Positions 1-64,000 of a stretch of DNA of 64,000 nucleotides are shown here, piece after piece. Positions within the stretch are counted from its first letter, which is position 1; every line of letters starts with the position of its first letter. Under the pieces are notes generated by a model that had not been told where the DNA came from, did not search any database, and was given only the letters and a program-made list of their open reading frames with translations. This DNA is from Gordius albopunctatus. Taxonomy: Eukaryota. The stretch covers positions 868,001 through 932,000 of the forward strand of contig OZ193910.1 in assembly GCA_964276515.1 (NCBI GenBank), given 5' to 3'. A program made the translations under genes and the position numbers.

Positions 1-1281
1 CGCAGGAATGTGGCAACTTTAGAGGTATCAAGTTGACCTGCCACTCACTAAAACTACTAGAAAGGGTGCTAGTGAAAAGGCTCAATGACGAAGTTTGTCT
101 CTCGCCCAATCAGTTTGGATTTGTGGCCGGTAAATCAACGATGGACCCAATCTTTGCGTTTAAGCAGACGATGGAAAAATATGGCGACATAAGAAAGAAA
201 TTACACATGGTCTTCATCGATTTAGAAAAGGCCTACGATACGGTTCCGAGAGACTTAATATGGTGGTCCCTTAGAGCCAGAAATATACCCGAAGGATATG
301 TTCGACTTATCAAGGAAATGTATAATGGCGCGGTTGCATCAGTTAGGACTACCGTAGGAGTAACGAAACCCTTCCGAATAATGATCGGACTACATCAAGG
401 ATCAGCGTTAAGCCCATTCTTGTTTAATCTAATTATGGATACAATAACAAAGGACTTGCACAAGCCAGCCCCCTGGACTATGCTATATGCCGACGATATT
501 TTCCTATGCGATGAAACAAGAGAAGGGGTTTTTCATCAGGCGAAAAAATGGTCAGAACGTTTCTCGGAATTCGGGTTAAAGGTCAGCGAGAAGAAAACGG
601 TTTACATGCAAACGATGGGCGGTAGTCCGCAAATGCACAAAATTGACGGTCCAAGGTACACGGAGGTTGATAAGTTCACATATCTTGGCTCGCTATTACA
701 TCAAGAGGGAGGATGTACCGCCGAAGTCCATTCTCGGATCAAGAAAGCATGGCTCAAGTGGCGCAGCATCTCCGGTGTCATGTGTGACAAAAAGATACCA
801 ATTTGGTTGAAAAGCAAGGCGTACAAAACCATCGTGCGACCGGTCTTGCTTTACGGGAGCGAAACATGGGCTGTAACCAGCGCGGAGGAGAAACTCTTGC
901 AAGTCACGGAAATGAGAATGGTGCGATGGAGCTTAGGCTACACCAAGCTGGATCGCATGACGAACGAATCCTTGATGACAAAGATGGGTATACAAGCGAC
1001 GAAGGACTTCTTAAGAGAAAATCGACTGCGGTGGTACGGCCATGTATTACGAAGAGACGAAGACGATGTCACACGCCGAACGCTGGAGATGGACGTGCCT
1101 GGAAGAAGAGGAAGGGGCAGACCACGTGCCACCTGGAAACGACTGGTCGAAAAGGATATGGACGTCAAACAGATGGAAATTGGGATGGCATTCACACGAC
1201 TCAGATGGAAGAGGCTGCTGAAAACGTACCCCACGTCTGTGGGATTTTCAACACGATAAAAAGAAGAAGAAAGAAGAAGAT
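1..1281 (+). mobile_element. RTE-clade non-LTR retrotransposon, 3' part (RT domain and C-terminus), cut by the window edge; open frame to stop at 1259, then (AAG)n tail
   Basis: ORF 33-1259 has NQFGF, FIDLEKAYD, GLHQGSALSP, LYADD, FTYLGS and RLRWYGHVLRR...RGRGRP motifs typical of RTE RT; AAG-repeat tail 1257-1281. Confidence 0.93.
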
Positions 1282-1600
1282 CTTTTGTATGAAACGAGTG
1301 AAAAATATTTTTCATATTTTGGCCATGGCAATTTCAATTCATCTGCTGATTTTGAATATTCAGAATCTGAAGATGACGACGATATAATATTATGATTGTC
1401 CATATTAACCTATAAATTAAACTATAATTAATAATATCAAACTAATTAACTTTAATCTTATCTTCTTTTGCCCGTTATAGTATGTTAAAAGTATTTTGGA
1501 ATTGGTAATAGGAAACAGGAAAAACAGCTGATTAAAAAATATACTTTTTGTTAAAAATTTGGTATTGACATTAAATAAAAACAAAAAAGGGTTTTTAAAA

Positions 1601-1712
1601 TTGAACGAACGTTAAATTTGAACGCGTTCATCAAAAAAGGAATGCGTTCACGTTCAAAGTTCACCAAAAAATAAAAGGACGCCGTTCATGAACGCGTTCA
1701 CTTACAGCACTA
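1601..1712. repeat. Terminal part of a probable non-autonomous DNA transposon with repeated GAACGCGTTCA palindromic motifs
   Basis: Several copies of TGAACGCGTTCA-like subterminal palindromes ending in ...CTTACAGCACTA; partner end not seen. Confidence 0.4.
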
Positions 1713-3332
1713 ATTTATACTAAAAATAGATGGAATCATATTTAAATAGTATTTTTTGATCGAATGATTAAGTTACCTTATCGTCTACGATTATAACCTA
1801 CTAGCAACCTTTGAATCTTCACACTAGGAAAATGTGAAAATTTTCCTTTTTTAAACATTGCCATTTTCTCGACTACTTCAACACTTTTAGTCGAAAATTC
1901 GCGATTTTAATTATTTTTATTTATTTTTGAATTAATTGAAATAGTCGCTATAAGACTTGTTTAAATTTTTAATCAACTAGATTTGATAATGAAAAGGTTA
2001 TGAGAGGAGTGGTAAGCATTGGACACAGCGCCAAAATTTGATAAAAAACCGTCTTGAACGTTGCTTTTGGCTTCATTTATGTTGCTGTGTCGCACAATTT
2101 AGCCTTAATCATAAATGTGATGAAATGACCTAATTTCGTAAAACTTTTTATGCGCTCAATGGGCAATAATATGACAAGTCCTCGCTGTCAACCGGAAGAA
2201 AACTTGAATCAAGAGAGGTTTTTAGATGGGACCAAAAGTCTTTGGTCAAATCTTAGCTTCCATCACAATGCGCGTTTACTCTTCGCTACGCTATATATAT
2301 TGATGAATCTTTTATTTTATTCATTCATATTATATAAATCTCTACTATGTATATATGTGTGTGTATGTATAAGCTTAAATATGTCCATACACGTATATTA
2401 ACTAACAGTATAAAATGTAAGAAGCGCCAATGTAAAAGTATTTGTTACAATCGAAAGGCATGGTAATAATACAGGGGCTTTAGCGTATGGTGTTTGCATT
2501 ATTTTACATCTTTGAACCATAGATGAAGTGTTAAAATAGATGGTTATTTGGGGACTTAAAAGAGGTGATGAGAAAAATAACCAAAGGCGAGTTATAAAAC
2601 ACGGATTAAATATTTTTTGAATAATAACAATAATATCAATTGGGTAGTATAGTTGGATACGAATTTACAATGGGTGGGGAATTGGATGGGACGGAACGTA
2701 ATAAGAAAACGAAAGGAATGTGATTTAAAAGGCTTTTAACCAACTTTGGTTCGACGTTCTTGGTGTAAATTGATTTGGTATATGGATGAAGCTTTATCAG
2801 TGCTTAGGCTATTAGCCTCGGGGTTATATAACATAAATGCATAGTATAGTAATGATAATACTGATCGTTATAATTTGGGATAATTAAATAGATTAAATAA
2901 TGTAATAAAATGCCTTTAAAATGTTACTTATAAATCAAATGTAGACATATAAAGGCATACCCGGCGATATAATGCATCATTGTTAATAAATGCTATCGTA
3001 ATGATTTACTGTGATTTAAGAATTAAATAAGGCCACGATAAACAAGTTTTTGCATTGATTCGATTAATATCTGAGGTATCCATATAAATAGATAAACAAA
3101 GTTAGTCCTAATGGGCACTGAAATATTTGGTTGCCAGGGATGGAATGGTTAAAATGGCGACATAAAGGGGAATCGACTATCAAACTTTGCAACCTTCGTA
3201 ATTCTTAGATGGGAGGCAGAGATTCGTAGGTCATTCGGAACTTGTCTTATCTACTCAATACGCTTTTGAGAATCGGAGAATTATTGCATAGGTTATAGTA
3301 TGGGCTAAAGGCATTCTTATCGGCTAATCTTA

Positions 3333-6152
3333 TTAACATAGTCCATCGTGATGATTGCTGTGTCCGGTGCTCAAAGTTGAGTTGTTGACGGATATAGCTT
3401 TGGGTATATTAAACATTTCGGCGAAGAGAGGAGGTAGATTTAGCCTTTGCCATCTTTGTCTATACCATTGCATAGATTCATCATGACGACGTCCTAATGC
3501 CTGTAGTTCTGGGATCGTGGCTACCATATTGGAAAATAGATGTGGCTCCGAGCCGTGATTCCGACTCATTTGAAACCTGAGAGCATCTATTAAACGTTCG
3601 CGGATATCGGAGATTCTTTTAAAATCATAGCAATAAGCGTTGCTGCACCCAGAAACAACACCGGGTTCTCGTTTACCTACGGCAGATGCTAAAAGTATAA
3701 CAGCAGTGAAAAGACCTATTTCAGTATCGTTCACATTTAGAGCATTAAATGTCACGCTAAAACTATGGATGGCGTTAACTAAATCTTGCCCGTATAATAA
3801 CGCCATATGATCTCGGCTGATGTACGTCCCGTCTCCAAGGTTGAGATTACAATCGACGGGATTCAGCATACGAGCAAGGCGAACCAACCAGACTTGAAAG
3901 AAACCAGATTTCACCAAAACGAGTTGGTCGTCTTGCAAAAGATCTCCGAATCCTGGAATCCTTTTAGCGAATTCTACAACTCTCTGAATTGCCGGAGTTA
4001 CTATAGCGATTGCGTATTGTTCGCATAAAAAAACGCGCCACGCCTCTACTTGGCTCGCTTCGACTGCTCCCAAGCTAAAGGCGTTGGGAAGTGGGGATAG
4101 CGCCAAATCTACAGGCTTCCTCATTCCCATACCATTCCCCTTATGCGAGGCGGGTGGCATGATTTTATCGTCTGTGTAGGAGCAGGTGGAATGGTGTGCC
4201 TGTGAAATTGTTAAGATAATGTCGTATACACCAACGTGACTGACGTCATTTGTCGTTGACGATTGGGCAGTTTTAACAGGGCCTAAATGTGTGCTAGATG
4301 ACCTATGGGAATTATCCTTTGAATTTCCTGTAGTTGAAGCAGCTTGATTTGAATTTAACGAGGAATTAGCATTGGATGAGCTGTGGTTAAAAGTTGTACA
4401 TGCTATTTGATCCATTGGACTTAAGTCCGATTCAGCTGGCGTCTCGTTTCCGTTGTTATGAATTTGTTGGAGTTGTTGCTGCTGATTAAGTCTCCTAATT
4501 TCTTCTTCAGCTTTCTCTCTACACCGTTTAGGGACACGACCGTATCGCACAGCGTCACGCGACATCCCGACGGCTAGACATTTTTTAAACCTACAATATT
4601 GGCACCGGTTCCGATTGAGTCTAACTATGGAACATTTTCCCTCCCTCAAGCATCTATACTCAATTTGTTTTTGTATGCTACGACGAAAAAATCCTTTACA
4701 ACCTTCGCAAGAGGTTACACCATAGTGGTACCCCGAAGCGCGATCGCCGCAAACTTTACACGGTACGAATGGTTGTTTGGGACTATTGCTGTCTGCCGCA
4801 GTGACCAAATGCCTCTCAAGCATCGTAATGGCTACGGGTTGAGATGTCGAAGTGGAACAAGAATTGGATGAAAAGGATTGCGAGATGGTTAGTGTCGCGT
4901 CGGGGGGAAACTTATCCAATCCTTTTGCCGTGAAAGACGGCATTAAACCATTTTCTTGATTTTGCGAAGAAATAGATTTTCCTTTGTCGGTGCGACCACC
5001 TTGTAGGTCATCAGCTACTAGGCTACTCTTATGAACTTTGTCAACAATATCGTTGGCGGAGTTATCGTTGTAATAGTAACCCGAATTTTCTAGGGGTGAT
5101 GATAGGGGAGATGGAAAAATAGCCATTGATTGAGCAGGGCTTTGATGTATAGACATACGGCTACCGTCGAGTGATGGCTGTCTCGATACTGAAGATTGGG
5201 CAGAGGAACGGCCTTTTGATCCCTTGTTATTACCATTCTTGGGTGAATCGGTTGAGTTCGAAGCCATAATGCCATTTGGCTCGTTTGAGGCATACCTAGA
5301 CCGGTTATCGCCAAAGCCCTTCTTACCTTTCTTTTCTATATGAAATAGAGGAGCTTGTTTAGATTCAGGTCCGTTAAGAGAATTATGAGCGTGGTACGTA
5401 CCATCTAAATCATATCTTTGACCGTTCGCGCTGTTACCATTACTAACTAAGGTATGGTAGGAGGATGTTTGGTCATGGGTCGATCGGATCTGTTCAACGT
5501 CGTATAAATCAGTCATAACGTATCCCAAAGGATTTTGTGAGGAATGAGGCTCGTCTAATCCATTGATCGGTGGGATCGTCATGAAATCCGAAGTTCCGTG
5601 ATAAATTTGGGAATGCTGCTGATTGTAATAGTCGGACGTGAGACCGGCGATGTTATTTCCGTTGACTATGACCGAATGATGTTCGCTAAAACTACTTAGG
5701 TCTGGGGTGGTAAGGTGATGGTCGTTGGGGTTACTTTGAGTGTATGAATCGATAAATAAGTTTCCATCATTTTTATAGGACGCCGGTTGATGGGTTGTCG
5801 ATAACATGTGCTGTTCGTCCGATTTTATGATGCCCAACGTGTCAAGGTATTGCTGCATCATGTGATTAGAATCGAGGAGCTCTCCGACGCCAAAGGTTGT
5901 ATCATCTCCACCACAGTTCGAGCCCTCGGATAGAAGCATATTCATATTTAAGACCCCGCCGCACGATTCTTGCGATATATCGTTTAGGAATGTATGATGA
6001 TTTGATTCTCCAGCTCCCCTTGAACCAGAGCGTTCTCCCATAAAACCATTAAGTGAAGCTCCAACTTTAGTTCCGATTTCATTTTCCGCACGAAAAGAAT
6101 CGTTGCAAGATGAAGGATTTGATAAACCGTTTTGGTAGCTACTATCAGTCAT
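3333..6152 (-). CDS. E78: Nuclear hormone receptor of the E78 (NR1E, Eip78C-like) group; single coding exon, 939 aa
   Basis: C4 zinc-finger [46 protein letters not shown]...[30 protein letters not shown] matches the E78 DBD as I recall it; LBD motif [11 protein letters not shown]...DDQLVLVK and C-terminal LPPLFAEMF. Confidence 0.9.
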
Positions 6153-6694
6153 GACTGTTCAAAGGGCACAACGCTATCATTCTAACTGAGTTTGCAATAA
6201 GGTGAGGTGTAGCGGAATTATTAGGTGAGCTTTGTACTCATGTTTGTGTGTGTGTGTATCTGCGCATTAAATAGAAATCGTTTGATTACTTAAACAAAAA
6301 ATTGAAACATTTTATAAATGTGACTTAATGAACGTGGGCTTAATCATATATTGGAACATGCAACATTTCATAAGCCATTCAAATTTGGAAATAAAAATGT
6401 TTGCATAAATTTTATTAAAAAGCAAATATAGGGTTAAACGAATGCAATGTTTGAATGGCAATATTTTTTAGAAGTGATTGACACTGCACCATTGTTGTTT
6501 AACGAAATTTTAATCAAATAATTTAATCTTCTATCGTCTCAGACAAGCTAATTACAAAAAGATGATGAAAGTGTCGGTGAAAGTCTTATATATTTTAATA
6601 TTTACTAAAAATTAGAAAAAGAAATAGTTTTTATGGATCAAACCCTTATATAAATGTCTAGACTAAAAAAAGTATACACTTTTTTCATCTAGCC

Positions 6695-6839
6695 TATGGG
6701 CGTAGCTGCCAATAGAATTGCGGGGGGGGGGGGCAAAATGAACATTTTTTGAAATTTTGGCTATAATTTTAATAAATTTTAAATATTTTTTTGGATTTAG
6801 AGTGGGGCAGCCGCCCCTCCCCTCTTGGCTAAGCGCATG
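6695..6839. mobile_element. Short MITE family with (C)ATGGGCGTAGC...GCTACGCCCATG-like ends and internal G/C runs; further copies ~13737-13870, 25980-26147, 47669-47776, 48107-48262, partial 52790-52859
   Basis: Shared ends and internal TTTTTGGATTTAGAGGGGGCAGCTGCCC core; copy 25980-26147 is flanked by near-identical 8-mers GCAGTATA/GCAGTTTA (hAT-like TSD). Confidence 0.7.
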
Positions 6840-8111
6840 GATTCTAAAAAAGTATGTACATTTTTTCAACTTGCCTGACTATTTTAAGAATATGAAACAT
6901 CCTTCAAAGACTCGGAGAATTCTCATAAATCCTGGAAAAGTAGCTAGTTTCTCATCCTACTAAAGAAGAATTATTAATTAGATAACGCGCCTACGATAAA
7001 ATTGTCATGCAGGCGTAATATGAACTCTGTAAAGATACCCCTTTTATCCCTTCCCTTTATCTCAAAACCTACAAATTTCTATACAGGCAGAGTGGGCTTC
7101 TCCCTTTAAATCCTAAATTTTGTTTAGATTTATTAAGGTATGGCTAAAATTAAAGGGAAAAAAATATATTTCTTCCAATTTCGTTAAAGTCGTACAAAAG
7201 TTTTAAGGTGGTATAAAAGTTCTAAATAACTTCATCAATATTTTTAGGATATATTATATATATATATAATTGTATAGATAGAGTATTAATAAAAAAATGA
7301 ATTTATCAAAGGGTTCGAGTGCTTTAATACAATAGAGGAATCTTTTGTAAAAAAGCTAAAGCATTGGAGTGTCAAGTGACGACAATCATATAAATCTGTT
7401 GTAGGAGAGGGAGGTAGTAAGGAAGGGTTATTGACATTCCCTGCTGTATATACATATGTTGTAAAAAGAAGTTAGAAAATCATTCATTCATTCAACGTAG
7501 TTTTTCCTGGATATGAGGCCCCAGGGTTATTTCATTGCATAGTAGGGTGATGTTAGCAGCATGAAACTTTACAATCGGTAGGTTTATAAAGAACTTTATC
7601 AAATTTCAGTTATATGCATAAAAGGAGGAGGTAAAAGGGGGAAATATGTTTTAATTTTTACGGTAAAAAAATACATATTTTGTAAAGATAAATAAAATAA
7701 ATAAAGTTTTATAAATATTTGGAAAACATTCTAATATTGCCATTCACTATTTCCGAAAATTCCATGTTGGTTGTTTTATAAAAAAGATTCGCGATTATTG
7801 TGAGAGTGATTGTCGCAATGGGACAGAAAATTTTTGCATTGTTAAGTTCCGAGTATTTTAAAATTTTAAATGCCTCGACTAAAGAGAGAGAGAGAGACGA
7901 TCTCTGTTTTGATTAGATGGGGCAAATTATTAAGGATTTATAAATTTGATTACTTGTTAATCATACTGCTAGTTCAAGTTTATACCTAATTTGCTAAAAT
8001 AAGTGTGCAGTTTAATAATTAATTTAAAATAATTTCAAATTTTTTGTTGTATATACTAGGGGAAACAACTATTTATTTTTTGGTAAATTGTTTCTTTAAA
8101 ACATTTCAAGT

Positions 8112-8193
8112 TTTTTATAGCAATTTCGCAAGGGGGAGGATTATGACAAAGACTTTTATAGCAATTTCGCAAGGGGAGAATTATGACAAAGAC
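8112..8193. repeat. Tandem duplication of a ~42-bp unit
   Basis: TTTTATAGCAATTTCGCAAGGGG(G)AG(G/A)ATTATGACAAAGAC occurs twice back to back. Confidence 0.85.
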
Positions 8194-8754
8194 AATAGGG
8201 TACAAAGCCCTACCACCCCAGGGCGCTTTCCCCACCCCTAAAGGGCCAATTAAATCATTCGTTCATACGAGGGAAAACATTTTTTCCGCGTATGCGCGCG
8301 CAACGGGGTACACGCACTTTATGTGACCGCGTAACAGCCTGATCCTGATACCGATGATTGACAGCTCTTCGAATAACGTCGACGAAACGTATAAAGCTTA
8401 TAAATTTCTAATTATTTACTTGAACCTAAACTAAATTTCAGTGATACCACGTGAGTAACAACTGCTATACACGCGATTTAAAGCACGTGACAATCGTCGG
8501 CGAATTTCTTTGAGGTGTAATAAGTATGACATTGTACTACCATCACAACTAAATTGTTTCAAAACTTAATGGCTTTAAACATTAACCCCTTTTTAAAGTT
8601 TCAAAATTGGGGATTTTAATGTAAGAAAAGTCAAAATTCCGGAATTTTATTTTTTTTTTTACAAATCTTATAGTTTTAAGTGGACGGATAAATTACATAT
8701 AATTTTTTTGAAATTTATGGAATTAATTAAAAAAATATATTTTTATTCAAAATC

Positions 8755-8835
8755 ATCCGGTGAAGATGGAAGAAACTTATCAAAACAAACCCCACCAATG
8801 TTGGACCAAATAACTGATAAAGAAGAAGAAGAAGA
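8755..8835 (+). mobile_element. Extremely 5'-truncated RTE 3' end with (AAG)n tail
   Basis: AGATGGAAGAAACTTATCAAAACAAACCCCAC resembles the 3' ends at 1204-1234 and 55026-55056 and is followed by AAGAAGAAGAAGA. Confidence 0.7.
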
Positions 8836-9596
8836 TTGTTATTCAAAATAAATTTTGTATTTTGATTGCAAACTTTAAATTTTATATTTAATGTATATTG
8901 CCATTTGATCATTTAATTTGCACACCATAAGTTTATTTCTGAATTAAGTTAAAATTTGTAATTTTAAATAGTTTTTATATATTTTTCAAAAAAAACTTCA
9001 AATAAAAAATTAAAATTATTGAAAACCTCTTCTTTATTTATAAAAATGAAATCTTTCTGCTGTAAGTCTAATAACCATAACAATTATTCTTATAATGGGC
9101 ACAGTCAAAGGGGGCAAAAATATTTGAGGATAGAAAAAAAATGATATTTTTTAATAAAAATATCGGCTACATTTAAAACCTAAGAGATTTTTAAACAAAA
9201 AATAGATTATAGGGGTAGAACTTGAGTTTGAATTTTATAATTTATAAAAAGAGGTAAATCATGCTTAAAAAACATCTTTTAAATTGCTATTCTGGAGGGG
9301 GGGTGATGAGGACCACTTGCCCCCCCCCTGCTAAATTTTGAAAAAATCCTCAAATCCTTAATAGAAAAACCAAATTCTCATAATGTAATAATAATGCTAT
9401 TAAATCTGCCGCTCAAATAGTGATAGACATGCCTGAAAATCTTCAGCAAACAAAATATATAAAAAAAATTTGAGGAATTTTGATAAAACAGCGATAATTA
9501 TAATGAAATAATAGAAATTTAACTTAATTTTAATCATTTTTTCCTGTAATTTTATCATTTTAACAAATGTAACTTTGTTTTAATGAACTTAATCTA

Positions 9597-10374
9597 GGGG
9601 AGACCGAGGCTACTTAAGCCATAAAAAATTAAATCGCGTTTAAAAAAAAACTAAAAATCCAAAAAAATTTGAAAATTTCCTTTCTATTGACGTTTTCACT
9701 TCTTATTAGTGTATGCTAACTCAAATCAATAAAAATATTGTTTTATTATAAAAAACGTAGAAAATGCGAATGTAATATAATTATTTTTTTTATAAAACAA
9801 ATAAAACTTAGGAACACTTAAGAGACGGATTTAGCAATGGGAAATAACTTTTCTTCGTTTTGTAATGTATAATCATAGTCTATTTCTATTCCAAATAATA
9901 CTAAGTTAGATTATTAAACAATATTTTTTGTTTTTTAAATCTTGTCATTTGTAAGACACTATGAAAAATGGGCAGCAATAGCCCCTCCGACTAGCCCCGA
10001 CCCATATTTTCATAAACAATCAATAATTTAAGATGTTATATTGTATATAAAAATTTAATAATTGGACGGTTTTTATATAAAAAATCTCCCTTTACATATA
10101 AGATAAAAGTTAGATCCATCAAAAATATTCAGCCCAAAAAATTTTATGTGCAAAATAAAAATATTTGTCAAGGCTACTAATAGCCCCAAAAAATCGTTTT
10201 TTCTTCTATAAAAATTTTAAATTTTATTTTTTCCGAACAAAAAAAATTTCTTACTTATGCCTTATGGAAAAATACACGTATGGTTAAAATTTTGATTTAA
10301 TATCATTATTATTTGAAAAAATAATTAGAAAGATAATAGTAACCCCGCGGGCTACGACTAGCCCCGGTCTCCCC
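9597..10374. mobile_element. Non-autonomous DNA transposon with GGGGAGACCG(A/G)GGCTA terminal inverted repeats, TA at the left end
   Basis: Left TAGGGGAGACCGAGGCTA and right TAGCCCCGGTCTCCCC; internal sequence colinear with the copy at 14817-15739. Confidence 0.8.
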
Positions 10375-12797
10375 TCCTATAAATAGCGCTTTTACAATTA
10401 GTTTTATAATTAGAAGATAAATTAAATTTATTTTTGAACTCATGATAATTGCTATGCTATTTATGGCATCATTTTTGGCTCTCCGTCCCTCCTGTCCAAC
10501 TCGTATTTTTTGCAATAATTCCCGCGGAGAATTACAAGGGTTTTTAATGGGTGTGGGTGGGGAATCCTGCTTCTGTAAAAGACGCTTATTTTGCTTTGGC
10601 TCATATTAACTACCTAATGACCGTTGGTTGGCCTTAATTTTTTCGACCTCGACCGAGCCCAAATGTACCCGATTGATTGATTACCTTAATATATAAAATT
10701 CTTTTTCCTTGTGGCAACTAGTCTAACTTATTTATATTTAATCCCAATTTTATCTTCAATGGGATTTTATTCAAAAATTTCCCACGTTTTTGAATAAATA
10801 TCTACCTCCTCTTAAATTGATATATCTTTATTTTTAGATTTTAAGTTATAAAGATTGTCAAATAGAAGATTAGCTCTTTTTCAAACCAATATTAAATTAA
10901 AAAGTCTAAAGTTGAACCAAAGGTGTTAAAGGGGCATCTGCCCCCCCCCTCTTATTTTTTACAAAAATATTTATTATTTTAATAAAAAAATGATTCAAAA
11001 TTGCAAAAAAACATTACCATTTTGCTACTCCTTATTTAAATCAACACTTGGCTCATAGGTCCGTGGGAAAATAAACGATGATTTAAAACTTGCTTAAATT
11101 ATATAATCTCGTTGAAAAGTTGATTAAAAATTTAAATTTTTACATATATTAATGAATAAAAATTATTCATAATTCCTAAATAATAGTATATATTTTTAGG
11201 AAAAGCTCGAACTCACACCTCAATTTAGCTGCGTTTAGTCCTTACAATAAAAATGTTTTTATAGAAAGTAAGATCTGATCTATGATCCAAGATTATTATA
11301 GATTCAGTTGTGAAAATTCTTTTAAGAATATTGTAAAATTTATGCAGAAAACGACTTTCTAATTAAAAACACTTAAAATAAATCATATATTGTATCAAAA
11401 CGCTGTAAATCTAATAAACACCTGTTTAATAAAATTAAACTTATAAGTGTTAAGAGTAGGTATTGGCAAACCTTAAATTAAAATTAATTTAAAACCATTC
11501 ATATAAAAGGTCAAGAACACCTTGCATATTAAATTTTTCTATGAATTCATATTATTTGATCTTTAGTCCATAACCCGCAACTTAAAATTTTGCAGAAATC
11601 AAATTTTTAAATAAATATACAAATTCCTATATAAAAAAATATAAAATTAATTTAAATGGAAAAAAATCCTTTAAATAAAATGGCGATGTTGGTTTTTAAA
11701 ATTTTATTTATAAAATCCTTAAAAATAAATGTAGAAAATAAATAAAACAATTTAATATAGAAAAATACGAGTGGAAATATTAAAATAAATGTTACCCAAA
11801 CCCAGATGAATAACCTCTCGGGGCAGAAATGTCCTTTCAAATTTTCTTTGATTTATTGAAAATAAAATTTGTTATTAAATTAAGGTCGCATAAATTAGGA
11901 TATCGAATTAAACCATTTTTCTATTCCGTTTTTCATTTTTCTTTCACATTTTTTTGCCTTTCAGAAGCCCGTTATTTGAATTTTCTAACGCGACGCATTT
12001 TTATAATTGTAAGAGAGGAAGGGATATATAAAGGTGTGCTGTTTGGCTAACACTATTTTATTTGATAATACAAGGGGGGGGGGGCATATGTAAGCGCTAG
12101 GAAAATACCTGAAATCTTTTCATTAAGGTTGTATACCCCGGGAACTCTTACCCTCCCCTTGCTTCCTTGTTTTTTTTACTTTATGATTTTAAGTCTTTGG
12201 GTTCGCTACTTTTATGCTTTTCGAAAAAGAATGCACACATGTGGATTAATATGGCACAACATCCTCTTATCAATCCATATTTTTTGTGCCAAGTTTTTTT
12301 TGCTAACTATGCAAAGTTTTATAACGTTTTGTTATTTTGGGCTTTTTAATGAGTAAATTACTTGAATGTCTATTTTGGATCTAGTAAAAGACTCGCCAAT
12401 ATTTTTTGAGGCAATATGCATCATAGCATTGTTAAGCTTATTTAACGAAACTTATCACATAAAATGGTTTGAAAAGGAGTTGGAATATTTTAAAATTACC
12501 CCACATATTCCTTAATAAATTAAAGCATTTTAAAATAAAAAAGAAGATTTAGAAAATTAATTTTTTTCAAATCGCCGCATCCTAAAGAAATAAAAACCGT
12601 TTTCATCTTGAAATCTACACGTTCACAAATCTTCTCTCTATCTCCATTTCTTTTTTTTCCTACTTCTTTCTATATAAAACTCCTCAGGGCTTTCTTTCTA
12701 CATTTTATTTACTACAACTACTACATACACATACCATTTGACAGGTAAAAAAATAGCAGGTCATCAACCCTCAGTGTCACCTAGAGCAAAGGCCCGC

Positions 12798-12910
12798 CCC
12801 TTCTCCTCCTGTGTGACAATATTTCATCAGGGGGTACCCTTTACCCCCCCCCCCCTTCTCCTCCTGTGTGACAATATTTCATCAGGGGGTACCCTTTACC
12901 CCCCCCCCCT
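12798..12910. repeat. Tandem duplication of a ~56-bp unit
   Basis: CCCTTCTCCTCCTGTGTGACAATATTTCATCAGGGGGTACCCTTT(T)ACCCCCCCC present twice. Confidence 0.9.
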
Positions 12911-14038
12911 TATATACCGATGAGAAACTTCAAAGAAAGCACATATTAAATTTTGTTGTATAACTGACCCCCCTTGGATCAAATTAAATTTAGTTATTAG
13001 GTATTATATAAATTTGCTCATAAAATAGCGTGCATATGACAATTTAATAATCTTACAAAATTATTAGTAAGTTTTATTTTTTTGCTTTTAAATCATGCAT
13101 TGGTGAAACAAGGATTCAATAGTTGATGGGTAGAACCCTGCGCCGGCCACCCGAGGTCTCGGGTGCGACCCGGGGCCGAACCCTAGCCAACAGACCTTCT
13201 ATAAAATGTCATTTAAATAAACCCCACTCTTCAATTAGGGGGGAGGGGGGCAAAATCATTTAGGGATCCCCCCCGGCTACGCGCATGTAAAGATATAATA
13301 TGTATTAATTTAATTTTGAAAAGAGGTGCGCGGACGCAAGCCCTCATTGAAACTCATAAATTAGACGTCCGATCTAAAATCGCTAAGGAAGAACCGCCTT
13401 CTTGATCGCGGGTAAACTTCAACGCGCTGTAATGTCTATGAAAAAATTCAATTTCTAATTCTCTATTATATAGGTAGATATTTTGTACAGAATATAGTTT
13501 TGGAACTTCTAGAAAGTAGAATTATATCTAATTTTACACTTTACAATTAGAATTTAATTAAAATTCATTTTTCCGCTAGATGTCGTAATAAAACAAGAAA
13601 TAAATTGCAATTTAATCATGCTTTTTAGCAAAACTGAACCTTTTTATGTCACAATTCGTGATAATAAAAGTATCTAATACCATTTTAAAGCTTTATATCA
13701 AAGTTTTATATAAATAATTTGATTTATAAGACAGCCCATAGGCGTAAAGGGGGGGGGGGCAAGGAAGGGCAGCTGCCCCCTCTAAATCCAAAAATTTGTT
13801 AAAATTTGAAAAAATTATCATTTTGCCCCTCTTTAAATGATTATTGCCCCCCCTACTTTCAATACTGGTAACGAGTTAAACGTAGGAATTTTGTTAACAT
13901 AATTTACTTAGAGTTGGTTAATAGGGAAAGAAGCATGCGTGAAAAACTCCACAGATTCACTGATGATTTACTTTCAAAATAACAATCCCAAACAATAAAT
14001 TAATTTCAAATATTTTGGCTCTGAAGTTATACAAAGTA

Positions 14039-14353
14039 CAGTCGAAACTTCATAATCGCAAATCGGATTATCGCGGAAATCTTTCAATCGCGAAGTTAAC
14101 CGCCATTTTGTTTTTTTTCAAACGATAATATCAACAAAAACATCGTTTATTGACAAATCGCTTAATAGTACAATATCGGATATTCACAAACATTTTCGAG
14201 TCCTTAAATCAACCAGATAATTAGATAAAATATCGTTTTATTGCGAAGCGTAAGAAATGAATATTTAATATAATGTACATATACCTTTTTCCCCATGGTT
14301 TAATCGCGAAATTTTTTCAGGCCCAAGGCTTTGCAATTAAACGGTTTTGACTG
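14039..14353. mobile_element. Tc1/mariner (pogo/Tigger-like) MITE
   Basis: TA-CAGTCGAAAC ... GTTTTGACTG-TA imperfect TIRs with TA target duplication. Confidence 0.7.
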
Positions 14354-14660
14354 TATAAATGTTTTTGGTTCAGGTAAGACTAAGGGTCCACTCTGGTCTG
14401 GCCTTCAAATGTCGGCTAAGCCTGGAGGTGAACTAAGAAAAACAGGCACCAAGAACTTTGGTCTGTTATGCGAAGTCTACTAAAACCACAGTTCTACCAA
14501 ACAAGACCCAGCACCTCCCTTCAGGGCCGCAAATATAATTTATCCGTTCAGCGAATTGATCCAACAAAAATGCTGAGAATTATAAAAAGCCAGGTTTGCA
14601 CATTTCATAGATTTGGGGGAAATCAAAGTATAGATTTCAAACTAATCGTGTCAAACGAGA

Positions 14661-14825
14661 TCAAAACTGAGCAAATAAATCAAAATCTCCAAAATTTGAT
14701 TATATAGGGTAGACCTCAAAACTGAGCAAATAAATCAAAATCTCCAAAATTAGATTATATAGGGTAGACCTCAAAACTGAGCAAATAAATCAAAATCTCC
14801 AAAATTAGATTATATAGGGTAGACC
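14661..14825. repeat. Three tandem copies of a 55-bp unit
   Basis: TCAAAACTGAGCAAATAAATCAAAATCTCCAAAATT(A/T)GATTATATAGGGTAGACC starts at 14661, 14716 and 14771. Confidence 0.95.
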
Positions 14826-15739
14826 GGGGACTTAATAGCCATGAAAAATCAAATCACGTTTAAAAAAAACGAATAAAGTTTTTTATATATTTTTTATTGG
14901 AATACATTTTTATAGTCAATTTCTACTATGGGAAAAAAAATCGAGAAAAATATGCGTATAGTTTTTCCATAAATTCAGTTTAAAAAATCAAAAATCCTAG
15001 AAATTTTAAAAGTGCCCGGGGCTAGTTATAGTCCTGTTCAGGGGATAGATTAACCCCGAGGTTTCATTTCTTATTAGTGTATGCTAACTCAAATCAATAA
15101 ATAGATTGTTTCATCACAAAAAACATAGAGAATGCAAATGCAATATTATTGTATATTATATAACACAAATAAAAAGGGGTCAAGATGACAATCTGAAATA
15201 AGCATATTTAAAAGACAGATTCTGCGATGGAAAAAACTTTTAATCGTTTTTTATATATATAATCATAGTCTATTTCTATTCCAAAATACAATAAGTTGGA
15301 TTATTAAACAAAATTTTGATTTTTTAAATCTTGTCACTTGTAAGACATAATGAAAAATGGCTAGCAATAGCCACCTCTCCGACTAGGCTCTACCTATCCT
15401 TTTGTAAACAATTAATAATTTAACATCTTATATTACGAATAAAAATTTAATCATTAAACCGTTTTTATATAAAAAATATCGATTTTTAAGATAAAACTTA
15501 AATTAGTCTGAAATATATATAGGCAAAACAATTTTATGTGCAAAATACAAAATTTTGTCAAGGCTACTAATAGCCCCAAAAAATCGTTTTTGTTCTATAA
15601 AAATTTTTAATTTTATTTTTTCCAAAGCAAAATTTTTTTTGCTTACACCTTATGAGAAAATACACGTGTGGTTTAAATTTTAATTTAAAAAAAGATAATA
15701 GTAACCCCGGGCTACGATACGAACATGCCCGTTCTCCCC
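14817..15739. mobile_element. Second copy of the GGGGAGACCG-TIR non-autonomous DNA transposon
   Basis: TA-GGGTAGACCGGGG ... CCCGTTCTCCCC-TA; long internal identity with 9597-10374 (e.g. TTCTTATTAGTGTATGCTAACTCAAATCAATAAA, TTTGTCAAGGCTACTAATAGCCCCAAAAAATCGTTTT). Confidence 0.8.
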
Positions 15740-16229
15740 TATTTAGAGAACTAAAAGAAATATTAATTTTCAAATAATTAAATGGTATACAAAAAATTAT
15801 ATGCACGACTAAAAAAATATAAAAACGCGCTATAACTAAACGGGTGGCATTGATCCGTGTGCATGGAAATCATGTTGGATTTAACGACGATTTCCATCGT
15901 GATCTTTAATAATCGAATATTTGCATTGAAAACACCAACCAATACAACTTTTTATTTATATTAATATATATATTACTACAAATATGATATTGGCGTAAAA
16001 TATTTTGGTTCTTCTAAACAAATAACCTATAACAACAATGTAATGTTTGTTAAATAAATTGCCAAATTAAATCACAATTCTATTTTATATATTGGGTTCT
16101 GTAATTGTCAAGGATGTAACAAAAAAGTAATAACGAATACATCTAACAGAACTTAACCAAATGATGTTCCTTGATTTAAATGAAGGAGATAGATAGAGAG
16201 AAGCTATGTTAGATTATCATACATATATC

Positions 16230-16438
16230 TAGAGTTGTTAAATTGCTAACTTTCTTCAAACTCCAGACGCGAGCACGCACACTGGGTTGCCTAATATGCG
16301 CGTTAGGACCACTATATGTGCTCTCTGTTCGGTGCACTAGGCGGAGCAGTAGCATATAAAAATGCTCGAGGACCGAGCAGAAACTCGAGCAGATGGTGGT
16401 GGCTGGAGTTGAAGAAAGTTAGCAATTTAACAACTCTA
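16230..16438. mobile_element. hAT-type MITE with ~37-bp TIR and 8-bp TSD CATATATC
   Basis: TAGAGTTGTTAAATTGCTAACTTTCTTCAAACTCCAG / CTGGAGTTGAAGAAAGTTAGCAATTTAACAACTCTA; CATATATC at 16222-16229 and 16439-16446. Confidence 0.93.
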
Positions 16439-16623
16439 CATATATCATATATATATACTCTGTGTAAATATTTCAACATTTTGGGTGGGTGTCGATTGTT
16501 AACAATATAAATAGATGGAAAAGTAACTTTGAGCAATGATACAAGTAAGAAATGTTTTGCAAAAAAATAATATATAAGGAAATCCACGATGATCCAAATT
16601 CCACTGGGTTGATGCACGTTTAC

Positions 16624-19600
16624 TCATTCTATCACTGGTTTGTAGACGAGAGTGGTTACATATTTCTTGTGATGTCTATGCGTACAACTCAGCACCATTA
16701 CCCCATCCTAAAATATCAATTTTGACAAAAATAAAAGTATTTCTATCAAATATTTCATGGATAGACTGCTCAGTAACTTTAAATAAGTGCACCATTTTTC
16801 CGTTATTTTGAAATGGGCTCAATCAAGGGAAGGGACATATAGATAATTATAGTAATTTTGGTTAAGGGAATCAAAAATATTGAACTAGTTGCACATTAAA
16901 ATATCCAAAATTCATAAAAAATACTGGGATGACGTGATGTTGTTGAAGCAATTCAGCGCCATCTGCATTTTACTAAATTATAAGCATTTGTTAACATTCC
17001 TTATTTTATTGATTAACTAAGGAGGAGGAAGTAAGAGGTAAATTCATTTTTTCCCTTTCAACGATGTGAGTTACTACAACAGTGCACAACAACGAGACGG
17101 GAGACCCTGTGAAACATGTGACATGGGCAGCAGCCTATGTATTAGTATAACTATATATCAGGAGGATCCAGACTTATATTTATGAAAAGCTTAACGACTC
17201 TTCTTACATAACTTTAGGTGTAGCAAGCAGCTACTAAGGTAGTAATGTTAAAAAATATAACGCGGCATAAAAAATATAACGGGGTCCGGAAGGTACTTTG
17301 ATAGACAGAGCGTAGAGGTGGTTTATCATGACGTGCGTGGGTTCGGGCAGGAGTTCGGGTTCGTAACTGAAGGGGATATCTTTATTCAACGGCACTTGCA
17401 GCAGCTGAGGAGGCAAAAAGGGAGGACCGCTCGAAGGTACATTACCACAAGAGGTATTACTAGTGGTGCCAAATAACCGATCCCAATCGGCTAACAATCT
17501 CGCCGATGGAATGTCTTGAGTATACCCTTTATCGTGACTGTAATGATGAACTCCCCCGGTTGCCCCTGGCAAAAAAGTTGCGTGGAGAACTTTATAAAGT
17601 TAACCGTACGACAAGGCCCCAAAATAAAAATGGACCTGGGACTCAGGCTGAAGGTGGTCAACAAACCAAAGCGAACTAACGCGGTAATGAGCTAGTTTTT
17701 AGGCGAAAGTGAGACTTTTACACAACCATAAGTGTATATATAATATCAAATTAAAAAGCGAAGTTGAAATAGCGTAGCAATTAAGAAACACCGGTTACCG
17801 TCAATTACAGATAAAAATAGCGTCTCGTATATCAAATAACTTAAGGACTGTGTAATATAGTTAGGGAGATAGGTCCGACCCGGGCCTCTAAAGTCGAGCC
17901 GGGCCGGGTCCATACCTCCGTTGGATGAATCGGATGAATGTCGGTATTGTGATTCCGTGTCGGCAAAATCATAGGCCAAGGCGTCGAAAACCTCGAAATC
18001 CGATTTTTTAACGTGTATCACGTTGTTACGTCCGCCCATCGTATCACCCACCGTAGGCTGTACACATCAAATTATATTTGCGATAAAAAGTTAAAAATAT
18101 TGACACATTTTTAGATGAAACCTTTGGCCTATCTAAGTTTTGTCGAGCTCGAGGCTTAGTCGTCGAACTTCGGGAAAGCGGACCAGAATCCACCGTCAGT
18201 CTTCTTAGTTAAACCAAAGGCGGAGGAGCAAACAAACACGCCCCTTATCTTATTTATAAAAAGCCGAGCTACATATTAATTTAGTTTTTCCCATACACGA
18301 ACTATACACCATGGTGGACAGGGGGACGTCGCAATTTATTCGCTAACTTATGAAGGAGCGGCTATCTTGGTTCGCGTATCAACACGAACTATCCGACGAA
18401 CTTTGGTATCAATTTGCAAAAGTATCAAAAAGCATTATTGCTAGATGAAGGAAATGACACTTCTTGGAAAATTCTGGCTTGTAATGCGTTAAATTTATAT
18501 ATTGAAAGTCAAAGTGATCGGGGAGAAAGATAATAAGCCAAAGACTAAAGTACAGTTAGCGCCATCTATGAGGTAATTAAATTATCCTTGCTTCTACAAC
18601 TTTGGCACCTCGTTACCACCACAATTGTGCTCATACAAAATTGGAAATGCATACTGGCCGGCTATTTTTCAACTTCCTCTCATATAATAATAAGCTAGAG
18701 TAGAGTATCCAAAATTCAAATACTTGAATTTAATTCTTCACTGTACGTTCGCACAGTTTTATTTTTCTAGCTAAAAATTTGCAATTACAAAATATTTTTT
18801 AGAGTATGTATGATATACTATTATGCTGAGATCGATGGATATAAGCGAATTCGGGATTTTTTACAAAAACTATTTAACTCACTAAATATTTTTTTGTTTA
18901 CATGACATCGCCAAAAAATTTTGGGCTCTTTATGTTTAGTCGACTATAGTTGACAAGTTTTAAGAATATATCCAATATTTTACCATGTGGTTGTTGTGCT
19001 GCCATTTGTTATCCACTAGGAATTTGTACTCGTATCGACCTTCCGGAATTTCTATGATCGTAGTGAAATCGCCCTGACTACGGATCCCCCCAAAACGTGG
19101 TAAAGCAAGGACAAAAGTTTCAAAAAAACGAAGCAAAGTAACAATTTTAAGCCATACTAACCTGACATCTAGCAAATTTCATACCCTTTAAACCGCAGTT
19201 TTATTTCATAAAATATATGGCGATATTTTTAACTAATGAAAGCTTTTTCTTAAAAAAGAGTATGAAAATTTTAAAAATCTTTCCATAGTATTGTTAATCA
19301 CCTTTTAATTTGTCGTTACAAATTTTAACTAATCCCCTCTCTCTCTCTCTTTATAAAATTAGTTATCCTTGAAGCTAATGGCCAAATTCGTCGTAAACCC
19401 TAATCTCGAAAAGACATTATTCGCACAATAAAAAGATGCAAAAGGGCGATATCGTAGTAACAAATTAATTAAAATCAATATTTTAAATATCGTGATCGAG
19501 AAACGTAAAACGAATTAAAAAGTTGGCTTTTGTCCAAATAGAGGAGGGGGCATAGTCAGCATTGAAATCATGGACATTTTTTGAAGCCAGAATCATGATC

Positions 19601-22224
19601 AATTTTTGTATTTAGAGGGCCACATGGGCACAGACCCGCCCCCTGGTTGCGACCGTGCCATTATACGCAAGTAAGACAATCGATCAAACTTTTTGTTCCC
19701 CTTTCCACAAGAATACCTACGACCTATGATGAAAGTCCCCGTTAACTTGCATAAAAGGACAAGGCAAGGCCCTCGTTATTTTGGCTTGAAGAGTGCGCGA
19801 CCTTGGATCGTTTTAATAATGTCCCAACAACAATGTTATACATACACACATAAGTCGCGTGATAGAGCAATTCGAATTTGGCTTGTTCCCCACTTGAATT
19901 ATATATAATTTTGAAAGTATACTCCCCAGAGCCTCTTGTTTTAGATTTATTTTAATAATATGACATAGATTAGGGGTTGAAAGAGGTTTTTAATTACATT
20001 AAAAAATGCGCCCAAATGGAAGTCGATGCTAAAGATCGACGGAAACAAGGAAGTTATAGCAACTTGGCAAAAAGCATAAAGTACTGAGCATTTCTAATAC
20101 AACTCACTCCCCTTTCTCATCACGCTCTAAATTTGTTAAAATTCATTTTACAATCGTGGCATCATACACCGGAGTTTATTTTTAAATCCATTTTCTTATG
20201 ATAGATTTGGGTTGTGACTGTGAGACAATAAAATCAAACTTTCAAAAGGTGCAAAATTGAGTGCACCACGATGGTGTCAGCATTGACCAAATGCAGGATC
20301 GACTAAAAAAGGTTTTTTGTCTAACATTAGCAAGAAAAGGCATAAAGGGAGGGGCACCCACAGAGATATAATTTGAAATTAAATTTCGCCTTTTAAAATT
20401 TCAAATATATTATCTAGCTAGAATTTGTGTAAAAAGTGATACAATTTTGATATAGCTGGCTCCCAAATATCAAACATAAATCGATGAAGAGATGTTATCT
20501 TAAGGTTTTCGGAACAGATTTCATAAACTTTTTTTTAAATAAATATTGATGAAGTAATTAAATAATGTACGTACAAAAACACTATGATATTCAATATGAT
20601 TTAAATGAAATATGTGAATAAAAGTAAGTTAAACCCTAAAATTATTGTGTAGATTGTAGTCTCTGACCCCCATTCTATTAGTTATAGACTTAGTTTAAAA
20701 AATTTCAAAGGTTTTTTTGCTATTAAATGCTTTAAAATATTAACAAAATATAGTAGTTATATGCATACAAAAAGTAGGCAAAGAAGCTTTCCAAATTTTG
20801 ATATTACATAAACTAACAAATTTTGCAATAAGACATTTAAAATATGGCACTAGTTTTATTAATTTCAAAATGTAATATCTAAAAATTTGATCATTTTCAA
20901 GCTATGTAAATTGAATCTTTTTATTTATCATTATTTGGTAAGTTTAGAAATGAATATAACTAATTTTAAATAAAAGCCATTTTTAAAATAATAGCAATAG
21001 CAGTTATTAAATTTTTCACAAAAACCTTATTTTAAAATACATTTGTTAAATAAAGGAAAACTATGAGGAAATATAAATGTTTGAAAATTATTGGGAAGGA
21101 AATTTGATAATAGATATCATTTAAAGTTATCTAAGATGCAAAAGATTTGCGAAAATTAAAGGATTAATTATATCTATTTAGATTTAATCTGTAATTTTGT
21201 TTGAGTTTAAAATAATGAATGTTTTTATTTAAATATAATTGGTAAATTATATGATTTAAATATAAATTCTTATTTAAAAACTAAATTTTGTTTACAATTT
21301 TCATTAATTTTGGAGGAACTTTAAAACAAATAAAAATATTTAAATTTAAATAAGGTTCCAAAAGTTTATCAACTTAAAACTTGTTAGTAAGCTTTGACAG
21401 ATTAGATTTTAATATCTAACATGTTTTTTAAAAATCATATATATTTGCTAAAAAATACAACAAAACCCCAAAACATTAAATTTAATAATTAATTCCCTTT
21501 TAAAATGAAGGATACCTAGGAACTAAGGGTATTTTGGATTTCCAATCATCCCAACTACCCACAAGGTAAACTGTTTTGGGGGGATGTTGATTATGATGTT
21601 GAGATGATGTAATTTCTTCAGGAACCTTTGAATCTACTTTGGTAATCCATCTAAAGACAGTGGGTAACACTTTAACTCCTCCCATTTTATTTGCATACCA
21701 TTCTGTGTAAATCTCACCTTTCTTTTTAGAACTAGTAAAGTTTGATGGGTTGGCTTGACTAATTGTTTTTGACCTAGGTCTTTGGTAAGGTTCGGTGGCA
21801 TCACAGAGTTTTAAGGAATTAGAAGCACCAGAAATGATATGATTCAAGTCAAGGAAGTGCTAAATAAAAGGAAAACACATTACCCATAACCAAACAAAGC
21901 AAAATACTATTTCTTTAAAAATAGATATTATTTAAAATCACTAATGAGAAAACTCATGAAATAGAACAATATTAAAAAAAAGATAGATAAAATTGTATTT
22001 GTTCAGTAAATCCGATTGCATCAGCAATATGTAAATAATAAGTAAATAATAAATTTTAAAATTATTTTTTTTACTTTTTTATGTATGTGGGTACTCGGGC
22101 GGCCATCATCATTGGAATTATGTCTGCTATAATTTCGACCCTTTTTACCAAAGTTGAGATCAAAAAACGAACTATCTTTGTTGGGTGACAATGATTCATG
22201 CCGTCTAGATTGAACCGTGCCCAT
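16624..22224 (-). CDS. PRKAB: AMP-activated protein kinase beta subunit; six exons: 22224-22075, 21859-21516, 19077-18984, 18057-17916, 17565-17297, 16707-16624
   Basis: Phase-consistent GT-AG splicing gives N-myristoylation start MGTVQS, glycogen-binding CBM (PTVFRW...VYLVGSWDDW...YEYKFLVDNKW), SDFEVFDAL, PPFLPPQL, LPEPTHVMINHLYALSIKDGVMVLS...KKYVTTLVYKP. Confidence 0.93.
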
Positions 22225-23914
22225 AATTGATATGGCAAGTATGAATGAACAAGCTGATTATAAATGTACTTCAATTGATCATGCATTTTAATTAAGTTTT
22301 TTGTACACATTTCTGTATAAGTTTTAGGTAATTTTAGCAATGTATACAAATTAGAAATTTATGCTAAATAAAATGTGCCAGTGAATATCCTGAATATCAA
22401 AAATTTTATAAATTTACATTTCAAAAAATTCGGGCCCCGCTCGGGTCGGGCCTGAGTGAAAAAATATTTCGGGCTAGGGACGGGATCGAGCAAAATAAAA
22501 TAAAAATAGTTGGGCTTTAGCCGGGCTCAGGCTGAAAAAATTTTATTTTGCAGGGGTTTAAATACATGTAACTAATTGCTTAAAAGCTCTATTAAGGGGC
22601 TTACTAATCTATGTTCTAAAAATAGAAATATTTCTTTATTAGGTTTTAACCAACGGTTAAATTAGTTCTTGGAGCTTTTTAGAGAAAATTTTTATTGCCC
22701 CAGATGCGCCGAAGTTATTTCAATCGAAACCGCCACCGGAATTTTTAATAAATAAATACACAACCTTCTATATCCCCGAAAATTAGATAACTAAAGGATT
22801 TATTAATTTAGATTCCAAATTGAAGAATATTTTCGATGCTTCACATTTATTTATTTAAAATTTATGGATCCGCGAAATAAGTTTATTAAGTTCTCTCTTC
22901 TGAGGGGTTACATTTTCGCAGAATATATATTTTTTCTGTAAGCGAAAATAAAAATGTGTAGTAAAAAATAAATATCACTAAATCATGGTAATTAAAATCG
23001 ACAAGGCCAGGTAATTAAAATATCTATTTTTATCATAGCGATACTACAAATATGAATCATCATAAACGAAACGCGTACAAGTATGTGTGAGGGGGGGGGA
23101 TAAAAAGGGTAATAAAAAAACGTTAAGTACACTACAAACACCTCACAACCTTTAACCTCCACTGCTTCACTTTTTTCCACGAAGCTCTCAAATCATTTTT
23201 TTGAATAAAATGTGAGTGGGGAGGACGGAGTTTTATATATGCTGTATATTTTTGTGATACAAAAGATGGTGTGAGGTCTCGTAAAGGGTGGAGGGAGAGG
23301 ATATAAATAAAATATTCAAGTTTGTTTATTTCTAGATTTGTTAAAATTATTTAGAGGTTTAAGATATTGTAGATAAGAATGCAAATTGTAATTTTCTGCG
23401 TTTAAGAACAGTTTATTTTGCTAAAGAAACTGAATTTATTTGTTAACTTCTGATTACTATCTAATGGATAGTTTTTTCTATCTTATGAAATATTAGAGAA
23501 GAAATAATTATGATCTGATAATGAATGTACCTTAATTATTATCTGTATTATGATTAATAAATCTAATTAAAATATATATTACAACAGTTATGAAATTTAT
23601 TACCATATCTATATATTTATAGATGTAAATTAATATTTCATTGTCTGCGTACATAACAAATTTTAAAGTATGTATCCAAATCTACTTGGCAGATATGTAG
23701 TGAATAAATGGGGAGTGGGGCTCTATCCTTAATATGTGGGAGAAATGATGACAGGTTGTGAATTTGTTTAAATAAAATAGCAGTAGTTAGGCCATTAATA
23801 TAAGATAATATGGGGGATTTCGAGAAATATATTCTAAAAAAACCATTGCCTTACCAATAAAATTTTTTCTAATATTTCTCAATACAAACCGATTATAATA
23901 ATATACCTGGTGCC

Positions 23915-24560
23915 TAGAGCCCTGCAAAATGAAATTTCTTCTGTCCGAGCCCGGCCCCACTTCTCAATTTTTATTTTGTCCGAGCCCGGGCCGAGCCCAA
24001 AAGATTTTTTTATCTTTGGCCCGACACGATTTAAAAAAAAAATTTTCAGAAATATTTTTTTGAAAATTATTTCACCATCTTAATATAAAATGCATTAGAT
24101 TGTTATTACACGTATTTACAACTAGGATAAGTTTCAAATAAAAATTTTTTAACTCATTATAATTTATTCGGTTAATCATGTAAAGCTAAAAATTTAACTT
24201 TATAATATATCTTTTTAACAGTTCAAACAAAAAAAACCTTTTGAAATATTTACTTATCTTATTTCTAAAGTTGTAACAGCTACTATAAATCTATTTAAAT
24301 ACTAGAAAAGATTTGCACTTCAGGTCAATTATAGTATAATAGACAAGGGAAAAAGCTAAAATTTTGAAGCTATATAATGTACGCTGTGCGAAAAATAATT
24401 ATTTAATATTGAATTTTATTTAAATCCTATTTTATTAGAGATTAATTTGTTTTAGTTCGATTCGAGCCGGGCTGGGGCCGCCACACCAGGCCCGACCCAA
24501 ACCACGATTATATTATAAAATTTTGCCCGAGCCCTGCCCGAAACCCGGTGCAGGGCTCTA
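23915..24560. mobile_element. hAT-type MITE, TIR TAGAGCCCTGCA, 8-bp TSD CTGGTGCC; related CCGAGCCCGGCCC-rich fragments near 22430-22560, 25130-25450, 26560-26665, 62650-62790
   Basis: Perfect 12-bp TIRs; CTGGTGCC at 23907-23914 and 24561-24568. Confidence 0.92.
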
Positions 24561-24562
24561 CT

Positions 24563-24702
24563 GGTGCCCTATCAACTCGCCGAATTTAATGTCCCCCGGT
24601 TAAAAAAGGTCCCCCATTCAACCAATCACAAAATGGGGGACCTTCTTTAACCGGGGAACATTAAATTCGGCGAGATGGTTTTCGGCAAGTTGACGGGCCA
24701 CC
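24563..24702. mobile_element. Small palindromic MITE (GGTGCCCTATCAACTCGCCGAA end); inverted copy at ~45082-45233
   Basis: TCAACTCGCCGAA / TTCGGCAAGTTGA inverted repeats and internal AATTTAATGTCCCCGGTTAAA/TTTAACCGGGGAACATTAAATT palindrome; homologous to 45082-45233. Confidence 0.75.
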
Positions 24703-27700
24703 TTGTAAATTCACTTAAGCTTTTAGAAAAATAGGTAGTTAAAGAAATAATAAACTTATGATCAATACAAAAATAAATTGTAACAGCATTTAATATAACT
24801 TTTATAAAATATAAATATCAAAATTAGTTAGTTTAATTTAAGATGATTAAGAAATACCCTTCTCCATTTAAGTAGAAAATGTATGGAAATCCAAATATTT
24901 CTTATATTTTTCATGCATAATTTATTTTTTCATTAGAGCATGCTGATAGAAATCGTCTTCAGGATATAATTTATATTCCAACTCCACACTACAATTACAG
25001 GGTTGGTGATTTTCTTGCATCGGAAGTCATCACATGTATATGGATGAGCAGTCTATTAGTCTATGATTATAATAGACAGAGGGGAAAAGGTGGAGTTTGG
25101 AACAGAGGTCAGATTTGTTGGGAATTTTCTGCCCGAACCCGGCCCGACTAAATTTTTTACTTTCATTGCCCGCCCGGGTCCACCCAAACCCATCTAAGTG
25201 TCCACCGGGGCCCGCCCGAATTGTTAAAGCTGCCTGAATTGCTCGGCCCGAAATATTAAATTTGCCCGTTAGTCTCGAATTAATGAGGTCACAAAAGAAG
25301 GTCGGAGTAGTTTAAATTTTTCTGCCCGAACCCGGCCCGGTCCAAATTTTTAACTAAATTGCCCGCCTGAACCCTTCTAAGTGTCGGCTCAGCCATGCCC
25401 AAACCATTAGAGCTGCCCGGCTTGATTAATAAAATTTTCCCGGTAGACCCGAAATTATCCAATCCCAATATCTTTCAACCACTATTACAAAATAAGCATT
25501 AAATTAATGGCATATTGATCCAAAAAAAGATGACAATATTTTATTATTCATATCGTCGACAATTTCCGTGGATAATCTTGTGCGTCTTTCCTCTATTAAT
25601 CTTTTCTTTCACTAGCAGCACTCGTCGCCGGGATGGCAAAGAGTATTTTTGTAAACCTTGCTAATTTAGGATACCTAAAATAGTTATAATTTTTAATAAC
25701 TTTAATGTGACTTGTTTGCTTTATTTTTCCACGGTGTTTTTTAGTTGTTAAGAAATTAAATGCATTACAATTATGCGCATCGTTAGAAAAAGTCTAGACG
25801 GCACACATGTGTAGTGCATTGCGAACAATGAAATGTCTTTGGCTACATAAATAATCCAATCCTTTCCATAATGGAGTAGGGCAAAGATTTAACTGAAGGC
25901 GATAAAAATGTAATAAAATAATTTACTACCAGAGAGTAAAATGGTTTCTTCCATAGTATTAGATTAGAGTAGCAGTATACATGGACGTAGCCAGCATTAA
26001 AATTAGAGGGGGGCAATAATGATTTAGGGAGGGGCAAAATGATCATATTTTGAAAATTTAGCCATAATTTTAATACATTTTAACAAATTTTTGAGTTTAG
26101 AGGGGGCAGCTGCCCCTTCCTGCTCCCTCCCCTTGTCTACGCCTATGGCAGTTTAAATCGTTGTGATTTTATTCTTTTATAATATAATCTGAAAATTAAA
26201 AATTTTTGATCTTGAGACAAACCAGTTAAACTAATTTATTCGAAATAAAATTTAATTCTGAAGAAGTTGAAATTAGGCCATTATATAAACGTACAATGAA
26301 TGAAGATTTAAGCGATGGAAAAAAATCTAGTCAAATTTATTATGGCCCAAAATTGTTTATAAGCGAATTTTTCTTTTTTCAAGGAAAATTAATTTGATAA
26401 AATTTTAGGCATGCCCGAATCTTATCAGCGTGCCCGCCCGAAAATTAAAATTTACTGGTCTCTGGTTTGGAAGCTATATTATGGTGATGAAGATAATTAT
26501 TTAATATTGAAATGAGTTTATTTAAATTATATTTTATAAAAGATTAATTTGCTTTAGTTCAATTTGACGCGGGGACGGGGGCTAAGGCCCAGCCCCATTT
26601 ATTTTATAAAATTCTAGCCAAGCCCGGACCCCGAATGGGTCGCGGTTCGGGTGACCCGTGCTCTAAAAAAACGCTTTGTCAACACGACTGTGAAACATAA
26701 ATAGCGAGCTTCACCTCTCATCCAAATATCTAAGCGTGATAAAAATCTATTGGAAATTTTATATTTTATCCACGAACCTCTCGTTATCGAAATTAAGCAT
26801 TTCTAAATATTCTGCCTTTTAGCCTCAACATTCGTTGATTTTTGATGAATAGGAAAATGTTGTATTAAATATAATTATTCCACTTGATAATTACTTTGAA
26901 AACATGATCATTTAAACGATTCTTAAATCTTTGTTTTTAACCAATGTCCTTTTAAATGATTTTAATAATCGTGGTCTTGAATAAATGTTAAGAAAAAATA
27001 TAAACTTAATAATGGATTGTTATTTCATATATTACAATATTATGATTCCTTAGTAAATGTAAAAAATAAAAAGTTTATAATCTTTTATGTGCAAAACATA
27101 TTTAAAAAAACAAAAATGGCATATACTTATTTACCTAGAGTATTAAGGCAAAAATTGCATCCCACTTAACATAAAAAAATCATTGATATATATCTTGATT
27201 ATTACTTAATAGGATTAAGAGCTGCCTGCCTATTTGGACACACTCACATTATATAACAAATGAAGAAGTTTTAAGATATAATTATGACTAATAAAGTTCA
27301 ATGATTAAGAAAATTACATTGTATAAATTAGGTTAAGATGCATTTTAAGTCAAGATTAAATTATTTTAGATACTCATATTTAATGGTAAAGGTCAAATAT
27401 TTTATAAATTTAGCCAAAGTTATTTTCTTGAATGTTTAAAAAGTAATTAAAGAATATTTAAAGAGAATATAAGCTTATTATTCTTACTTGCACATTACAT
27501 TTAAAATCTGTATTTTTATTATAAATTATTTGCTAGTGTATAGTTAAATTGTAACAATGTTTATTAACATGACTTTCTAAAGCAATATTATTAAACGCTT
27601 GAAGAATATTACCAAAGCTATAAACAATATGTAATTTATTAAACACATATAATGATATTGAATAATAAGATTTTTTCAGAAAATAATTCGAAATCATTTC

Positions 27701-29438
27701 AATCATACGGTAATTCCATAAAAATATCATCACATATTGTACAACTATTACTTTATTTCATAAAGATATACTTGGCAAATTGTATTCACTTATTCAGATC
27801 GAATTTATAATCATATTTATCATAGACTCTAATCACTTCATCACGAAAATTCAAAATAATAAAATATGACTGAATGTGAAACGGAAGAAGTACATAGGAA
27901 ACCAAAACACCACTAGCGTTTAAATTCGATTTTTTAATTTTTTAAATTTGTGGCATTAAATTTTTTGAGGTATATGCTCATTTAAACAAGCTGAAGCATT
28001 GATTATACAAATGTTCATATATCAAATATTCTATATTTATTAAAATATATCTTGTATTACAGGGAGACACTTTATATAATAAATTTTTATCTTATAAATT
28101 ATTTTAAAAAATCGAAAATCAATTAGAACCCTCTATCAAGGTTGCTTATAATTAATTTTTATAATTTAACATCTCAAATTAACTAGAAATAGTCCAAAAT
28201 AAATGAGCATGAGTGAATATAGAAATTAGAGTCAATGCCTACAATTTTAAAACATCTTTCATAGGTGCACTAATGCTTCATATATATCTATTTCTACTAT
28301 TTATAATTGATATATTTATAAAATTTGAAACAAATGACCTAAATTCATTTATAATATACTGGAGGTTATAATAATTTTTTCTTTTTAATAAACTTTCACT
28401 GTTACTATTTGAAGAATCAAATGCCAAACCTATAAATATTTAGGATATATTTTAAAGCAATTACATCAATTTTTTAAATTTTTAGTCGTTATTTGCTAGA
28501 AAGCAAACGCTCTCATTCCACTTTTCATGTTGTTTCCTTATATGAAAGCCTGTGTCCCGAAATATCTTATTCGATTTTCTCGTTACCTTACCACCATAAC
28601 ATAAATGAGGATTATCAGTTTGTGGCGCATATGGATCTTCTTTTACCGGATCATAGTATCTACGACCTCCTTTTTATCTCTGGCTCACACGCCCCTTGAT
28701 GATAGACGTAGTTTAGGCATTAGCGCTTCCTGCCTATTCTCGAGTTTCAACGCGCCTCTTCCCATATATTTTTAATCAATTCCTTTATCTAATTGCTGCC
28801 AAGCAAAAGAGGCCACTTCTCGACTGCCACTAAGAGTAGCAAGATTTAAAGCGTCTGCTTTAGGCAGGCCTTGGCTTTTACGTCGGCGATTATTTCTATT
28901 TCCCTGTTTACATATTCAGACGGTTGGCGTGGGTTCTGTCACTGTTAAAAGGGGCTTCCTCCAAAGCTTTCATAGCCGTTAGGCGTCTATGATTGGACCT
29001 GTGGGTTCCGACAGGGCATGCCCTGTTATCCCCCACAGCGTTTATTAGTTATATACTCATAAACAAAAACAACTACAGATAAGATAAGTGTAAGTATACT
29101 CATTATGAACGACGAGCGAGGTTTGACATGAATCGTGTGAACAAAGAAAAATGGCGCGCGCGTCGATAAATGTGATAGATAAATCAGCTGGTGGCGAAAA
29201 TTTATATATACTTGTAAGGAATAAATGGGAGAAAAGGTGTTATAAAGGTAAAACGTATAACGCGAAATTCCAAAGAGCGTTGGTTTAATCAGCGGTTTTC
29301 TTTATATAGGTGCGTATGGTAATGCGTGCAAGGGTTTAGTTCTGTTCTACACCTTCGTTTATGGAAATTTCGCCTCCAGCCCAAGTTCCCCAATCAAAGA
29401 GGTCCTCTTCCTCGAAAACGTCTGGGATGGTTTCGCTC

Positions 29439-31082
29439 TCAGGTGGCTCTCCCGATACTATGGACGGAACGGTGTATCTTTCGGGGGGGGAGCCAGGTAC
29501 GTGACGGGTAGTCGGCCGGGTTCTCTTCTGTCGGGATCCACTGGATATTGTACCTTATGGCTAGCAGGGCATTGAGCCCGTATTCCTTCACAAACCGTGA
29601 GATGAGCTCTTCGATAATTGGGGAGTTTGACCCCCCCTTCATAAGAACGTAGTATGCGGTTGTCGAGTCGGTGCGGATCCTAGGGAAAGGGGTCCCTCCG
29701 AATCTAGCGACCAGGTAACCATATATCGCTCCCAACGTTTCGCACAATGTGATGTGGGGATCCGGGGGGAGCGTGAAGTTGAGTGCCGCGGCTGCGTCCT
29801 CGAACGTAATGGACAAGTTGTTGGTTCCCCATGTTATGCCGATGTGTTCGTTCGATGCGTCGGTGTAGACGGTCAAGTCCGGGGGAACGTATAGTGGGAT
29901 ACGCTGTTTCAGGGATGTGACTATGGCGAGGAGCTTGAAGCAGGCATGGTTCATGTTGAATAGCCTCAAGCGGTCTGACAGATATGCGTAGAAAGGAGCT
30001 AGGAGCTTTGACATACCTGTCAGGTTGTATAGGAAGTAGTTGAGCACTCCCAGTGCTTCCAGTAGGATTTGGGTGGGTGGTGGTGTGTTGGTCGCGAAGG
30101 CGAAGAATAGTATATCAGCTGCGTATTCCAGTCTAGTGATCACCTGTGTGGTGCATCTGATTGAATGGTCGATGAATGATAGGTTCAGGCCCAGGTATTC
30201 GATGTCGCGTGTGGGGAGAATTGAGGATTTTCGTGCGTTTATCGTTAGCCGCCATTCCGAGGCTAGAGTGAACATGGATTCTAGATCCTCTTGTACGTCC
30301 GCGTGTGTGGTTCCATAGATCAGGATGTCGTCTAAGTAGACGTTATATTTACATTTGTGTACCGCCTTTTTGGTAAGGTCCGAAACAACAATTTGCAGAA
30401 CGTACGGGGAGTAGGATGCTCCCATGGGTAGGACCTTGTATCTGTATTTACGTGTTTTATATGTATAGGCGGCAAATTTGCGGGCCGATACGTTTAGCGA
30501 GATGCTGAAGAAGGCAGCTTTTAGGTCGATTTTGGCGACCCAATTTGCTCTGCTCAGCTGTCTAGATGTGAGGGGGATGGATGCCAGTTTGACGGGGTAG
30601 TGTATGTAATTTTTAGATACCTGAGAGAGGTCGGTAATTACCCTGGCATCCACGTTGGTTTTTGGAATAAAGAATGTTGCCGATTTTATTATTTCCTTCT
30701 CCGTTATTTCCACGACGTCTGCGTCGACCATCGTCTGAAAGTATTCCGGTTTCCCTCTCGATATTTCTTTTCTCCGGGACGTGAGGAATATACCATTATG
30801 TTCCCGAATTTTGTTCATATCGAATCTCGGGGTGAATCCATTCCGGGCTATCCGCCTTGTGAATGGAGATTGCGAATGATGTGGCCGAAGCTTTGAGGTG
30901 GATATGTCCAGCTGACCGGTGGGAGATGGGAGCTGGGGCTCTTTATTCCACCGGAAAATGGATTTGTGGAGGCCAAAAATGGGAAGCGTTTCCGATCCCA
31001 TTTCCCGACCGAAGGCGGCCTCCACTTGTTGTATGCACTGTTCGACTTCAGGGGCAAGAAATAATTTATTGGAATAATCCAT
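29439..31082 (-). CDS. Reverse transcriptase-RNase H polymerase with a putative N-terminal terminal-protein domain (hepadna/nackedna P-like), 547 aa
   Basis: RT: FFIPK..ARVITDLSQVS, IDLKAAFF, LPMGASYSPYVL, YLDD, EYLG; RNase H: YTDAS, HITLCE, RTDST, WIPTEENPADYPSR; N-terminal GLHKSIFRWNKEPQLPS and EYFQTMVDADVV resemble HBV TP motifs GLYSSTVPVFNPEWQTPS and T3 HYLHTLWKAGIL. Confidence 0.85.
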   Translation of the reverse strand: MDYSNKLFLAPEVEQCIQQVEAAFGREMGSETLPIFGLHKSIFRWNKEPQLPSPTGQLDISTSKLRPHHSQSPFTRRIARNGFTPRFDMNKIREHNGIFLTSRRKEISRGKPEYFQTMVDADVVEITEKEIIKSATFFIPKTNVDARVITDLSQVSKNYIHYPVKLASIPLTSRQLSRANWVAKIDLKAAFFSISLNVSARKFAAYTYKTRKYRYKVLPMGASYSPYVLQIVVSDLTKKAVHKCKYNVYLDDILIYGTTHADVQEDLESMFTLASEWRLTINARKSSILPTRDIEYLGLNLSFIDHSIRCTTQVITRLEYAADILFFAFATNTPPPTQILLEALGVLNYFLYNLTGMSKLLAPFYAYLSDRLRLFNMNHACFKLLAIVTSLKQRIPLYVPPDLTVYTDASNEHIGITWGTNNLSITFEDAAAALNFTLPPDPHITLCETLGAIYGYLVARFGGTPFPRIRTDSTTAYYVLMKGGSNSPIIEELISRFVKEYGLNALLAIRYNIQWIPTEENPADYPSRTWLPPRKIHRSVHSIGRAT

Positions 31083-31090
31083 ACTTATTA

Positions 31091-31344
31091 TTAATATATG
31101 AATTGATAGTCAAAATATCTAAAGCATAGGTGAACCAGGGCAAAATTATGGCCTGCTCTGCACGTATCCACTGCGACTTCCTCGAATTGCAGGTGCACCA
31201 TCATTAGAGGACAATATTTCCCCTTAAATAAATCTCTCAGCCTGCTGGTAAATTTCTCGAATATCCATTCCGTTGTGTTCTCTGGGCTGGCATCGTCAGT
31301 CACCACCCGGAATGCTTCAGAAGATGACTGGAACTACTTGACAT
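31091..31344 (-). CDS. Small ORF immediately upstream of the polymerase (71 aa open from GTG 31306; ~84 aa from ATG ~31344 if a 1-nt frameshift is repaired)
   Basis: Open frame VVTDDASPENTTEWIFEKF...YQFIY ends 8 nt before the polymerase ATG; an upstream ATGTCAAGTAGTTCC is one base out of frame. Confidence 0.4.
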
Positions 31345-31853
31345 ATAATATTAGCTTCCAACTACATTATAAAGAACTCTATCAAATCTCCTAACTAATA
31401 CGATTCCATATAGGTTTAGATTCTGCTCCAAGAACGCTAGCTGTTGAGGAGGACGGAAAATTTATTTAATAGGGAAAAGGGAATCGTGGATTAAACTGTA
31501 CATCTAGTACCAGAATACACGCGACGCAATACAACCAAAAAATAGAATTTTCTTATTACAAACTTAACATAACTTCACTAATAACATAGAAATATAAAAC
31601 GCATGTATACAAATAATTCGTAAACATTACTCACACGTAATCTCAGAACCTTTTGAATCCTAACAATTACAATAGAGTTTATGTCTTGGCACTTCCATAC
31701 ATCGATCTTTTCAACCGTTTTTTTTAATACTGAATGTCTTTTGTTACCTTGTTGCACCTTAGTTAAATTAAACATTTTAAATTATGGTCATATGTGATCA
31801 TGAGTTGTATATTTCAATGTCACCTTGTTTATACATTCATTAAATGTTAAAGC

Positions 31854-34014
31854 ATGAGTTTTGGAAAAAATATATTAAATAGTAATATTTTTGTTTTAAA
31901 CCGTACTATCTATTTAGAAACAGGATATGCTAGATTATATTTTTATGCGGAATGTCATAGTACACCCAAATTAATCCGTTCAACTCAAATTCAGCCTGGT
32001 AATTGTATACCTGCATATACTGCCAATACACATGAAGATTATTTTGCCTCACACATCACCCAAATACCTATTGACAAATCAATTTTAGGAGTTTCTACTA
32101 ATTACGATTCAACTTTCCCGCAATCAAAAGCTGTTTGCACTCATTATATAGAAGTTGCAGAAGAATCAGGTAAAATAATATTTTTCAACTCTAAAAGTTT
32201 TAGTGTCAAAAATCTCTAAAGAATTACATAAACACATAAGTAAAGATAAAGAAGTTTACCTAATTAATCCAGGTAAATTGATATTCAAATTATTGAACAA
32301 TATATATTTATTTAGTAGTTTATAAGTACTAATTAGTTTAAATTTTTATAGGCAAAGGAAGTTTGACACAAAATTTAATAGATGATGGCATTAGGAAGTT
32401 AAGATTAATTGAATCAAGAAAATTGGGTTATAGTTTCTTGGAGGTAACATCAAAATTCATAATATACAAATGAAATTAATGATCTTTATAATTTATTTTA
32501 TTCAAAACTCTATATAATAAATTGATTTAGCTAATGTTTACCTATTGTGTTTGACATATTAAAAATTTTTAACCAAGCAACATTTTACTTATATTCTTTA
32601 TTTTTTTGGGAAATAATAAATTATATCATATATGTTAGAAATCATTTCAAAACAATCCTCAATGGAAAACGGCTATTACTTCAATTTCTCATTTCAACTT
32701 TTTTGACTTGAAGCAAACTCATACCTTTAGAGCCCACAAAAAGGAATTTTGGAATAACAAAGATGCCATTTATAACAAATTATCAACCAAGGTAATTTAG
32801 CATCTATCCATTTTACAAGCAATTTTAAACTTTAATTTTTCTTTTTTTTTTACCAGGATTTTAACGATTCTTGGCAAAAAGGTGAGTTAATTTATTTTTC
32901 ATTTTTATAATTAAAATTTTTTTATTAGAACCTAAAGTGGAAATTGTGGGTATTATTCCTTGGAGGTATGAAGCTGGTTTCATGCACAACGCAATTCTGC
33001 AATTACAGCATAATAACCCAGATAGTTTATATTCGCATGGTCGAATTCAATTCCTTTTCTACATATCGGGCAAAGAGGCCACAGTAACTACATACTACTA
33101 CTGTTGTAAAAACGGATGGGTTTGTATTTGTTTGGTCGACCAATATGCTAAGTCAAAATTTGAAAAACTGACCAGAGCCTTTAGTCTTAGTTTAACACCA
33201 GAGTGACCAAACAAATCTTCTAATTTATTATTTATGTTTTGCAATTTAATAAAAATTTAAGATGATATCTCCTGGAATATTGTTGCAATATTATGCCTTT
33301 GAACCCTCACTTTTAAACATAATATCATTATGCTAAATAATGACTTTTTTAAATGAAAATTATTTTTTTAATATTTTTTGTTTTCAAAATAGTATATGAA
33401 GACTGGTATGGGTTGTCCACCTTATAAAACATTTTGGTACAATTACGCCTCTGTAGCTTACAAGCTATTTTACGACATCCAGTTTTTGGGTAGTCAACCG
33501 CTAACCGATTTTAAACCAGATCTTACATCTCACCTTAAAATGGTAAGCATGAAAAATAAATATTTTGATAAATTATTATTTTTGTCAAGTTAAAATCGCC
33601 AAAATTCGACAATACTCGGGTTCATTTGGTTAGAGTGGTACCAAAACCGACTTTGTACCGAGAATGGGGAGATCATAAAAGAATAGGAACGTTTTTAGCC
33701 TTGGTCCGACACCTTATGAGAAAGCCATCGGCTACAATAGGCTCTCACATCCAAAGATGGCCGAATCTTAAGACTAGCCTCCCCGACAGAAAAATTAGTA
33801 ATTTTACATTTTGGGTTTTATTATATTTAATTTTGAAAATTATAAAAATGTGTGGTCCTTTTTAGATGAAATGCGGCCCGAGGATATGGTGAGCCTTTTT
33901 AAAAGCGTCTCCAAATGTCCAGAATACACAAACTACCTCACAACCCTAACTGGTCAAGCATCCTTCGGTTACAATCGAATCGAATTCGACAAAATTCAAG
34001 AAGATTCTATATAA
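31854..34014 (+). CDS. TFB2M: Mitochondrial transcription factor B2 / rRNA adenine dimethylase-like (KsgA family); exons 31854-32169, 32222-32272, 32352-32443, 32639-32791, 32857-32881, 32929-33083, 33393-33542, 33590-33797, 33866-34014
   Basis: Phase-consistent splicing gives VYLINPGKGSLTQNL..GIRKLRLIES (degenerate SAM-binding motif), VEIVGIIPW, LYSHGRIQFLFYIS, VHLVRVVPK, EMRPEDMVSLF, all recalling TFB2M; TFB1M vs TFB2M not tested. Confidence 0.72.
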
Positions 34015-34053
34015 TTTTGCTTTATTATTATTTTAGACAAAGATTATAAATAA

Positions 34054-35834
34054 CTATATATCGTAAAGAGAAATTCCTTTTTGCAAAAATGTTTTAAGCA
34101 CGTCAGCTGTTGAACAGCGGGCTATGAGAGGATTCCAAATTTTATTGGGTTCGCATGGGACAGACATAGCTGTACCAGAAGCTGGGTCGCATTGAATGTA
34201 TTTTCCTGAATCGGTGGGGTCTGGAAATCGCAACAAACCCATAGACATACCTTCTTGCGTGCACGGATTGTAGGATGAAAGGCTAGGAGGTGCTATAAAA
34301 TTTCGAGATTGTTGGCCTTGTGGTATAGGAGCAAAAGGTCTATGTTGAAATGGAATTTGAGATTGCTGCTGCTGCTGAAATGCTCCGGCTGTGGGTTGGG
34401 GTTGAAAGGCGAGGCCAGCTAATTAATTTTAGGATAAATTATTTTGGTTATAGGCATTTGCCGCTTACTCGGTGGAGTTCTGGGAGGGTTCACTTTAGGA
34501 AACTGACCTTGTTGAGCACCTATAAAATTATAATGATAGAGCAAATATGAGATTTCTAGGCTATTACCTAATTGAGATCTGGGATCGAAAGGGCTTATTT
34601 GCTGTTGGAAAGCAGGGTTAGGACCTTGTGGTTGTAGTGATGATTGTTGAAATGGATTGGGTGGAAATTGTTGACCCGGTGAAGTGCCAAAAATTGAAGC
34701 AAAGCCCTGGGTCCCATCGTCGGGGGCGTTGAGAAGTTGTTTATTGATATCGTCAAGTTGGGCATTGAGTGCAGCTAAATAGGAAACGGGGTCAGTTCCA
34801 GGTGTTCCGAAAGCTACACTAGGTGGTAAACCGCCCGGGCCTTGGCTCAGGACATTTTGGGCTGGTGTTCCGAAAGCTACACTAGGTGGTAAACCGCCCG
34901 GGCCTTGGCTCAGGCCATTTTGGGCTGATGTTCCGAAAGCTACACTAGGTGGTAAACCGCCCGGGCCTTGGCTCAGGCCATTTTGGGCTGATGTTCCGAA
35001 AGCCACACTAAGTGGTAGACCACTCGGACCTTGGTTCAGGCCATTTTGGGCTGATGTTCCGAAAGCCACACTAGGTGGTAGACCACTCGGACCTTGGTTC
35101 AGGCCATTTTGGGCTGATGTTCCCAAAACTAAACTAGGTGGTAGACCGCCCGGACCTTGGTTCAGGCCACTTTGGGCTGACCCGAAGGTAGGAGGAAATT
35201 GAGATGGGCCAAAGTTTGGAGCGCTCGGAGCGGATTGAAATCCTCGTATCGCGCCGAACTGTTGATTTAGACCCGTCGGTGGGGCTTGATTATTGTCTGC
35301 GAACCAATTACTAGCAGTACTTCTCGGAGCGAACTGACCCGTTCCTGGACTCGCGCCTAGCTGTTGATTTAAACCCGTCGGTGGAGCCTGATTTTTGGTT
35401 GCGAACCAATTACTAGCAGCACTTCTCGGAGCGAACTGACTCGGTCCTGCACCTATACCAGCATTTGATTGTAGCAGAGATGAGACAACGTCGGGTGGAA
35501 CGAGGGAAGAGGGTATATCTTGACCAGTTGCCAAACCGGTGAAACCAGCTAGTTTAAGCAATTGACCAATATTTTGTGTGCTACCGCCCCCGAAAGTAGC
35601 AGTGGCCCCTGGGCTATTACTTAAATCGTTGGGATTCCAAATTCCGGTAGCCGGATTCGGGAATAAGTCCAAATTTTTTGAAGCGGTGAAGGCATCAAAC
35701 CTAGCACTATCTTGGGGATTGGCAAAAAAATTGGGACCGCTAGAGGGGATAAAAGTAGGGTTCAGCACGAAACACACCGATAATTTCAATATGGCCGCTA
35801 ATGTTAAAGCGTGGTGAAAGATGGCAAAGCCCAT
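34054..35834 (-). CDS. Secreted Gly/Pro/Gln-rich repeat protein with a C-terminal CBM14 (peritrophin-A-like) domain; exons 35834-34568, 34519-34469, 34418-34054
   Basis: Hydrophobic signal peptide MGFAIFHHALTLAAILKLSVC; two short GT-AG introns restore the frame; C-terminus NPC...FPDPTDSGKYIQC...C.P..IWNP..ARC fits ChtBD2 spacing. Confidence 0.8.
34800..35180 (-). repeat. Coding tandem repeat: about six 63-bp units (21-aa QGPGGLPPSVAFGTSAQNGLS); a further ~108-bp duplication lies at 35260-35440
   Basis: Directly visible in DNA and in the ORF translation. Confidence 0.95.
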
Positions 35835-38034
35835 TATAAGTGTTTTTATAACTTTCTAAAATATCGAAATTGGTGTACCTTTGAAAAAAATGTCCATTAT
35901 ATACCACCTTTTTTTGATTTAATTTATTTTGAATATAACGCATCCAGCATATTTATACCAAGGACTTTTAAAAGCGCGAAGCCTTTACCATTTTCCTTGA
36001 ACTGGCTAAATTTGGTTAAAGGGTGCATTTACATAAATAACTATTTTATTGGAACTTAGTAACAAGCTTAATCAGTGATTTCGATGTAACCTTGAGATTT
36101 TTGTAAATACACTAATTTCCAGCTAATTTTCAACTTTTTCTACAATTTTGATATGAGTAAAGCCAAGTCTATTTCAAGAATAATAACAAGAAATGTTAAA
36201 AACAGTTTTTCTATTTGCATAAGTATTTAGGTATAATTATTTTTTAATATTTTTTTCTATGTGTAAAACTTTTATTATTTATTTAATTCTATCTTTATCT
36301 GTACGAGATAAATTTTCTAATAAAGGTGAACGATAATATCTGAAAAATGTAAAAGAATAAAAACGGAATTTTAAAACTACAAACTTTTTTGCACATATAA
36401 GTAGAGCAAAATGGAATTTCTTCGGCATGAGCCTGACACTTTTTATTTTGCTAGACTCGAGTGCAAATTTTTTTTACTAAGGCCCTACCACACCCCAACT
36501 TTTTGAAATGTAAATTTATTTTTAAAAAAAACTTTTTCAGAATACCCACTAAAAATATTTTATCTCTAAATTTTTTAATTTAATGTTAAAATGCTTTTAT
36601 TAGGTAAAATTGATACATGAAATATACAATAAACGTGCATAAAATAATATTATAAATAAAAAATTATTCATCAGATTCATCAAAATAGCTTACTCAATAA
36701 AGGAATCAGTTACAAGTTTTAAAAAATCTTTTAGCTAGATTTTGAATTGGGCCTTGGTGAGCCGGCCCAAGATGGCCAGTGCAGCACATATAGGTAAAAC
36801 CATTTTATTTGTAAAAATGAGTTTTACTTTGTGGTCAGCACAGTGGCGTAAATATATTTTAGATCTAAAGTTTATATTTTATAGTTGTGCAGCGTAACTG
36901 ACCAAATTAATTATTTATAATGACTTTCTTTATGTTTTATACCAGATTTTATAATTTTGATGTTGAAATAAAAATGTTAGAATTTTTTTTGGGAAATCCC
37001 CCTCCCCTCGCCGGGAGAAAATCCTGGCTAGGCACCTGGGTCAGCATCATGTATTTCTCTTTGTCTACATGCTTTTACACTAAGTTTATTCCTGTTTGTG
37101 TTCATATCAAGTTTACCTGCATATCAGGTCAGTTTGACCTATCTTTTGCTTACCCTGGACTTGCACATTCTTTATAAGTTGTGCCAAGTAACTATCTGAC
37201 CTAAAAAGGTTTAATTACTAATCTTTAAAAAGAATAACCTTCAAAAAATTCACAATAAATGAGGGAATGCTAAATATTAGTTGATTAAAAAATTATAGAG
37301 TCTTGGAGTTATCTGAAGAAATTTTTAATTAACACAACTTATGAAGGCATAAATTTGACAAAGCTTTCAATGACTCATTTGCTTAGGACAACTCAATTGA
37401 ACATTTAAATATGTATATTCAAAGTTAAGAGCAAGAAAATAAACTTATGTCTGCCAGACATGATTAGATGTTTTAAAGCAAATGAGTTAAATAGCCAATT
37501 ATCACACAAAAGTTGGGGGGGGGGGTTAAAAGTATTTTAAATGAGTATGGGCAGAGTGAGGGCTTTCTAAATTGGCCCATTGCAGATCTTTCAATACACA
37601 TTTCACTCTGGCATAACTATGAGTTTAGAATCTGTTTTAGAGAATTGTATTAATTTAGATGCACTATATAAAAAAAAGTTAATTGAAAAATAATTTGAAC
37701 AATTATTTGCCAGTATCAATCAAAATTATAATTAAAAATATATTACAATATATTTGACAAATTGTATTATAGATAATGTTAAAGCTTAATCAATTTATAG
37801 CCAATTATGCCAACATCCAAATTAATTAAATTTAATTGCAAATAGATAAAGTTGATTAAAAATGAGCCTCTAGCAATTTAGTAACTTTAATTTTTATCTT
37901 TTACCTTCCCATATTATAAAATTACTCATATAATATAGTTTCTACAAAGCAAAAATTATTTCAACACCAAGCTGCTTGACGGCACACTAATTTGACCCGA
38001 AGGGCATTTTAACGGTTGCCCCAAAACGCTAATT

Positions 38035-41000
38035 ATGGTCCATAGTCAGGTGATATCGCAGAATGCCCGCACTTTATTACAATCGCCTTCACTTATATCG
38101 CACGGTGATTTATATATAGGAGGATTAGTTGAAGCTTACTACACACAAACCGGACCCTATAGATTATGCATGCATAGCTACAATGAATACAAATTGGCTG
38201 TCGCCTTTGCAATGGTTTATGCCATAAATGTCATAAATTCCAATCCTAATACCCTTTATAATATAACTCTTGGGTACAATATAAAACCTGTGTGCAAGAG
38301 TCAAATTGTTACCTTGGTATAATATATTTTATTTCATATCCAACTTAATTATTAAAAATATAAAGAATTACTATACGACGACTTGAAATTAAATTTTTAA
38401 TATGTTGAGCGTATTTTTAAATCTAACAACTTTGCCTAGTTGAGTTATTTTAGAATGACACAGATTATGTTTAAATTAAAATCAATATAAAGTATAAATT
38501 AGATATTCAAATATTAGTAAATAATTTAATTCTAGACAATTAATATATTAATTATGCTAATGAAACGCACCTTTTACAAATACAGATGCAAACGATATAT
38601 ATGATGAAACTCAATAGGGTTGAACCAATTTTAGCGATTATAGGGCCATCATCAAGTATGCAGGCAGCAACGGTAGCTCCTTATTTAAAATATTACAAGA
38701 TGCCTCTTATTAGTCCTACTATTAATGGAGATCATCTGGCTGAGGAAAAAGTGTAAAAATAATTGAAATATAAAATAATCAAACGTCTTTTTATTTTTAA
38801 ATTAAAATAATGAAATTAAAATTATTATGATAATACATTATAACCAGCCACTTTATATAGATAAAAGTTAAATTTTGCATGTGTAATTTACAGTCTATTG
38901 TATTTAAATTACATTAATACGAGAAAGAATTATCCAATTTAAATCGTGATCAGTATGTTCCTAAAGAATTTATAGCATGTTTATTACACGTAGTTTCTAG
39001 TTCTGGGGTACTACTCCTCTTACAAAACTGTCCATACTCCATATAAACGTAACATATTCTACACAATTTAAAGGAGGAGGGTCGTGAAGGGGAAGAATAG
39101 GTAACTTCAAACTCGAGCCCGCTCGTTGTTAATAGCGTAACTGGCTAAGGCTATTCTCGTGAACGGAAAAATCCGGACGATATGCGCGAGTTCTGCGGGG
39201 GGAGGGGAATGGTCGTGTAGTAGCACTCTAGCCTAAATTTGGGCATCCACACTAACAAATAGCACAAATTCAAAAAATTTCACAAACAATTAAGGGTCAA
39301 TCTCATAAAAAGAACAAAAATTATTGGTATTTGGCCTGGGTCAAACAAACTAATTGTGGGCCGAGTTTAAATATTTAATGAAAATAAGCAACAAAATTAA
39401 AGAATTAATAAAAGGGGTTTTTGGAACTCGGGCCAGGGGACAAATTAGAACTAAGCAATCGTCATCACCAATTTTTTGGGAATTAATTAACCAGTTTTGC
39501 AATTGTATGTTAAAGTATCAAGCTTGGCAATTTTCCAAATAAAAATTTTTATATCAAAAATATTCAGTCGGGACACATTAAAAATAAAAAAGGGCTCGAG
39601 CGAGGTCGGAAAAATTAAAGCCCACCAGCGGTCATTAGCTAATCTTTTTTTCGATAGCAAAAAGGTTTTTTCTGAAGCATAAATTTCCATAGGAATTAAA
39701 AAATAATAGAAGTCGGACAAGACAGGACGGAAAGCAATTAATATCTTCTATTTATAACTTTACCAATTCATTTTTAATTTACCAAATCAAATAGGAGTTT
39801 ATTTTTTTAAAGGGGGGGGGGGGGGATTTAAAATATTCTTAATCTAAGATTCCTAAATTTTACTAAACTTTTATTATTGTTTATTTATTATATTTATAAA
39901 GCAACTTAATGTTGATTTTTCTTATATAGCTACAGTTATTTGTACAAACTTTTAAATCCTCAACACATCTATGCAAAGGCTGTTGCATCTATGTTTCAAC
40001 ACTTTCAATGGAACTTGTATGCCTTTGTATACAATACTTTTGAATTTTATACATCATACAAAAAAGAAATTATTTACGAGCTAAATAAACTAGGCGCCTG
40101 CTTATTTATGGAAGTTAATTTAGAATACAATTATTTGGAATCTACAATACCTAACACTTTTAAGTTAGAAATACAAGGACTCATCAACGCTTCAATCTCC
40201 ATGCAGCAAACACCTCTGGTCACTATACTATTGATGTCCTCAAACACCATTATCAAAACATTAAAAGTAATCCAAAACATTACGTTGGAACATAACCTCT
40301 TATTTATGAGTGTGGATGAATGGCCTAACCTAATTATGCTTGCAGAGGAAAATGTGTTGGAAGTAGCTGATGGTGCTATATATGTTTTGGAGAGATATGG
40401 GAGTATCAGCGAAGATTATTCTCATTGGCACATTGATACCACAACGGGCGTCCCCTGGTTTGATTTTTGGATAGAAAAAAGAACAAATCTTGGTAGCAAA
40501 TGGGAGAACACGTCAATAGGCACAACCTACGCCTCCGAAAGCAAGATGCACGTGACATTGACTATAATAGCATGTAATATGATAGCGGATGCCTTAAAAA
40601 AGATGATAAATGTTTTGTGCGCGAAAGATCAAAAAGGTATGGAATTGAAAAAAGCCCAAATTATTCAATGCGTTTTAAAAAACAAAGAAAATCACTTTAA
40701 TACATATTTCAAACGAACCTACGAAGAAATCATAGTAAATCCTAAAATAAATAGGTTGCGAATTAATAACTTGGTTAAAACAAGTGCAAATAATTACCTC
40801 GTAACGAATGTAGGAATTTATGACGTGAAAAGCGCTATGTTGACAGTATTGGAACCGTTTAAATGGCATAACAAGTTTTATAATGATTCAAAGTCCGCTG
40901 ATTTTTCAAAATGCTCATTTGCATGCGCGCCCTACCAATTCAAAATTACAACTAGTAATAGGTGTTGTTGGATATGCCTTTCATGCACACTTCGTCAAAT

Positions 41001-44000
41001 ACTAACCAATAACGTGCAGAATCCTTGCTATACGTGCCCTGCTCGAACGTGGCCTGTTGTTTGTCACAAAGACTACAATCCGTTTGACAGGAATACTGAA
41101 TATTGTAGATTTTTTAAAAATAATATAAATCAGCGAAGCGAAAAGTGTTCTCCCCTTCCCACTCGTAGTATAACGGAAATGAATTTTTGGCCAACTTTTA
41201 CAATGGTGTTTGCTACGTTCGGCATCTTTATAATGTGTATAACCCTGATGTTTTATGTCATTAACTATAATTATATTCAATTCCGAATCGAACTTAGATG
41301 TCTTTACCATTTCCAACTGGCTGGTATAGTGCTTGGATTTGCCTCAATCTTACTACTACTACTTAGTCGTTACGTGCTACAATGTAGACTGGCACAATAT
41401 CTTGCATTCTTTGCCTGCATCTCCATATGTACCTATCAATACATTAAACTATACAGCGTCTATCTCAGTTTGGATCCAAATAAAGCTAGACAAGGTCGGT
41501 CACTGGGAAGAGGGATGCACGAAAGCGCGCTAATAGCTTTTGTCATTATTACGGTAAATTTGGTTTAAACAAACACACATTTTTTTCATATAGATGTTTG
41601 TCACATTTAGTGGTCAGCTCCTTCAAGCAGGGGTTTGAACCCGCCCAAAATAAAATCGGGTTCGGGTTTAAGGAATTGGGTTCGGGTTCAAGAAATTATA
41701 TTATACTAATAATACATTTTTACCTTCAAAAAATTATTGAATAGTTAACTTAATTTTTAAATAGCACCTAATTAAATTCACATGCCAATTATTTCATCTC
41801 ATTTACATTAAATGTTAAAGTTCATATATTTAAAGTATTTTACAATTATTATATAAATTATAGTTTAAATATAATATATGAAAAAAAAGTTATCATTAGA
41901 TGTAGATTTAATTGAATATTTGCAAATTTTTATGGAGTTACTATTAACTTTTTAAAAATTTTTATTATAATTAAAAACCATACCATAACTAATATATATC
42001 AATTAATTATATATATAATACTTACAAATAATTCTTGAGATAATTAGTATTGATTAATGAATCAAAAATGCCGAAACATAAAAATATTGAAATAAAAATC
42101 ATATGGTTTTCGTTACATTGTCATGATAGAGAAAACTGAGATATTTAATTCACAATATATTTTTGAATTAAGAAGCCGAGACCGAACCCTTTTTTGAATT
42201 CATCGGGTTTGGGTTTTAAGGGTATTTTTAAAAATGGGTTCGAGTTTGGGTTCGGGTTCTGTAAAACATCGGGTTTTACCCGGTTTGGGTTCAGGGGTTC
42301 GGGTTTGCGACAAACCCCTGCCTTCAAGTAGGTTCTCCATGTATTCCTGAACTTACACCAGCTTCGCTTTAGCTCGTACCTTCTCAAGTCCATATTTATT
42401 TTATGCTTCCATGTCAGTTTAGGTCTCCCTCTCTTTCACTTACCTTCGACTTGCACTTTCTTGATACGATTTGTCAAGTGACTTTCCTCCCATCTCTCCA
42501 AATGGCCATACCATCTCAATCTTCTTACCATCAACTTTCTCTAAATTGGAACTACATTGAGTTTATCCCTTATGTCTTGATTCCTTATATGGTCCTTTTT
42601 GCTTATTCCCAAGATCCATCTTAACATTCGCATCTCCATTGTAGCCAAGCTTTGCTTCTCTTTTGCCCTAATTGCCCAGGTTTCCGCTCCATACAATACC
42701 GCGGGTACAATAACGGTGTTATATAACCGTCCTTACAATTTAAGTGGTATTTGCTTGTCACATAGGACACCACTCCACTCCCTGCATTTTAGCCAGCCTG
42801 CGTTTATTCTTGCCTTAATTTCGTTTTCCACACCTCCATCACATTGTACCCTAGAACCAAGATATTTGAATTCTTTCCTGCTGCTTAAACACCAGTCATC
42901 GATTTGCAGGTGTGTTTCTTTGTATTCATTCCCCGACTCCAAGCATACATATTCAGTTTTATCTCGGTTGACCCTAAGGCCTTTGCATTCAATTCGTTCC
43001 ATCCACACTTTTACCTGCTCTGCTAATTCCACGTTTGAGCCTGCGCACAGGACGATATCATCCGCAAAGAGCATTGCCCAGGGTGATTCGCGTTTCAGGT
43101 CCTTCGTTATCGAATCCATTATTGTTATGAAGAGCAATGGACTTAGGGCCGATCCTTGATGCACACCGACATTTAGACTGAATCCCTTTGATGTACCACT
43201 GGATGTCCGAACTTTGGTTTTTGCTCTTCTATACATATCCTTTATTAACATTATATAAGCGTCACACCATTGGAACTCAGGCTATCCCATATCAACTGCC
43301 TTGGCACTTTATCGAAAGCTTTCTCAAGATCGATGAAACGCATATGAAGATCCTTTTGTTTTTCCCTTATATAATTCCATAAGTCTCCTAAGACCATGTA
43401 TTGCATCTGAAGTTGACTTTCCAGGCATGAAACCAAATTGTCGTTCATCTATTGATATTATTTTTCGGAGTCTAGCTTCTATAACCTTTTCCCATACCTT
43501 TATGACGTGACTCGTTAACTTTATCCCTCGATAGTTGTTGCATTCTTGTACATCTCCCTTCAATTTATAGATAGGTATAACATAGCTTTCCCTCCACTCA
43601 TCAGGCATCATACCACTTGCAAGTATTTTGTTAAACAGCTTTGCAAGTAGATGTACAACTAAGGGTCCTAGCATTTTAAAAGCTTCCATAGGTATATTAT
43701 CAGGCCCCACCGCTCTACCAATGGTCATCTTTTTAAGCACCTGGTCAACCTCTTCCTCTGTCACTTCTAACTCTGGCTGATATTCATAGGTCTTGCTTTC
43801 GCAGTGGTCCGAAAACACATTTTCACTGTTTAATAATTCTTTATAGTATTCTTCCCAACGATCTATGATTTGATGGTCCAGAGTTAGACTGATGCTTTCC
43901 TTGCTCTTTATAGATTTCACGTTTACCAGATCCTTTGAGTTCCTTGCTCTGGTCTTTGCGATTTTGCAGATCATTCTTTCCCCTTCTTTACTGGTTAACT

Positions 44001-44790
44001 TGGCATTCAAATTTTCGTAGACCTCTATTTTAGCCTTGGCTACACAACTTTTGCCTCGTTTTTTATTATGGTTCCTTAGAGGGGTTCTCGTAAACAGGCA
44101 TTAAAATGAGTTCACCTTTAATTTATATATAATCATTTTAGTCTATTTTTTGTAATATAGAATCTTACAATGGTGGCTTGCATGTTTCTGATCAAATTTG
44201 ATTTGGTAAAAGAAGAAGTAATCATTGCACAGACTGATTCCCCCGTTTACTTAGCAACTCTCGATGGTTTCAATAAGGATCCTGCTGCAATACCCTTACA
44301 AAAATCGCTTGATTTAACATCAAAATCTAATTTATCCGATACACAAAGTTTGTTTTCAAATGAAAACACGTTAAAAGCATACAACTCTGACTTAATCACA
44401 TCAAATCCAATGGTGGGGTTTGTTAATGTATATTGCGATCAATTTATTAGAGCATCCAATATATACATTTATCAAATCCTAGTTGAATCGGCCATTATTA
44501 TAGTTTCCTTTTGCTACGCCTGTATTATATTGTCGCAAGCTGGTCATCTTAGTAACATTCCATTTCGAGAGGGTCAATTTCTTGTTGTTAATCAATTTAT
44601 TTTTACCTTTCTTTATTTTCTAGGCATTCTTCTATACGTTATTTTGCCATCTGTTTCAAGCATAATAGCTATAAGTGTGTGTTTTTTATTGTATCTGTAT
44701 TCACAATTGTTGTTAGTTAACATCTCTAAAATATACCTCATGTTCTATCACATGCAAATCGAAAGCGACCCCCAAGGTATTGACCGGTAA
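38035..44790 (+). CDS. Class C GPCR (mGluR/CaSR-like); exons 38035-38317, 38586-38752, 39930-41553, 44161-44790; 5' end uncertain
   Basis: GDLYIGGL, AMVYAINVINSNP..LYNITLGYNI, ILAIIGPSSS, MPLISP, cysteine-rich domain CCWICLSC, seven hydrophobic helices with FREGQF before TM6; splice phases consistent. Confidence 0.85.
41593..44060 (-). mobile_element. 5'-truncated, frameshifted RTE LINE in the last GPCR intron, antisense, interrupted by a MITE
   Basis: Fragments GPDNIP, NYRGIKL, QFGFMPG, FIDLEKAFD, HQGSALSP, LFADD, KYLGS spread over frames 44010-42599; 3' end continues past the MITE to ~41593. Confidence 0.9.
41628..42320. mobile_element. hAT-type MITE, TIR CAGGGGTTTG, 8-bp TSD CCTTCAAG, subterminal GGGTTC repeats
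   Basis: CAGGGGTTTG at 41628-41637, CAAACCCCTG at 42311-42320; CCTTCAAG at 41620-41627 and 42321-42328. Confidence 0.92.
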
Positions 44791-47700
44791 AGATGAAGCT
44801 TTTATAAGGCAAAAAACTATCTCGATAAACGTACTTCACATTGTTTATTTTTGTTGAACCTGATTCATTAAAAATTTATATATTAAAACACTTATATATA
44901 CAAGATTTCCAAGAAATGTAATTTTATTCATAAAGAAGATAAAGATGTTATTACAGAATATTATAAGTATCGAATAGACAACTTTTGTTTTACACATGTC
45001 TTTGTGTAATTATTCATAAATATATATTATATTCTTCTCCTAAATTGAGTGTAATTTCAGTCTTTCTAAATATATAACCCATAGCCCGTCAACTCGCCGC
45101 AAACAATCTTGCCGAATTCACCTGGGACATTTTGTGATTGGTTGAGTTGGGGACGATTTTAAATTAGGGGACCTTTTTTAAGCGGGGCACTGTAAATTCG
45201 GCGAGATGGTTTTCGGCGAGTTGATAGGGCACCAATTCTAGTCCACGCTATATTTATTGTTATAAAAAATGCATACGGTTTATGTGATCACACGTGTGCC
45301 GCCTATATTACCATAAAACTATTCTCTTCTCTTTTATTTTTTATTCAGACGCTTTTTTAATTGTTAATATTATTCAACTTTCTTACAAACTTGACTTTCA
45401 AATTTTTCGTTTATCTCTACCTTTAAAGGCATCGTTTAGCAATTAAGAGAATGTCTAGTTTATCCTATTATACTATTTTTATTTATGCTAAGCTCATAAA
45501 TTTATACTTTTGTATTTATATCTCCTTTCAATCATCTATTTTTTATATTAATCGATATTAAGTTGTGTTTTCAACGTTTCGCTAGATGATTTTTCTTTAA
45601 CTAAAAGATGTACTTTTTCAGTGTATACATATTATTTTACTAGACCATACTGTATAACGTGTTTCTGTTTACCCCTTATTTCAAATAGAAAATTATTTTA
45701 CAAATAATAATCAGATAAAACCAAATATAAACTTGCCCACTTATAAAAAATATTCACATCTTATATAATTTATCTGTCGTATATTATAAAACCAATAGAT
45801 CAATTAAAAACTCTTATCGTTACAAAGCTTCATTCGTTTACCGTTTTCTCATCATTTATTTGATAGAATAATAAATTCAGTCAGAGCTAACCTGGCCAAC
45901 TTATAAGTGTCATCGCATATTCATACCATAATTAATGCAAGATGTAATTTAAATGCATATATAAAAAATTACGTTTAAAAGATATACATATATGTGCGAC
46001 TTTAAATGGCGATTGTAAATAAAACGATCAATGCGAATCAAAGAAACTTAAGTAACAGTATTAAATTTTATATTTATAAATAAATTTAATTTATTAATAT
46101 TTTATTAATTATTGCAAGATTGCATCATTTGTCAGAGACACAACTCCTATTTATTAAAAAATGAATTTATATACCGATCCAGTCCAGATAATAACTCAAT
46201 AAAAGATCAAATGGTAACTTATGCATAAATAATGTCATGGGGGGGGGGGTGTATATTAGGATCTTTGTGGCCTTTAACTGTATATTAAACGAATATTATT
46301 CTTAGAAATAAAGTTGTCAAAATTAACGATTGCTTAAAATGACCTTCATATAAAAGAAACCTTCTTACGGCATTATATAATATTGCATTTTTCCAAGTAT
46401 ATAAATGGAGATATAAATTAAAATATATAAGATATGTGTATTTATAAAAAAACAAGCAAATTCGTTTTAAACATTTATTAATAATTTTACTTGCTAGCTC
46501 TAATCCTATATATATATATATAACTTTAAATAATAATAAAACTTTGAAAGACTTAACTCTTTAAAATATTAAAATTAAAGTTTAAACTATTGTATTCAAT
46601 CAACTTACCTTAACTCTATTGACTCCACATCCAGTCTCGTAGCTAGATGGCTAAGTAGGCTCAAGGCCAGGGCAGATGAGGCTAGGAGGGGGAAGGATGA
46701 GTGATTTCAAAGCTAACCCAGCACCAAAATCATGACCATCTAGGCCCACTCAGATCCTATAACCTCATGGACCCCCTCGGCTTTCTTCTAGCTAAGCTAC
46801 TGTCTACGTCGAATATTGTTGATATACATACCGATTCTTTTTAAACTTTATATTTTTATTAAAAATGTTCTTAGCCAAATTAGCATACCTTTCATGATGG
46901 CACTAAAATCAAAAATATAAGAGGAGAGTCATAAACGCGACTGATGCTATTATTTTAATCTATGTCGCTAGGACACTTTTACTTTCATTTAAGTATCCTT
47001 TCTAAAGAACTGTGAAACACTCAAATTAAGTGCTGTGGAAGTTATAGGTTAATCGAATCTAAAATCTAACGCCAATGATCAAACATATTAGCCAACTAAT
47101 ATTTATATTCTCTTTTATAAGCATAAAATTTATTTGGCAATTACTATACTACTATGTGCACTAGCATGAATACATCCTTATAATTGACAACTAAAAAGCA
47201 GCTATAAAAGATAAAATATTAATACAAGACTGATATGCCTATATTTATTTTTATATAATGTATAATATGGTTTAAAACAATTCAAGAAATCTTAGACCTT
47301 TATAACTACTATAAACGTTCAAATCATTTAGATGTAACATTTAATTATAAAGGACTTTAAGTATAAAATCATAAAACATAAAAAATTTCATATAATAAAT
47401 GCTTTAAAAAACATCAAATTTAATTTGTTAAAAGCCAATTTAGTAGCTTTACTAATGGAACCACTTTTATGCGTAGTGAAAGGGATGTGTTAATATGTGA
47501 AACATAGGTATACTAAAAATAACGCCATCATAACGCCGACAAAATATTTATGAAGTGAAGCCACTTAAAAGTAATTATTTCATCATGTTTAAGTTGTTAA
47601 AACTTATTTTAGACTATTACTGATATTAATTAACTTTTCCTTTTCAACACCGTTCATATATTGCCTAACATGGGAGTAGCCAGCATTGAAATTTCCATTT

Positions 47701-49014
47701 CAACAAATTTTTGGATTTAAAAGGGGGGGGGGGTAGCTGCCCTTCCCTGCCCCCTACACGCATTGCTACACGCATGGCTTAATGCATATACGAGTAAATA
47801 CTTTCTTTTATACTCTTTTGTCTTTTGAATATGCAATATAGTTGTTCGCCAACGCAGCATTAGAGTCAATTATATTTAATATGTAGTAAATATAAGTATA
47901 CAAGACATGTTTCAAATGATTTCATGATCGCTGTATATTTTTAAATTATATTAGTTTGGTATTAACCGTGACGTGCTAAGACATTATAGTATAAGATTAG
48001 TTATTGTAAAAAAATAATAACCCTTAAAAAACTCTAAATTTATTCACAAGATTGATATCAGCAAGTCGTTTGAAGTCAAAATTAAATTTACTAAAGGATT
48101 AGGAGCATGGGAGTAGGCAGGGGGGGAGGGGGAATGGATGGGCGGGGCTGCCCACCCCCTCTATATCCCCCAAAAATTTGTAGAAATTTATTAAAATTAT
48201 GGTTGCTAAAATTTTAAAAAATGATTATTTTGACCCTCTCCAAATGCTAGCTACGCCTAATGATTAAATTTAATATAGATTATTTAACATTCCGACCAAA
48301 TATTATGGAATTTAAATGTAGAAACCAAAAATAAAATGGTAATTATCGTATAAATAATTCATATAAAATTGCTAATTTTTTTCCCAAAATACGCCTTTAA
48401 AGACAAGCTAGGTCCTTTTTAGGATACTCTCAAGGATCAATAGTGCCGTATAATTTAGTAATAATAATTACATTAAAACTTTTCTCAATCAAATTTTATA
48501 TTCTCTGAAAACAAAAACAACAGCAATATTTTATTTTGATTATAGAATAGATTTTAAATCTTCGAAGTAAACCATCGTGGGTTTATTAAGAAATGTATTT
48601 GTGTTTTAAATACAAGCAATACCAACTTATTAAAATATAAAGCAAAGGAATTATTTGAAATTTTTCCAAAATAAAAGCAATTTTTATCGAAAACGAATTT
48701 AGAGGGATACATTTTTATAACGAAAATGGTATTTATGATTTACCTATTGTCCTTTTTTTTAATTTCGCGTTAAATATTAATGATAAATATTATAACGATT
48801 ATTTGGCTACCCTAACTTAACCATAATCGATTTCCGGTTTGTGTGGAAAGGGAGGGGAAAGGGGAGGGTGCGGGGGGGGGGAAGGACTATTGTTTATTAC
48901 ACTTAAATTGAATTATTTATTAGAAATTGGTTTTATTTGGTCCCTCAGCTTAATAGTCAAGCAAAAAAGCATTGACCAATTTTCGATAATTTATTTTTCC
49001 AACGATAATTATAA

Positions 49015-51638
49015 ATGAATTTGAATTTTGTAATTATCTTGATTGCAACATACGTCGGAGGTATGGATGGCTATTCGTATTATTTCAAAAGATTTGACGG
49101 CAATTATCCTATTATACTCAAGAAAACAGGTAAAATATCAATATTTTGTCAAAAAAATGTTATAAATTTTTTAATTTATAAATAAAATAATTAATTTTTA
49201 GTATTAAAAATAAGTCGAAATAGTAGTTATAAGTTTATTTGTAAGAAAATTCACACTTTTGAAGCAAATAAATAGTTTTGAGTTTTAGAAAAAACGCTCA
49301 AAAACAAGCTAAAATTGTAACTTTTCTATATATTTTCTTATATTTTTTTTAAAATGAGTTTTAAAAACAAATCTTTAATGCCAATTTAGTCAATAAATCC
49401 TTTCACTTGATTTGATGAAATTTATAGCCATTAGCTTAATGTAACACAAATTGCAAAACCTTTAATGTCACTTTTATTTTAGACATTAATGCATTATTTA
49501 TATATATATGAGGTGAGGGGGGGGGGGCTTGAGAAAAGTTGATTTAATATTTTATAATTACTTTTTTATTTTTTTGACATCCAAAAATATTTTTTTTTTC
49601 GAAAAAAGCAAATTGAAAGGTTAAAAATTTCTTCAGAACTTAATAATATTATTTAATTTTGTATATACCATGGCGTAATTGAAATCTTCATTGTCTAATC
49701 CTACTTAATTAAAAAACTAAAACTTTTACATTTTTTAATGAAATCTTCATACGTACAAACAAATTTTTTAATATAAACTTAATATATTTTTTGCATTTCC
49801 TTTGTTTTTGTTATTTAATTAAATACACATTAAACATACAAAAATTTAAAGTTAATTAAATAAATATTGAAAATCAAAGGTATTTAAAATATAACTATGT
49901 TAATTATAATTAAAAATAATTAAATTTTTAAAATCCAATTTTTTCTCCTATTTTGTAGAAAATAATAAATTATTTATAATATAAAAGGAATTTTTTATTA
50001 CCAAGACTTATCCTTTATGTTATATTATAGCCGACAATTAGGCTGTTGTCTGTGACCATTTAATTTTTTTGTAAGAATTAGATTCTATATAAAAAATGTG
50101 TCTGTTGAACTAAATTCTTTAGTGCCATCTACAAAATAATAAATTTTATAATTTTTATTGATTTTTAATTAATTCTATAAAAGAAGCACTCCTACAATAA
50201 GAAAAAATAATTTATATATGGTTGCAATAGATTTTCACAAAGTGTTATCCCCATTGTTCTCCCTACTAATTAAATATTAATGTCGATAATCTAAGTGAGG
50301 ATTTTTCAAAGATTGAATTCCTTAGAGATTTTATTAAAGTATTTTATAAAATATCAATAAATATGCAGATAGAAAATTAAAAATTTTTAGGAAATAATAT
50401 AAAAAATATTGAATAAATTAATTTAATAAGCTCTATAATTTCATGAATTAGATCATAAATGTTTGCCTTTCCAACCATTTATATGTCCGGATTCTGATGT
50501 CTGTTTGCCCTTACAATACCTATGTGATGATAATAGTGACTGTCCCGATGGCTACGATGAAGATTCAAAACTATGTACTGCAGGTTAATATTTATTTTTT
50601 TTATTAAAAAAAAACAAAAAGTTTTTTGTTATTTATTTTTATTTTTTTTGTCATTTATTACAGATTTTATTATAAAAATATTTTGAGAAATTAGATTAAT
50701 AATTAGCAAAAACAATCTTTTATGGTTAATAAGGAATTTTTTACCTTTTTTAACTAAATTCCAACATGCTTTTCTAATGGATATCTTATTAAACCATGTG
50801 TAAAAATTTGTAAAAATTGTATTGCTTTTAAGGGTTTGCCTTTTACATCAACCTCAAAGTGCAAATTTAATTGAATTAATTAGCCCTTATCTAACTTTAA
50901 ACAGATACCATACCATGGATTTTAATTTTTACTAACAATTAGACCTCATTTTTAATCTTATAAATTTAATTAAAACAACATATATTTTACAATAAGATTG
51001 TTTGTGAGCGATAAGAATGATCATAGCTAAGAGATTGCTGTTGATCTCCTTAATTAAATAATTATATTAAATATATAATTACAAATTTGTCATCTAAAGT
51101 TAATTTGTCTCTTATTAAACGATTTAAAATCTGAAAAAGGGGGCCAAAAATATAATTTGAAAACTGTTTTTTTGTATCTAAAATAAAACATACAATTAGC
51201 TAAAAGACCACCAGTTGATGATATAGCAAGTTTTTTGAAGAAAATGGTGACTGAAAATGGGAAAGAATTTTTATTGAAACTATTCGGGCCCAAGGCATCT
51301 ACCTCTTTGGATCCTCTAGGAGGTGTTGAAAAATTAGCTGTGGCCCTATCAGGTTTTTGAAAACTAAATTTTATTTAAAAATTGAAAACAATTTTATAAA
51401 ATAAATATACACGAAATAATCAAATTTTAATATACTTTTAATAGAAAGTCAAACGCTTGAAGATTTTGCTAAAGCATTCAATTTCATGGCGAACGATGTA
51501 GACCACTTGAAACACATGCTGGTTAACATAGAGATGGGTGATCCTGAAACTTTAAATAGTTTGAAAATTAAAGAAAGTAGTCTCACGGAACTCAAATTTT
51601 TTTTAGATAAATTAATGAAAACTGGGTTTCTAACATAA
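49015..51638 (+). CDS. Prohormone-4 / IDLSRF-like neuropeptide precursor with LDLa domain; exons 49015-49129, 50452-50583, 51200-51352, 51445-51638 (missed by the ORF track)
   Basis: Spliced product: signal peptide MNLNFVIILIATYVGGMDG, LDLa CLPFQPFICPDSDVCLPLQYLCDDNSDCPDGYDEDSKLCTAAKRPPV, LFGPKA..LDPLGGVEKLAVALSESQTLEDF, KFFLDKLMKTGFL; matches the conserved prohormone-4 C-terminus. Confidence 0.9.
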
Positions 51639-53469
51639 AAATTAGTATTCTTATTTATTTCACTTGCACCAAATTCAATGTGTTTTCTTTGATCGCTTTT
51701 GTTAGTAATGTTTAACACACCATTTAAAAATATACAGTCCTAATTTCGTGTAAATCAATGTGTGTTGTAAAATACTTAATTATTAATATTTTTAAATAAA
51801 ATATATTAAAAAGTATTGTTTGCAAGTGTTTATCTTCAATTTTAACACTAACCACCCCCTATATAGTTATCGTATCTGCAGTTGGAATAATTAATTATCA
51901 CTTAACCATTTGATTAATAATAACATGTAATTAAAAGTTTCACCTTTTTTCGCCTGTATCAATCGATATTTGATGAACACAAAATATTATTCGTATTTTT
52001 TCGTTAGATACGTATAAAAAGTTGTTGCCCGGGTTTTGTGTGTGCGTGAGGGTCTAGTTTACGACTTAATTAATAGAGATTTAAGAGGAGCTAAGTTGAT
52101 TGATTAAAAAAATTAGGCTTCTAGCCATGGAAATTTTACAAAATTACAATATTTCGTATTATAGTCATTCATATATATACAAGAATACTCAATTCCTTAT
52201 TGCAATATAATAATTTATAGCCAAGAGGAGCTGGGAGAAGCACCTTCCTCTCTCTGGAATTTGTAAATGTTTATTTATTCTATAAAATTGCGATTAAAAT
52301 CCAAAAAAATCCTTATTATTATTATAATCCTGCCATGATAAAACTTGTAAAATTAGTGAGTGTACTACACCAAATTTAAGTTATCAAAAAATACATAAAT
52401 TCAGTTAATGTATAATGATTGTTCATAAATTATATATATTTAAAATTGTTTACTAATATGAGATTATTCAAACACATTTATCTCAATTTTAAATTAATTT
52501 TTATAGGCATGTCCTCAGATTGAAACGATTTAAGCATTCTTTATAACTTTAAAACAAATTTCTTTGATTGATTAGGTCACATAATATATTAAGCTAATCT
52601 TGAGAGACGTTTGAATTCAGTGGTTATTTGAAAATATATGTTCAAATATTAGTTAAAATTAAATCGAAACTTTATTAAAGTTATATCTAAACTAACTTTT
52701 AAAATAAGGCATCTAAAACAGTTCATTTTCTCAAAAGACAAACACCTGAACGACGAAAAAAAAATAAATTTTATGTTTTGCCCTCCCCCTATTTGAACTT
52801 TTAACTGTTTCGCCCACCCCCCCCCCCCCCCCCCAATCCAAAACCTGGCTGCGCCCATGAAGACAAATATATTGACAAATGGCGACATTAGAATAGGTTG
52901 AAGAGTATATTAAAAAGTATAGCAAATTATAATGCAGAGTGATTTTTTAAAAATGTTGTAACATCAAAGAGAAATTTTAAAGAAAAATGGCTATCAACAG
53001 CAGTGATATATTATTAAATTATATAGAGTAAACTGACTAGGCTGCTACAATTATAGACTCTGATAGGGGAGATAAGACGTTTTGTATTATTAGACAGTAC
53101 TATTACTTTGAAATGTCTTGTAAAAAGTATGAAAAATAGACTATTCATTTATTTTTAATTAGAACAAGGAAGAAATAGTATTATATGTTATTGTTATGTC
53201 TAAGTACTGCCATATAAACAAATCTATATAGGTTACCTACAATTATGCTTAAGGCGTTGCCTTATTGGGCCATTTATATGAATATACCTAACTCACATTC
53301 ATTAAATGTTAAAAACTTAAATACATGAAGGGCCAAGAGCACATTAGTACGGTCGTTGGTATGGGTTCTTAATTTTTGATTAAACTTTTTATTATTCAAA
53401 ATGGTATTAAATATATTAACTAATTTTTTGATTTCTTTAGATAAGATTTTAATCTTTATTTGTGATTCG

Positions 53470-55090
53470 TTTTAAAAAAACATACAAGAGACTAGAGTTG
53501 TTAAATTGCTAACTTTCTTCAAACTCCAGACGCGAGCACGCACACTGAGTTGCTTAATATGCGCGTTAACACAATATGTGCTCGCTGTTTGGTGCACTAG
53601 GCGGAGCAGTAGCATATAAAAATGCTCGAGGGACGAGCAGAAACTCGAGCAGATGGGAGCTGGAGTTGAAGAAAATTAGCAATTTAACAACTCTACAAGA
53701 GACAGTAGGATTTAAACTATTTTACAATGGTGACCAAACCGCAACGGGGCCGGTATCGTTCTAAGCAAATCGTTCAAAGACAATGTAGTGGAAGTCTTCC
53801 CGAACATAAGTGTGATCGGACTATTTCATGAGGATAAAGTTAGGATCAAATTAAAAAAAGAAAAAGCCTATGGTAGCATTGCTCGGATGCCGTGATAAGG
53901 GAGTTACGACTATGCCGAGCCTCTTTAACAAGATATTGGTAAAAGCGCGAATTCCCAAAAAATGTATACCCTTATTTAAAGGCAAAGGAGATTCTCACGA
54001 CTGTGGCAATTTGAGAGGTATCAAACTAACTTGCCACTCCTTGAAGCTTATGTAAATAATGTAACAAGGTTGTAAAACCAGATGGAAATATCGGCTAATC
54101 AATTCGGATTTATGGCCGACAAATCCACAATCGACAAAATTCTCGCACTCAAATGATATGTAAATATGGTGAAAAACATATGATCTTTATCGACTTGGAG
54201 AAAGCTTATGACACGGCCCCTCGCATTTTAATATGATGGTGCTTGAAAAAACAAAATATCTGTTAGGCTTTAATAAATATTTATGAAGGCTCGAATTCGG
54301 GCATTAGGACGACAATTAGAGACTCTAAACCTTTTTCGATGGAAATTTGATTACATGAAGGATCGGCTCTCAGTCTCTTTTTATTTAATATAAATATAGA
54401 CACGCGAACGGGAAACATTCAAAAGCCATCATTACGGTGTATGCTATATGCCGATGATATAGTATTATGCGATTATACAAAGAAGAAAGTATTCGAAAAA
54501 GCCGAAAAATGGTCATAGCGCTTACCTGGATATGCTTTAAAGGTCAGTGATCGAAAGGCGGTATAGAGATTAACGTTACAGGCAGACCATCGCTAGATGA
54601 TCATCTAAAGTAACCAAAAGTAGACAGGTTTACACACTTTCTCTCGATGTTACATCAAGAAGCAGGTTGCGTATCAGAAGTCAATGCCCGAATTCATAAA
54701 GTAGCTTAGATGGCGAAGTATATCGGGTGTAATGTGCGACAATAAAATGCCAATATGGCTGAAGAGCAAAGGAGATGAGAATGATACATTGGAGCTTGGG
54801 GTATAGTAAGTTCGACCAAATGACAAATGACTTTCTCATGATAAAAATAGGTATTTACCCTACGGCGGACATGATTAAGCAAATCGGCTAAGTTGGTATG
54901 GGCATATACTACTAGACATTAAAGTACCTGACAAGAGTGGAGGCGAACTCGTGTCACGTGGAAGGGAAAGTCGAAAAGTTAGAAAATATAAGAAGATTAA
55001 TTTATACATGGCACTTACCTGATCAAGATGGAATAAACTCATCAAAACAAACCCCACAACTGAGGGTCTAAATACAATACTTGATAGAGA
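53470..55090 (+). mobile_element. Degenerate RTE LINE with an endonuclease remnant and a stop/frameshift-riddled RT
   Basis: GFKLFYNG...GIVLSKSFKDNVVEV (APE remnant ~53705-53800); CGNLRGIKLTCHSLKL, NQFGF, FIDLEKAYD, MLYADD colinear with 1-1259. Confidence 0.85.
53493..53695. mobile_element. Second copy of the TAGAGTTG-TIR hAT MITE, 8-bp TSD CAAGAGAC
   Basis: Near-identical to 16230-16438; CAAGAGAC at 53485-53492 and 53696-53703. Confidence 0.93.
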
Positions 55091-55993
55091 AAAAATAAAT
55101 AAATTGTTTTTTTTTATTTTAAAAAGTGTATTGTGACTTGAGCGTAGTCTTTTATTACTAAAGGCCTCTTTTGAATTTTATATATGTACTCTCATATAAA
55201 AAAGAATTAGCATTTCAAATTCATATGTTTTATCAAATAGAAAGCCTTTTTTAGGGCTCTCATACAGAAAAAAACAGGATAAGAACAAAACTTTTAGAAT
55301 TGTAAAAGGAAAGATACTGTTGGGGTAATTTATTGCCAATTATATTTATTATATATAAGTTGCAGAAAAGTTTTAAAAAATTAAACGTATTTGTCATCAT
55401 AAACACCCATAAAATAAGATTTTGGATATATCTTAATAACTTCTTCATAGCTATAGTTTCTAGTGGGTTTTAGTCTTAGACTTAAAATTCTCAGGTGCTC
55501 TTTAAATATTGCACCAATATTTTTGAGGCCAGTATAAATGTCTGTCTAACATTTTACTTGAACGAACCTTAGTTTTTGCCACTAAAACTTCAATATTTTT
55601 GCGATGCTGATTTATACACATTTTATATTTTTAATAAGCACAAGTCAATGGTAAAAAGGAATATATTTTATTAAACCCAATCCTTTGTGATCGTGTTATA
55701 CAAAAACGCTTAATCTGCCTAAAAAATTATGATAAAAACGTATTGATAAGTTTGTATAATTTGACCTATTCTGTATAATCTAGATTATCTCTTTTATATA
55801 GGGAATGAATTATTATCACACAAGCAACTTATGTATTTTATTATAAATCTGGGGTGTCAAGTTAATATAGAAATACTCAAAAACTTAGTTAATTACATTT
55901 TAATATCGTTGTTAATTTAAGTGCCATCTCATCTTGTACCCAATTGATGAATTAATTCATATGCCGCTAAATTTAATCGGTTACATTTGAAAA

Positions 55994-58900
55994 ATGGAAA
56001 ATTCTGAAAATACAAAGTAACCTACACATCTATTTATACGTAATATATAGACTGATCTATCTGTTTAAATTATAAAATTTTTATACGATTTGTTTTTGAA
56101 ATTTATATATATTTATTTTAAATTTAATTTATATGGCTTTTAAACAGTTTATGATAAATAATATAATGTAATCACAAAATATTATTATATGTCCATTGTT
56201 TAAAACTAACAGTGCTAAAAATTTTAAATAAACATGACTTAATATGACTATTCTATCTTAAAATAATTTAAACTTAAATATATGATTTATGAAACCTAAA
56301 CTTGCTATTATAGGCTTTATAAGAGATAATTACAACAAATTATTTATAATATTATGATTGATTAGCTTATTAAAACTTATTTAATATGTTGATGTATTAA
56401 GTTAGTAAATTTCTTTAAATAATAGGGGTATGTCCGGGATTCCTAAATTAAACTCCCTTCCAAAACTGCCATTTTATCAACTCAAAGATGTAGCTAGACA
56501 ATCAAAATGGCCACAAAACAATGTCAATCCCACACAAACAAGAGCTCAAATTGTCAGATCTACATTGGCTGTCATCGATAACAACCTACCTTGTGCAAAC
56601 AAAAATTTGGCTATGCTCAAGGCAAAGCAATTGGTCAGGCGTAGTTTGACTACCACAAATCGTAAGAGACCTCAAGCCCCTAATACCTTGCCAACAATCG
56701 ATAAATTAGCGAAAATTGGACCTCAAACTAACACCATAAAGCGCCCAGTACCCCAGCCTATAACGGGCCGTGCTATGGCATCTAAAAAAGTGAAAGTAGA
56801 CGGTGTAATTCCTCCCAAGCTTAGCTTCACCAAAAACAAAGTTCTCACTACCGGCGATAGAATTAAAGCTCTCACCACGGAGAACGAGAAGCTAAAAATT
56901 GATTGTGAGCGTCACAAAATTGCTATGGCCAAACAAGGTTCTGAATTACGTGATCAAGGCTTAGCCTTAAAAAACGCATTAACAGCCCAACAATCATTCT
57001 CTGCCCTGCAATCTCGTTTGGAGAATGCGCTGAGCATCGAGTCTAACCTCAAAGAAGCTGCTCTTAAGGCCGAAGCTCTAGCCAGGTCCGAGCTTGGGGA
57101 TGTGACACTCGAGCGCGACGCTCTAAAATTAAGCTTGACCAACGCCGAACAGCGGGAAACAACGCTACAGCGCGACTTAGAGGTGTCACGGGCTGGCGCA
57201 ACGGAGTCTTTAAAATGTAAATTGGCTTTAGAAAATAGATGTTTTGAACTTACCCAAGCAATGGAAGCGGCTAACGCTCTACTCTCCGAGCGTCAAGCTC
57301 GTCTCGAAGCTGACCAGCATAAGCTGGAAGCTTTGGGAGAGCGTCTACGCCAAGCTGAAACCCTCAGACGCTTGATGCATAACCGCATTCAAGATCTGAA
57401 GGGTAACATCCGCGTATTTTGTCGTGTTCGACCGGCGCTGCCCTCAGATTGTAAGAGCGTCAACGCTGGTGTCGCCCAATGCGTGAGAGTTCTCGACGAG
57501 GAGCAAGGCATTTTGGAAGTCTTGAAAAATGGACAGACAGAAAATGGGCACAACGATAACTCAAACCTCTCTTCCAATAGCGACTCCACTGCAGGTTCGT
57601 TAGCTTTTTTACCTACTTCAACAAATTTAATTGGGAAAACTAGGAATTGTTTTTAACGTAAAATTAGGAAACGATCAGGTAATTTACCCAACAAATAAAT
57701 ATTATTTTTGCACTAATAATCGACCTAATATTATATAATGGATTTTCCATGTATTTTAATAATTCACCTGAATAGTCACAGTTCCCCCTTTTACTTTCCA
57801 TAATTATGCCCTTTTTTGATGCCAATCTTAAAGGCGGCGGTGATGACATGTCTATATAATAGTGTTGTAAAAACGACTGGGTTTTGTTTGCTCGACCCCT
57901 TTGGTTCAACTAAGAGACTGACGCTCGCTCCTCCCGGTCTCTTTTTCGAATTTCGACTAAGCGTAGGGGTCGATTAAGGAAAAGAGACTCGATCCAACCT
58001 CCTTTGGTACCTGTTTATGTTTAGTCGACCAATCAAAACCCAGCCCCGCCCGGGTCAGTTGATCTATAATTGTATGCTTTGTGTAATCAAAGGGTAGGTT
58101 TGTTTAGGGTTATTTGGATAAGGAATTAATTGGAAATTGGGCAGCCATGGCTATACCTTTCTCAAGTACCTTCTATACTAATGAGTTACAATCAAATCGC
58201 GATTCAAACTATGTTGTTTATCATCATTCCAAATGTTTGAGAGGTATAGCGGTTTTAAATGGGTCTTAATTTTTCGTTTATACCACGCTGCTGTGGCCAA
58301 GAAGATGCTTTCTGGCGTGCCTTTTTTGGTTTTCACATAAAACATACGTTTTTTGGTGTATATTTTTTAAAAATAATTTTGCTCCCACCCCATTTTGACT
58401 TAATATTTTCGGTGTCGGTTTGGCTTTAAACTATTCACTATGCGGAACTTTAATTTTTGTCAATTAAAAATTTATTGAAAAACTACTTTTTATGTTACAT
58501 TTAAGTCCGCTACGGAGATTACAGGCAACCACTGACAAATTAATTAGTTAAGAAAAATTGTAATTTTAACAACGCATTAGAATCTTAGTCTTCTCTTTCA
58601 ATTATTAATGCATGTGATCGTTCCGATCTCGCCCACGTGCATTTTGTAAGCACGTGATATATTACCCTACCATCCCTTGAAATAAATCTAACGGGTCGGC
58701 CTTTTAGCATGGAATCTATGACGTAAAAAGCATGTATCGGGCTATTGAATTTTTTAACCGTACAATTGCTTCGGCGTTTTAACAATGATTTAAAGGGTAG
58801 CCGTATATATTGTTTCAGTATTTTAACTAAGCTTTGAACCGTTTAAGTTTTGGTAGAGTTTTTGGAAATTAGTTAAACAATTCTACTTTTTGAATGCAGT

Positions 58901-60192
58901 TATCTCGTTTATGTCACCTCACATTTTAAACCCAGATCCTGATAAGTACACTTGAAGGCTCTTTAAAGGCAATGCTTTAAGATTTATTTTTTACGACCTT
59001 AACTTAACATCAACATTTAGTAAATTTTAGCATTCGCTTTGCATGTTACAAAATTTACTGTTTTATTTTAGCCACTCCTTCCCATATCGGAGCTTCCAAC
59101 CTCAGACCGCAGCGAATGACATTTAAATTTGATAAGACATTCGGCCCGGTGGCAACCCAAAGGCATGTCTTCGAGGAAGTATCAGACCTCGTTCAGAGTG
59201 CAATAGACGGGTACAACGTGTGCATCTTCGCTTACGGGGCAACTGGGAGTGGTAAAACGTACACGATGGAGGGCAGTGGCTGGGATGCGGATTCTCATAT
59301 CGCGATGCTGGATGGTGAAACTCAGCACGGTATAATACCACAGGCCTTTAATCTTATATTCGATGCCGTGACGCGATTGGAAAATTTACCTAACGACAAA
59401 TCAGGCGGAGATGTTAAGTACGAATTGACCGCTTCTTACGTCGAAATATATAACGAACGCTTGCGCGATTTATTGGTCCCAGTCGCCTCTACGACAAATC
59501 TGACAAGTCCAAGCTACGAAATAAAGATGGTGAACGGTGAGACGGTCATTTCGCCTCCCGTGACCTCCATTAAGGTGGTGAACGCTGATCAGGTACGCAC
59601 TATCCTGACCCGAGCGTCTGGCAATCGAGCCGTGGCCGAAACGAAGTTGAATCAGTCATCTTCTCGAAGCCATAGCGTATTTCAATTAAAAATAAAAGCT
59701 TGGACCTCTTCTAAAATTACGAGCAGCGCCGCGGAGACTTTGGATCACGGTGCTTGTTTCGTTTCGAGCACGCTGAGTCTGGTAGATTTGGCGGGATCGG
59801 AACGAATCAAGGAATCGGGATCTACGTCGGGCGACCGATTCAACGAAGCTCGCCACATCAACCAAAGCCTCTCCACCTTGAGCAACGTTATTATGGCGTT
59901 AGGAAAGGGAGAAAAGCACATTCCCTACCGAAATTCAAAGCTAACCTACCTCCTTCAAAATAGTTTGGGAGCTGGGAGCAGTAAAACTCTTATGTTTGTC
60001 AACATTTCTCCTTTGGAAGAACAAGTAGGCGAAACGCTTTGTTCTTTGCGGTTGGCAGCAAAGGTTAACACTTGCCACATCGGGGTCGCCACCAAGAAAG
60101 GACCCATCTCCAACAAAAACTCTAACTCTCATACGGAAGAAAGTGGCCCCGCATCATCTTTAAGACCTGTCACCAGGGCAGCTAAAAAATAA
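55994..60192 (+). CDS. KIFC1: Kinesin-14 (KIFC1/Ncd-like) C-terminal motor; exons 55994-56016 (tentative), 56426-57594, 59072-60192
   Basis: Basic tail, coiled coil, neck LRRLMHNRIQDLKGNIRVFCRVRP, FKFDKTF, P-loop YGATGSGKT, SSRSH, LVDLAGSE, HIPYRNSKLT; splice phases fit. Confidence 0.92.
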
Positions 60193-61710
60193 ACATTCTT
60201 TTAAAATGTGATTTAAGAAACCTATTTGTTTTGAATGCATATTCTCCGAGAGTACCGTTTGCTTCGATTGTGTCATATGTCATGTATTTTTTATTATATA
60301 ATTGTAGTATTGACACGACATCGATAATATCTACGCTCTGTCTTTATATGAAAAAATTACTTACAAAAGTAAAGTTCATTGAAAAATTCTGTGTTGATTT
60401 ACCCGACCAAACTTAACAGAACGAAATATGCTTGATTATATACTATAATTTCAAAAGCAAACTTCATTTATCATAAGGTAGATGGTTATTAATTACCATA
60501 ACTTCTTTATCATATCGCCTAACATTAATGGTGTAAATGTTTTTTTAATTAATATGTATGTAGAGACATTAGTTTATTTTAAATTTAATTCCCATAGTGA
60601 CATCCTGTTTCGCTATTTTAGTAAGGAAACTTTGGCTTTTTTGAATTGAAAAGAAATGCTATTTCAAGAGCGAAGTACAAAAGGATTGTCTGCTACATGA
60701 TCTCATAAAAAATATAAATAAAAAACTATGGATCCCATTAGTCACTAGCCAACAAGGACCATAAATTTATCATTATATTTCGCTATTAAGGCCGATTGTT
60801 TTCTGACTTAAAATAAATCTGGATATGTATTTGGCTTTGGACTGTTACCTATCGATTTAAAAAACGCCGATACTTTCTTGCCAAAAATGATGGAACAGGA
60901 AGCTTCTATGGGGATAAAAGAGTTTAGAATGAAAAATATATCGGTATTTAAATGCTTCAAGATTTTGGGAAGAGACTAATACTGTTGGAAGATAGATATC
61001 AACGCAGATGTATTCCCTAGCTAGGAATTTGTCATCCTCCCATGGGCTTAAAGAAGCTCCTGAACGCTTCCTACCTTCGATAGAAGGATCGGATGGTTCA
61101 AGGATTGAGGAAATGACCGTTTTTTTTTAAAGCCGATAGAATCAAAAGGTTTCTGGCGGATAAACCGATATTTATTTATCTTGCAATGAAGTGAATTATG
61201 ACTCAACTGAGCCAAAAACACCTTGTAGTGGTGGTTTAGCTTATACTCTCGTGAACCAAGAAGCTATACCTTTGGTCGCTAAATATAATTTTGTGTTTGT
61301 TACTGGTGGAATCACCCTATTGGCAAGGTTCTTGGTGAAGGGTCAGACTAAAATTTCTAGGATTTTAAGGGGGCGCTTTTTTATTTTAAATTTCGGGCCC
61401 GTTTTAAATTATAAAAATGATATTAAAGTTATATCATAATAAATTATTCAAGCAAAAATCAGACTTTATAAAATTTTTGTGAACACTTATTAAACTTGAC
61501 CATTATACCGATTTTCCGTCATCATATAGCTCATAAAATTTAACATTATTTGTCTATAAACATAATCTACAATATGTGCAAATAAAATTTCGAATATCCA
61601 TATAAATTCATATTCGGTGGTAGTAAATGAATTGGCGATTACACGAATGTTATTAAAACACAATTTGTTTACTCATATTGATATTCAATTTCGATAATTT
61701 TTTTCCTATA

Positions 61711-62560
61711 GCTGTTTGTCACAATTGGTGGTCAGTTCCTTCAAGTAGTTTCTCCACGTATAACTGTACTAACACGAGCTTATTTTTGGCTCGTACCTTC
61801 TCAAATCCGTATCTATTTTATGTCTACATGCTTAGGGCTCCTTCTCTTTCGCTTACCTTCGAAATGCACCTTCTTTATACGTTTAGCCAGATGACTTTCC
61901 TTTCCTCCCGTCTCTCCAAATGGCCATACCATCTCAATCTTCTTACAACCAACTTTCTCTGAATCGAAACTACATTTAGTTTATCGCTTATGTCTTGATT
62001 CCTTATATGGTCCTTTTTGCTTATTCCCAAGATATCTCTTAACATTCGCATCTGCATTGTTGCCAAGCTTTGCTCTTCTTTTGCCTTAATTACCAATGTT
62101 TCCGTTCCATACAATACCCTGGTATAATAACGGTGTTATATAACCCTCCTTCTTTCAATTTGAGTGGCATTTGTTTGTCACATAGGACACCACTCAACTC
62201 CCTGCATTTTAGCGAGCCTGCGTTTATTCTTGCCTTAATTTCACTTTCCACACCTCCATCACATTGTACCCTAGAACCAAGATATTTGAAATCCATCCTA
62301 CACCAGTCATCGATTTGCAGGAGTTGTGTGTTTTTTTGTATCCACTTCCCGACTCTAAGCATGCAAATTCGGTTTCATCTCGGTTGACCCTAAGGCCTTT
62401 GCTTTCAATACGATCAATCCACCCAGACTTTTACTTGCTCCCCATTTCAGGCAGCGCACAGTACTATATCATTCGCAAAGAGCACTGTTCAAGGTTCTTC
62501 GCGTTTCAGGTCCTTAGTTATCGAATCCATTATTGCTATAAAGAGCAATGGGCTTACGCC
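61711..62560 (-). mobile_element. 5'-truncated degenerate RTE copy of the same subfamily as 41593-44060
   Basis: FKYLGSRVQCDGGVESEIKARINAG, RLRWYGHLERRE; DNA colinear with 42330-43150. Confidence 0.88.
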
Positions 62561-64000
62561 CATGGATATATATTTGCTTAATACCAAATAGGTCCTTATC
62601 CATATGTATGACCACTTAAGGTTGAAAAATGGTTGGAGTAATTTATATTAGAGATATGCACGGGCAGCCCGCGTCCTAACGGGCTTTGAAAATAAAAAAA
62701 TGTAAGGGGCCGGACTCAGGCGGCACAAACAAGGTTAATAACGGACTCGGGAGCCAAAGAATTTAATGAGGGGTTTGAAAGGGCCTAAAATTCTATAACG
62801 ACCCTAGAATTTGTATTAAATTTAAACCGACCACAAAGGGGCTTTTAGAAAAAAATGTTAAAATATCGATACTTATTATTCAAAACATATAAATTTTAAT
62901 AGTAAACAATGCAATTATTTAGAAACATTGTTACCTGTCACATACATTTATTTTGCCTTTCATGCTATATTGAATTTAAAAATTTGCTCATATTCAATTT
63001 TTCTCTTTATTATATGGCCATAAACTTTTACATAACTTCTTAAAATAGCTTATCCTTTAAAACGAATTAATATTTCATAATGAAATTCAAAATTAATGTA
63101 TGAAACCAGGGTTTCGCCTTTGGTGGGAGATAGGAAGGGGTGTTGGGGCGACTCTGTATGAACGTAGCACATTTGCTATGAAAATTATGGGCGAAGGGGA
63201 AATGGTCAAGCAAGGAGTCAGATAATACTCGTACAGCGTTATAATTGTTTTTTTCAAACACTAATAATTTACTTCAATGAATAAAGTATTGATAAATGTT
63301 TTATAAAATTAAGCTTTTCAAGCCTTTTTATACCCAAAAAAGTAAGATGTCATTTTGCATTTTATACTTCATTTTGAGGCATAGGTTCTCACTCTTTGTT
63401 TATCAAATTGTAAACTAATCAAAAATATTATTCATGGCAAAGGGAAAGGAAATAGAGGGGATCACCTTGGAAAAACCAATATTCATCCTTCTAAAACGTA
63501 CAACTTTGAATTGAGAGCTAAAGCGCATTCCTTTAACTATAATACGGTTTAAATAATAATTTTTTTGATACTTAATAAATTTGAAGAACAATTTTGGTGT
63601 AAGCGACCCATCGACTCTATTCAAATCATCATGCGCATCACATGTATAGCATAATAAACAACAAAGCAACAATGAAATCGTAACATGTTAGCTCCCTCTA
63701 GCGAGGAAAAGAATGGATTTTGGTGCGAATAATAGTTGCGACGGTGAAATGAAGGTGAAAGGATGCACTATATTCAGCGGTTTTATAAGCAAAAAGGGAG
63801 GCCTTGTAAGGGGTGTGGGGTGCAGTAAGAGGTGGGAAAAAAATTATGTAACAAATTACCAAATGGTAGAAATAATCGTTGATAATGGGATAATTTCTAT
63901 TGAATGATATGTATAAGCAATACTATTAGCACCACACACATTACAAAACGAAAAAATTCCTAATCACACTTTCGCCAGTCCTCATTTTTCTGATTGGTCA

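Follow-up and report, generated by a model that had tools for sequence, protein, structure and literature searches.

A multi-copy RT-RNase H element in the genome of Gordius albopunctatus, possibly a HEART-like retrotransposon

HEART elements, reportedly described by Gong and Han in 2018, are genomic retroelements without integrase, recombinase or capsid. In passages of one article (PMC12440569) their mechanism of mobilisation is described as unresolved, and they are termed 'enigmatic' in 2025, with few samples available and RT residues that are often mutated. Three further groups are comparable to the locus described here: the Blubervirales (Hepadnaviridae, nackednaviruses and proto-nackednaviruses), in which, as in the present element, a terminal RNase H with NPADxPSR at its end comes after the RT and integrase is absent; the DIRS and Ngaro/PAT retrotransposons, which have in common with it the pre-RT motif, the spacing between RT and RNase H and the RNase H end motif; and a set of unnamed stand-alone RT-RNase H proteins. 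The element lies on the minus strand of a 64,000-nt stretch of Gordius albopunctatus DNA (the window), and, being genomic and with no integrase, recombinase or capsid gene found, it matches HEART in this respect. It is best explained, with a probability of about one half, as one of many germline copies of a 2.25-kb element with RT-RNase H as its sole product; the element likely spreads as a HEART-like retrotransposon that needs no integrase, and priming by protein in the hepadnavirus manner is unlikely. It is like HEART in being an invertebrate genomic RT possibly close to Blubervirales and, as in the HEART rows, in having a T3-like helix directly before the first RT motif; unlike the tick HEART rows (supplement of PMC12691608), which by eye read YIDN/HLDN and LPFG, it has YLDD and LPMG, and the family differs from HEART in its intact motifs, many copies and mapped 3' end.

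The open reading frame of 547 codons (29439..31082, minus strand; ATG at 31082, open frame 31109-29439) is uninterrupted, as first claimed, and all the RT and RNase H motifs quoted in the original prediction are present in it. It comprises an N-terminus of about 110 aa, of low confidence in the predicted structure (pLDDT under 50), an RT at about 108-330 and an RNase H at about 400-530. Of the Pfam families that had been proposed for comparison, RVT_1 was matched (E 2e-27), PF00242 and PF00336 were not. In the RT the aspartates at 186/251/252, and in the RNase H D408/E448/D472, are all in place, and the last RNase H aspartate, D524, falls within the NPAD motif at 515-528; judged from its sequence, the frame is real and has a complete set of catalytic residues. 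The 19 aa from the RNase H motif to the end of the frame gave no Dam methyltransferase match, and neither terminal protein (TP), recombinase nor integrase was found in the protein. For an 80-aa frame upstream no Pfam family scored above the cut-off and no informative Atlas match was obtained. Searches of the PDB with the protein retrieved retroviral, Ty3 and caulimoviral RTs only, and Gypsy-like proteins made up most of the output of two word-indexed protein searches.

The GC-richer island from which the original prediction started is real (39-50% across 28485-31535 vs 22% and 26% in the flanks), but its roughly 3 kb are not the unit that is repeated. Copies were observed through contigs of two public runs of the same study, X1 and X2, one of them possibly the source sample; a third, X3, was excluded, a small share being at depth 2-7, with host-flank pieces. 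Summed contig depth, a rough guide to copy number that differs twofold between X1 and X2, steps at both ends of a unit of about 2.25 kb (28960..31213, minus strand), the 3' end (28960-28970) being sharp and the 5' end approximate. The unit as a whole stands at about 10-25 times the single-copy level, its body (29034-30886) at 8-23x (X1) and 14-38x (X2) of that level, and the surroundings in the two runs at 1.0-2.4x over 28380-28924 and 1.1-1.9x over 31214-31540. Within the unit, a leader common to the copies precedes the ATG (31083..31213, minus strand; bin 31105-31213 at 11x and 22x), and an AT-rich 3' untranslated region with three TATATAA words is likewise common to them (29047..29335, minus strand; 8-29x). 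Of the two near-single-copy shoulders of the island, that at 28485..28959 (1.0-2.4x), without protein match, is probably outside the unit, and that at 31214..31535 (1.1-1.9x) may be an older sequence with no relation to the unit, or an upstream part of it that is little conserved; other copies may extend upstream into a common gene lost here (12 of the 447 loose-end rows listed).

Instead of the single recent integrant first supposed, the window holds one of many diverged copies, 555 and 854 contigs matching the element in the two runs and most being <95% alike. No second copy of the island or of its 3' end occurs within the 64-kb window. The link between the element and the host flanks is borne out by single contigs that cover 31026-31845 (X1) and 31085-31733 (X2) on the upstream side and 26537-28999 (X1) and 28105-28999 (X2) on the 3' side. 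Nine contigs per run part from the window at 28970, beyond which their letters differ, and unique contigs stop at 28999, 30 nt inside that point. In each run a single contig has matches at 29053 and at 30936, observed at these two points alone.

Two blocks of the unit are over-represented among the copies, and both are predicted to fold. The first (30887-31104; 28x in X1, 60-85x in X2) includes, at codons 20-39, a predicted 60-nt stem-bulge-stem-loop (30966..31025, minus strand; -30.7 kcal/mol, z -3.95, equalled by 1 of 500 shuffles), likely a 5' cis signal to judge from fold and depth, and, downstream on the sense strand, a second predicted stem-loop (30890..30969, minus strand; z -3.7 and -3.8), which ranks 2-3 among 305 overlapping 70-nt windows. 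The second block (28960..29046, minus strand; 48x and 89x in its depth bin, with contigs ending loosely at 28970 and 29046) starts with AATAAA (29046-29041), followed by two predicted hairpins (77-87 nt; z -3.1 to -3.4 sense, -4.2 antisense), likely a 3' cis signal on the same grounds. Four of the five best-folding windows, which overlap, fall inside these blocks; the top one (29970-30039, z -4.1) lies outside both. A search of Rfam, taken as far as E 10, gave no match, and pairing between the two blocks was equally good in 182 of 200 shuffles.

A HEART-like cycle that would exploit these signals can be proposed. One transcript would cover the whole unit, and the enzyme would bind its own RNA via the predicted 5' stem-bulge-stem-loop; reverse transcription would begin at the fixed 3' hairpin end, from a nucleic-acid 3'-OH provided by a host DNA break or by the hairpin itself; RNase H would clear the template, and insertion, at AT-rich sites, would be finished by host repair. 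The excess of the end blocks may stem from non-autonomous copies that have been shortened to these signals, or from distant subfamilies in which nothing else is kept. The sharp 3' end and the excess of 3'-end pieces would also suit a passenger, for whose RNA copying and insertion would be the work of an enzyme of a host LINE that recognises the structured 3' tail, in a SINE-like manner, the RT of the passenger itself being incidental, and LINE-type RT fragments are indeed present in the window. This is improbable, however, in that depth is flat over the unit body, with no 3'-to-5' decay, the window LINE fragments have no similarity to the island, and 18 of 30 variant sites in the frame are at third codon positions (p 0.002; sites from the 40 best-supported rows per table, two in the tail after the RNase H excluded).

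The original prediction of a unit-length, possibly circularly permuted, protein-primed viral genome is not supported: besides its 2.25-kb size, the chromosomal element lacks, unlike Blubervirales, TP, spacer, core, S gene and DR1/DR2, and has YLDD where the YMDD of that order is reported as fully conserved (PMC11551314). A 6-sequence TP profile scored -1.1 bits, within the range of shuffles (best 4.2), and the first 140 aa contain Y3 and Y114 as their only tyrosines, neither of the GLY type used for priming. The T3-like helix and the first RT motif are separated by 16 aa, vs 216-253 aa in three hepadnaviruses; in the PnNV rows this gap, by eye, is short yet longer than in the window protein. 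An 11-sequence core profile gave no sense-strand match. Its single antisense match (24 aa, 6.6 bits) scored above 97 shuffle sets, 55 loci and 15 further pieces of the window, and was rejected as a gene because it is on the wrong strand and closed by stops. The longest exact direct repeat, 10 nt, is reached in 99 of 100 shuffles, which agrees with the absence of split direct repeats first noted. Nor was a circular junction seen among 15 of the 45 joints listed, contigs being prone to drop rare forms; the bulge of the 60-nt hairpin templates neither candidate for the first four bases of the terminus; and IMG/VR yielded no relative of the protein or of two stand-alone RT-RNase H subgroups. (One further query found a single locus there, at 24% identity.) That a protein-primed virus of the host, similar to hepadnaviruses, was endogenised repeatedly, with the copies as integrated linear by-products and TP and core too diverged or outside the kept part, is for these reasons quite unlikely, even though the outline of the predicted hairpin is epsilon-like, TATA-like words and AATAAA occur in the region downstream of the frame, RTPV is likewise without a predicted core (PMC12691608), and the best TM-scores (0.41-0.44) in BFVD, which may or may not include DIRS and HEART entries, are those of hepadnavirus P and one unnamed entry.

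The closest proteins are those of the horsehair worm Gordionus (XP_065317776.1, XP_065315139.1, CAK9296137-9, CAK9300581.1 and CAK9304925.1), 37-42% identical, the pre-RT region included, and located on four sequences of 32-94 Mb; they are uncharacterized in databases and, unlike the window protein, several are split into pieces. In the literature covered, which left subscription journals and Repbase aside, no such element is described in Nematomorpha. The window protein and the Gordionus proteins form one lineage (support 100/100), and its RT is supported, by sequence comparison, as a member of the DIRS/Ngaro/HEART/hepadnavirus radiation. As to its place within it, which the original prediction had left between hepadnavirus- and DIRS-like RTs, in five trees built without HEART, nackednavirus and PnNV sequences, the lineage was always outside the hepadnavirus clade and never nested in the DIRS (methyltransferase) or Ngaro-like clade, and it grouped with hepadnaviruses in two, as sister to hepadnaviruses plus the stand-alone proteins under the best model (94/89) and with the same grouping in the second (SH 95); the three IQ-TREE LG+G4 trees left it unplaced. 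AU tests reject none of three alternatives, namely DIRS (p 0.113), Ngaro-like (p 0.125) and sister to hepadnaviruses alone (p 0.164). The RT scored 182 bits with the stand-alone profile, 161 with DIRS and 29 with hepadnaviruses, profiles of differing size.

The placements that the AU tests retain leave room for a recombinase-less Ngaro/DIRS offshoot, with circular cDNA, a tyrosine recombinase (YR) acting in trans and the terminal hairpins as recombination site, and site-specific insertion is compatible with the sharp end. Furthermore, the spacing of 158 aa between YxDD and RNase H is closer to that of YR (157-158) and DIRS (163-176) rows than to hepadnaviruses (150-154) or the stand-alone group (132-159). 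Being also found in recombinase-bearing retrotransposons, the hepadnavirus-like motif at the end of the RNase H has no diagnostic value: 35 of 120 metagenome loci retrieved by this motif also match a 17-seed YR profile, and in many a YR frame directly follows it. Such an offshoot is nonetheless rather unlikely, the lineage being nested in neither clade in any tree. The same YR profile, which matches those 35 loci in the metagenome set, has no match in the 64-kb window (best E 1.5), in line with the original prediction, and the 3' region common to the copies after the RNase H is about 470 nt, and therefore too short for a recombinase. Unlike Ngaro/PAT and DIRS, the element also lacks methyltransferase and gag, and no split direct repeats, long inverted repeats or inverted terminal repeats with ICR were found.

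As for its meaning, the element provides no evidence of an endogenous hepadnavirus in an invertebrate; the family would rather give good access to a group whose mode of spread is unexplained. Its catalytic sites are intact, its copies many and its 3' end mapped, and together with the two candidate cis signals this makes HEART mobilisation testable from genome data alone. If its placement beside hepadnaviruses is true, it bears on whether an epsilon-like RNA signal preceded protein priming and the capsid. It is conceivable, although unlikely, that the family is a living model of the pre-hepadnavirus stage, i.e. a retrotransposon free of capsid and integrase, with its RNA chosen via an epsilon-like hairpin and no terminal protein yet, as a branch within a wide radiation, as yet unnamed, of stand-alone RT-RNase H elements from which Blubervirales would have arisen.

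A TAAA duplication with 5-bp inverted ends is present at 28946-28954 and 31220-31228; it counts for little here, as the depth cannot be followed with certainty to those points. An overlapping frame (29336..29554, minus strand) has no significant alignment with the tail of P0024 (E 0.54); its last 50 codons are acidic (26% D+E) and resemble the acidic tails that four of the Gordionus proteins carry in frame, and the window copy may have a frame break near a homopolymer at about 29483-29490.

The element, a repeated unit at about 28960-31213 on the minus strand, is one copy of a dispersed and diverged family with an RT-RNase H gene under selection and a sharp 3' end, and the single recent integrant of the original prediction finds no support. 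Copies were assessed via contigs of two public runs from the same study (X1 and X2, one of which may be the source sample), mapped to the window; in X1, 403 of the 555 mapped contigs were less than 95% alike to it. Summed contig depth relative to single-copy flank, a rough guide that gives no copy number, was 8-23x in X1 and 14-38x in X2 for bins over 29034-30886 (medians 12.5 and 23.5), and near single copy in the outer bins (1.0-2.4x over 28380-28924; 1.1-1.9x over 31214-31540). The predicted GC-richer island is indeed present (39-50% GC over 28485-31535 versus 22% and 26% in the flanks), but the unit repeated is, by contig depth, 2.25 kb instead of about 3 kb, with roughly single-copy shoulders. 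Unique contigs stop at 28999, and nine contigs in each run branch off from the window at 28970, with letter agreement of just 59-64% from there on, so that the 3' end is sharp and the flanks differ among copies; the window copy's own 3' hairpin, with a 5-nt bulge, reaches 28960. On the 5' side, depth steps near 31213 and, since none of the 12 rows listed of 447 has a loose contig end there, other copies might continue upstream. Both sides of the element are bridged to host DNA by single contigs, confirming its linkage to the host. TAAA occurs at both 28946-28954 and 31220-31228, close to the depth steps and with 5-bp inverted ends immediately internal, possibly as an older boundary or by chance.

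The RT-RNase H ORF is uninterrupted, as had been proposed (547 codons, minus strand, ATG at 31082, stop at 29439), and contains all the motifs then cited. RVT_1 is the sole Pfam family matched, neither the hepadnavirus terminal protein (TP) nor the C-terminal family being recovered. The RT aspartates (186, 251 and 252) and the RNase H residues (D408, E448 and D472, plus D524 within an NPAD motif) are in place, and an AlphaFold model from an 8-row alignment is mostly confident for RT palm/thumb and RNase H, with pLDDT <50 at residues 1-112, 128-162 and 198-224. Third codon positions account for 18 of 30 listed ORF variant sites (p 0.002), as counted from the best-supported rows of the tables with two sites in the tail excluded. 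An overlapping frame 3' of RNase H is acidic, a property shared by the tails, there in frame, of four Gordionus relatives, so that a frame break near 29483-29490 is possible in the window copy; the acidic frame and those tails gave no significant alignment.

The family has no insertion enzyme, capsid or TP. Four features of Blubervirales (hepadnaviruses and nackednaviruses) were absent on test, i.e. TP/priming tyrosine, spacer, core gene and DR1/DR2. The protein priming originally envisaged found no counterpart: residues 1-150 score -1.1 bits against a six-hepadnavirus TP profile, within shuffles, and Y3 and Y114 are the sole tyrosines among the first 140 residues. The T3-like helix lies 16 residues ahead of the first RT motif, versus 216-253 in three hepadnaviruses, and the longest exact direct repeat, 10 nt, has a chance value, in agreement with the reported lack of split direct repeats. 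The core profile matches nothing in the element apart from a 24-aa antisense stretch (30646-30717, plus strand) similar to helix 4b of the hepadnavirus core (6.6 bits), which was rejected as a core gene, being antisense, short and closed by stops, though it scores above all controls; it is probably due to chance. That the element is an endogenised protein-primed virus we hold to be improbable. Three DIRS/Ngaro features were likewise absent, namely a tyrosine recombinase (YR), a methyltransferase and inverted terminal or split direct repeats. The YR profile, which matches 35 loci elsewhere, found nothing in the 64-kb window; insertion by a YR supplied in trans is unlikely, if the least so of the alternatives. 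The RNase H end motif, taken earlier as a hepadnavirus sign, proved non-diagnostic, as 35 of 120 motif-selected metagenome loci match the YR profile, many of the others being too short to judge. Frames of about 1910 aa at three loci (L138, L016 and L057) carry this motif as well, and by its features the first of them resembles an integrase-bearing BEL/Pao polyprotein.

Just three proteins of 1.84 billion representatives passed E 1e-30, all from Gordionus and 38-42% identical; the Gordionus relatives are spread over four large sequences, several in pieces. These matches make a nematomorph host likely. The trees lacked nackednavirus, proto-nackednavirus and published HEART sequences, and used 13 hepadnaviruses from IMG/VR and other classes assigned by motif rules, some mislabelled. 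With FastTree (264 RT rows) the lineage grouped, at SH 95, with stand-alone RT-RNase H proteins and hepadnaviruses, and it was unplaced with IQ-TREE LG+G4 (67 and 41 RT rows; 45 RT-RNase H rows), these three trees leaving it outside the DIRS clade suggested by some motifs and likewise outside the hepadnavirus group. Under the C20 model (33 rows, after removal of 12 long-branch or redundant ones) it came out as sister to a clade of hepadnaviruses and stand-alone proteins (94/89). None of three alternative placements was rejected by AU tests: with DIRS (p 0.113), with Ngaro-like elements (0.125) or with hepadnaviruses alone (0.164). The element's RT scored 182 bits against the stand-alone profile, 161 against DIRS and 29 against hepadnaviruses. 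Poor resolution in this region of the RT phylogeny is also described in passages of PMC6681497.

The stand-alone RT-RNase H proteins form a large unnamed set (P0027, P0030, P0054, P0064, P0073, P0084, P0107, P0118, P0132, P0138, P0157, P0160 and others), encoded on Logan/ENA/JGI contigs of 1.4-3.6 kb; in many of them the N-terminus is long, acidic and proline-rich. The set joins hepadnaviruses with bootstrap 88-92 in four trees, and three members pass the PF00336 cut-off. The pre-RT region of P0118 scores 12.2 bits against the TP profile (E 7e-6, one comparison), the only clear match among 20 regions listed, and from its sequence this protein could belong to a TP-intermediate element.

Two blocks of the element are over-represented, the 3' one at 28925-29033 (up to 48x in X1 and 89x in X2) and the 5' one at 30887-31104 (up to 28x and 60-85x, respectively). 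The latter encodes a stretch of the protein that is poorly conserved, and is therefore likely conserved at the nucleotide level. Two sense-strand structures stand out, a predicted 60-nt stem-bulge-stem-loop at 30966-31025 (z -3.95; 1 of 500 shuffles as good) and a double hairpin after AATAAA at 28960-29046 (z -3.4); four of the five best-folding windows among 305 overlapping ones fall inside the two blocks, the top one outside both. Rfam holds no match for these structures, and the folding test gave no mutual pairing of the blocks. In each run, one contig matches at 29053 and again at 30936.

We favour, with a probability of about one half, a mechanism in which the RT would bind its own RNA through the predicted 5' hairpin, nucleic-acid-primed reverse transcription would begin at the 3' hairpin end, RNase H would clear the RNA template and host repair would insert the product. 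The nearest match in way of working is HEART (integrase-free invertebrate retroelements near hepadnaviruses), as judged from HEART rows given in a paper supplement. The literature surveyed, with Repbase and subscription journals outside it, contained no nematomorph report of such an element; supplements could list more HEART hosts.

Very unlikely is that the element travels as a LINE passenger. The window does hold LINE-type RT fragments at 42733-44100 (minus strand, RVT_1 match), 788-1387 and 62213-62581, which by motifs we take to be RTE-like; the first is flanked by two frames resembling a class C GPCR gene. Further host genes are presumed from motifs, i.e. a nuclear receptor in a single 941-codon frame (3333-6158, minus strand), a C-terminal-motor kinesin (56409-60192, plus strand) and a protein containing tandem repeats of 21 aa (34419-35855, minus strand). 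These genes point to an animal as host. Elsewhere, hepadnavirus RNase H fragments occur within two bacterial assemblies (L136 and L144), likely as vector contamination. In the window, a very high-copy short repeat lies at 26000-26530 and about 33100 (summed depth >1e6 in X1), and an inverted repeat of 46 bp around a 13-nt loop (24573-24677), with short repeats beside it, is MITE-like in appearance.
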